A stretch of 64,000 bases of DNA from Paecilomyces variotii. Taxonomy: Eukaryota. Below are positions 1 to 64,000 of the stretch, one piece after another (within the stretch, counting starts at the first letter, position 1; every line of letters starts with the position of its first letter). Position numbers and translations under genes: made by a program. The notes under the pieces were generated by a model. That model ran no database searches. It worked only from the letters and a program-made list of their open reading frames with translations, and had not been told where the DNA came from. Where the stretch lies: the NCBI GenBank assembly GCA_004022145.1, contig RCNU01000025.1, one strand, 5' to 3'.

Positions 1-1699
1 GCTAAGGAATAAATTATATAAGTTTACGAATTAAATTACTTAAGGAGTTTAAGGGTAAGATTTATATATAGCTATAGTTTAAATCTTCTAGCAATTATTT
101 AAATATAAGTAATCTTTAATATAATATTCTAAGAAACTATAATAAAAATAAGTATTAGTCTTATAATATAATAAGCTATACTTTCTTTTATTTAAATATT
201 TAAAAGTACTTAAGTTTATAAGATTATATAGCTATATTAAGGCTAGCTTATCTCTCTATATAGGGTTTTTTTAAGGCTAACTATTAATTCTTATAATAGG
301 GATAAAGCTTAAAATAAATAAAAGAGACTAAATATATTAAGCAGGTTTTAAAATATTAGTATAAGTCTTTATAGTAAGAGGCTAGTTTACTATATACTAA
401 TAATAATAATTTTTAAAGTCTTATAAAAATTTAGTAAATTAATAATACTTATAACTTAAGGGCTAATTATATAATAATATTTCTTAGAGTTTTTAATTAA
501 TAGCTTACTTAAGTAAAATAAATAATATTTCTTTAAATATTTCTTTTTTTAATATTAAATGCTAAAATTTAATAAAGAAAATTTTAAATTTTTTATTAAT
601 TTAATAGAGGTTAAATAGTTTATTATATATATTATTTATATAATTAAAATTATTAAATATATACTTTAAGATATTTAAAATCTCTTAATAATTGCTAAGA
701 ATATAAGTTCTATCTCTAATATATAGTAATATTTAAGTATAAGATATATCTTTTAAATAATTAGTTATATAAGCTATATAGCTCTAGGGGATTAAGAATT
801 AGTCTTAATTAATTATTATTTTCTCTTAAATTAAGGCTATAAAGTACTAAAAGTCCATTTAATTATTCTTAAACTTATTTAAATTAAGAAATCTCTTTAA
901 AAATCTAGAGGTAAAGAAAAGTATAATAATAAATATTTTAAATGCTTTTATTAAAATAGCTATAAATCTTTTAATATTAAGCTTAAATTTAAATATAAAT
1001 ATAAATATATTTATAATAAAAGTAGCTATATAATACGCTTAATTTTTTTTAAGAATAGCCTAAATATATTATTATTTCTTTTTATTAAGCTATATCTCCT
1101 AATATTACTAAATAGTCTTAAGATTAATATTTTTTTATTTAAGCCTCTATTATATAGCTATAAACTCCTATTAAAATTTTTAGAATCTTATCTTAATTTA
1201 TTTAATATATTAGCTAGCTTTATTTATAAATAACTTAGCTCTAGTAATATATTTATATACTAGGCAATAATAATTATATTATTTTAGCTTATAGCTAATA
1301 ATAATATATTTAATAAACTCCCTTAAAATAATTAATAAGAATAGAGAAATTAGAGCAGATATTATTAATAATATTAACTCTTAAATAAAAGCTATATAAT
1401 ATTAAAATATAGGCTTAAAGAGCAGATTAAAATAAATAAAATAAGGTAATTAATATTAGAATTAGTTATAGAATCTTTATCTAGCTAATTTAAGCTAAAA
1501 TAAGCTATTACAGGCAGGCTTAGTAAATAAAATATAGCTTAAAGAGCTTAAATTTAGATTAAGCTATATATTAAAGATATCTTTATAAGGTTATATAACT
1601 TCTTATATAAGTATTAGCTAGTAGGTTAATTATTCTATTAAGATATCTTAGGGTAGCTTTTCTTAAAACTCTCTTATCTCTTATACTAATATTATAATA
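1..1699 (-). mobile_element. Ty3/Gypsy family C copy (5' LTR + gag), RIP-degraded, runs off the left window edge; inserted in Gypsy-A1
   Basis: The reverse complement of ~300-900 aligns by eye to gag of the element at 30408-36454 (about 31250-31800). 1400-1699 is the reverse complement of that element's LTR with a different U3 segment. Differences are mostly C>T/G>A. Confidence 0.85.
1400..1699 (-). repeat. 5' LTR (300 bp) of the left Gypsy-C copy
   Basis: Matches the reverse complement of 30408-30708 and 36154-36454 (e.g. taagctattacaggcaggcttag). Ends are TA..TA, i.e. RIPed TG..CA. Confidence 0.85.
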
Positions 1700-4600
1700 A
1701 TATATTAATTAATAAAATTAATTATTTTAAGCTAGTAATAGCAGAACTTTATTAATTATTATATTTTCCTATATTTTAAATAGGTAGTAAAGACTTAATA
1801 ATAGACTTTATCTAAGAGATATATTTATAAATCTCCTTAATTAAGAATAATTAATTGTTTATTATATAATAGAAGCCTATTTACTAATTAATATAAAGAA
1901 TTTTCTTAATCTATATTTTTATAGAATAATACTAAATCTATATTCTTATAGTTTTCTCTAAAGATTTTATCTATTAAAGTAAACTCTCTAATTAATATTA
2001 AAGCTAGAAGAATCTCCTGCTCTGCTAACTTCTTTTAAATCTATATATTTAAGATTTTAAGCTTTAATAGATACTAGATCTAGTATTAACTTATTTATTC
2101 TCTTTATTAGAAGATATTTCCTTCTTATTATAATAAGATATTAGCTAAAGTATTTAGCTTCTCTAGGTAATATTAAATTAAAAAATAATAATATAATAAG
2201 AACTTTGCCTATTAAGCCTATTTTAAATTTAATATTTTAGTAATTATAAAGTATTTAAGAGTATAATAATCTATTAAGATATTAAATAACTTATTTATTT
2301 ATAATTCTATAAGCTTTATATACTATTTCTTAAGGGCTTATATAATTATTAAGAGCTTCTTATTATAGATTAAATAATTATATTTAGCTAATACTATTAT
2401 CTTTAAGTAATAAGCTACTAAATATTAAAAGTTCTATTTATTTTCTTACTAAGTAAGTAATATAGCTATAATATTATTTAAAGTATTTATCTTAATATAT
2501 ATATTCTTATTAAGATTATAATTATATAAGATTAACGCTAATTAAAGTTATTCTTTTAATATTTTAAAAGCCTTATAATAGGTTTAATTAAAATTAAATA
2601 AATAATTCTCTTTAATTAAGTCTATTATTAGTTTTATAATATAATTATAATCTTTAATAAACCTCCTATAGAAATTATAGAAGCCTAAGAATAAATAGAC
2701 TTTATAGATTATTTTAAGCTATTTCTAATCTTAGATAATAATAATTTTCTTAAAGTTAACTTTAATATCTTTTATATTAATAATAAAACTAAGATATTTT
2801 ATCTATATAATATAGAACTTATATTTTTTAATATTAGCTTATAGACTAACTTTCTATAAATAGCATAATACCTTTTTTATTTAAAGTTAATATTTCTATT
2901 TATTATTAGAATAAATTAAGATATTATTTAAATAAATACTTATATAGTTATTAAGCAGGTTAAAAAAGAGATTATTTATATATTATTAGAATATAGCCGG
3001 TCTATTAATAAGATTAAAAGGAAGTATTTAATATTTATAAATCTTATATTTTATATAGAAAGTTATTAAAGCTTTTAAATTAAAATCTATTTAAATCTTA
3101 TAAAATATTTATTAAATATTTAGCTTTATAAAGATTTTAGCTTAGCTAACTTTAATTAGGGTTTTATTAATTAATAGTAAGAGATAATAATTCTTCTTTA
3201 TAATAATATTTAGATAATAATAATTAATATAAAATTATAGTTCTCTATTTACCTTCTTTATAAAAAAAATAAGTAAAGTAAATAACTTTTAGCTAAGTAT
3301 AATAAAATCCTTTTTTAAATTATTAATTAAATATACTTTTAATATCTATAACTTTTTTAGTAATTATTTATAAAGAGATTAATATCTTAAAAGAATTTCC
3401 CCTTTAAGTTTTATCTTATAGTTATAGGGTTAGTAAAAAGATAGTTTATTTAATACTTACTTAGAGAAAATATTTAAGAAATCTTTATAAACTATAAGAA
3501 GATATTTATAAATTAGCTTTAAAAGTTCTTATTCTTCTTATATAACTAAGAACTTTTATTTAATAATTTTATTAATCTTATATAGGCTAATAGTAAAGAC
3601 TTTTATATCTTTCTTATATAACGCTTATTAAAATCTCTTAGCTTCTATATATATAATATTTAATATTTTCTTTATATCTATTATTAAAGAATATAGTTTT
3701 ATAATTATTAAAGGTAAGAGATTAAATTAATCTCTTAATTTATATTGCATTTTTATTAGAGCTAATTAAATATTAACTTATTTAATTTATAGCGGCTAAT
3801 AATAAGGAGAATTTTCTTATTTTAAAATTTAAATCTATTTCTTTATTTATTAATCTCTTCTATTAATATCTTATTAATATTTAGGGTTTAAAAATAGCTT
3901 TATTAAGTTCTCCTTTATAGTAATTAGCTCCTATTAAAATTAATAAATTTATAGATTATTATATAGCTAAATTAATTATTAATTTTAAGTATTTAAGAGA
4001 ATAAACTCTTTAGCTATTTACTTTTATCTAAGAATTAAATTATAATAATTTAAGTTAATAACTAGTATTAAAAGGTTTAAATAGATTTTCTTATTAATCT
4101 TTAAGTTAGTAATAAATATATAGCCTATTTATTCTCTAGTTCTATTATTATAGCTATTAATAAATATAAATTAGCTTAAAGGTTTTAAAAAAGTATTTAA
4201 GAATTAAGTAATTAATAGGACTAATAAGCTATTAAGAAAATAAAGCCTATTTATTTTAAAATCTAATAAGATAAAGAGCTTAATACTATATTTATTCTTA
4301 TAAATTAAGCTAAGTTTAATAAGGTAATTACTATTTAAGAGGTAACTAAGATTAATCTCTGCTAATTCCCTATTAACCTCTAGATTAAAGTCTTAACTTA
4401 AGAGTTAGCTTTTTTTAAGTCCTGTTTATTCTCCTTTTTATAATCTTTAAATTTTTAATATTTACTATTACTTTTTTTAATAGGTAATTAGTAATAAAAT
4501 ACTCCTTTATTTTATAAAAAAAGCACTTTTTTTTTATAAGAGTCTTATAGTTAATAATAGAGATTTTAATATTAGTTTTAAGAATAGATAAACTATTATT

Positions 4601-6014
4601 AGATTAGTTAAATAAAGTCTAAAAAGAAGTTTTTATATTTAAGTTCTTATTTTAACTAGCTTTATAATTATCTTTATTATTTTTTTAAAGAATATAAATA
4701 GCTTAATAATAAATATCTTTAAAATTATTAAAATCCTTAATTTAATAATACTAGCTAGTAATAAAACTTCTAAGAGATAAGGTAATCTTATTATATATCT
4801 TAGGTTAGTAATTATTAAGATAAATACCCGCTTCTTTTATTAGCCTTATAAACTTTATAAAAAAATTATTATATTTCTAGTATATCTTTATATATAGATT
4901 AGTAAATTAATATCTTATAGTCTATTATTAATTTAAGTTATAGAATATAGCTTAAAGATAATTAAATATTTCTTTAGCTATTTAAAAGAGAAGGTTTAAA
5001 TTTTTATAAAATCTTAAAAATATATAAATTATAGTCTTTTTATTTAGGCGGCTCTAAATATATATAATATAAAAATATTTACTTCTATAATAATTAATAT
5101 TTATTTTTAGCTTATTCTTAATCTATAATAGCTAATTATTAAATTTAAAATCCTTTCTATTAATAAAAAAGAGAAAGTTAAGTAATTTAATAGAATACTA
5201 AGGCTATTTATCTCTAAATCTTAAAATACTCTTATATTTAAGATAAAGGGCTATATTAATAAGAGCCTCTTTATATTCTTCTTATTCTTAAATAAGTTCT
5301 ATAACTTATCATTTTATCTCTATTATATAATATTTCTTTTAATAGATTTATTAAGTAAGATTATAATTATATTTAATTTTATATTAGTTTAAGTATTTAA
5401 TATATTTTAAGTTATTAACCTTTTTTAGAAGAGTAGTAATAATATAATATTATATATTCTAGATTTTAATAGGGTTTTCTTTAAGAAGCTTCTAAAACTT
5501 ATTCTAGAAGAGTTTAATTAATTTATTATCTTAATAGAATAAGATATAATAATTATTAGTTCTTTTTTTTAATTCTTAATTAAACTATATATTATAATCC
5601 TTAAGATTACCTTAAAGATATTTAGATTTATTAGTAAACTTTATTATAGTAAAGGCCTAATTTAAAATCTAGTATTTAATATTAAATAAGTTTTATAAGT
5701 AATAAAGTATACTTAAGTAAAAAACCTTATAAGAATAAAATAAAATAAGATAATAAAATAAGCTTAAAGTAATATTATACTTAAGCAGATTAAATTAGAT
5801 TTATTAAAACTCTAATCTAGTAAGGTAATATAATAAAGAACTTTAAACTAGAGAGAGAAAAAGAAAAGAATTTAAGAAAGAAATCTTAATTCTTTTATTT
5901 ATAGAATTCTTTATTTTTTAACTGCTTCTAAATAGTATAAGCAGTTAAGAGTTTTACTAGTTAATCTCTTGCTCTATCTTCTTACTAGGTAAATACTAAG
6001 TTAATGCTATAATA
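1700..6014 (-). mobile_element. Ty3/Gypsy family A copy 1 (5' LTR ~5728-6014, gag, protease, RT, RNase H, start of integrase), RIP-degraded
   Basis: The minus strand has a YLDD-like RT motif at ~2920-2940. 1700-5240 is colinear with the fragments of copy A2 (7085-7352, 7635-9802, 15083-15571, 37102-37727). LTR limits are inferred from termini only, as no second copy is in the window. Confidence 0.8.
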
Positions 6015-7352
6015 ATATCTCTTTTAAATAGCTTTATATTAAAGATATTTATATTTAATTTAAATAGCTAAAATTTTATTAACTTTTTATTTTAATTTAC
6101 CTTAAATCTTAATTAATAGAGGTTTTTTATAGACTTAATATAAGATTATTTAATACTTATTAAAGGTAATTTAAAGAAAAGATTAAGTAAATCTTTATAA
6201 TATTAAGAAATTTTAGCTTTTAAATATTTTTTATCTTCTTAAAGATTTTAAAAGAACTCTTTATTTAATTACTAAACTTTTATAAAGGTTAATTAAATAT
6301 TTAATTTATAAGTTTAATAAAAACTTTATTACTAATATTAAAGTTAATCTCTTAATAATATTTATTAGCTTATTTCTTTTATTATTCTTAAGCTTTCTTA
6401 ATAAAGGTTTTTATTATCTTCTAGATCTATTAAAGCTAATATATCTATTATTAAGCTTTAGTTTAATTAGCCTTTTCTAATATTAAAGTAAATTATAGTA
6501 TTAAGCACTAGTTAAATAAAATATAGAGCTTATATCTATATTTAACTATAAATAAAGATATTCTTATAGATTTTTAAGTTAATATTACTGCTATAAAATT
6601 AATTATTAAGAAATAATTTAACTAGTTATTCTAATAATAGCTAATATAAGGCTATAGTCTCTAGGCTATATATTAGTTTAAAACCTTTATCTATCTGTTT
6701 ATTTAAAGATATATAGTTAAAAAGAGCTTTAACTTTACTTCTAGCAGTAAATAAAATTTATCTTAAAAATTTAAAATAAATTATAATTCTTAATTAAAAA
6801 TTATTATATTAAGAGCGCCCTTATAATAATATATATACTTAAAGAAAATCTTAGCTATAGTTTATACTATAGCTATATTATAATAAGGAATAAAAATAAA
6901 ATACTTATTAAAATAGTTAACTATAGTAAATATTATATTATAATTATATTTATCCTTTAAGAAATATTAAAAATTTATTAAAATATATTATTATAATTAT
7001 TTAAGAATAAATAATAGTTAAAATAATTTTAATAAGAGGTTTTAAAGGTTTTTAATTTAATAGTAAGTTAAATAATTATTAATATACTAATTAATAAAAC
7101 TAATTATTTAAAGCTAGTAATAGTAAGACTTTATTAATTATAATATCTTTTAATATTTAAAATAAGCTATAAAGACTTAATAATAAACTTTATTTAAAAG
7201 ATATATTTATAATCTCTTTAATTAAAAATAATTAATTATTTACTATATAATAAGAGCCTATTTATTAATTAATATAAAGAATTTTTTTAACTTATAGCTT
7301 TATAGAATAATACTAGTTTAATATTTTTACAGTTTTCTCTAAAGATCTTATT

Positions 7353-7634
7353 AGTTAAAAAGAATAAGTTTAAATAGATTCTCTAGACTATTATATTAGC
7401 TTAAGTAAGTATAATACTTAGAGAAAAAGAATATTAGCTTATAGTATAGACTTAAAGCTATATTTTTAATATATATTCTTTAAGATAATAAAATAATAAA
7501 AAGAAAAGCTTAAGAATAAATTCTTTTAAATCTTTAATTTAACTATAATAAAATTATAATAATTATATAACTCTTAATTTAACTATAATAAGAATATAAT
7601 AGTTATATAAAGTCTTAACTGCTATTTTATAATA
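7353..7634 (-). repeat. Solo LTR of Copia family 1 (282 bp)
   Basis: Reverse complement of LTR 9803-10081. Flanked by a 5-bp TSD ttatt/ttatc (one C>T) and absent from the equivalent position of Gypsy-A1. Confidence 0.85.
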
Positions 7635-9802
7635 TTATCTATTAAAATAAACTTTTTAGTTAATATTAAAGCTAAAAGAATCTCTTATTTTATTAACTCT
7701 TTTTAAATCTATATATTTAAGATCTTAAGCTCTAGTAAACGCTAAGGTTAATATTAGTTTATTTATTTCTTTTATTAAGAGATATTCTCTTCTTATTAGA
7801 ATAAAATATTAACTAAAGTATTTAACTTTTTAAGGCAATATTAAATTAAGAAATAATAATATAATAAGAGCTTTACCTATTAAGCTTATTTTAAATTTAA
7901 TATTTTAATAATTATAAAGTATTTAAAAATATAATAATTTATTAAAATATTAAATAACTTATTTATCTATAACTCTATAAGCTCTATATATTATTCTTTA
8001 AGGGCTTATATAATTACTAAGAGCTTCTTATTATAAATTAAATAATTATATTTAATTAATACTATTATCTTTAAATAATAAGCTATTAAATATTAAGGGT
8101 TTTATTTATCTTTTTACTAAGTAAATATAGTAGCTATAATATTATTTAAAGCATTTATTTTAATATATATATTCTTATTAAAATTATAATTATATAAGAT
8201 TAATATTAATTAAAGGTATTTTTTTAATATTTTAAAAGCCTTATAGTATATTTAATTAAAATTAAATAGATAATTTTCTTTAATTAAATTTATTATTAGT
8301 CTTATAATATAACTATAGTCTTTAATAAATCTCCTATAAAAGTTATAGAAACTTAAGAATAAATAAACCTTATAGATTATTTTAAGCTATTCTTAATCTT
8401 AAATAATTATAACTTTCTTAAAATTAACTTTAATATCTTTTATACTAATAATAAAACTAAAATATTTTATTTATATAATATAGAACTTATACTTTTTAAT
8501 ATTAGCTTATAGACTAGCCTTTTATAGATAAGATAATATCTTTTTTATTTAATTTTTTATTTAAAGTTAGTATTTTTATTAATTATTAAAATAAATTAAA
8601 ATATTATTCAAATAAATATTTATATAATTATTAAATAGGTTAAAGAAGAGATTATTTATATAATATTAAAATATAGCTAATCTATTAGTAAGTCTAAAAA
8701 AATACTTAATATTTATAAATCTTATATTTTATATAGAAAATTATTAAAGCTTTTAAATTAAAGTTTATTTAAATTCTATAAAAAGCTTATTAAATATTTA
8801 GCTTTATAAAGATTTTAGCTTAATTAATTTTAGCTAAAGTTTTATTAATTAGTAATAAAAGATAATAATCTTTTTTTATAATAATATTTAAATAGTAATA
8901 ATTAATATAGAATTATAGTTTTCTATTTACTTTCTTTATAAAAAAAATAAATAAGGTAAAAAACTTCTAGCTAAATATAATAAAGTCTTTCTTTAAGTTA
9001 TTAATTAAATATACCTTTAGTATCTATAATTCTTCTAGTAATTATTTATAAAAAAGTTAATATCTTAAGGGAATTTTTCCTTTAAATTCTATTTTATAAT
9101 TATAGGGCTAGTAAAAAGGTAATTTATTTAATATTTACTTAAAAAAGATATTAGAGAAGTTTTTATAGACTATAAAAAATATTTATAAATTAGCTCTAGA
9201 AGTTCTTATTTTTTTTATATAATTAAAGACTTTTATCTAATAATTTTATTAATCTTATATAAGCTAATAGTAAAAACTTTTATATCTTTCTTATATAATA
9301 TTTATTAAAATCTCTTAGCTTCTATATATATAATATTTAATATTTTCTTTATATTTATTATTAAAGAATATAACTATAATTATTAAAGATAAAAGATTAA
9401 ATTAATCTCTTAACTTATATTATATTTTAGTTAAAGCTAATTAAGTATTAACTTATTTAATTTATAATAGCTAGTAATAGAAGAAATTCTCTTATTTTAA
9501 AATCTAAATCTATTTCTCTATTTATTAATCTCTTCTATTAATATTTTATTAATATTTAAGGTTAAGAAATAGCCTTATTAAATCCTTTTTTATAGTAATT
9601 AACTCTTATTAGAATTAATAAGTTTATAAATTATTCTATAGCTAAATTTATTATTAATTTTAAATATTTAAAAGAATAAACTCTTTAGCTATTTATTTTT
9701 ATTTAAAGATTAAATTATAATAATCTAGATTAATAATTAGTATAAAAAGGTTTAAATAAATTCTTTTATTAATCTTTAAGTTAGTAATAAATATATAGTC
9801 TA

Positions 9803-12800
9803 TATTATAAAATAGCAGTTAAGACTTTATATAACTATTATATTCTTATTATAATTAGATTAAAAGTTATATAATTATTATAATCTTACTATAATTAAAT
9901 TAAGGATTTAGAATTTATTCTTAAGCTCTCTTTTTTACTATTTTATTATCTTAAAGAATATATATTAATAATATAGCTTTATATCTATATTATAAGCTAA
10001 TATTCTTTTTTCTTAAATATTATATTTACTTAAGCTAATATAATAGTTTAGGGAATTTATTTAAACTTATTCTTTTTAACTAGTTATAAGCCTAAGTTAA
10101 TAAGAACTTAAGAAAATAATATAAAACTTTTTATTAAGATTATAGAATTTAAAATAATAACTATTAAATACTCTTATAAGAGAGATATTATAATAAGACT
10201 ACTTTAATACTTATTCTATAAATATTAAATCTAATAAGTATTAAAACTTATTAATAATTAGAGAATTAATTAAATTACTTTATATATAGATAAGAATATT
10301 CTCTATTAATAATTTTAATAATTAAAAAGAGAGACTAATTCTTACTCTTTCTAGAGAAAATTATAAAAAATAGTTTATTTATATAAAGAAATAGCTTATT
10401 AGTAAAGACTATTAAGATATTATTAAATATTAATAATAAAATAGTAATCTATTATAAGAGAAAAATAATATAATAATATAATATTAAATTATAAAATACT
10501 TATTTAAGAATAATTAAAATAAATATATTAAAGATATAACTATTAAAGCACTATAAAATTATTTTAAGAGATAATATAAGAAGACTTAGCCTGCTTAATA
10601 ATACTAACTTATTTAATTATTTATTAATTTTAAAATAATACTTAGATAAATTATTATTAATATATTAAGGTAATTATAATAAATAAAAAAGAAGATAATA
10701 GCTTATAATATTATTATATCTTTTTTAAATTAAATTTAAAGCTAAGATTTAATATCTATTCTCTAGTTTATTTAATAAATATACTATTATTAGAATAATA
10801 ATTAATACTTAAAAATATCTAGGAGTAAAAAATATTTTAGCTATTCTTAAGGAAGTAAAAGCTAAATTCTAAGCTTTTTTATTAAATATATTTTATATAA
10901 AAAAATAAAAACCTATTAAATACTATATATATAAAAAAAACTATTTTATTAAAAACTGCCTATAATAACTTATAGCTTAATAAGCTGCTTAAAATACTTA
11001 AAGATAGAGAAAGAAATCTTTAAAAAGCTTATCTCTATTTATAAATTAAAAATTAATAGAAATAATAATTAAGCTATTTTAAGAAATATAATTCTTAAAA
11101 AAAAAGATCTTAAAAAAGAAAATAAAAGGCTTATAAAATAAAGAAAATTTTTAATATTAAGTTATTATATTTAAAGCCTAATTTAATTATATTAAATAAT
11201 TAAGTCTCTTATAAAATAGCTTATCTCTTAAAAGATATTACTAATAAGAATTTATTTTAATAATATATAAATAATAATACTAGTTTATATATAATTAATA
11301 AAAACTATTATTTTAAAGGACTATTAATTTAAATTTAATTAAGATATATTTATATAGGCGAAGAGATCTTATATTTAGAATATATAGAAATAGCTATTTT
11401 AAGAGATAAAGATAAGAAGATATTAAAACTAGAGAATATATTACTTATATTAAATTTTAGATAAATCTCTTATTAATTAAGATATTCTGCTAATATTTAA
11501 ATATATGCAGATATTTTAATTAAAGAATAATATCTATATTAAATAAATTAAATAAGGTTATAATTTAAAGTATTATTAAATATAGAGTTTATATTATTAA
11601 AAAGATTTTCCTAGATTAAATATTAAAATTATAATATATATTATATATATTATTATCTGTTAAAAATGCCTTTAATACTACTATTATAAGCTAAAAGAAA
11701 GAATCTCTTTAAATTAAAGCTATTTAATTAGTTTCTTAGAATAAATCTAAAGAATCTTATTATAGTAAGAAAAAAGAATAAAAAAATATTAGCTATAATA
11801 TAAAAAGATTAGCTATCTTAAACTTAAAAAAGTAAGAAACTTATATAATTTAATTATATTAAAAAAGCCTATTAAAGTAGTAATAAACTATTAGTATATA
11901 ACTTATATTATAATTAATATTAAGAATAAAAGAAATATAACTAATATATAAAAGGCTAGTATTTTTTAAACTTATTTATATAGATATATATAATTAAATG
12001 CTAGAGTTTAAAGATAAATATATTTACTTTTTAATAGTTATAAATAATTATTTAAAAAAAATATAGATATTTTTTATAAAAGCTAAATCTAATATTACTC
12101 TTATCTTAAATAAATAGAAAAAAAAAGTTAAAATAATAATAGGCTTTAAAATTCTTAGTATATAATTAGATAATATATTAAAACTTAAAAATTTTTTAAG
12201 ATTTAGAGAAAGAATTTTAGCATTTATTATTAGCTAATAGTTTTATATATATTAATTTAGAATAAAGCTATAAAATAAACCTATTAAATTATTAAAAAAG
12301 GAATAAAAGCTATATTTAAAAATTTAAATCTTCAATTTAAGCTATAAGTAGAGGCTACTTAAGCTAATATATATATTAAAAATAGAGTATTAAATAAATT
12401 AATAATTAATAGTATTTAAATAATTTTAAAGAAAGCCTTTATTAAAATTAAATTATTAATTAATTATCTATAAGTATAAAGATATTAAATAGTTTTATAT
12501 ATAAATCTAGAATTTTTATTATAAGGTATATAAAGAGATAAATTAATAAATTAAGATAAGATTTATATTTTTATAAAGTATATTAAGAGAATAAATAAAT
12601 AATAAAAAGTTTAAGCCTTAAATATATAAAAGATTATTAAAACCTATTAGATTAAATTCTTTAAAAATAAATTAAGTAATAATTTAAATCTAAGAATTCT
12701 CTAAAGATTAATATTAAATATAATATTAATAAGAAATTTAAGAGATTAGCTAGTAATTTAGCTTATTGCTTTATCTTTTCTTATTAGATTAAATATATAT

Positions 12801-15082
12801 ATATATATTCTTAAATAAAAAAAGATAATAATAATAATTAAAAGGAGAATTATAAAAATTTTTTAATATTCCTTTAAATAAAAAATAAAGCTTTCTAATA
12901 AAAAAATAAAAGATTTTTTTATAATAAAATAAAGAAATAAGAGAAATATTATTCTTATTTAAATAATTTAAATAATTATAAAGATTTATAAATAATATTC
13001 TTATTTTAGCTAAATAGATAAGTTATATCTTATATAAAAATCTTATATATAATAAAGTATAAAAGGGAGAAATATAAGTTAATAAAAAATAAGTATAAGT
13101 TTAAGCTATTTAAGGCAATGCTTATATTAAATCTCTTAACCTTAGGTATTAATATAAACTAAGAGAAGTATATAAAATAAGCCTTAATAGCAATATATAT
13201 AATAAAGGAATATATTTTAATTCTAAATTTATATTATATTATAATTAATAACTTAATTTAAATTAAGTTATAATAAAGTATATTTTAAAATAAAATAAAT
13301 ATACTTTAAATAAATAATACTTTTAAAATAGTTATATTATTATTAGGGGCTAATATTATAATTAGCTATTAAGTATTAGCTATAAAATATAATTTAAATA
13401 ACTTTCTTTAAAAACTTAAAATATACTTAATTACTTAAAGATTTATTTAGAAATATAATATTAATTTTAAGTATATCTTTATTTCTATCTTATATTATAA
13501 TATATTATAGATTTTTTTTAGCTATTATTATAATAGAAGATTATAAGTATTATATAATAAATATTAATAATATTTTTATAGAGTTAATATTAAAAAAAGA
13601 GATTTATATAATAGTTTTATTAAGAATAAATATATTATTAGAGATAATATTTAAAGTCCTTTAATCTTTATATAGCTTAAAACAGGTAATAAAAGATTAG
13701 AATTAGATTTATATAAAGATATTCTAGATAATAGATTTTATATAAACTAATATTAATCTATACTTATTATAGCACCTAGAGAAAGAGATTTTAATCTTAA
13801 TATATATTAATAATATTTTAATTAGTATAAAATAAATAAAGAATATTAACTAATTTAAATAGTAGTTTAAAATAATATATAAAATAAAGGATTTAAGAGA
13901 AGTAAAAAAGATCTTTAATATATAAATTATTTAAAATAAGAAAGACTAAATATTAATAATAGATTAATCTTATTATATTAAAGAACTCTTATTAAAATAT
14001 AAAATAAGTAAAAAAAGATATATTTAGTTAATATCCTATTAAATAGATATAATTATTTAAAGCTATTTAGCCTTTAAGATAAAAGAGTAAATTAAAGAGA
14101 GTATTAGAGAATTATTAATAGCCTTATTTATTTAATAATCTTAATAAGACTAGATATTATATTTACAGTTAGTAAATTAAATTAATACTTATTAAATTTA
14201 TTTAAAAGATACTTTAAAGTATTAAAATCCTTAATAAAATATTTTTAATTAAGTATATATCTTAGTCTTAAGTTTAATATAAATAAGAACTAGTAACTTA
14301 TTAAATACTTAGATTTTAATTATATAATAAATAAATCTAACTAGATATTAATTTTAAAGAATATTTTTACTTTAATTAATTATTTAATAAGCTAATTAAA
14401 TAAAAAATAAAAGTTTATTATAATCTTAACTATAGAAGTAATATATATAGCTATATATTAAGCTATAAAATAATCTTAATAATTAGCCCTTTTTTTAAGA
14501 GATATAGAATATAAATATTATATTAGTTTAAATAAGTTTAAACTAATAATAAAAAAAGAATAAATCTTTATTATAAGCTCTTTAGTTAAAGTCTTTAAGA
14601 ATAATTAAATATTATTATTATTAGTTAAAAATGCCTATATTTATAAAAGATTAAAATATATTAATATTATATATTACTATATATAAGACTTATATTAAAA
14701 AAATAAAATTAATATAAAGTTTATTTAAATATAAGATATAATAATAAATAGCTTTATTAAGCTACTATTAAAGATAAACTTCTTAAGATTTTTAAATTAG
14801 TTAAAATTAACTAATATAATAAATTTAAATTAAGAAGAAGTATTATAAAATAGCAGTTAGAACTTTATATAACTATTATAATCTTATTATAATTAAATTA
14901 AAGATTTAAAAGAATTTATTCTTAAGCTTCTCTTTTTACTATTTTATTATTTTAAAAAATATATATTAATAATATAGCTTTATATCTATACTATAAGCTA
15001 ATATTCTTTCTCCTTAAATATTATACCTACTTAAGCTAGTATAATAATCTAGAGAACTTATTTAAACCTATTCTTTTTAACT
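9803..15082 (+). mobile_element. Full-length Ty1/Copia element 1, RIP-degraded
   Basis: LTRs 9803-10081 and 14841-15082. PBS agttataagcc (RIPed ggttatgagcc) follows the 5' LTR and a purine tract precedes the 3' LTR. Domain order is integrase (~12160) - RT YVDD (~13800) - RNase H KHIDxxYH (~14650). TSD gtcta/atata (imperfect). Confidence 0.9.
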
Positions 15083-16814
15083 ATATATTTATTTTTTAAT
15101 TATATAATTATAGCTATTAATAAATATAGATTAGCTTAAAAGTTTTAAAAAAGTATTTAAGAATTAAGTAATTAATAAAACTAATAAGCTATTAAGAAAA
15201 TAAAGCTTATTTATTCTAAAATCTAGTAAAGTAAAGAGCTTAATATTATATTTATTCTTATAAATTAAGCTAAGTTTAATAAAATAATTATTACTTAAAA
15301 GGTAACTAAGATTAATCTTTATTAATTCTTTATTAACTCTTAAATTAAGACTTCTTTTTCTAAGTTCTATTTATTCTTTTTTTTTCTTAATCTTTAAATT
15401 CTTAATATTTATTATTACTTTTTTTAGTAAGTAATTAATAATAAAATACCTCTTTATTTTATAAAAAAAGCACTTCTCTTTTTTTATAAGAGTCTTATAG
15501 TTAATAATTAAGAATTTAATATTAATTTTAGAGATAAATAAATTATTACTAGATTAATTAAATAAGATTTAAGTTAAAAAGAATAGATTTAGATAGAATT
15601 CTCTAGACTATTTAATTAACTTAAAGGGCTAATAATACTTAAGGAAAAAGAGTATTAGTGCATATAGTAGATATAAAGTATATATATATATAAATTCTTA
15701 GTTAAGGCAATAGATTTTAAATAGAGCTTAAAAATAATTTCTTTAAATTACTTAATTTTATTAAAATAAAATTATTCTTAAAAATTTTTTTAAAATAAAA
15801 TTTTTATTATATTAAAACTTATTAGTTCTAACTATTATTTTATAATACTCTTTCTTAGTTTAAATTTATTAAGTTAGTTAATCTTAGTTAATTTAAGAAT
15901 TTTAAGAAGTTTATCTTTAATAATAGTTTAATAAAACTATCTATTATTATATTCTATATTTTAATAAACTTAATATTAATTCTATTCTTTTAATATAAAT
16001 TATATATATAGTAGTATATAATATTAATATATTTTAATCTTTTATAAATATAGGTATCTCTAATTAATAATAGTAATATTTAATTATTCTTATAGATTTT
16101 AACTAGAGAATTAATAATAAAAGCTTGCTTTTTTCTTATTATTAGCTTAAATTTATTTAGATTAATATAGTATCTATATTCTATATCTCTTAAAAAAAGG
16201 GCTAATTATTAAGACTATTTTATAATTTAATATATAGCTATATATTTAGCCTCTATAATTAAAATTATAATAAACTTTTACTTTTTATTTAATTAGCTTA
16301 TTAAATTACTAGCTAAAATAAAAATATTCTTTAAGATTAATATTTAATTAGTCTTATTTATTATATAATCTTAATTTAAATATTTAATAAGTCGCTAGTC
16401 TTAGTTTATATTAAACTTAAGACTAAGGTATATAATTAATTATAAATATCTTATAAAAGACTTTAATATCTTAAAATACTTTTTAAATAAATCTAATAAA
16501 TATTAATTTAATCTATCTATTATAAATATAATATTTAGTTTTATTAAAATTATTAAGTAAATTAAGCTATTAATAATCTTTTAATATTTTCTCTAATTTA
16601 TTTTTTTATTTTAAGGGTTAAATAGTTTTAAAGAGTTATATTTATTTAATAAGATATTAATTAAATATACTTTCTCTTTACTTATTCTATATTATAATAA
16701 AAGTTTTTTAATATAATAAGATTAGTCTATTATTAATATTTAATCCTTCTTATTTTAAATAACTTAAATATTAAAAATCTTCTTTACTTTTTTTAAGTCC
16801 TTTATTTTATATAT

Positions 16815-19800
16815 TATTACAGGAAACCTGTAACTGTATTATGTAATAATATTATATAGTCGGAGCTATAGTCGGCCCATTCCCTTAATTATATTATATA
16901 TCTAGATTAATACTTCTCTATTTCTTAGCATTATATATACTACAGTCCTATTTATATAGTATTAAGTTATCTTATAATACTTCTATTCTCTATACTTAAT
17001 TATGCCTTATAGTTTAAGTTCTTATATAGCTTTTTATACTATTCTTCTTATTAATGCCTTTCTTATATTAAATAATAATTAATATAGGGAAATGCTATTA
17101 TGCAGGGGATCTAATTATTAAGAAGTAATATTAAGAATAAGAGCTTAAGAGCTGGGGTATTAAATTGACCCTAAATCCTATTATAAAGGAAAAGGGGAAT
17201 TATTAAAGTCCTTATATATAATATATAGAGAAGCTAGTCTAGCAGATTATTCTAGATATAAGCTATAAAAAGCCTCCCTATATTAGCTTCTAAAGGGAAT
17301 AGTCCCTATAAAAAAATTACTCTTAAGTAATAAATCTTCTTATTATCTATTTAGTATTATATCTTATTAAAAGCAGTTAAGTATATTTACTATTAATAGG
17401 GAGTAGCTTATAAGAAATAGAAAAAAGCTAATTAGGAAAGGCGTCTTTTATAGGAGATTATTATATTAATATTCTATCTAGAGTAAAAAAGGGAGATAGA
17501 ATCTTCTTTAATAGTAGAATTAAGATAATTATTCTTAATAAATAATAAGAGGGATAATACTTAGGAATTAAAACCTCTGCTTAATTAAAATACCCCTACT
17601 TTATTAATTTCTTAAACTCCTTCCCTTTCTTTAAATAGATAAGAATTATATGCTATAGCTAATCTAATTATGCCTTAAGTATTTATCCCTATGCTATTAC
17701 TAAATATGCTAGAAGCTCCCTATTTTAATAAAAAGAATACTACTAACTTTTTAAATTATTTTATAAACTTATATATAAACTATAGACTTAAAGGAAAGAA
17801 TAATAAAATCTTCTATTAAGTGCTAAAATACTATAATATTTAGATTAATAATTAGATAAAGATAACTATATCTTATATTAAGCAGGATTAAGAAGCTTTC
17901 TATAAGGAAATTAAAAAGGAGTTTTATAAAAAGGATACTAAATAATAGGTATATATTTGCAGGTATCTAGAGGTATATAAAAATAAGAAGCATGCTTAGA
18001 ATAATAGAGTAAAGGATTATATCTAAGAATATATAAGTATTTCTAAGATAATCTTTAAAAAAGATTATTTAGATAAATATATTTGCAATATCTAATTTTT
18101 TTAAGAATTATTTAAAAAGCTTAACAGGAAGGTAATAAAAAAGCTTAAGATAAACTTTAAAAAATTAAAGAAAGTAAAATTTAGTAAGGTAAAATAAAAG
18201 ATTTTAGAGGTTATTATTATAAATAACTGTATTAATAGACTCTTTAAATTTAAAAAAGAAGATAGGGACCTAAATATTATAATAAAAGAATATTAGTCTC
18301 TAGTTAAATTAAAGCTATAATAGTTAAATCTTAACTATTAGCTAAGCTAATTAGAGATTATATATAAGGAAGTAAATAAGATAATTAATAATCTGGCTAC
18401 TTAATTTAAAGCTCTATCTCTGCCTATTAAAGCTCTTATATTATAAAAAAATAGATAGAATTAGTAAGAATACTATATTATTATAAAAGTAAATATTATT
18501 ATAATTATATTCTACTAATAATAAGCAGAATTTATCTATTATTATTATAAAAAACTTAGTAAAAAGATTAATAATTATTCTAATTATCTTAAGAATATCT
18601 GCAAGGGATATATTTATTAATATCTAGAAATAATGTATATTTATTTTAGTAAAGCTAGGGATAAAAATATTAAAGTTCTTTTTTAGTATAGTAAAAAGCT
18701 AATTAAAATTATATAAAAAACTGCTCAGAATAGTAAGCCTATAATTTAAGCTTATATCTAGTTTTAGTCTGCTCTAATTAGCTTAATCCCTAAATAGAAT
18801 AATAAGATTAATAATATAGATAAGGAATAGGAAGATAATAATAAAGATAATATTATAGCCTATTAGGTAAATATAGGATTTATTATACTAAGATTAACTT
18901 CTAAGGCTCTTTAGACTAATACTTATCCTGCTATTAAAAGCTATTATATTAAGATATAGTCTTCTTAAAAACTACCTAAGATAACTATAAAAAGTCTAAT
19001 AAATAATATCTATATAGAAGATATAATTATAGAGGATATAAAGCTTATTCTTATATAATCTAATAGACTAAAAGCTAAGCTAAATATAAGAAGTATACCT
19101 AATAGGCTATCTTATAAGCTTAAAAACTTAATAAATACTAATGCTCTTTTAAATAAGGTTCTTAATTAGCCTATCTCCAATTTAACTATATAAGAATTAC
19201 TTAATAGCTGTCTTATTATTTATTATACCTTCTTTTAAGTATTACTTTTAGATACTAAAGTTATATTCTTTCCCGAACTTAATATAAAGGGAATAAATAT
19301 TAAAATAAGAGTTATAAGCTAAAGACTTCTTAGAGAATATATATTGCTAATATATAATAAGGAAACTATATATATAACTAAAATATTAAAGACTATAGTA
19401 GTAATTAATAGAAAGAGAGTATATATTATTTTTAATATAGATTCCGAAATTAATATAATAAGCCTAGGGCTTATTTAATGTCTTAGCCTACCTATAATTC
19501 TAGGTCTAAACTATTTAATAGTAGTCTAAATATAGACTATTATAAACTGCGTAGGGTATTGCGAAAATATACCTATTATTATTAGTTATATTATTATATA
19601 ATCCCCTATTCTTATTATATCTATAGGCGATGCAGATTATATTCTTAAATATCCCTAGTAAATAAAGTTAAAATTTATAATAAAAACTCTTAATAATAGA
19701 GCTATTCTCTATTATATTTATAGAGAGACTTAAGATAATTGCTTTAAATTTATTAGGTATAGATTAACTAACTAAAATATTAAGATAATAAAGGATATTT

Positions 19801-22800
19801 AGCTAAAGTTTTTAAAAGCTTAAACAGATATTATTTTGCTAGTATAATATTTATTAAAAGATAGAGAGGGGCAGCGATAAAAATACTAGTAAACTTATAT
19901 ATCTAGATTAAAGCAATTAGAGTAAGATATATAATTATAAAAATATAGACTTCTAATTTATTAGGATTTTACAGGTTATAACCTATAAAATTAGTTAATT
20001 AATTAGAGGTTAAAAATAATCTAATAAAATTCCTTTACCGCCTAAATCTTATAAACCTAGGTATTAAGTATAGAATATTAAAGCGATCAGACCTTAAGCT
20101 ATAGATAGGCTATTATAATTATATTTATACAGCAGTTAATATATTAAAAAAATAAAAGGCTAATAAAATAAACCCTATTAATCTAGGGGGATTAAATAGC
20201 GGGGAGATATTTAAAAAAGATTTAAGATAGCAGAAGCTATACTTAAAATGCTATTATAAGAACTTAACACTAGATATAGAGATATTATATAATAAATATC
20301 TATAGCCGCGAATTATAATAATTATATAAGAGTTTTATTTAACTCTTAAGCGAGCAAAATAACTAATTATAGATATAAAGCTTTTAAAAAATAAAAGAGC
20401 TATACTGTTAGAGTTACTCTATAAAAAAGAAGGTATTCTAAAATAGTCTATAGAGAATATTAGGAGAATCTACTCTAAGATTACTCTACTATAATATATT
20501 AGGACTATTCTATATAAAGTATAGCAGATCCCTAGATTTTAGCCGCCTTAAGTGCTTAAGGAAATTATAGCCTAAATATTATATAAAAGACTTTAAAATA
20601 AGATTTTTAAATAATATTATAGTCTATATTAGAATCTATAATTTTTAGTTAAGAAGAAGAATAGTAAGTATAGGCTTATTAATACTATTATATAGATTAA
20701 TAAAGTAATAGTTTATAATATAAATATGCCTTTAAATATTAATAAATTTGCTAAGGATTTTAGTAGCCTATTTCTAAGCTTACTTATTAATTTGCTTTTA
20801 GAATATAACTAAATTATTCTTACCCTAGAAGATAGAGATATAATAGCTATTTAGACTTTATTTAAGCTTTTATATTAAGCAATAATTCTTTAGGGTACTA
20901 TAAACTTTATTAGGTAGATTAAGTATATTATAATATTTATTTTATTAAAAGCTCTGCTTAAGATTATTAAGGTCTTCCTAAATAATATAGATATTAAAGA
21001 TTCTTACTTAAAATATAATAATAAAGAAATATTTCTTAATATACGCCTATATATATTAGAATATTTTTAGAATCTTAACTATATTCTCTATCTTCTTAAG
21101 CTTATTAGAATAATTATATCTATTAAGAAGTTTTAATTTGCTATAGCTAGTCTAAAGATAATAAGATAGTTATATAATTATTCTAGTTGCTATATAGATA
21201 GAGAGAAGGTTTAAAAGGTTATAGAATAGCCTGTGCCTATTAGTATAAACTAAATTTATTTATTTCTTAAGTTAGCTTCTTATTTTAAAGCTCTTATACT
21301 GTAGTATAAAGTTATTATAGCACCTCTTTATTATTTACTTTAAATAAAAATAGAATAGATTTAGGGCAAGAAATAGCGGGCGGTCTTTAAGGAGATTAAA
21401 TAGCTTTTTATAAGTAACTAAATAATTATTTTTATTAACTATATCTAGAACCTATTTAATATTATTATTGCTATAGATATAAATAAGAAAGACTTTAAAG
21501 CTATTATTATATAAAAATAATAAGGTAAATATTATCCTATTAGATATAAATCTAGTATATAGAATAATGCGGAGAAAAAGTATAATATAAGAAAGAAAGA
21601 ATATAAGACAGTTCTAAAAATATTTAAGAAGTTTTATTATTAGCTATATAGAATTTATTTTAAGCTTAAGATTAATGCTTAAACTCTAGTAGTATAATTA
21701 AATAGATTAGTTATAGATCTCCCTAGTACCTTAATTATTAATTAGCTTGCATAGATTTACTTATTTAATTTTATTATTAAGTATATTTCTAGATAGAAGC
21801 ATACTATAATAAATAATCTATTTTAGATACTATTTTTTAATAAGGCCAATATTAAAGAAGATATAAATAATTTTATTTAAGACTAGCTAGATTGCTTCCT
21901 TATATATATTATATTTATATGTATGACTATATCTTAAGCTGAGGAAAAAGTTTATATCCTTAATCCTTCCTATTTTAAGGAATCTAAGTATATTACTAAA
22001 TATTTAATAACTCTAGAAAAGCCTTAGGGTATATTAATAAGAAAATTCCAATAGTTCTAAAAAAAAGCCCTAAAATTCTTAATTAAAGACTAATATCTAT
22101 TTTACTGCGTAAATAAGAATATACTTTTATATAGGGTTATTAACAATAAAGAAGATAGAGAGAGGATCTTATATATAATATATAAAGAATATAGTTATAA
22201 AGGAAAGAAAGGTATAAATTATTAAATTATAGCTTACTATTAATAGCTAGACCTATATCTTAATATAAAATATTATATTAAGACTTATCTCCTATATTAA
22301 CTATAAGAATTAAATAGGTAAGAAGAGGTATTACACCTAATATAGCTATTAATACTATAGGTTAAGGTTTATATTAATATAGTCTATATGCCTCTAGATT
22401 ATAATAAGAACTTTCTTATTATTTTTAGGGACGGCCTATTTAAATAAATAGAAGCTTATACTCTTATTATAGCTATTTTAAATATAGTTATAAAATTTTT
22501 ATAAGAAGATATCTTTTGCGATTTAGCCTGCCTCTTAAAATTATTAAAGATAAAGGGCTAAAAAATTAAGCTCTAGTAGAAGCTCTTATTGCTAAGTATA
22601 ATATTAAAAAGATCTCTATCTTACTATATTATCCGCAATTAAATAGTATTACAGAATTAAGATATTATCCTATTAAAGATACGTTATTTAAGATAATAAA
22701 TAAGACTAATAAAAGATAGTTTTAATACTTACCTATAATACTGCTTGCAGACTATTATATTATCTATATAAGCACTAGTATAACTTTATACTATCTGCTT

Positions 22801-25800
22801 ATAGGTTAAAAAGTAATTCTACCTATTAATCTAAAAATCTTTATATAATTTATACTTCTATAAAAGACTATTTAAATTATTATTAACTTATTTATTATAA
22901 GAGCTTATTAAATAGAATAATGTAATTAAGACCTTAAAAAAGCAGCTATATATTTAGAGCATATATATAAGTAAAATAAAGAATATTTTAATAACTATTA
23001 TAATATTTATACTAAAGAGCTTAAGAATAAGTCTTTAATATTGCTTTATAATATATAGAGAGAAGATAATATATCTTATTTAAACAAGCTGGCCTTTTAC
23101 TAGCTTAGCTTATATTATATATATAAGATTTTATAAGATCTAGGATCTTACTATCTTAAAGAGCTAAATAATATATTACTAAATAAAACTGTTAGTAAGA
23201 ATTAATTAAAAAGCTTTATCTCTAAATCTAATAAGGCTGTCAGCTTTTTAAATAGGGGGAATAATATCTTTAAAATAAGTAGTACTATTAAAATAAACTA
23301 TATATCTAAAAATAAGTAAGAAGACAATAGGGCTAGATTAAGTAATATAGACGCTAAAGCTATAATAGAAGACTAGATTTTACCTGGATAAAATATGGCT
23401 ATAATTATTAATCTAATTTATTCTAATTAATAAAGCTATTTAATTAGCTAAACTTATATAACGGCAGTTATTCTTATTTAGGAATTTACTTTAAGTAATA
23501 AATTTATATATAGTAAATTTAATATCTTATTATATCTTAAGTTCTTATTTTTTTTTCCTTTTTTTACCCTTTTTAAACCCTTAATCTAATTATTTTATTA
23601 TATTTATTATTGCTATTATCTTAGAGAGTTATTATTTATTTGCCTATTGCTTAATAAGATACCTACTAAGTTTATCTTCTATTCTCTATTATTTTAAGAA
23701 GATTATAATTAATTCTAGCTCTAGTTAGAGATAATAGAAAGAGGCTAGAATTTTACTATTCTATTAATAAATATATTCCCTTTTCTCTCTTATTAAATAG
23801 TTTTTTTTATTATTTTATTTCCTCTACTTTACTTTTCTATAACTATATTATATTATCAGATTACTTTTTACCCTATTATGCCTGTGCCTATATTAACTAA
23901 TTAAGATAATATTTTAGTAATTAATAGTATCTAATTCTTTTCTCTATAAGAAGCTATTAGCTTTATTAACTAGTAATTAATAACTTTTTAATATAGCTGT
24001 TAGCTTCAGCTAGCTGTTATATTATATTAGAATTATAAAGCTATAGATAATCTCCTTATATAACTATAGGAATATATTAAATTTTTTTTAAGCCTAATTA
24101 TATACTATCAGTGCCGAGTAATTTTAGAATAACTTTAAAGATATTAAGGCTGCCTATAAGAAAGTTAGTGATAAAAAAAGATAGATTAAGAATATAAAGA
24201 GAAATATTATAAATAAGTAGGGCTCTAAGAATATAGAGCTTATATAGTATTATATTAATTCTAAATAAATAGCTAAATATATAATTGCTTTTATAAAAAA
24301 TACTAATTCTTTTAAAGATACTATTTATATATTAAATAGGGCTATAATTAATAGGCTTTTATATTTTAATAAAGGAAAAAATTTTAAAAAGACTCTATAG
24401 CCGGTTAATATTAATAACCTTCTCTTTTTTTAAGATTTTTATCTAATCCTATAGATAGAGCTCTAAAGCTTATAAATAGAGTATAATTCTTTTAGCTTAT
24501 TTATCCCTGCTAAACTACAATCTTTATTATAAGAAATCTCCTTATCTCTAGGATTATTTATAGTAATTTTATCTCTAATATGCTTATTATAATTATTAAT
24601 ATTTTTAATATATAGGCCTTAAGTTAGAAGTAATAATAGCTTTTTATTGCCTTATATAAATATAATTATACCTTATAGTATTATTATACCTTAGAGGATA
24701 TTATTAATCTTGTTTATCTTATCTAGAATGTAAGACTTCTAATTTATTAGGATTTTATAGGTTATTACCTATAAAATCCCCTGGCTAATTAGAACTAAGC
24801 TCCCCTTTTTTAATATTATATAAGCGCTAAAGCGCTGCTGCTGCTATTATTATAATAGAGTAATTTATTGCTAAGTCTATAGATATCCTTAATAATCTTA
24901 ATAATATAGATAAGATCCTTTTAAAAGCATTTTAAATATCTAGAATAAAATATAAGTATTAAGGTTTGTCTAAAAGTATTTGCCAGAGGATTAATAAAAA
25001 GGCTAAGATTTTAAATACTAAATTTATAAAACTTATAGAATAAATAAAGGCCGCCCTTATTATATTAAATAGGTATATTTATTTTATATATATAAAGCTC
25101 TTAGCTTTAAAAGCTAGAATGCAGACCTATAGCCTAGATTATAACTAGCTTATTTATATATATATTAAAGGTCTCTATAATTATTATTACTAACTCGGAG
25201 ATTTTTATATTTTTTATTATTATTAGTTTTATTAGGACTTCTGTTCTATTTAACCTGAGGATATTTTAAGTATCTATTAATATGCTTTAGTATAAATAGT
25301 AGCACTAATTATTTAAAGATATTAGGACTTAGATTAAGAGTTTTTAGTAAATATAATTAATATCTTACTATATCTATAATAAAGAGGGCTAAAAGCTAGT
25401 TCTATAAAGTAAAAATAAGCAGTTTTTAGTTTATTTATTATCCTAGGACTAATATTCTAATAAGAAGAGATCTTAATAAGCTCTATATATACTAACTAGC
25501 TATCTATCTCTTTAATTATTTATAAAGAGTTTAATATATATATATACTATTAGTATAAGGTAGGTAGTTAAAGTAATTTAAAGTAGCTATAAGCTATATA
25601 TTACTCTACTATATAGCAAATTATATATTAAGACCCCGCTTATTATTTATAATATATTATATACTAGCTAGATAAAAACTAGTATTTAATTGCCTATTTT
25701 TATTATATAAAATATATAAGGCCTAGAGATTTTACCTTCTTTTAATATATTAATATAAATATTCTAGATTTAATTTAATATAGCTATAGTTTTACAATAA

Positions 25801-26986
25801 TCTAGGGTAGTATATCTCTTAATTATAAGGATACAAGAAACTATATATAGATATTCTTAGATATGCACTAAAAACTTAGAAAATAATAGCCTTATATCTA
25901 AGAGCATAAATTAGCGTTAGCTAGCTTTATTTATTATATAAATAACTAGATATTTATATACTAAAATATCTAAGACTTTAATATAGATTAAACTAATAAA
26001 ATATATTATATATTTAATGCCTATATTATATACCTTGCGCTATTATATAGATTAATAAGACCTGCTATATATATTAGGCGTACTTTTCTCCTATAGTATA
26101 TTAGGATCTAGAAGAATTACTAAACCCTTAATATTATAAAGGCTAGGATATAGGAGCAGCTGTCTATAGCATATTAAGACCTTATTTCTAAGACTATTTC
26201 TCTATCTAGGCTTATAAATTAATATACTATTATCTTATATATATTTCTAGCAGCTATTCTAATTATAGGCTTAAAAAATATCTCTAATATGCTTATAGGG
26301 AGAGTTTAATAGATTAATCCTATAATTTAAGCAAAGCTCTTTATTATAATTAAAAGCTATAAAGAAGGCAGGAGATATATCTATAACTAGAGATAGCGCG
26401 CTTTTATTAAGGCCTTTAAGGCTATAAAGCTTATATAAGAAGCTGAGAAGCATACTTTTAGAGAGAATTTATACTTCTATTATTAGGAGTATAATATTAA
26501 TACTATTATCTTAATGCCTATTTTTATTTCTATATATTTAATTAATAATATAATCTCTATAAGTTTAAGCCTAAGGAATAATTATTATTAGGGGATCTGT
26601 ATATATTTTTATAATTACCTTTTTTTTACCTTTTCTCTCCTATTATTAGTACTAGTTTATAATATTTATTATATTCTTCTCTTTTTTTTCTAATATTAGC
26701 AGGGGATACCGATGCTAGGCTTTAATTATATATTATAGGGAACCTATAACTGTATTATATAATAATATTATATAGTTAGAGCTATAGTCGGCCTATTCTC
26801 TTAACTATATTATATATCTAGATTAATATCTCTCTATTTCTTAGCATTATATATATTACAGTCCTATTTATACAGTACTAGGTTATCCTATAATACTTCT
26901 GTTCTCTATGCCTAATTACGCCTTATAGTTCGAGTTCTTATATAGCTTCTCACGCTATCCTCCTTATTAGTGCCTTTCCTATGTTA
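16815..26986 (+). mobile_element. Ty3/Gypsy family B, 10.2 kb, with a ~3.3-kb 3' cargo region; RIP-degraded
   Basis: 256-bp LTRs 16815-17070 and 26731-26986 with a 4-bp TSD atat. A tggtgacc-like PBS (RIPed) follows the 5' LTR. Protease DTGSEINVM ~19430, RT FLDDxGxKG ~20975, RNase H ~21470-21780, integrase ~22350-23200. Confidence 0.9.
24790..26490 (+). pseudogene. RIP-inactivated PhyH-like 2OG-Fe(II) dioxygenase ORF carried inside Gypsy-B
   Basis: One frame of ~560 codons. Reversing C>T/G>A gives QDPAYY...YPYYAKY.RPGDxTFFRHID (His 25746, Asp 25752), IQGSVSL (25800), PGMH (ATG CAC intact, 25863), LPHGS (His 26046) and RRTFLPW (AGG CGT intact, 26076). This is the HxD...H...R arrangement of double-stranded beta-helix dioxygenases. 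The start may lie further upstream (~23878). Confidence 0.7.
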
Positions 26987-29900
26987 ATATTAATTTAAAC
27001 TCTTATTTAAATTAATAGATATTCTCTATTTATTTTATACTAATTAAGATATTATTAATATATATTAGAAGTAAGATCTTTTTTTCTAAGTACTATAATA
27101 AATATAGATTAATATTAGTCTATATAAAATTTATTTTTTAGAGTATTTTTATATAGGTTTAATTCTAATCTCTTATAACTTGCTTTAAATTATATAAAGA
27201 TTAAAGAATTTTTAGTATTATTCTTAATAATATATTTATTCTTAATAAAGATATTATATAAATCTCTTTCTTTAATATTAACTTTATAAAAGTATTATTA
27301 ATATTTATAATATAATACTTATAATTCTCTATTATAATAATAGCTAAGAATATTTATAATATATTATATTATAAGGTAAGAATAAAAATATACTTAAAAT
27401 TAATATTATATTTTTAAGTAAACCCTTAAATAATAAGATATATCTTAAGCTTTTAAAGGAAACTATTTAAATTATACTTTATAATTAATATTTAATAGCT
27501 AGTTATAATATTAACTCTTAATAATAGTATAACTATTTTAAAAATTTTATTTATCTAGAATATATTTATTTTAGCTTTAAATATACTTTACTATAATTTA
27601 CCTTAAATAAAGTTATTAATTATAGTATAATATAAGTTTAAGATTAAAATATACTCCTTTATTATATATATTATTATTATAGCATTTAATACTTATTTTA
27701 TATACTCTTTTTAGTCTATATTAATATTTAGAGGTAGAAGATTTAATATAAGCATTACTTAATATAACTTCTTAGTATTTTATTTATTATTTAGTAATTT
27801 AATCTTTTCTTTCTTATATTTTGCTATATAAGGGATTTTTATTAACTAAGAGATCTCTATATAAGATATAACTTATTTATTTAATTAAAATAGGGAGTTT
27901 ATCTATAAGTTCTTATAACTATTTAGATTATTAAAATAAGAATAATTAAGTATTTTTTTTCTATTCCTTAATTTTTTTTTAATAAAAAACTTTATTTTTC
28001 TTTTAAGGAAAAGTTAAAACTTTTTTATAGCTCTTCTTTTAATTATTAATATTATTTTTCTTTTTACTTAAGAGTATATATATATTTAAGATAATAGGCT
28101 AGGTTACTAGTTAATTTTTTAAATTTTTTATTAGTACTATATTTAGCGATAATTTTTAAAAAATCTTAAGATCTAGATCTTTTTCTAGTTTATTTTTAAA
28201 AAACTTAGCTTAATAGATCTTAATAGTCTTTTTTATATTTAAAGCTTAAACTTTTTATTATTTATTTATTCTTTTAATATATCCTATAAAAATATAAATC
28301 TTGCCTTAATTTATTAATTTATCTTTTTATATACCTTATAGCAGAAATTCTGGGTTTATATATAATATTACTTAATATTCCTATATTTTTAAGTAATTAA
28401 TTAATAGCTTAACTCTAATAAAGGCTTTCTTTAAAGATATTTAAACCTTATTAATTATTAGTCTATTTAATATTTTATTTCTAATATATATATTAGTTTA
28501 AGCTATCTTTACCTATAATTTAACTAAAAGGTTTAAATTTTTAAATATAGCTCTTATTTCTTTTTTAATAATTTAATATATCTATTTTATAACTCTATTT
28601 TATATTAATATATATAAAACTATTAGTTTATAATAAATATTAAACTATTTCCTCTAAGTCTTAAAAAGATTCTTAAGTTCTAATATATTATCTAATTATA
28701 TATTAAGAATTTAGAGACTTATTATTATCTTAATCTCTCTTTTCTATTTATTTAAAGTAGGGATAATATTAGATTTAGCTCTTATTAAAAATACTTATAT
28801 TTTTCTTAAAAAGTTATTTATAATTATTAAAAAATAAATATATTTATTTTTAAACTTTAATACTTAACTATATATATCTATATAGATAAGTTTAAGAATA
28901 TTAGCTTTTTATATATTAATAGTCTCTTTCTTATTTCTAATATTAGCTATAATATATATTATATATTAATAGTCTATTATTACTTTAATAGGCTTCTTTA
29001 ATATAGTTAAATTATATAAGTTTTTAATCTTTTTAAATTTAAAATAGTTAATTCTTCTATATTATAATTAATACTTCTCTTTAATTTTATTTTAATAAAA
29101 TCTTTCTTTCTCCTTAATTTTATTTTAATAAAATCCTTTTTTTAAATCTATAATTATAGTATTAAGAGTATTTTTAATAAGGAATAGTATAATAAATATA
29201 TATTATAACTTAAGTATTTAGTTTAAAAAGATTCTCTTAATAATATAAACTCTATATTTAATAATACCTTAAATTATAACCTTATCTAATTTATTTAATA
29301 TAGATATTATTCTTTTATTAAAATATTTATATATATTTAACTGCTAGTAAAATATATTAGTTAATAAGAGATTTATTCTAAGATTTAGTATAAGTAATAT
29401 ATTTTCTAGGTCTAATATTTTTCTATTTTTATCTCTTAAAATAGCTATTCCTATATATTTTAAATATAGAGTTCTTCTATTTATATAAATATATTTTTAT
29501 TAAATTTAAATTAGTAGTCTTCTAAAATAATAGTTTTTATTAATTATATATAAATTAGCATTATTATCTATATATTATTAGGTTAAATCTTTACTAATAA
29601 TATCTTTTAAAAGGTAAGTAATCTTATATAAGATTTAGTTATTAAAAGTAACTAAGACTAAGGATTTTAATTAAGATTAGCTCTTTTTAATATTTAAGGT
29701 TTTTTCTATATAATATATCTTATGCTTTTTATTCTTTAATTTCTTATTTTTTAAGGATTAAACCTCCTTATAGATTTTATTAATTATCTTTATTATTATT
29801 TTATCTTAAATAATAAGATTATTAAATATTTATTTAAAAAACTTCTTTCTTTATTTTTAACTATCTCTTATATTTCTTTAAGTAATAGATAGAAATAGGC

Positions 29901-30407
29901 AATTTTTAATATAATAATCTTCCTTATAAATATAGTATTTAATAAAGGTTTATTTATTTTTTACTAAGAATATAGTAGTTAGTTTTATTTAAAGTTAAGT
30001 CTTTATTTCTTCTAAAATAGCTAGAATATTATTTATCTTTAAATTTTTATATATATTAATTATTGCCCTAATTATAATATATTTTTTAAATAATATTAAA
30101 AGCAGTTATTATATTTTAGCCTTAAGCTTAGCTAAAGAAAATATTATATTATTAAATACTATAATTCTCTTTCTTATCTATTATAATTAACTCTAAGTAT
30201 TTATAATTATTTATCTAAGAGTTATTTAAAAGTATATAAATTATTAAATAAGCTAATACTTTTAGTTAAGGAGAGTTTTTATATATTTTATATATAGGGC
30301 CCTTTATAGCGCTTTTATATTAATAAAATTAATAAATTTATTTTAATTATCTTTAGATAAATATTTAATAATCTAATATTATATAGCTATATTAGCTTTA
30401 TTAAACT

Positions 30408-33400
30408 TATTACAGTGCCAGCATAGGGGATAGAATAACTAACCCGCTGGCTAATGCTTACTTAACCTAGAAAGAGCGAGGACTATACTCTTCTAGATTA
30501 TATAAGGAGTTATATAACCTTGTAAAGATATCTTCAGCGCATAGCTTGATCTGAATTTAAGCTCCTTAAATTATGTCTTATTTATTAAGCCTGCCTGTAA
30601 TAGCCTATTCTAATCTAAATTAGCTAGATAGAGATTCTATAGCTAGTCCTAGTATTAACTACCTTATTTTATTTGTTTTAACCTGCTCCCTGAGCCTATA
30701 TCTTAATACTATATAGCTTCTTATCTAGGAGTTAATACTGTTAATAATATCTATTTTAATTCCTCTATTCCTGCTGACTATTTTAGAAAAATTTATTAAA
30801 TATATTACTGCTAGCTATAGGCTAAAATAGTATAATTATTATTGCCTAGTATATAAATATATTGCTAGGGCTAAGTTATCTATAAATAAAGCTAGCCAAT
30901 ATATTAAATAAACTAAAATAAAGTTTTAAAAATTTTAGTAAGAGTTCGCAGCTATATAATAAAGGCTTAAATAAGAAAATGCCGATCTTAAGGCTATTTA
31001 GTAATATTAAGAGATATAGCTTAATAAAAAGGAATAATAATATATTTAGGCTATTTTTAAGAGAGATTAAGCTTATTGCACAGCTATTCTTACCATAAAT
31101 ATACTTATATTTATATTTAAACCTAAGCCTAATATTAAAAGACTTATAACTACTTTAATAAGAGTATTTAAAATATCTATTATTATACTTTTCTCTGCCT
31201 CTAGACTTTTAAAGAGATTTTTTAACCTAAATAAGTTTAAAGGTAATTAAAAGGACCTTTAGCGCTTTATAGCCCAGATTTAAAGGAAAATAATAATTAA
31301 CTAAGATTAATTCTTAATTCCTTAGAGCTATATAACCTATATAACTAATTGCTTAAAGAATATATCCTATACTTAAATATTACTATATATTAGAGATAAG
31401 ATTTATATTCTTAATAATTATTAAGAGATTTTAAATATTTTAAAGCGCATATTTAATAATCCTAATTATATAAATAATATATATAATAAATTATTTAACC
31501 TCTATTAGACTAATAAAGAATTTAAAATCTTCTTTACTAAGTTCTAATACCTAATATTAAAAAGAAAAATATCTAAAGAAATATTATTTACCCTATTTAA
31601 GCAAGCTATTAATTAAGAACTCTAAGGAATATTATTATATAGTTAGCTCCTAAATTATAAATATTATTAGTTTATTAAATTCTTATAAGATCTTAAGAAT
31701 TATTACTATTAGTATATTATAAATTAGCCTTTTATTATAAAAACTTATGCTGCTGTTTTAAAACCTATTTAGTATATTTAGTTTCTCTTACCTGCTTTAA
31801 GTCTTACCCTAGCTATAAGATATAATAATTAGCCCTGGAGAAGCCCTATATAGAAGAGTAAATTAGCCCTAATATAGCTATATAACCTAATAAACCTAAG
31901 CACTTTTAGATATCTAGGTAGGAGAGGGTATAGCCTATTATATTATAAAATTAGCGCCTGCTTTTACTGCAGCTCCTTAAAATATTATATTAGAGACTAC
32001 CCGCACTTAAATAATTGCTAGAAGATTTAGACTATAGCTATATATAAACCTTATCTTTAAATTCCCCAGGTAATCTAGTTTCTAGACTTATATAGTCTAT
32101 TTCCTAGCTAGTCTTTAATAAAAAGAATAAGCCTAGAATAAGTCGCGGCTAAGCTTAAAAATTATATATTATCTAAATCTCTGCTGTTATTATTTATAGA
32201 ATTAACCTTAAGAAATATCTATAATAATTAAAATTAATAATATTATTTATAATATTAGAAAGGAAGAAAAAGAAAATCTATTTGCTAATTTATGCCCTGC
32301 TTAATATTAAAACTAAAAGATAAAGATTTATAGACTAAGAATAGGCTGAAGACTAGGAGTTAAAGCTTATCCCTTTAAAGAGCCTAATTACCCTATATAT
32401 ATTTAATAGAAGAGAACTAAAAGATAAGAAGATTATACACTATATTTAGATAAATATAAGAATTGAGGATTATTTTAAAAAAGATACTAAGTTCTATATT
32501 ATCTAACTAGCGCATTATTCTATTATTTTAAGACTCTTTTAATTAAAGCGCTATAACCTATATCTATAATTTACTATCTATAATATTACTTTTAATAATA
32601 ATTATTATTAAAAGAATTATAATATGCCTTTAAAACTAATTAAAATACCTGCCCTATATAATATTCCCCTAAAGGCTTTACTCTAATACCTGCCCCTAAG
32701 ACCTAAAGGACTAGAAAAGAGAAATATAGCCTTTATTTCCTTAGCCGCTTATTCTGCCTATACTTAAAAAAATATTTAAATATTTATAATTATCTTAAAG
32801 GACCTAAATACTGCTCTAAGGATTAAATAAGTCTAAGAAAAAGACTTTACCCGCCTGCTATTTAAAGAGTTTAAGGATTATATTAATATCTTTTCTTTTA
32901 AGGAGGCCGAGCGCTTACTATTATATTATTTTTATAACTATAATATTAAGCTATTAAAAAAAAGTTATTTCCTTTTAGACCCCTATATATTATATCTTAA
33001 AATAAACTAAAGATTTTAAAGGAATAGATTAAAGAAAACTTAAGAAAGAAATTTATCTGCTTAAGCTTATCGCCTGCTATATCCCTAATTCTATTTATTA
33101 AGAAACTTAATAGAGAGATATAGATCTATATAAATTATTAAGCCCTAAATACAATAATTATTAAAGACTAATACCCTCTACCCCTAATTAAGGAGATCTT
33201 AAATAACTTAAAAGGAATAAAGTACTTTATAAAGATTAATATTATTTCTGTATTTAATAACCTTTATATTAAGAAAGGATAAGAATACCTAACTGCCTTT
33301 TATACCTAACTCGGCCTGTTTAAATTATTAATAATATTATTTAGCTTAATAGGAGTATTAATAATATTTTAATAATTTATTAATAATACCTTATAAGATT

Positions 33401-36400
33401 ACCTTAATATCTTTTATATTATATATTTTAATAATATTCTAGTATATAATATAACTTATTTTAAATATATTTAATATATCTGCGCTATCCTGCAGAAGCT
33501 ATATAAAATAGGCCTATATATAAAAATCTAGAAGTATAAGTTTATTATCTCTAAGACTAAGTTTTTAAATATTATTATTGGCTGAGATTATATTAAAATA
33601 GACTTAGATAAGGTAAAAATAATTGCTAAATAAAAGACCCCGATCTATATAATTAATATATAAGCCTTTATTAGGTTTAGCAACTTTTATTATTAGTTTA
33701 TTTATAACTTTTTTAAGATAATTATACTGCTTATAAATTTAACCTAAAAGGAAGTTCCCTTTAATTAAATACTTACCTATTAGTCTAGTTTTAAAGCCCT
33801 AAAAGAAGTATTTATTTAAGCCCTAATCCTGAAGTTATTTAACTAGACCTATAAGGTTATAATTAAAACTAACTTATCTAATTATATATTAGCTAGAGTT
33901 ATATCTTAATATAATAATAAAGGAATCCTATATCTTATTATATTTTTCTTAAAGAAGCTCTCTGCTATAAAGTATAATTATAAGATTTATAATAAAGAAT
34001 TATTAATAATTGTCTGCTGCTTTAAAAAATAGCGCCTTAAGTTTAAAGATATACTATTGCCGATTAAAGTTATTATAAACTATTATAATCTAGAATATTT
34101 TATATTAACTAAGCTGTTAAACTAATAATAGGCCTATTAATCTAAGTTCCTATCTTAATTTAACTTTTAAATTATATATTATTTTAGAAAATAAGAAATA
34201 AAGCCTAACGCCCTAATTAGGAGGTCAGAAAATCTCCTTAAAGAAGGGGATAAATAGTTATAGTATTAAAGCTAGATAGTCTTAAAAAAAGAGAACCTTA
34301 ACTTATAGATTTAAAGATCCCTAAAACTAGAAGCTATTATTAAGAATTAAATAATAAGGTATATTTACTTTACTAATTTAATAGCTTAAGAGGTTAAAAA
34401 TCTTGTTAAACTTATAGGAATACCTACTTAACCTGCTCTAAAAAATTAATCTATTTAGCCTAGAGAAGCTATTTAATCTATCCTGCCGCCCGACTAGTTT
34501 ATTAAAATTATTTAACCTATTAAAGAGATAATTTAATCTATTAAAGAGACTATTTAGCTTATTAAAAAAATAGTCCTATTTATTAAGTAAGACTAGTTAA
34601 GTTCTTCTGCTATACCTAATAAACTAAAGTATTTATTAGATATTAAAAATCTGCTAGATATAGCTTACTTATCTAATAACTTAATATAGTCTATCTTATA
34701 AGCCTTAGATTATAAAGCTAACTATTATCTTAAGATTATATTAGCTAACTACTAATAAAAAGAAAGATATTTATATTATAAAGACCGCCTATATATTCTT
34801 AATTATAATAAGCTAAGAGCCTACCTATTATAAGAATATTATAATAAATATATATTTAGATACTCTAGAAAATATAAGCTTTATAACCTAATCTTATAAA
34901 AGTATTATTAGCTAAATATATATTAATATATAGATTATTAGACCTAGAATTGCTATATTTACTATTATATTATACTCTTAAATAAAGGCTATTAAGAAGT
35001 CTTATACTAGCTTTCTATTTTTAAATATTTTTAGTAAGATATCTTAATAGATTTTATTATTAAACTTATATTTTGCTAAGATTATAATATTATATTAGTT
35101 ACTATAGATTAACTTATAAAAATAAGATATTTTATTCTCTATTAAGCTATTTATAATGCTAAAAAAGTAATATAATTATATATTTATTATATATAAAAGC
35201 TTTATAGGCTATTAAAAACTATAATATCTAACTAAGATCCTTAATTTATTACTGCTTTCTAGAAATATCTAATCTAATACTTAGATATTATAAACTTACT
35301 ATTTACTATCTATTACTCTAAGACTAATAGTTAGACTAAAAAGATAAATACTATCCTAGAATAATATCTATACGCCTATATTAGTTATTTATAAGATAAC
35401 TAGATTAACTAGCTATCTCTAACTGAGTTTATATTAAACTCTTACTATTCTAAGACTATTAAAATATTGCCCTTTTTTGCTAATTATAAGTTCTATCTAT
35501 ATATAGAATTTAAGCCTGTTTAATTTATAAACTAGCCTATTACTAAAAATGCTAAAGCCTTTACTAAAAAAATATAAGATATTATAGATTATATCTATAC
35601 TTAGATTTATATTGCCTAAGCCTATTATAAAAAGTAGATTAATTACTGCTAAACTTTAGCTTACTACTATTATATAAAATAGTCTATTTAATTAAATACT
35701 TAAAATATCTATATCTAACGCTTCTAGAAGAAACTTAACTAAAAGAATCTTAGCCTATTTTATATTATTAAGATTATTAGCCTATATACTTACTAGCTTA
35801 ACTTACCTGCCTTAATATATATTTATCCTATATTTAATATTAGCTTACTTTATCTTATTATTAAAGATCCTGTGCCTAGATAAAGATAACCTTTATTATT
35901 GCCTATTAAAGTTAATAGCCTTAAAAAATAAATTATTAAAGATATTTTAAACTCCTAATAAGAATATTATAAATATAAAAGCCCCTAATTATAATATACT
36001 ATTAAGTAGTTAGGTTATAATAATCTAATTAAAAAACCTATATATTATCTATAGTATATTTAGGAGATTATTATAAACTTCTATTATTACTACCTAAATA
36101 AGCTAAAGCCTAAAGATAATCTTAATAAAGCTTAACCTTAAGGAGGGGAGTATTATTATAGTATTAGTATAAGGGATAGAATAATTAACCTGCTGGCTAA
36201 TACTTACCTAACCTAAAAAGAGTAAGGATTATACTCTTTTAAATTATATAAGGAATTATATAATCTTATAAAGATATCTTCAGCATATAGCTTAATCTGA
36301 ATTTAAGCTTCTTAAGTTATATCTTATTTACTAAGCCTGCCTGTAATAGCTTATTCTAGTCTGAATTAGCTAGATAGAGATCTTATAGCTAGTCCTAGTA

Positions 36401-36454
36401 TTAACTACCTTATTCTATTTATTCTAACCTGCTCCCTGAGCTCGCACCTTAATA
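30408..36454 (+). mobile_element. Full-length Ty3/Gypsy family C chromovirus, RIP-degraded
   Basis: 301-bp LTRs 30408-30708 and 36154-36454 with a perfect TSD aaact and PPT aaggagggga. Gag zinc knuckle ~31955-32005, RT YLDD ~33424, integrase ~35040-35450, chromodomain ~35920-36100. Confidence 0.92.
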
Positions 36455-37727
36455 AAACTAGTTATTATATAGTTTTTTAATAAACTTAATAGCTCTCTAA
36501 TAATCTTTATTAATAAACTATTTTTTTATATAAGTAAACTATTTCTTATAGTTTTTTTTTTAAAAGTATAAAAATAGATTTCTCTTTTTTATTTTTTATA
36601 TTATCTGTTAAAAATATAATAATAATAGATTAATATTTTAATCTTTAATAGAATTTAATTTTTATTAGATTTAATATTTAATATAATACTAGAATAGTTT
36701 TATTATAGATCCTTTTATATAAGAATAGCTTATTACTACTAATTTAAACTTAAATATTTAAGATAGAAAAGTTTTTACTATATAGCTATTTCTCCTAAGT
36801 TATTATAAATCTAAGCTTATAACTAGTTAAAAAGAATAGGTTTAAATAAAATTCTCTAGATTATCTAATTAATTTAAAGGGCTAATAATATTTAGAAAGA
36901 AAGAGTATTAGCATATATAGTAGATATAATATATATATATATATATATTCTTAGTTAGAGTAATAGATTTTAAATAAAGCTTAAGAAATAGTTTTTTTAA
37001 GCTACTTAATTTTACTAAAATAAAATTATTCTTAAAAATTTCCTTAAAGTAAAATTTTTATTATACTAAAACTTACTAGTCTTAACTACTATTTTATAAT
37101 AATTTAAAAAGAAGTTTTAATATTTAAGTTTTTATTTTAACTAGCTTTATAATTATTTTTATTATTTCTCTAAAAGATATAAATAACTTAATAGTAAATA
37201 TTTTAAAATTATTAAAATCTTTAAATTAATAATATTAGCTAATAATAAAGCTTTTAAGAAATAGAGTAATCTTATTATATATTTTAAGCTAATAATTATT
37301 AGAGTAAATATTTATTTTTCTTACTAGCCTTATAAACTTTATAAAGAAATTATTATATTTTTAATATATCTTTATATATAAGTTAGTAAACTAATATTTT
37401 ATAGTTTATTATTAATTTAGATTATAAAATATAGCTTAAAGATAATTAAATATCTCTTTAGCTATTTAAAAGAGAAGGCTTAAGTTTTTATAAAATTTTA
37501 AAAATATATAAGTTATAGCTTTTTTACCTAAATAGCTTTAAATATATATAATATAGAGATATTTATTTTTATAATAATTAATATTTACTCTTAGTTTATT
37601 CTTAATCTATAATAGCTAATTATTAAATTTAAAGTTATTTTTATTAGTAAGTAGAGAAGAGTTAAGTAATTTAATAAAATATTAAGGCTATTTACCTCTA
37701 AGTCCTAGGGTATTCTTATATTTAAGG

Positions 37728-40700
37728 TATAAGGAATAGAGGTTCTTAGAGGTTACTAGTAAATTACTCTGCCAGCGATTATAATAAGAGGGGTAATAGC
37801 TTTATATACTTAGCTTAGAGAAGGATTTACTAGTAAAATAAAGGGTTAATTATTAAGATAAAGGGTCTAACTAGTATAGAAAAAAGTTTATGCTAAAGGA
37901 GTCTAGTAGTAAAGAGTCTATATAAGTAAAGAAATAATAGAGTATATATTATATTAGAATAAATTATTAGCTTTTAGTAAGATAATAATTTAAAGCCTAT
38001 TTATATTCTAAACTTTAAATACTTCTTAGCTTTATCTTATATAAATCTTAAAAGCAGGGAGAGTAGAGTTTAACTAATTATCTTAGTATTATATTTAGAT
38101 TTAAGGCTTTATTATAGTCTTATAAGCTTATATCTTAATAAAAAGCTAGAGGTATAATAATATTTTCCCCTTTTTTAAAGGCTTATCCTTAAGCTGTTAT
38201 AAAATTATTATATTAAATATAGAGTATAGCTTTATAGAGGTTTATAATATAATAAATAAAAAAGCTTCTTATTATCTTTATAGTAAAGAATTAAGAAGCT
38301 ATATAAGCTAAGAGTATTATTTATATAATATTATAAGATTAAAATTTTAATCCTTAGTAATTATCTTCTTATCTTTTACTATATATAACTCTTAGTCTTA
38401 AATATATTTAAATAATAATTTAAATATATTTTTAAAGGTATAATAATACTAATAATATAATAGCTTAAAAAACTTTAAAAAATTAACTATTTTTTATTTA
38501 TTTTTAGAGCTTCTTATTCTAGAGATAAGTTATCTTAATTAATTATATTAATATCTGCTAATCTAATTAGATTATAAGTCTTAGAATTTATTTTATACTA
38601 CCCCTTTATAATAAGATTCCTTAAATAATTATCCTAGTTTATAGTTTATATAATATATACTAATTTTAGTAGTATTAATAGCCTAAAAAAGTTATTTCTC
38701 CCTTTAAAGAGTTATCTTCTCCTCCTATATTCTTTGCGGAGGAAATAGCTATTATTATTAAAATATAGCTAAATTTAGTTATTAATATAATATTAGATTA
38801 TAATTCCTTAACTACTGCTAAGATATTAAAGACTTTAACTATTATTATAATATTAGAGAAAATATTTCCTTAGTTAAATATTACTCTTTTTATAGCTATT
38901 AATAGATTAATATCTTTATTTACTCTAGATTCTATAGAGAATCTATTAGCTAAGATAAATATTATATTAAAATTAAAATATAAAAGGTTTATATCTTTAT
39001 TAAATTAGCTTTTTTTATAGTCTTAGCTACTATATAAATAAGTTTATCTAACTTAATAATAGTATTAAAAAGCTTACTAAAAAAAAAGAGAACTTATTTT
39101 ATTATTAAGTTAGCCGCTATAGCTAAGCTAAGAATAACTCTTATATTATAAAAAAGCCCTAGAGATAAAATATAGAGTATAAAGAGATTATTAATATAAA
39201 GATCTAGATTAAACTAGTTATTATTAAAATATTAGTTAAGATTATTATTATTATTATTAATATAATAATAGAAAATAGCTCTATTATCTTTAAGCTAAGT
39301 AAAAAGTTTCTTTTAATACCTTAAAAGATATATCTTTATTATTTAAAGGGGCTAATTAAAAATCTAGTACTTTAATATACTTATACTAATATTAATATTA
39401 AATATAATTATTATAGTTATAAATATAAGCCCTATATTCTAGTCTTATTAATTTATAAGGATAAGCTTATTTATTTATAGAGCCTTAGCTAAGAAGCCTA
39501 TCTCTTAGATAATTATAGGTCTTTTAAGAAGGCTTATAATAAATATAAATCTTTTATAGAGATATATCTGCGTAAAGCGCTTATTAAGATAAATATAAAT
39601 AAGCTTATATTTATTATCCTATTAACTTTATCTTTATATAAGTAGTTTATAATATAACTCTAGTAAGAGTTATTTAAATTACTTTATTTAATAATATTAA
39701 ATCTATAGCGCGTATAAGAAATTATATATATTACTTATAATATTTTTCCTTTCTCTAATAAGAAGGGAAATAAATCTATATTAATAGGGTTTTATAATAG
39801 TAAAGTAAATAAATAGAGAGAAATTAATCTTAAGCCTATATTTTTAATTCTTACTAAGAATAGCTTAATTAAAATAAATTTATTTCTAAATAGACTAGCT
39901 TCTTATATTCTTATTAAAACTCTTAAACCTTTATAGCTAAATAAATAGAGAAAGAGTAATATAGATTAGATAATAAAATAATTAAATAAAACTTAAAAAC
40001 CTAATAAGAAAAAAAAGAAATCTTATTAATTTTATTAACTCTTTTTTCTAGAGCTTTTTAAAGACTTTCTTAAAGAGGTCTTATTAATAGCTTATATTAT
40101 TACCTTAAATTTAGCTAATATATTTTAAATATATTTAAAGTCTTCTTTAAGCTATTATAAATTTTTATAATCTAGATAGTTTTTTTATTTAATTAAATAT
40201 TATTTCTTTCCCTATATTATTTATTTATCTAGAATAGCTTTAATCTCTTATTTTAGTTTATTATTTACTAAGATTAGGTTTAAATATTTAAGTTTAGCCT
40301 TAAGTCTCTAATAATAGGGCTTTAATAGAGAGATATAGAAGATTAAATATATTCTGCCTAGATTTTTTAAGAGCTTAAGCTAATAGGCTTAAGTTTTAAT
40401 TCTCTCTATAATTTTATAAGATCTTAGGTATTTTATATTTAGTTTCTTAATTGAATTAATCTGTCTTTAAGTTCTTTATTAAAAGGCAGACTTAGTCTCC
40501 TACTATTTAAGATCTAGGCTTATACTTTTTATTATAATATTTTTATTGCATAATAATAACTTTTTAAAGAGATTTTTTTACTTAAGCGCGGATTTTAATA
40601 AGTTCCTTTAATTAATTATTAATTACTAGTATATCTATTTATTTCTTAGAGTTATATTTATTTTAATTCCTAGGGTTAAATCTATAGATAATATAGAAGG

Positions 40701-43700
40701 GACTTATACCTATAAAGGTATAGATTAAATTATTATATATAAATTCTACTATAATTAATAAAAATACTTAATTATCTTATTTATAGTTTAAGTAGACCTA
40801 AAGGTAATACTCTAGTATTTAGTTCTGCCTTTTAGTCTAGCTATTAATCTAGGGATAGAATATAATACTTAAAAGTCTAGTAATTTAAATATAGCGGTAA
40901 AATTCTATCTAATATTTATTAGTAAATAGTATATCTCTATTTAATATAATTAATTATAGAGGTTTAAAACAGTTATAAATATAATCTATAATAAGATTAG
41001 CTATTCTATCTGCCTTTAATATTTTATAGGTAAAAATATAAAATACTATCTTTAAATAGCAATTTATAATTATTAATATTAAATTATAGATAACTTCTTA
41101 TTTCTCTAATAATAGCAGTTTTATTATAAAATTTATTAAGATATTCTATTATAATTGCGCTAAGATTAGCAGAGATTTTAGCTTTTTATATAGCCTATAT
41201 TATAGAATTTAATTTCTCTGGCAGATATTATATATAGATATATATTCTTATATATCTTATATTATCTTAAGCTAGTTAAATCTTTTTTAAAATAGCTCTT
41301 TAGTCTTTTTAATACTTTAATATCTTATATAAAGATTATTATAATATATTTAAAGGAGCTTTTACTTTATAATAGGTATATTTAATATAAATATAATATT
41401 ATCTTTTTATAATAATTTTTTATTATCTATTTTTTATACTATCTCTAAGCTATCTTTAAGAATATATATTTTTAATTCCCTAATTTTCTCTAAGATAAAA
41501 ATATCTCTTATTTAAAGCTATTTTAATATAAAAAGTAAGCTAAGAATTATAGTATCTTAAATAGACTCTTCTCTAATTACCTTAATAATTAGCATTCTTT
41601 ATATTAAATATTTTAAACTATTTATATTGCCCGCTTTAATAAATTTATGCTTTAAATTATTTTCTTATATATACTTATCCTAAGCTTTATATTAGAGCTT
41701 TTTTTAAAGAGTTAGAAGTAATTCTATTTAAGATTTAGATTTAAATAATTTAAAATCTACCTTTTTAGATAAAGTATTTATAGCATTAAGCTATCCTAAT
41801 TTATATTTAATTTAAAAATTATATGCTGCTAATAGTTCTGCCTATTAAGCTTATTTATTATTTAATATCTTTATAATAAAGAAATAGTATAATTTTATAT
41901 AATTACTCTATATTTATATAGAGTATTTACTATCTTTTAAATAATAATACTAATATTTAAAAATATTAATAATAGCTAGAAGTTCTTAATTATAGATCTT
42001 ATAATATATCTTTATCTTAATAAACTTCTAGGTATAATATGTTATAAGATACTAATTCTCTAATATAGTATTATAACTTATTTTAGTTTTAGTTCTTAAA
42101 GCTATCTTTAAATTAGTATTTAGACTTATCTTATTATTATCTCCTTAAAGAAATATATAATAAGGGTAAATCCTAAAGTATTAATTGCCAGTTTTATTAG
42201 TTTTTTTAGATTAAAATACCTTATTAAATGCCTTCGTAGTCTCTTTAATCTAGATAAATATTCTAATCTTTTTTTCTTAAATGCTTTTTTTTAATAAACT
42301 AGTTAAAGGAGCTATTTTTATAAAATAATTATAAATAAATCTTTTAAAAAATCCGGTAAATCTTAAAAAGATTTAAACTTTTTTAAAGGATTTAAGCTCT
42401 AGTTAATCTTTAATAGTTTTTATTCTGCTAAAATCTATTTTTACTCTATTTTTCTTTATAAGAAAGTTAAGGAATTTAATTCTTTCCTTATAGAATTTAT
42501 ATTTAAATAATTTTATATATAATTTATATTTTTATAGTCTCTTTAAGACTTATATTATATATCTCTTATATTCTTTAATAGAGTTAGAGAAAATTAAGAT
42601 ATTATCTAAATATATAATATAATAAATATTTAATAACCCCTATAATATCTAATTAATATAGGCTTAAAAAATAGTAGAAGTATTGCATAGGCTAAATAAT
42701 ATAATTAATTAAATACTTAAAATACCTATAATAAGTTTAAAAGGCTATCTTTTATTTATTTCTGTAGTAAATTCTAATCTAATAATAAATATTTTTAAGA
42801 TTAAGCTTAATAAAGATCTTAAAGCTAATTAATTAGTTAAATATTTTATTTACCTTAAGTAGAGAATATCTATTCTTTATAGTAATATTATTTAAGGCTT
42901 AATAATTAATATAGAGCCTTAATATACTATCTGCCTTAAAAATAAATAAAATAAGTATCTTTATAGAATTAATTAATAGTTATATTTACTTTTTCTATTA
43001 TATATTTTTAAGATATTTATATAAAATATTAAGTTCTTTAATAAAGAGGTTATAAAGTTTCCCCTATAAAGGCGCTATATTATTTAAAAGTTTAATCTTA
43101 TATTTATCTGTTTTAGCAGGTAATATATTTACTCTTTTTTTAAAAAAAACTTCTATATATTTTTTATATTTTAAAGGTAGGTTTTTTAAAATAATAAGAT
43201 TAATTTAATCCCTATAAAATATATAAATTATCTCTTTTATTATCTTAGAGAATTATTAAATATTTTTAATCTTTATCTATAGCTATTATAAAATATAATA
43301 TCTTTAAGTTATTAACTCTTAATCTATAATAAGATTAATAGTTTATAATTATAATTTCTTAAGAATAATAAATAATCTAAGTATTAAGATAATATAAAAG
43401 TATATATCTGCCTTCTCTATAGTTTTTTTAGAGTTAATAATATAGATCTCTATCTTAAAAAATCTATACTTTTAAATCTTATATTTATTAATAGATTTAA
43501 AATTTATATATTATTAGAAGTCTAGGAGAATTTTATATTATATAGCTATATTTAAGCTAATATAATATTAAGCTAAACCCAAATTAATAAAAGCCTTATC
43601 TTTAAATATATTATTAGATAAGTAGAGTTATATTAAAATATATAAAGACTCTTTATTTATTTTAAATCTTTTATCGCAAAAAATTATAATAATCTTAGGC

Positions 43701-45201
43701 TTTCTCTTTTTAAAAGAATCTTTCTTTTTTAGGCATAATTTAAATCTTTATATATAATCTTTTTTATTATAGTTAAAGCAGCAGCCTTTTTTTTAAATTA
43801 GTCTTATTCTACTAGTAATCTAAACTTCTTCTTTTAAGATTTATTTATTCCCTTATATTAATTATTAATCTCCTTTCTTTTTTATCTTAAGATAAAGTCT
43901 TTTAATATACTTTATATTAATCTATTTATATTTAGTATAATAAGAAAGTTTAAGAGTTTATTTTTCTTTTAATTTATTTCTTAATTAATAGCTAAAGATA
44001 TTAATTAATTAAGATTAATTAAGAGGTCTTAATAGTTTAATAAGTTTATTTAAACTTTAAGTTATAATTTTATATAGAAAATATAAGACTAAATAATCTT
44101 ATTATTATTAAATTCTTTATCTTAGTTTAGCTATATATAAGCTTATTTAAAATAGTATAGAAAAGCTTTAATAGTTTAATTTAAATATTAAATTAGAATA
44201 TAAAAGTAATTTATTATATTTTATCTTTAGTAATATAGATTATTAAGCAAATTTAATAATTAATCTTTAAATTTATTTTAGGTTAGTATTTAAAAGTTAA
44301 AATTCTCTTACTAGTAGATTTAAAATTAAGCTAATTCTCTATTTAATAAAGCTATAGTATAAATAACCTTCTTATCTTCTATTTTAAATAATAAAGCATT
44401 ATAGGCTAAATATTTATCTATATATTAATACTATTAGTAATAGGCATTAAGTATAATAGCTCTATACCTCTGCAGTTTAAATAGCTTAAGCCTTAATTAC
44501 TTATTAATATAAATAGCGGTAAAGAGCTATAAAAGGTCTCTCTTTATTAATAAATTATCTTCTATTTAGAATTAATCCCTCTTTAAACCTATTAAAATAT
44601 CTCTTAGAGTTTATAAGTTAGCTTTAATAATTAGTTATTGCGAGCTAAGTTTAATAATCTCTAAACCCTTTAAAGTATATACTATAGGCTAAAAGCTAAG
44701 ACCCTTATTCTCTAAGTTATAGGGTATATTAATATAATTATTTATATTACTAAGTTGAGCGATTTAAACTATAAGAAATAAAGATTTTTAAAAATTATAA
44801 ATAAATTACTCTACTAGTAATTATAGCAAGAGAAATAGCAGCTTTATATACTTAGCTTAGAGAAGAGTCTACTAGTAAAATAAAGGATTAACTATTATAA
44901 TAAAGGGTCTAACTAATATAAAGAAAGATTTATACTAGAAGATTTTAATAATAAGAGTCTATATAAATAAGGAAATAATAAAATATTTATTATATTAGAA
45001 TAAATCAGCTAGCCTTTAATAAAATAGTAATTTAAAGCCTATTTATATTTTAAACCTTAAGTACTTCTTAGCTTTATCTTATATAAATCTTAAAAGCAGG
45101 GAAAGCAAGGTTTAACTAATTACCTCAGTATTATATTTAGATTTAGGGCTTTACTATAGTCTTATAAGCTTATACTCTAATAAGAAGCTAGGGGTATAAT
45201 A
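37728..45201 (-). mobile_element. Ty3/Gypsy family D chromovirus (7.5 kb) with an extra ~1.8-kb 3' region; RIP-degraded
   Basis: 432-bp LTRs 37728-38159 and 44770-45201, with a reverse PPT at 38160-38180. Minus strand has RT YLDD ~42600, integrase ~40740-41200 and chromodomain ~40090-40240. No matching TSD. Confidence 0.88.
39000..39950 (+). pseudogene. RIP-degraded antisense ORF within Gypsy-D with a putative six-Cys (Zn2Cys6-like) motif
   Basis: Plus-strand frame de-RIPs to CLRCxK...C...KCxRC...KPCxPV (TAT codons at 39331, 39340, 39376, 39403, 39412, 39433) followed by an acidic, helical-looking region. Limits are approximate. Confidence 0.45.
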
Positions 45202-48015
45202 AATTATACTCTTTATTTATTATTATTAGCGTCTATATTAATAATTATTATTTCTCTTTTTTTATAATTAATTAATTTAAGTACTAAAGCTATTATTAAA
45301 GCTACTTCTAAAATATTTATTAATTTTTATTATTTTAATCTTTAAAAAAAGTCTTATCTCTTTTTTAATATTAAATATATTAGCTTAGCTTTAATAATAT
45401 ATTCTTTAATTTATATCTTATAGTAAGCTATAACTCTTAAAAATTTTTTTACTTTTCTTAAATTTTAATAAAATAGTTATTTTAAGATTTTAATTACTTT
45501 TATAGATTCTAAGTATCTTTTTTTTATATTATATATATATCTTACTATTTTAATCTCTAGAACTATAAATTATAACTTTTTCTTAATAATAATTAAATTA
45601 ATAAGTTTAAAACTATATAGTACTTTATTAATATTTTAAATATATTTAAATATAAATCTTTTAACTTTAAATAATACTTTCTCTTCTCTATAGTTAGTCT
45701 TAAGTCTTTATACTAGAGTATTATTTTAAAATATATTATAAATATTAGAGATATTATTTATAAATGCCTTTATAACTTTATATATAAATTCTAAGATTAT
45801 ATTAGTCTATTCTTATAATAGCTTAGCTTATTAAACTAAATTAATTCTAAGTATATAAAAAGCTATTAAATTACATAATTTTTCTGCTAATTTTAATTAA
45901 TTATATTTAGAGAATAAATCTATTAGTATTAATATTAATATTCTGCTAAACTTCTTTAAGAATTTATTAGCTAAAAAGAGTAAATTAATATCTTATATTA
46001 TTACTTAGTTAATCTCTATTATTATATTAATTAATTAATATTTATTATTTTTCTTCTTTATTAAGAACTATAAGTTTTTATAAAGCCTTTAACTTTATTT
46101 AAGAATTTTAGCCTTTATTCTTTTTTTTATTATTTTTTATATTATATTATAAAATGCCTTTAATATTAAAAATCTTTTTACTTATTATAGTTTATACTAT
46201 ATAGTTTAAATAATAACTAGAGATATAACTTTTAAATATATTTATTTAATCTCTTTAAAAGTCTATATAAGAGCTATTTCTTTAATAAAGAGTATTTTTA
46301 TTAATAATTTCTTTTCTCTTAGCTATAAGCCTTCTCTTATAATAAGATTCTTTAAGTATTTTAAGATTAACCTTATTTCTCTTTTTATATCTAATATTTT
46401 TAACTAGATATAATTAATAAATTCTCTCTATATTTCTTTTATACTCTTTTAAGAGTTTATATAATAATTTTCTTAGATAATTTTCTTTTATTTTAATAAT
46501 TTTTCTAGTATTATTATAAGTCTATTTATTATATTTATTAAATAAACTTTTTTATACTTTTTTTTATATTAAGTATTAATAATATATCTTACCCTTATAA
46601 TAAAAAGATTATATCTTTTAAATAGCTTATATTCTTATAAATCTCTCTTTTTTTCTTATAATTTAATAGGTTTAAATATTTTTATTCCTTTACTTTTAAT
46701 TCCCTTACTTAATTTAAAATTAATATTATTTATTAAGTATATTTTTTATAAGTTTTTTCCTTTCTTAATCTAGTATTTATTATTTTTTTCTAGTTTTAAT
46801 TTAATAACTCTTATATCTTTAATAAAAAGTCTTATAATATTTCTTTTTTTAACTTATTTCTTAAATTATTTATTAAAAATATTTAAATAATAGCTTAATT
46901 CTTTTAGTCTATAGAGTAAATTATATTCTTTATTATTTTATTTAATAAAGCAATATATTATAAATATACTTAATATTTAAAGAATTATTCTAGAATATAA
47001 TTATAATTAATCTTATTATTTATTATAAAGAAAAAGATTTTATAATAAAAAGATTTTACTTATATAAGTATATTTTTATAAAGGCTTATAAAAGAAGTTT
47101 AGCTATTATTTATTAATATTATATTATCTCTAAATTTTTAGCTTATAATAAGTTTATAGTAATTTATTATATCTTTATATATTATATTAATTTTAGCTTT
47201 ATTATTTATTATAATATTTTATATCTTCTTATAATTATTAATTTTAATTAGTAACTTTAAAGTTATAGCTATATAGTATTTTATCTTTATTAAGAGGCTT
47301 AAATTATAAGAATATATAAGTATTAAACTATACTTCTTTAATATTATAAAATATTACCTTAATTATTACTTAGTATAGTTATAAGGTAAATAAGGCTTTA
47401 TATAAATTAAGAGATAAGCTAATAAGGTCTTAGATTAATATTTAAACTTTAATATTTAATATTTAGTTTATAATCTCTATTATATTAATAGTTTCTTTTA
47501 ACTTATTTATAATTTTAAATCTCTTTAATTTTTATCTCTCTTTTATTTTAATAATCTTTTTATCTTTACTTTTTTTAAATATATCCTTTATTTTTTAATT
47601 AACTACTCTTATTTTTTTAGTTATACTTAGAGGCTAATAATTACTAAATTAGTTTATCTTAATTAAGAGAAATCTCTATTCTTCTTTAATTATCTTTTAT
47701 AATTTTTCCTTATATAATCTTTTAGTCTTATTTTACCTTTTTTTATCCTTTAAAGCTTATTTAATCTTATTATATTAATAAAGTAATAGTTTTTTATAAT
47801 ATCTTTAGTTTCTTTCTTAAAGCTTAAGTTATCTTTAAGCTATTCTAGTATAATTAACTAAATATTATATTTAATTAAGCTAATATTCTTTTATTCTTTT
47901 TTAAGTCTTTATTTAATAATCTCTTTCTATAATATATTTTCCTATATAAAATAAATAATTTCTTTATTTTACTTTTTTAGCTTAAAGTAAAGTTTATAAT
48001 TCTTTTTTTAATAAA
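45202..48015 (-). mobile_element. Internal fragment of a further Ty3/Gypsy (family E, same lineage as B): gag end, protease, RT, start of RNase H; no LTR
   Basis: De-RIPed minus strand: protease DxGAEINVM (~47180-47210) and DCILGRPF (~46985-47005), RT DLFSGYDQ (~45900) and FxDDxxVKGPK (~45710-45735), RNase H DAS (~45230). Confidence 0.8.
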
Positions 48016-48495
48016 TAAGAAGCATCCCTTGGTGAATATCATGAGCAGCCTGAGGAAGGCATTACAGGAAGGGTCCGCAAGTCTCCATGGACAGCCTCTC
48101 CCGGATCCATGATATGCTGACGTCAACACAGAAGCGAGTCAAAGAGACGGGGAAGAATGAAATGTCAGCCAGAAAGGGAACGGAATGCATCAGATGATGT
48201 TCTCGCGGCGTGAACGGTTTTGATTTGGCGTGCGCATGAGTCGTGACAAAGAACCGGCAGTCAGGTGGTTAGCCAGTTCATCTCGTAAATGCAGCTTTTC
48301 ATGACTTGTTTTTAAGATATCTGAGGCATCTGAGGGTTGTCGAGATTCAAGAGGTTTTTGCTCATACAATAGAGGCACGCCACGATCCGTAGTTTTTCAC
48401 AGATTTTGTCAATACACTTTTGCTGTTGGGCCAGCCTTCTTCGGTGTCGCGGCCAGGGAAAGCTCTGCATCGTTACTCCTCTCCTGAAGATATGA

Positions 48496-48933
48496 TCATG
48501 GCGCAGACAGACTTAATTGCAGCCAGGTGCTCGTGTCAATGCCAAAAGGGCGGTAAGAAGGCCATTGCTCTCGCTGCGGCGCTCCTGCATGGTTCTCCAA
48601 TTTGAGAGCGGCAACATGGTCGGTTTGGCCGGCTGGCATATCGAACATACGTATCAAGCTTTCAGCCCACTGCCTAGGTCGGCAGCGGTGCCGTCTGCAC
48701 TTCGAGCAGAGCAAGAACTTCCCCCCTAAGGCAAGCTTCTGCGTCGCTGAATAGTTCGAGGAGAGATCTTGAAGCGCCTGCAGGCATGATGCTCCCTCCA
48801 CTCGGGATGATTTCGGTACAACGTTTCGACATCGCTTTCCATCCTCTCCCACCCAGATACAATCTTCACGGTGTAAGGGATCACCGATCACTTGGCCCAA
48901 GAGCCGAAAGACGTTGTCTGGACTGATATTCAT
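48496..48933 (-). CDS. Hypothetical fungal protein with a Cys/His-rich N-terminal motif (C-x-x-x-G-x-x-G-x-R-C-R-N ... LC...H); possibly longer or degenerate
   Basis: ORF in normal-GC DNA with ATG at 48933. The motif pattern resembles uncharacterised ascomycete proteins (recollection, not searched). Confidence 0.45.
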   Translation of the reverse strand: MNISPDNVFRLLGQVIGDPLHREDCIWVGEDGKRCRNVVPKSSRVEGASCLQALQDLSSNYSATQKLALGGKFLLCSKCRRHRCRPRQWAESLIRMFDMPAGQTDHVAALKLENHAGAPQREQWPSYRPFGIDTSTWLQLSLSAP

Positions 48934-49462
48934 GGCCGGCAAATGAAGATGGAAAGAACAGCTATGCTGTGACGATTGCGATGGAGGCCTTTAAGAGATA
49001 TCAAAAGCATTTAGCAAAGCATGCGTCCCACTTTATATACAAAACGAAGATGATCCCTCACCTCACTTGACATGCAGTGGGGCTTGCCATTCGATGACCT
49101 GACAGGGCTCAGGGCAAATGCACGGCTGCGAAGCGGGGGCCGGTGGCTCCTGGAGTATATGATTCCGTTCCCAGGGATGGCTTGGTGACTCCCGGGGTCT
49201 CTTGGTACGCTCCTGCGAGCACTGCTCATCCTAGGACCTGCCATCATTGACGCTGGGAACTGCCATCATTGATACTGGGAACTAGGAAAGCAGAAGTTCA
49301 ACTCGGTCAACTCCCCAATACTACCGTTCGTTACCAAGAGCAAGAACTATAAATGCCTGGTTGTGGCTCAACTTCAACTTCGTTTTTTGTTTCATCAACG
49401 TTGTACACGACACTCTATCTCGCCTCCTTCTCATTCGCACATTCTATTCACTTAACTGTCGT

Positions 49463-50098
49463 AATGCCTCAATCTCTACTCCTATGGGACGCGTTCACGA
49501 TCTGTGAAGTGCTGGACAAAGAAAACAGGACATGCTGTGGTCTTACCAAGCGAGGAACGATGGAAGCATCACATTCCAAATGTGCGACAGAAACCTCGAA
49601 GAGCTCGTATGCTCTCTCTCAAATCGGGCTGTCGATGACGCTTTCATGCTGGAAAAGAAGTACAGACGCCACATACGAGCCTTCTCGGAGAGAAGTGAGT
49701 TTTTCCCGTATCCCAAGATTGAACGACCTTACCTGACACCGATAAATTTGGCGAAAGATGATCCTATTATGTCGCAAGCGGAATGTCAATTATGCGAAGA
49801 TATCATCAGTCTCTCCCAGAAAACCGCCATGTTTTTCCAACTAGTCAAATTTGACGAGCTGCGACATGATAAACTACAACGATGCGTTTTATTGCTGAAA
49901 CGCAGTCTTTCCTGGTTGGAGGATCTTCTGCTAAAGACACATACAACCTGGAGACCACCTGAAGAAATAATACCAGGGCTCAAGTTACGTCATGACATCA
50001 GCGAGAATACAGCTTGGTTAATTTGGGCTCTAAATGCCAACCTGATCAACTTTGAAAAACTATTGAGCTCGGAAACTTATGAAGTACTCGAATGTTAG
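49463..50098 (+). CDS. Hypothetical protein, probably frameshifted or spliced (MPQSLLLWDA...TCCGLTKRG, then a 188-aa frame)
   Basis: Two overlapping ORFs (49353-49736 and 49532-50098) that look like parts of one gene. No recognisable domain. Confidence 0.35.
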
Positions 50099-52237
50099 CT
50101 ATGTACTGAACTGTTTTCAATTTATTGCAGTCTAATTCAAATTTCAGGGTTTAGTTACTTGCTCCAGATCTGTGGCAAAAGGGCTACCTAATAGTTACTT
50201 GGTTGATTGCGTAAGACTTGATTTTTCTTTGGCGCTTGCATATTGACTCGAACTGCTGTTCGACCTTTCTGCTTTGGGGTAGGGGGAGGGGGGCGGGTGA
50301 TGGCGCAAAAGAGTTGCTAAGCAGGTGATAAAGCCTTGTTGCTGCTATGAAAAAGGGAAAGAAGGCATGGAGCGTGTGTATGGCAGTTTCCTGTAAAGTA
50401 TAATCGTATGAGAAAAATACGGTACCTATTTATAAGTTCTCTGGGCCAAAGAGACACCTTGCAAATGATCACTAGCACACATCGCACAAGAGGAGAAAGA
50501 GAAAGAGGGTCTCTCAGCAGGTCATTAATTACTTGGCACAAGGTGGCCTTCCCACATGATTTACAGGGATCTACCATAGAAATCCATAAATTTCTATGGG
50601 CTTTCTTCTCATACGCGTAATGTAATCTTATGTCATACACTACTGTAATATACACGGCGCATTTTACTGAGCCTCTCAGTTTAATGCGGCTCGCTCAATA
50701 AATTGTCTGCGCTAAGGTCTTGGCGGTGGGGCCGGGAAAGAGTATCTCAATGTTTGTTGGTCAAGGCGATTTCGAGAATGGCTGTAAAGGCTCGAATAAA
50801 GTTAGGGTATTTGACTGAATTGTGAGAGATCCCAGAGGTGACTAGTGGGGTCCCCTGAACTTCGGGAGGTAAACGGAAAATGAGTAAAGTTTTGACGTGG
50901 AGATCGATATCGATGCCCGGGCCTGGAACACGAAAATGTGCTACTCCAGGTAGCTGACAGCCTAGGTGCTATTTTGTCTCCTGGCCTTGGAAACCCACCG
51001 TTCAACTAGGTACGACAGTTCAACAGGCTGAGAGCCAGCCAGAGACCCGCCAAAGACTGAAACACGCCAGGAAAATTCACCAGAACTGACAGGGATTCAT
51101 GACCATTGAAAATCGGTATACAGCCGCCAGCTTCTTTGCTGCCTGATGGAATTCTGAAGCCAAAAACAGCCACACCATAATTCGTTCATTCACTGGCACT
51201 GCTTATTTATCGGTGATGAATTCTGACGGCGCGAAATGGAACGAACGCAAACATTGGTCAGAACATGTTGTGGATCACCATCATCCAATTACGCATTCCA
51301 GCGTCGGTCAACATCACATGACAATGGGGCTTGGCTACGGGTCTAAACCAGCCGCAGTGGTGAGGGTCTCCCTTCCGAAGAGCTGCGTCTTCCCTCTTAC
51401 CTCTTGTTTACGTTTATCATTCTTCCAACATCTGCAAAATGGACCTTGATAATCTTGCGAAGCAAAGTTAGGGCGTCGAGATGTCGGGGCCAGCATCCAA
51501 TATTGTGCTTGAGTCGGGGTGGTTGCCTAGCTAGAACGAGCACTGCGCCACGCGAATTCCTCTGTTTTGCTGACCGGTGATGAAGATGAAGAAAGGCCTC
51601 GACTCTTTCATAAACAGAGAAGTTTATCTGAGAGTTCTTGCACAAAAGTGTTTCTAAATGACGAGGTATTTAAACGGAGTGATTAAACGGGCCGGTGGTT
51701 AAACGGTGAGGCTACTTACACCATATGCGAAATGACAATTAAGATCGATTATCTCGCAGGCCAGACTTTCTTGGGCTATTTAGACGGTTCCGACAGGATT
51801 ATACTTGCTTCCGTATCTTGAGCTTATTTGCTACTGAGAATGTGAAAGTTCCTGGGAACATGGAATAATTTGCTAAAACCAAGAGAAACGTAAAAGAATC
51901 GGACCGAAGTTGGGAATTACCAGGTGCCGAGTCGTTTTGGTCTAGACTTGGTAAGGGATATTATTGATTACCGCGCTCGCTTTACTGCCAAGAACAGGGG
52001 ACCGCAAGCCAAATAACTAGAAAACCATATCACGTTTAAGAGTGTACGATTTATGCTATTCCCTCAAAGCAAGTCCCGCATCTCAATAAAGGTAGCCTTA
52101 TGTCGCTTTTGTTTGATGTGAGAGAGAATTTGGGGAGTGTTTATGAAGTGGCTCTTTTGGCGGCTGGTGGGGTTGTGGTGGTAGGAGCTAAACCTGATAA
52201 GTATAGCACCGTCGCCGAAGCTTACAGATTTCTGAGC

Positions 52238-52714
52238 CCGCGTGCTATTACCATACCTCTACTCTCTTTCCAGTAACCAAGATTGCACCTGGTCCCTTGC
52301 AGAATCGATGTGGCCCTTCGCTATGCGAACGTTTTGAGTAGCTTGGCTCTGCGCAATATGTCGGACTTCCGGGTTGCCTTTTCACGCCTATAAGCATAGC
52401 ATTCAGATGCGAAGCAGGGATTTGCACTTACTGTTATATATGTCGAGCTGCTCGACTATGTGTATGTACCATAACAGTTCGTCTGATGCTCTATCGAGCT
52501 CGAAGGCAGTCTCGATGAGATTTGGCCACTTCACAGTAGCAATAGTGCCGTCCCGAAAACCTTTGATAACTGCAGTCATACCGGCGCGTTTTATAACGGA
52601 ATTTTGGGTCACAAGGTCGCGAAGTTCGTTTTCAACAGGGCTAAGCTGATGGTAACATGCTAACGGGAGGCAAATTGAATGCAAAAGGTAAAGGTAGAAG
52701 CGGTGTACAGACAT
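52238..52714 (-). CDS. Hypothetical protein, possible two-exon gene
   Basis: ORF from ATG ~52714 followed by a gtaagt...tag intron-like segment (~52431-52388) and a short second exon. No recognisable domain; limits uncertain. Confidence 0.3.
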
Positions 52715-53599
52715 TTTGTTGAAATTTTCTTTCCGTGATTGAGACAGGGAACAGCGTTTTGGAATATAAAACAAATTCTCCAACGCACGGACGACTCTTA
52801 TAGGTCCCGAAGTGACCGATGGACTTAGGCTCGCACGCCTCGGCGCGTGCATCATGGGTCTTTTGTGCATGAAAATAGGCTTAGGGGGACGATGTGACGA
52901 AATTGGTTTTATTAACATAGAGATTCGTTTGGACAGCATCTGGGTGACAACCGGTGATGATGGGTGGCTTGGTATGCCCGAGTCGGACCCAATTCAATCG
53001 GTACGACCATTAGGTATTGTTTTGAAACATACTCGTTCTAGTGATACTAGAGGGGAAAATCTATCGATACAAATACGAGTGGCTGTGCCGGATATCCTGT
53101 GGCTGTGTAAGAAGCAGGTTCGATATGACAAACTAATACCATATTTTCAGTACAATATAAATTACAATACTACGGACCCTTGTTCCCTATCTACTAAACT
53201 CTCTTTCTATCGCGGGGTCCCATCTACAAGAGGTTAAAATTCTTCTACAATGGCCCGTTTTATTCAATACATGAATACGGCTGATATATTCGAATTAGAA
53301 CAGTATTTGAGAGAGCTACCGCATATGCTTATATCTGATCTATTTCACTACTAATACTGTTATATCAAATCAGGTTTTTTTTAGGAGCTTATATTTTGTC
53401 TATAAATCAACGACTATGCAAGCAAAATATCGTTTATTAGGGAAGAAGCCGAAGCTAAGCCTGAAAACCACACGTGTTTCTGGAATTGGTATATACTTCT
53501 CCATATAGGTTCATTTCTTTTCTCCCAGAAAGCTTGCTGTAACGTTAATTGAACTAGAGGATTGTGAATAACAATCTAGAACAGGTCATAATGTCTTAA

Positions 53600-56500
53600 G
53601 GCACTGCGGTAGTGAATTTTTTTACTGCATATATATTTAACTTAACTATAATGAGCCCAGAAGCGGGAAGGTAAAAGCCAATTATCTATATAACTACCCT
53701 CATTTTAGAGACTACTGTTTATAAGCAAGGCCCTATATACTCTTATAAATTATAACCAAGTCAAATATAACTAGGGACCCATTAAATACTAACTGGACTT
53801 TTTAGAATAATATTCCTAAAAAACAATTAATAGTCCTATAAAATAAAGGCATTAGCTTATTTAAGTCTGCTTCCTATATTATAACCTTAAATTAAGTAAG
53901 ACTATTAATAAGAAATTCTCTATTAATAAGTCCTAATTTATTGACTGTAACTATTTAATATATTTTAAAAATAAGTTATATAAAAAGGGCTTATTAAAAA
54001 ATGCAGTATAGAAAAGAGACTTTTTTTAAAAAGGCTTTTAAATACTCTATATAATATAATACTAATATTCAGCTTATTATATAGATAAAAAAGACTGGCT
54101 AGGTCTTTATTTTAACTTTAAGTATAAAAGGTTGGCCGCTCTTTATAAAAGAGCTAGTATATTAATCTTATAAATACTTTTTAATGCCTATATATTAGCT
54201 ATTAACTAACTAAGGTTTTAAACTACCCACTATTAATTTAAAAAATAATAGATAAATTTGCCAGGCAATATAAGAAATAGAGTATCTTTATTAATAAAGC
54301 TAATATCTTTAGTTTAGATAATAACAGCATTTAAAGCGTCGCAGAGATCAGTAATATAAATAGCCTAATATTATAATTTTTAAGATATAAGATCTATAGT
54401 AGAAAGTGCGTGCGAGACTTATTAAAGGAGAATTTACACCTTAGCAGATTATAGCAGATTATAATATGAATTTTTTCTTAGCCTGCTGTAATAGCTAAGT
54501 CAGATTTACAATAGATTATAATCTATAGTTCCTTAGGGAACTTATAGAGTTGCCTATATAGCATAGGGCATACTTACCAGGGCCCTTAATTTAATTGCAT
54601 TAGGGGAATGTGTAGTATTTTAATCATTAAAGCCAGGTAAGCATGCACAAGACTTTAAGGATTCTTAGGAGGTTAATAACTTCCAGGACCGCTATCAGGT
54701 CCCTTAGGAGCATATTATTAAGGCCCTAGGAATATAGGTTACCTTCTTAGGAGTAATAAGTCTTCTAGAAGCGGGCAGGCCTTTTGCTAGGGGTTGGTTA
54801 ACCTATACTTAGGGTAATAAGGGCCCTCTTAGGTTATTAGGTAAATACCCCTACTATATATGCTATACTCTTAGATCTATTTAATATAAGTGCTTCTCAA
54901 GTGGTTTATTTCATCAGACATGGCGAAGATCCACTAAAGATGGTCTTTTGTTTAATGTTAGTGAATACAGTCTATTAGTTGTGGATTTATAATTATTAAT
55001 CTTCTTTCTAGATTTATCTATAGATACAGACTCTATAATACGCAACCTAAAAAGATTAACATTTCCCTATGGTTGCGATGCTTCTTAGAGAGAAAAGGGC
55101 TAAAGCTCCTAAGCGTCTACGGGCCTGTCCCTATATTTCTACTTTAAATAGTCAGAGCATATAATTAAAGCACGGGATACTGCTTATTAAACATAACTCT
55201 AGTGTCTGAATTAACTTCAGAAATGCATAACCTCCCGACCTATAATGTGTGTAGTACTAACCGCATTTATAGCAAAATCTTTGCTACTCAGATTATAGAG
55301 CCTATATATTAGGCTTACTATAGGGAGAATTTACTAAATAAATTTTAGGATTTACTAAGGCTTCAAAATTAGGGATTAATAGAATCTAGCCTTAGTAAAT
55401 TTAAAACAACAGAATTTTTTACAGCATATAAGGGGTACCTTTAATAGCATTTAGTATTGCTCCTTATATTCTTATATAAGTAAGGCTGGTTCAGCCTCTA
55501 GCTTTTTCAGATATTTAAAATGCTATTTTCTTATCAGTCAGAGAGGCTTAAGCGGTTTTCTTTACTTAAGGGGCTCTCAGACTGCTTTAAGGTTTCCCTA
55601 AAATAATATTATTTAACTATACTTAGAGTTCTTTTAAAAAATAAATTGCAAATATAATTCTATAGCAATTTTTAAAAATCTCTAAGCCTTAATAATTAAT
55701 AATTATCTTTAATAGTCTATTTCTTGTGTATAATAATTTATTATACTTATATAGTTATAGCTTGCTAAATAGGATTCTATATTAATATACTGCTTATTAT
55801 AATAATATTATATATATACTGTAATATTTTAATTATAAGCTAAATAACTATAAGATTTTCTTTAAAAATATTAGCATCGGCAAGATTATTAGAGAATTTA
55901 GCCTTAACAATACTTAGGCTATAGAAATGCTTTAGAGATTTAATTATATTCCTAAGCCCAGCAAGATAGTTATCTATATAACTCTCTTCCTTATAGAATA
56001 ATAAACTTCCGGCTTCTAATTAACTTTTTTATTTTTATTATGATTTAGGCGTATTTATTATAGTTAGATTTAGATATAGGCGGCCTTTTATAGAAGAAAT
56101 CTCTAGATCTTTTAAAACGCTCTTTCTTTAATTTATACTAAATTACCTATAGTTATGCTAGCCGCTTTAGCTAATATAATCTTCCTTAAAGATATTAAAG
56201 ACTCTTATTATTCTAGGTCTATCTAGGCTAATTATAAAGAGAGTATTACTGACTTAAAAGGAAGGATAAAATATAATCTCCTTAGGGTAATTAAGATAGT
56301 TATCAGCGGTTAGTATATCCTTATAATAGATATTAGGCGAAATAGATTAAAAAAGCTAGCTAATATTTAATGCTAAGGATATTATATTAAATTAAAAAGT
56401 ATCGAAATAAATATTAAGAATATAACCTATTAAAATTCTTTATCCCGCGCTTTTCTTATAGTACATTATTCTTTAAACTATAATAACCTCCTTCTTAAGT

Positions 56501-57030
56501 TTCTTTTAAGGCAATGAGTTGCTCTGCTATAATAATAATCTAAGTATTAAAGCTAATTAAAGAGCTTTTTTATAGCAAATTTAGTATTAGCTACTAAAAG
56601 TTTTAATAATCTAATATAACTATAATAAATAAGAGGATATATAAATAGAGGGGAGTTAAAGTAGATAGAATATATATAAAAAACTGCAAATAAGGTATCT
56701 ATAGGGATATTTATATTTCAGGCTATATTATCTCCTTATACCCATCTTATTATAAAGTAAAATATTAATAGATTAATATAGCTTTTAGCTTTATAGTTAA
56801 AACAATATAGTGGTTAGACTATATATTTTATCAGTATAGCTCCTTAATCTTTTATTATAGCTAATTAAAAAGCTGTTTAATCTTATAATAGATTAACTAG
56901 AGGAAGTGTTCCTAGGAGCACTAGCATAATATAGACTATGTAGCAGGCTTCTTACTTGGAAGTTTACTTGGGCCAATAGTTTTTGTCTCCACTTTGTATA
57001 GCAAAGCATATTAATGCAGTTGAGGTCTAA
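53600..57030 (-). pseudogene. RIP-degraded gene-like sequence, not recognisably transposon-derived
   Basis: TpA-rich, CpA/TpG-depleted block. Long codon-like minus-strand frames (~55740-56460, ~54100-54420) are interrupted by TAA/TAG. I found no RT, integrase or DDE motif. Confidence 0.4.
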
Positions 57031-57360
57031 GGTATCCACTGCGTAAGCGAATCCTCCTCTTCCTGAGTCAATTTATGGCCGTTGGCGCGCATATTACCTT
57101 AGTAAGTGACGCCTTTTAGCCGGTCGCGGAGCGTAGACCAAGGGATTTGAAATGTAGTGGCAGCTTAACGAATAGACGGTATTTCATGATTTTTAATAGC
57201 TTTGATAGCTAGTAGAACCCTACCCTCTTGCCCTGATGATTTTTGACGTTTTTCAGTGCGTTTTAGTGGCATAGTGGCTGTTGGAAGGTAGTAGGTGTAA
57301 AAACGCGACGCGTTTTGGAGAGGGGGCTAACCGGGTAGGCGGGCCGGGTAGGAATTACGT
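57030..57360 (-). mobile_element. 5' end of a Fot1/pogo DNA transposon (TIR + transposase HTH N-terminus), truncated
   Basis: Terminus ...ccgggtaggaattacgt|ta at 57360. ATG at 57272 (minus) reads MPLKRTEKRQKSSGQEGRVLLAIKAIKNHEIPSIR*AATTFQIPWSTLRDRLKG...KLTQEEEDSLTQWI, a typical psq/CENP-B HTH. Confidence 0.88.
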
Positions 57361-57582
57361 TATTCTGTGCTTTGCCCCTTTTTAAGGGAAAATAAGCACT
57401 TATATTAATATAATTAGAATTAGTTTTTCTTGGCTGAGAGCCTAAGCGGCCGAAAGAATTTCAGATAAAATTTATAAATTTTTGGATTTAGTGCTCTATA
57501 AAGGCGCTAGCATATCCTGATTAATCTCTATAATAGACTTTAAATCCTTATTCCTAGCGGGAGGGAGGTATAGAGTTATTAT

Positions 57583-57848
57583 ATTTAAAAAGTTGTGATA
57601 GAAGTAATAAATAAGTGTTAGCCTTGCATATAGGTCTGTTTACCGGGATATTACTGTATTTAAAAAGTTGTGATAGAAGTGGCAAATAAGCATTAGCCTT
57701 GCATGTGGGTCTGTTTACCGGGATGTTACTGTATTTGAAAGGTTGTGATAGAAGTGGCAAATAAGTGTTGGCCTTGCATGTGGGTCTGTTTACCGGGATA
57801 TTATTGTACTGTATATGGAAAGTTGTAATAGAAGTAACAAATAAGCGC
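57583..57848. repeat. ~3.5 tandem copies of a 75-bp unit upstream of merA
   Basis: Units start at 57583, 57658, 57733 and 57813 (the last offset by a 5-bp insertion). Core aagttgtgatagaagtggcaaataag...gccttgcatgtgggtctgtttaccgggat. Confidence 0.95.
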
Positions 57849-58211
57849 TATAGTAGTAATTGACCAAGCCTGTATCGGAGGGGGTAAGAAAGTTTTTCAT
57901 TGGTGATTATATCAGAGTTTCTGAGGTCCAGGCTCTGGGATTGAGAAGTTGCCCGCATGTATGTGCCGTTACTTAATATAGTACAGCAATTGCAGTAGTT
58001 AAAGTTTAACGGGTACGTCATCTTTACAACGCGTATATTACCGACCCAGGAATCTGGGTATGGTTAGTATAGAAATCGATGACTTAAAGACCTTGCAATA
58101 ACTCGTCTTTTCCTCTTGCCCATTCCTCATAGTGTGCGGAGTTTCCCGTATATACTTGGACGCTTTACCCCATAGCTGCAATTCGTTGGCAAGCTTGGGA
58201 CCGTCAGAACC

Positions 58212-59868
58212 ATGGCCACAGCTGAATTTGCTGCCGCTGAAATAGGTGGCTCGCAATGCTGTAATCTTGGAGATCATAATCAGCGTTGCCGGATAGTCAT
58301 CATCGGTCCGTCTCCAGATTCCCCCGGAATTATATGTACTTGGCCATCTGACATAGTGCAGGAGGGGGTTCAGCGGCATTCGCTGCCGCTGCCGCGGCCG
58401 CACCGTTCGCAGCCTCTGTTAAGATTGTGAACGAAGGCTTACCCATGGGCGGCACATGTGTGAATGTTGGCTGCGGTGAGTAAAGATTGGTGATAAATAC
58501 GTATTTTTGTGTTTATATTGCTAATGTGAATTATCTTGACCAGTTCCTTCGAAATTCCTCATCCAAGCGGCTCATATAAGCAGCCCCCACAATTCCAGTC
58601 CGCCATATCATGGGTTTTCGAACGTCTCTGAGAGAGTCAGCGACTTCGCTGCGTTGACGGCACAGAATCGTCAGCTTGTGGAAGATCTCCGTGAGAAGAA
58701 GTATGCCAATGTTATTGCCGGATTAAATAATGTTGAGTATGTCCAGGGGCTGGGAAGGATTCTCAGGAAAGGCGATTATTTCTCTATCGCTGTCGATTGC
58801 GGCAGCACTGAGGAAACGCCTTCCCGGGAACTACTTGCGGATCGAGTGATCTTAGCAACAGGTGTGCGCACCAGTCTTCCGAAGCAGTTGCTCCCGGATT
58901 TGGAGAAAGTGCCTTATCTCACAAACGAAACCGCTTATTTCGAGCCTATCCTACCAGAATCTCTCATCGTGCTCGGTGGAGGCTATGTTGCGGTGGAAGC
59001 GGCCCAGATGTTCGCACGACTTGGCTCTCGGGTGACGCTTCTGCAGCGATCGTCACACATTCTCTCCGACACTGATGAAGATATAGGGCTGGCTTTAGCT
59101 GGCTATTTGCGAGAGGAAGGGATAGACGTGGTTGTGGGCCTCGAGATATTGTCTGCAACTCTTGATGATGGCAAGGTTATGGTAACGGCGAGACTGACCA
59201 ACGGAAAGCCCTGGACTTTTAAAGCATCAAAGATCTTCGTTGCCACTGGTCGCCGTGCGAAGACGGAAAACGTGTCAGAGGTACCGCTGCGGCTGTCTGA
59301 TTCGCCGCATGGCGGATTTGTTGTTTCAGATACCTTACAGACTTCCATTTCCGGGGTTTATGCCGCAGGGGACTGTGTTGCTGGCTCGCCGCAATATGTG
59401 TACACGGCAGCAGCGGAAGGCAAACTTGCAGCGCTCAATGCTCTGGCCTCGTTTAATGGCCAAAAGGAGTCGCCGATCGATTATTCAGTCGTCCCTTGGG
59501 TTGTTTTTTCATCTCCAGCTGTCGCTGGAGTCGGTCTCGATGTCCATGAAGCCCGAGCCAAAGGCATCGACGCCGAAACTTCCATTGTCCCCCTCTCCCT
59601 CCTTCCTCGGGCCATCGTGCAACAGGAAACACGTGGGTTTGTGACCTTGATTCGGAATAAGCAGGACGACACCATTATTGGAGCGCGTATCTTGGCAGAA
59701 GAAGGCGGAGAGCTCGCTATGGAAGCGTCCCTTTGTGTTCAACATAAGATCAAGGCCCAGGAACTGGCGGGGATGTTCCATCCGTATTTGACGTGGAATG
59801 AAGCCTGGAAATTAGCAGCTTTGGGATTTTCAAAGGACGTCAACCAGCTTAGCTGTTGTGCAACATAG
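58212..59868 (+). CDS. merA: Mercuric reductase (MerA, class I pyridine nucleotide-disulfide oxidoreductase); 3 exons 58212-58305, 58362-58475, 58544-59868; 510 aa
   Basis: Introns 58306-58361 (gtccgt..ctgac..cag) and 58476-58543 (gtgagt..gctaat..cag). Splicing restores the FAD motif [14 protein letters not shown] and the redox dithiol [13 protein letters not shown]. Also present: NADPH motif [26 protein letters not shown] and the MerA-diagnostic C-terminus [13 protein letters not shown]. Confidence 0.95.
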
Positions 59869-59919
59869 CCGCGCATGCCACGGCTCTAACTAGCTGTCTT
59901 GTCTAGAATATGGAATTTT

Positions 59920-60254
59920 ATTACTTAGAAGAGTCGGAGATCTCCGAAGAGGGATGCGAGGGTCGGTAGGCAGTCCGGAAAAGCTCATCGTGGAGTGCAG
60001 AGTACCCGATATAGTTTTCAGTGGTGCAGCATTGATTTAGCCCCTTCTATGGAGCATGAGCAGGATCAGTCACGTAAGAGGGCTCCGCCAAGGTGCAGTG
60101 GGTGTGGGGAGACAGGGCATAAGATCAATCGTTGTAAGAATCGCTAGTTTGAGACAAATAGATACGTTTTTGGTAGAGATATCCTGATTCAAAAATTCCT
60201 GATGGTGGTGGGTGTCTGGTTTAACCGGGTGTCCGGCTTAACCGGGAATTACGG
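59920..60254 (+). mobile_element. 3' end of a second Fot1/pogo transposon (C-terminal zinc knuckle + TIR), truncated
   Basis: RKRAPPRCSGCGETGHKINRCKNR* ends at 60147, followed by ttaaccgggtgtccggcttaaccgggaattacgg|ta. Left limit approximate. Confidence 0.85.
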
Positions 60255-60443
60255 TATGTGCTCGCAGTAAAAGCTGAAGTGAGCATCACATTTCTCCCCC
60301 CTGTCGTGTCTGTTCGTCCGCGGACACATAAAGACCTACTTTTTTCCGACAAAAGATGCTGTTCCACACACAACATAGGGGTGATCATAAGACTCACTGT
60401 AATCACGGTGAATTTTTTCCCTTAACATCGAAAGTTGAGGAAC

Positions 60444-60822
60444 ATGCCTCTATGCAGCGTACGAACTGCTGAGAGGAATTTTTCCCCCTTGTAAGTCAAA
60501 AGGATTTGTGCCTTTACCTATTAATTCTTTGACTCACCTTGAGACAGATGGTTCTCGGTGTCCCTAGGCACAGGGATGGCTTCTATGCTTCTGAGCCAGC
60601 TACCTTATAACACCCGTGGCGTCCAATTGGCATCTCTTGCATTGTTCGTCTTAAACATTCTGGTTTTCGTTACCATATTGGCTATCAGTATGTGTCGGTA
60701 CATTCTCTACCTACAAGCATTACGGGGCGTCATCGAAGACCGTGAGCAAATACTGTCCTTGCCACTTATACCCATGGCATATTCAACGTTAATAAATATG
60801 ATAACATTTGTGCTTGTTCCCT
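60444..60822 (+). pseudogene. 5' fragment of an Ssu1/Mae1-like TDT (SLAC1) family transporter, truncated by a LINE fragment
   Basis: ATG 60444 and intron 60491-60547 (gtaagt..cag). The spliced product RNFSPLWFSVSLGTGMASMLLSQLPYN...FVLNILVF...RYILY...PMAYSTLINMITFVLVP matches the N-terminal TM helices of Ssu1-type proteins. Sequence switches to LINE DNA at ~60822. Confidence 0.85.
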
Positions 60823-62810
60823 TATGTATTTCTCGTGTAGTAATAGGTGGAAATTTAATTGGTTCAGGGTATTAGAAAGAAGCAGTGTCGGAGAGATTAG
60901 CCAGCGGTAGTTGTGGGAAAAAGGCCGCCTAAAAGGCTTTTGCTTTCTGATCGATTATCTCTATAAGTTTGCCCGGTCTTTCAGGATCTTGGACTTTTAA
61001 TAAGGGGGTGAGACCTTTCTTATATACTTTATTGCGGTTTCTTGCCTATTTAGTAAGACGCCATATATCCCGCGGGCTATCTTTAATAACCTGTTAGACT
61101 CGGCGCTGGTGCGCTCTAGATAGTACCTTTTTAATAAGGCATACCTTATTGTTGCGTGCCTAGGTATATCGCATCTAATTATAGGGGTCTTTTATCTTTA
61201 TATATTTATATTGTAGGCGACAGACTTCCTAAATGGCGGCCTTGCATTTATTATTAAAATCTAGGTTTAACTATGCTGATAGGTTCGCCTATAGGGTAGA
61301 GAAGTTAATTGCTAATTAAACGATATCTAGCAGCATCTAGCATTAATACTTAATTTATATTAGGTCTGCTTGGGAGAGATCTCTTGCTTATAGCCCTTCT
61401 TCAATTTTCTGAATAAGCTTAGCGTTGTTAGTTACCTTCTTATTTCTCCATTTCTCCTATATATGTATTGGCGTTTTAATATTAAGTACTATTCTGACAG
61501 GGAAATAGTTAGATAAATATTTAATATTATCCGTTTACTTGCAGCGGATTAGTCTATTAAAGAGACTTAAACTAATAAAGATAAGTTTAATAACTGAAGA
61601 CTAATTGTTTTAAGTCTAGGTGGCTTTTCCTTTCTTAGTAATTAAGTTAAGATTATGCTTATCTATAATCTCCAGCAGTTGTTCAGCTTTATTGTTAACC
61701 CTAGTGCCTACTCCTCCCTATACTAGGTAATATATATTTATATCTCCTACTACTATATGCTCGGCTAAGAGTCGCTTAGCCAGTTTACTTTTTAGCTGAG
61801 CTAAAGTATTGCTGCCAGATCTATTATATATATTATACATAAATAGGTCTATCTAGTCCTTGCCTATATAAGCCTTTCTAAGCTTTAATAGCTGGTAATC
61901 CCGCGAGATGACCTGGCATAACCAAGTAGCAGGGTCGATCTTTTTTGACACGAAGAGGCATATACTAGGTTGAGGAGGATCTGGGTCTGGACCTTGTCCC
62001 TGGCCTTGGTTCTGTCCCCTCAGGGTTTGCTTTGCTGGGTAGAGTAGCTGGAATGTTACTGCTGCTAGTTGATGGGTTATATGTTGCTCTTTATTTTTCC
62101 ACAGTTCCTATACGGCAATAACATCTATCTTTAGGACTTTCTTGTCCCTAAGAAATGTGGCTATTACCAGCTATGCTTTGTGTGCGTTGTAGTGAATATT
62201 TTAAACGACTTTATTAGTGAAGTTGTTTGTCATTGCTCTGCTTGCTGGTCTTATGCTATACTTCATTATTTGGGTCTTCAATTATAGGTGTATCAGTTAT
62301 GATCGCGGGAGGGGAGGATCTGATAAGTATTGCCCGTTGTTGGTTATACTTAAGAGTGATGAGTTTCCGGTATTCTGGGCTCTCTGGGTCTAGCTCCTCT
62401 AGATTAGGCTCTGGTATAGTGTCAATATTGTTTATCGTTGTAATATCATTGGTAAACTGGGTGAGCTCATCTTTGAAATTATCCTGTTGTAGGATGTTAT
62501 ATAGGAGGGCACTCTGTGTGAGCTGGATGTTGAACCAGTTACTGTCATCCAGTTGTTCGTCCATGGTATCCTCCGGCTCTCCTACTCGGCGTTTCTTAGA
62601 CACTATGTTGTCTTGTTCGACTCTCTGAGAAGAAGCAGCCTGGGATCTTGTTGACCGCTGCCTTGCCCGAACCACCGAGGATGTGGGTGCTTGTTCCTTG
62701 GGCCTAGTTCTGGAACCCTTCGGGCGACCGGGGCCCCTTCTCGGCTTTGTTGGCTCAACCTGCACTTGAGGAGCCCTCTCCGACCTCTCTGGTTCGAGTT
62801 CCAGATCTAT
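60823..62810 (-). mobile_element. Tad1-like LINE fragment (ORF1 C-terminus + ORF2 AP-endonuclease), truncated at both ends, partly RIPed
   Basis: Minus strand: DVIAVQE (~62120), RVCLFVSKKID (~61950), HIVVGDMNAHHPAWGG-like (~61710-61760), FFPQLP (~60915); ends just before the RT domain. The ORF1 tail is ORF 62256-62861 with AT-hook-like PRRGPGRPKGS. Confidence 0.85.
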
Positions 62811-62867
62811 TATGATCGGTGGTGGGGAGCCAGCAAGATGATACACCAAACTCAAGAACAAAAAGCC

Positions 62868-63530
62868 ATGGTTGGTCCTTATGTCGCCGTGCTAGTAACT
62901 TCAGTGATACGTCGTTCCCCTACCCCCGACAGTCTGTCGGGCTCCGACACCACTTCCAGAAACAAGTTTTCATATATCGCCCCGGTCATTGTGATCTCTG
63001 TTGGACTAACTGCGATACTTCTCTTGAATATTTATTTTCGTCGTCGTTCTTCTCAGCGGGTGACGCCTGTTAATACCCTTCCTGCAAACCAACAACAAAG
63101 CCGCGAGACGAATACAGCAAAAGCACTTCTAGATACCTTTCCCATTGTTAAGTTCAGAGGCCCGCATGATAGCAGTCTGGAAATGGGCGATTTGGCCGCC
63201 GTTTCTCGTGAAAGCAGAGAATTAAGGGCACCAGCTAATCAAGGGCCGCAGCCGTGGGAAACGTCAGAACAAAATACTACGGTGGATGAAAGAGACCTTG
63301 CTCAAGTACATCGGAAAACTTCAAATGTATCACCCACACTTACTCTCGCTTATGCGACGGCAAATGTTGCTTGCTCAATCTGTACCGAGAACTTTACCGA
63401 CGGCCAGAATGTGAGAATGTTGCCGTGTGGTCATCAGTTCCATCCACGGTGTATTGACCCATGGCTTCTCAATCGGTCATATACATGTTCTATGTGCCGC
63501 ATTGATCTCAGTCGGTCTGATCTTGTCTAG
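62868..63530 (+). CDS. Transmembrane RING-H2 E3 ubiquitin ligase-like protein (~220 aa)
   Basis: TM segment YIAPVIVISVGLTAILLLNIYF followed by RRRS, then a C-terminal C3H2C3 RING CSICTENF...LPCGHQFHPRCIDPWL...CSMC. The start is taken as the gccATG at 62868. Confidence 0.85.
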   Translation: MVGPYVAVLVTSVIRRSPTPDSLSGSDTTSRNKFSYIAPVIVISVGLTAILLLNIYFRRRSSQRVTPVNTLPANQQQSRETNTAKALLDTFPIVKFRGPHDSSLEMGDLAAVSRESRELRAPANQGPQPWETSEQNTTVDERDLAQVHRKTSNVSPTLTLAYATANVACSICTENFTDGQNVRMLPCGHQFHPRCIDPWLLNRSYTCSMCRIDLSRSDLV

Positions 63531-64000
63531 TTGGATAGCTCTAGGGCAAATAATGGGCAACCAAGCTAGGGTTATGACACCTGGATTGCAAAGATAATGC
63601 ATTGTGACTGAAAATCATGTAAAGGATTTCTAGGAGAACTTTGAAATGTCTACGTCAAACTTTGTTAGAATAATCTTCTGTCTCTCGCAGTATGACTAGA
63701 ATTTCTGCCAGAGGGTCCAGGCTGAATGATTTTTAAAAAATGTTGAACCTTATACTCTGATTTATTCCCCAGGCTCTTCACGAACTTCAGTTGTATATAG
63801 CACCCTGGCCAATGTATCCAAGATAGCAATAATTCAGAACATACGATATCCCGGACGGGGTATCCCAGACAACAATGGTGTACTAATCACATGCTTAACC
63901 TTAAAATATCCAGCCTCAAGCGACGGTTGCAAAAAAAAAAGAAACACAACCAAAGAGCTCGGTGTTCAAAGCGGCTCCCGCCAACCCAAATATCATTTAG

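Follow-up and report, generated by a model that had tools for sequence, protein, structure and literature searches.

Does the contig RCNU01000025.1 of Paecilomyces variotii, of which we analyzed a stretch of 64,000 nucleotides (hereafter, the window), carry a genuine fungal gene for a mercuric reductase (MerA), and if so, how did a member of a bacterial enzyme family reach this location? The original prediction, made from the sequence, read the locus as an intact merA with two spliceosomal introns, acquired horizontally and lying in an accessory region of the genome. We consider it very likely that the product is a MerA of the cytosol, which uses NADPH and FAD to convert Hg(II) into volatile Hg(0), and that the history of the gene combines transfer from bacteria, intron gain and recent spread. 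The gene model and the bacterial origin are already on public record and are confirmed here rather than new, since the gene is annotated as MerA in a deposited entry and the bacterial origin is in print, as stated in the accessible part of PMC10104507. The entry, 'mercuric reductase MerA, partial [Paecilomyces variotii]' (RWQ91212.1 / XP_028480857.1), describes the same protein (509/509 residues) with the same exon-intron model; it lacks Thr510 and is flagged as partial.

The gene occupies positions 58212-59868 of the window on the plus strand and comprises three exons, whose product is a MerA-type mercuric reductase of 510 amino acids (Table 1). Downstream of a stop, the first ATG in frame is that at 58212, with an A at -3 and a G at +4, and the window sequence from 58133 to 58211 contains no ATG. 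The translation of exon 1 is identical to residues 1-31 of the database protein P0003 (509 amino acids), exon 3 lies within an open frame at 58540-59868, and the joined exons reproduce P0003 save for the final Thr, which P0003 lacks. The end of exon 1 is set by the RNA joint 58304/58305 to 58361/58362. Coordinates, strand and motifs of the original prediction proved right: the 24 motif residues that it listed and the terminal LSCCA are all found in the translation.

Table 1. Positions of the merA features in the window
Feature	Position	Strand	Description
5' untranslated leader	58133..58211	+	Start approximate; RNA-type contigs start at 58133 (X10), 58136 (X2) and 58058 (X1); contig ends are not proven transcript starts
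Exon 1	58212..58305	+	Start codon, Cys-rich N-terminal tail (C16, C17, C26), first half of the FAD-binding motif (RIVIIG)
Intron 1	58306..58361	+	56 nt, phase 1, GTCCGT...CTGAC...CAG; cuts the FAD motif as VII-G/GGSAAF
Exon 2	58362..58475	+	From GGSAAFAAA (FAD motif) to GGTCVNVGC (redox-active Cys64 and Cys69); based on translation, P0003 and alignments
Intron 2	58476..58543	+	68 nt, phase 1 within the Val70 codon of C-V-P-S-K, GTGAGT...CTAAT...CAG
Exon 3	58544..59868	+	From VPSK to the C-terminal LSCCAT and TAG; NADPH domain, dimerization domain, Tyr123, Tyr484, Cys507, Cys508
3' untranslated region	59869..60153	+	Minimum extent; spliced contigs reach 60153 (X1), at least 60199 (X10) and 60065 (X2); these ends are not established as poly(A) sites

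Evidence for splicing comes from contigs of several sequencing runs. The X1 and X10 contigs lack precisely 56 and 68 nt, with GT..AG ends, which means that both introns have been removed. The RNA status of these two runs is an automatic guess, and X2 is on record as RNA; we read their contigs as cDNA because contigs with precise GT..AG deletions are what cDNA yields. In X2, a metatranscriptomic run, intron 1 is skipped and intron 2 is retained in the sole contig covering it. X15, a DNA-like run with the same organism label as X10, keeps both introns and contains neither joint. The two canonical introns that had been predicted are thus removed at the predicted GT..AG borders in RNA-type contigs and kept in the DNA-like run; with these borders, a branch-point-like CTRAY and removal in RNA-type contigs, both are spliceosomal. 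We confirm merA as real, intact and expressed, with two small introns in its coding sequence.

The bacterial character of the MerA family, and a 396-amino-acid copy filed under a Dactylosporangium assembly, might raise the suspicion of contaminating bacterial DNA or of a faulty assembly. We give this practically no weight: the removal of two spliceosomal introns in RNA refutes it, the flanks bear the marks of RIP and contain retrotransposon relics, and related merA loci have fungal neighbor genes. As for the Dactylosporangium entry, it is a fragment about the size of exon 3, with 98% identity to the fungal protein, so that contamination most likely occurred in the opposite direction.

Dihydrolipoamide dehydrogenase and glutathione reductase share with MerA the class I pyridine nucleotide-disulfide oxidoreductase fold and the CxxxxC motif, but have no Cys pair at the C-terminus. 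On the NCBIfam MerA model TIGR02053, full-length P0003 reaches 415.9 bits versus 276.8 on lipoamide dehydrogenase, making MerA its best family by a margin of 139 bits. Likewise, among solved structures, the MerA entries 5x1y (288.7 bits) and 1zk7 (286.7 bits) outscore the best dihydrolipoamide dehydrogenase (188.8 bits). These related reductases thus trail the MerA models and structures by about 100-140 bits, and they form an outgroup in our tree (see below); family scores, structure scores and tree placement all identify the protein as a MerA, as originally predicted. The Pfam domains Pyr_redox_2 (179.2 bits), Pyr_redox (69.7 bits) and Pyr_redox_dim (78.6 bits) are recognized in P0003, and the FAD and NAD(P)H dinucleotide-binding motifs are IIGGGSAAF and a stretch of 10 residues, respectively. 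The curated NCBIfam cut-offs are not reached (415.9 versus 454.45 for TIGR02053; 379.7 versus 600 for NF010311). All five fungal proteins tested fall below the TIGR02053 cut-off (408-424), while both of the nearest bacterial relatives tested lie above it (520 and 540). Both models were built for prokaryote annotation, and we treat these low scores as a sign of divergence, not of exclusion from MerA.

The residues that distinguish a MerA are in place. The redox-active CxxxxC pair (C64-V-N-V-G-C69) is encoded across exon 2. The C-terminal vicinal pair C507/C508, in LSCCAT, aligns with positions 464 and 465 of the 1zk7 chain, and the corresponding pair in Tn501 MerA we take to be C558/C559. Y123 (KKYANV) and Y484 (HPYLT) align with positions 100 and 441 of the same chain; the Hg-liganding tyrosines of Tn501 MerA are presumably Y194 and Y535. 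C69, Y123, C507 and C508 are invariant in 100/100 aligned MerA-type sequences and C64 is conserved in at least 90%, while Y484 is invariant in alignments of 11 and 12 rows and falls below 90% in the 100-row set. By homology with Tn501 MerA, Cys507/Cys508 of one subunit would take Hg(II)-thiol complexes and pass them to Cys64/Cys69, which lie beside the FAD of the partner subunit; Tyr123 and Tyr484 would serve as ligands, and electrons from NADPH would then reduce the Hg(II).

The Tn501/Tn21 (PDB 1zk7, 1zx9) and Lysinibacillus (5x1y) enzymes, which have the same fold family and catalytic residues as P0003, are its best matches among solved structures, yet they share only 36-38% identity with it. 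Unlike the fungal protein, they have an NmerA domain, a merRTPCAD operon and import via MerT/MerP. No NmerA (HMA) domain is found in P0003: PF00403 has no match, and the N-terminal tail spans 26 residues. NmerA is optional for the MerA class, many members of which lack it; an HMA-like motif occurs in 29 of 97 representatives with a C-terminal CC. The fungal enzyme has only this short tail with its Cys-Cys pair, a type of tail also found in its nearest bacterial relatives. Of 13 full-length fungal proteins, 8 have an N-terminal Cys pair, and exon 1 of the loci L015 and L016 encodes no Cys at all.

These nearest relatives are proteins from Verrucomicrobiota/Acidobacteriota (P0075, P0082, P0099) and the MerA-MerB fusion of Simkania negevensis pSn, at 45-49% identity. 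They share with the fungal proteins the core, the C-terminal SCCA, the absence of an HMA domain and, in many cases, an N-terminal CC. In contrast to the fungal genes, theirs are intron-free and adjoin MerR-type regulators; their proteins have GDV...FVY where the fungal ones have GDC..SPQYVY, and lack an insert some 10 residues long, around residues 146-160, that is specific to the fungal clade. This insert, the low TIGR02053 scores of all five fungal proteins, a long stem branch (0.5) and the lack of mer partner genes in the window may also suggest that the enzyme took on a new substrate after transfer, such as another thiol-bound metal or a disulfide, and that mercury resistance was lost. We find this improbable, as the C-terminal CC, both Tyr and the CxxxxC pair are all kept and constrained, and in related rock fungi merA adjoins merB, which encodes organomercury lyase, an arrangement that makes sense only for mercury. 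A mercuric reductase therefore remains our preferred reading. One fungal MerA homolog, MIR of Metarhizium robertsii, has been shown to reduce Hg(II) and to affect resistance, according to the accessible part of Wu et al. 2022 (PMC9704736). MIR homologs are described there as widespread in fungi, whereas the P0003 clade is patchy; no Metarhizium protein is found among the named matches in the best 120 of P0003.

Where does the fungal clade fall among mercuric reductases? In a tree of 130 rows, all 20 fungal rows form a single clade (SH-aLRT 100) nested inside bacterial MerA, among proteins with a C-terminal CC; an outgroup of dihydrolipoamide dehydrogenase and other relatives splits off with a support of 99. 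The sister of the fungal clade is a metagenome protein, P0162 (support 97), from a 3.7-kb metagenome contig, and sequences from Verrucomicrobiota, Acidobacteriota and Simkania lie close by. Among the matches listed, no prokaryote protein exceeds 49-50% identity to P0003, and the best matches from prokaryote genomes, in Planctomycetota, Caldithrix and Ignavibacteria-like genomes, reach 44-46%. The length of the fungal stem makes some functional shift conceivable.

Both introns occur at identical position and phase in 19/19 fungal metagenome loci mapped, a set covering about 7 lineages with 17 different exon-3 sequences. Intron 1 is 50-58 nt long in these loci and intron 2 is 56-70 nt long. L020, at 56% identity and without recognizable anchor motifs, and L040, which covers only residues 288-509, were left out of the map. 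The two comparative checks put forward with the original prediction thus agree with it: phylogeny places the fungal clade within MerA and not with dihydrolipoamide or glutathione reductases, and intron mapping finds the same sites and phases throughout. The nesting of the clade, with prokaryote matches at no more than 49-50% among those listed, argues for a horizontal origin from bacteria; that the introns are common to all fungal loci and missing from the bacterial genes argues for intron gain after acquisition. Very likely, the ancestor of the fungal clade acquired merA from a bacterium and two short phase-1 introns were gained before the sampled lineages diverged; the gene has since been kept under purifying selection.

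Monophyly, shared introns and the lack of a bacterial sequence above about 50% identity among the matches listed are also what one would expect of an ancient eukaryotic merA, inherited vertically and lost in most fungi. However, the clade is found deep within bacterial MerA diversity and not beside it. P0003 is identical over 509/509 residues to a Penicillium rubens/Eurotiales protein, and identical or near-identical proteins are also found in P. chrysogenum, A. niger and Aspergillus turcosus (99.8% identity in the latter). Identity is still 98.2% with a partial Lecanicillium protein and 95.3% with Pseudogymnoascus. An identity of 95-100% thus spans Eurotiomycetes, Leotiomycetes and Sordariomycetes, while Rasamsonia, a relative within the Eurotiales, stands at 74.9%. 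This pattern contradicts vertical descent, which we regard as extremely improbable. Transfer from a bacterium remains the better explanation, and the sub-lineage found here has very likely passed from one unrelated fungus to another only very recently, a mobile element being the probable vehicle.

Fungal pairs with dS of 0.16-1.2 have dN/dS values of 0.09-0.18: the clade is under purifying selection. This bears on another scenario, in which merA, though still expressed, is losing its function and rides on a mobile element as a recent passenger with no benefit to its host. Consistent with such a fate, the gene is surrounded by RIP-degraded sequence, which makes up 48 kb of the window, and stands between this sequence and a truncated SLAC1-like gene; furthermore, no regulator is recognizable. 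Yet the frame is intact and RIP indices are normal inside merA (0.55 and 1.45, versus 1.3 and 0.1-0.33 in the AT block), transcription and splicing are seen in several runs, and the dN/dS of the clade is about 0.1-0.2. We therefore hold a decaying passenger to be very unlikely, and retain a functional mercuric reductase.

Beyond what was public, we add RNA evidence of splicing, the clade-wide conservation of the introns, purifying selection and an identity of 95-100% over three fungal classes. In this gene we have a clear, fully documented instance of fungi domesticating a bacterial resistance gene, with introns acquired once, selection and expression without an operon, and with near-identical copies later passed between distant fungi. 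It may serve as a teaching case, as a marker for fungus-to-fungus gene traffic, and as a candidate for work on mercury bioremediation; by itself it opens no new question, since its annotation and the account of its transfer were in the public domain before.

Starship elements are recognized by a captain gene (DUF3435), by auxiliary genes such as DUF3723, FRE, PLP and NLR, or by terminal motifs on either side of the cargo. No Starship Pfam domain was found in the 58 ORFs of at least 60 amino acids located at 47.5-64 kb, in a window of which 48 kb is RIP-degraded. DUF3723 and FRE queries from L004, a related metagenome locus where merB, FRE and DUF3723 lie beside merA, gave nothing below E = 0.1 in the window, and the motif 'ACAACTAG' is missing from it (chance expectation 0.71). 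The scope of this search is the window, which is part of its contig. The accessory nature of the region is thus only partly shown, by its RIP-degraded surroundings and by the near-identical proteins of unrelated fungi, but not by any Starship hallmark within the window. The predicted lack of mer partners nearby also stands: tblastn of the whole window with MerR, T, P, C and B of pQBR57 and the MerB domain of Simkania gave a best E of 1.1, a search in which RIP-degraded relics could be missed, and the fungal MerB of L004 found nothing at E <= 10. The enzyme would thus work without merR, merT, merP or merB close by, and its regulation and Hg supply may follow a route particular to eukaryotes, as the original prediction proposed.

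The nearest published parallel is provided by Urquhart et al. 2023 (PMC10104507), the accessible part of which describes fungal merA/merB as bacterial-to-fungal transfers carried as cargo by Hephaestus-family Starships, and cites, in one sentence, Chang et al. 2020 on Penicillium sp. DC-F11 for merA/merB. Gene type, host order (Eurotiales), proposed bacterial origin and mobility all match those given there; the window differs in having no detected captain, DUF3723, FRE, 'ACAACTAG' or merB. The supplement of this paper does not mention mer, and merA, merB, MAA_07932, Paecilomyces and Penicillium are all absent from the supplements of PMC10104507 and PMC9704736. Mercury goes unmentioned in the accessible part of the 2020 preprint of Urquhart et al. 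2022 (Current Biology).

The leader stretch at 58132-58183 also opens a second, different contig in X10, X15 and X2. The leader is present once in the window, and the diverging sequence of the second contig is not found there. We may speculate, although we consider it rather doubtful, that this merA copy belongs to a small undescribed mobile unit that moved very recently between Eurotiomycetes, Leotiomycetes and Sordariomycetes. The promoter-proximal leader (roughly 50-100 nt) would have been duplicated before a second, equally abundant transcript, yielding a eukaryotic, co-regulated module independent of MerR, for mercury or thiol stress in which the Cys-Cys tail replaces NmerA. Further downstream, the matches of a RING-finger ORF (62655-63527) do not include the set of named host species seen for merA. 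This gene is rare: it has only two close clusters (100% and 87% identity), and its next matches do not exceed about 40% along most of the ORF.

The merA gene occupies the plus strand in three exons totalling 510 codons, as judged from sequence and reading frames. Intron 1 interrupts the FAD-binding GxGxxA motif, and intron 2 falls in the Val codon of C-V-P-S-K. The original prediction of canonical introns, one of them dividing C-V-P-S-K, is borne out by the sequence, the frames and spliced contigs. The joined translation, minus its final Thr, is the top database match (P0003), deposited as 'mercuric reductase MerA, partial [Paecilomyces variotii]' (RWQ91212.1 / XP_028480857.1); an identical 510-aa protein is also deposited for Penicillium rubens and other Eurotiales.

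Features of the merA gene, of its surroundings and of one related locus
Feature	Coordinates	Strand	Description
Exon 1	58212-58305	+	31 residues + one base (translation)
Intron 1	58306-58361	+	56 nt, GTCCGT...CTGAC...CAG, phase 1
Exon 2	58362-58475	+	GGSAAF...GGTCVNVGC at its end + one base
Intron 2	58476-58543	+	68 nt, GTGAGT...CTAAT...CAG, phase 1
Exon 3	58544-59868	+	within 442-codon open frame 58540-59868
Reverse-transcriptase/RNase H relics, retrotransposon	33937-34230, 2221-2424, 7997-8092		in 48-kb AT-rich block
SLAC1/TDT (SLAC1/TehA-type) transporter fragment	60543-60872		downstream of merA; 110 codons; PF03595 positions 6-95 of 331, 66.9 bits
RING-H2 membrane-anchored ORF	62655-63527		downstream of merA; Pfam match
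merB of L004	4766-5428	-	on fungal metagenome contig

Twenty sequencing runs contain the merA stretch, and four of them (X1, X2, X10 and X15) were compared as contigs. X1 yields one 1972-nt contig corresponding to 58058-58304 + 58361-58474 + 58543-60153, and X10 one 1944-nt contig corresponding to 58133-58304 + 58361-58474 + 58543-60199; from these blocks, both contigs omit 56 + 68 nt with GT..AG ends. Contigs missing exactly both introns are what cDNA gives, the RNA nature of X1 and X10 being a guess from a run look-up. In X2, the sole run of the four recorded as RNA, intron 1 is removed and intron 2 is retained in the contig. X15, which bears the same organism label as X10, gives a single continuous contig (58132-60200) with neither splice joint. 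By arithmetic, about 0.84 of the 31-letter words in 58000-60000 should be present in a fully spliced transcript starting at 58133; in the 14 runs X1-X14 the fraction is 0.81-0.85, which is consistent with spliced RNA, contigs having been compared for three of the fourteen. The existence of a spliced MerA gene is confirmed and its first interpretation supported.

The transcript carries two further features. The 52 nt at its start (58132-58183) recur at the start of another contig in each of three runs: X10 (depth 7705); the DNA-like X15; and X2, with 5 mismatches. Beyond these 52 nt the other contigs diverge into sequence absent from the window. The arrangement resembles a promoter or leader that was duplicated in front of another gene. 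In the 3' untranslated region, under the RNA contigs, a 72-codon open frame (59929-60147) ends in a CCHC zinc-knuckle-like motif (CSGCGETGHKINRC); it has no Pfam match and is perhaps what remains of a transposon or gag gene.

Family models, solved structures and the tree described below agree that the product is, as predicted, a MerA rather than a dihydrolipoamide dehydrogenase. The full-length protein scores 415.9 with the MerA family model (TIGR02053) versus 276.8 for lipoamide dehydrogenase, and on solved structures 288.7/286.7 for MerA versus 188.8 for the best dihydrolipoamide dehydrogenase. Exon 3 alone gives the same ranking: 345.3 versus 222.5 bits with the family models, and 243.8 bits for Tn501 MerA (1zk7) versus 146.9 for the best dihydrolipoamide dehydrogenase. 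Against the MerA assignment counts the full-length TIGR02053 score, which does not reach the curated threshold (454.45). The five fungal proteins that were tested all lie at 408-424, and the two nearest bacterial ones at 520 and 540. Alignments place the MerA catalytic residues. The redox pair is C64/C69; aligned to 1zk7, Y123 corresponds to chain position 100, Y484 to 441 and C507/C508 to 464/465, which with an offset of 94 we take to be Tn501 Y194, Y535 and C558/C559. Across a 100-sequence alignment C69, Y123, C507 and C508 never vary, and conservation of C64 is 90% or higher. A domain search of the full-length product found no HMA/NmerA domain. An N-terminal Cys-Cys tail (M-x-x-CC) recurs among MerAs lacking NmerA. 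It occurs in 6 of the 14 nearest bacterial matches, in 15 of the 97 representatives with a terminal CC and in 8 of the 13 fungal proteins of full length; this short tail may be a minimal NmerA substitute.

In a full-library search the fungal clade forms one 50%-identity cluster (P0022), and the first representative after it, P0157, is a MerA-MerB fusion of Simkania type with 49% identity. The top plasmid match is Simkania negevensis pSn (45.6% identity), Tn21-type MerAs reach 36-38%, and in a set with a single genome for each prokaryote species the top matches among those listed are 44-46% identical. We built a tree of 130 rows: 13 full-length and 7 exon-3-only fungal proteins, hand-picked; 14 of the 48 nearest bacterial matches; the first 60 of the 97 CC-terminal representatives; all 34 representatives without terminal CC; and two plasmid MerAs, representatives shorter than 430 aa being left out. 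All 20 fungal rows form a single clade (SH-aLRT 100, stem 0.5), sister to the metagenome protein P0162 (support 97), and together these group with Verrucomicrobiota, Acidobacteriota and Simkania sequences. In support of the proposed acquisition from bacteria, the fungal clade is nested deep within MerA. The Simkania-type fusion cluster, the best-scoring bacterial cluster against the fungal protein, has an N-terminal MMSSCC tail; the fusions, P0157 and L002:3995-6112 of pSn, are 705/706 aa long with PF03243 at residues 580-700, and the fusion adjoins a MerR-family gene.

Intron gain following acquisition, also predicted, agrees with the position and phase of the introns in other fungi. A metagenome scan returned 43 loci, 21 of them fungal-looking (L003-L020, L022, L029, L040); L020 and L040 lacked the anchor motifs and were left out of intron mapping. 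In all 19 remaining loci both introns lie at identical codon and phase with GT..AG ends, intron 1 measuring 50-58 nt and intron 2 56-70 nt. These loci represent 17 distinct exon-3 sequences in about seven lineages, 63-68% identical to the query, and the shared positions argue that the introns were gained prior to the split of these lineages. Many database proteins from prokaryote-style gene finders begin just upstream of VPSKFL, which fits an intron 2 at the same site. The dN/dS ratio is 0.09-0.18 in pairs with dS 0.16-1.2, and noisier, 0 to 0.67, in pairs with dS below 0.06. P0032 (Pleopsidium flavum) has 17 extra residues precisely at the intron-1 site (VVIG-PFPHLLLEGHTLSVGP-GGGSAAF), which look like an in-frame intron read through by annotation.

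Over 509/509 residues the merA product matches a Penicillium rubens/Eurotiales entry exactly. Identity is 99.8% with Aspergillus turcosus, 98.2% with both P. chrysogenum and a partial Lecanicillium protein, 97.2% with A. niger and 95.3% with Pseudogymnoascus, but only 74.9% with Rasamsonia, itself one of the Eurotiales. Such a distribution is at odds with vertical descent and fits transfer between fungi. Seven coded organism labels (A-G; one possibly the window's own) carry nearly all the library-permitted words of the 2-kb stretch. P0125 (GAA3296691.1), deposited under Dactylosporangium vinaceum, has 396 aa, 98% identical to fungal exon 3, and is most likely fungal DNA within an actinobacterial assembly.

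Neighbouring genes differ among relatives. In L004 merA has a MerB gene (PF03243, 126.2 bits) about 450 nt upstream, in head-to-head orientation, and a ferric reductase (FRE, 12062-13507) and a DUF3723 gene (15096-17471) lie within 10 kb of merA; ferric reductase and DUF3723 genes are typical auxiliary genes of Starships, a class of fungal mobile elements. MerA and MerB are on consecutive locus tags at two loci of Exophiala xenobiotica and at one of Elasticomyces. Unlike MerA, fungal MerB is closest to actinobacterial MerB (40-46%). Ordinary genes surround merA in L003, L006, L009, L015 and L018, and transposon genes in L005. Next to the latter, 6 kb from merA, an ORF (L005:7973-8731) combines a bacterial-type Ada Zn-binding domain with an AraC helix-turn-helix.

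The transfer story is known in outline, and the gene was already annotated. Urquhart et al. 2023 (PMC10104507), with reference to Chang et al. 2020, count merA and merB among the cargo of the Hephaestus family and derive both from bacterial-to-fungal transfer; a review (PMC12195606) mentions fungal merA/merB homologues, and Wu et al. 2022 (PMC9704736) proved Hg(II) reduction by Metarhizium MIR. We found no description of the merA introns or of this locus in the accessible literature; subscription papers may contain one, notably Urquhart et al. 2022 (Current Biology) and Chang et al. 2020. P. variotii strain CBS 101075 is reported in a 2020 preprint to lack Hephaestus itself; if the window strain is Hephaestus-free, merA resides in something else. 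Starship markers were not detectable in the window by an ORF Pfam search (47.5-64 kb) and motif and similarity searches. Nor was MerR, T, P, C or B detectable in the window, in line with the predicted absence of mer partners.

The first 48 kb (1-47800) have 12-23% G+C and extreme RIP indices (TpA/ApT 1.31-1.36; (CpA+TpG)/(ApC+GpT) 0.10-0.33). The 53501-58000 region is likewise RIP-like; merA itself is not (0.55 and 1.45). Only three of 58 ORFs of at least 60 aa in 47.5-64 kb have Pfam matches: merA, the SLAC1-type fragment and the RING-H2 ORF. The SLAC1-type fragment gives way to degraded AT-rich sequence and is thus probably a RIP-killed pseudogene. The RING-H2 ORF is a rare gene: it has two close database clusters only (100% and 87% identity), and further matches, covering most of the ORF, do not exceed about 40%. 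About 370 nt upstream of the merA start codon, within RIP-like sequence, lies a tandem repeat (57582-57845; 75-nt unit, 3.5 copies, 86% matches), perhaps a regulatory array or what is left of a transposon.
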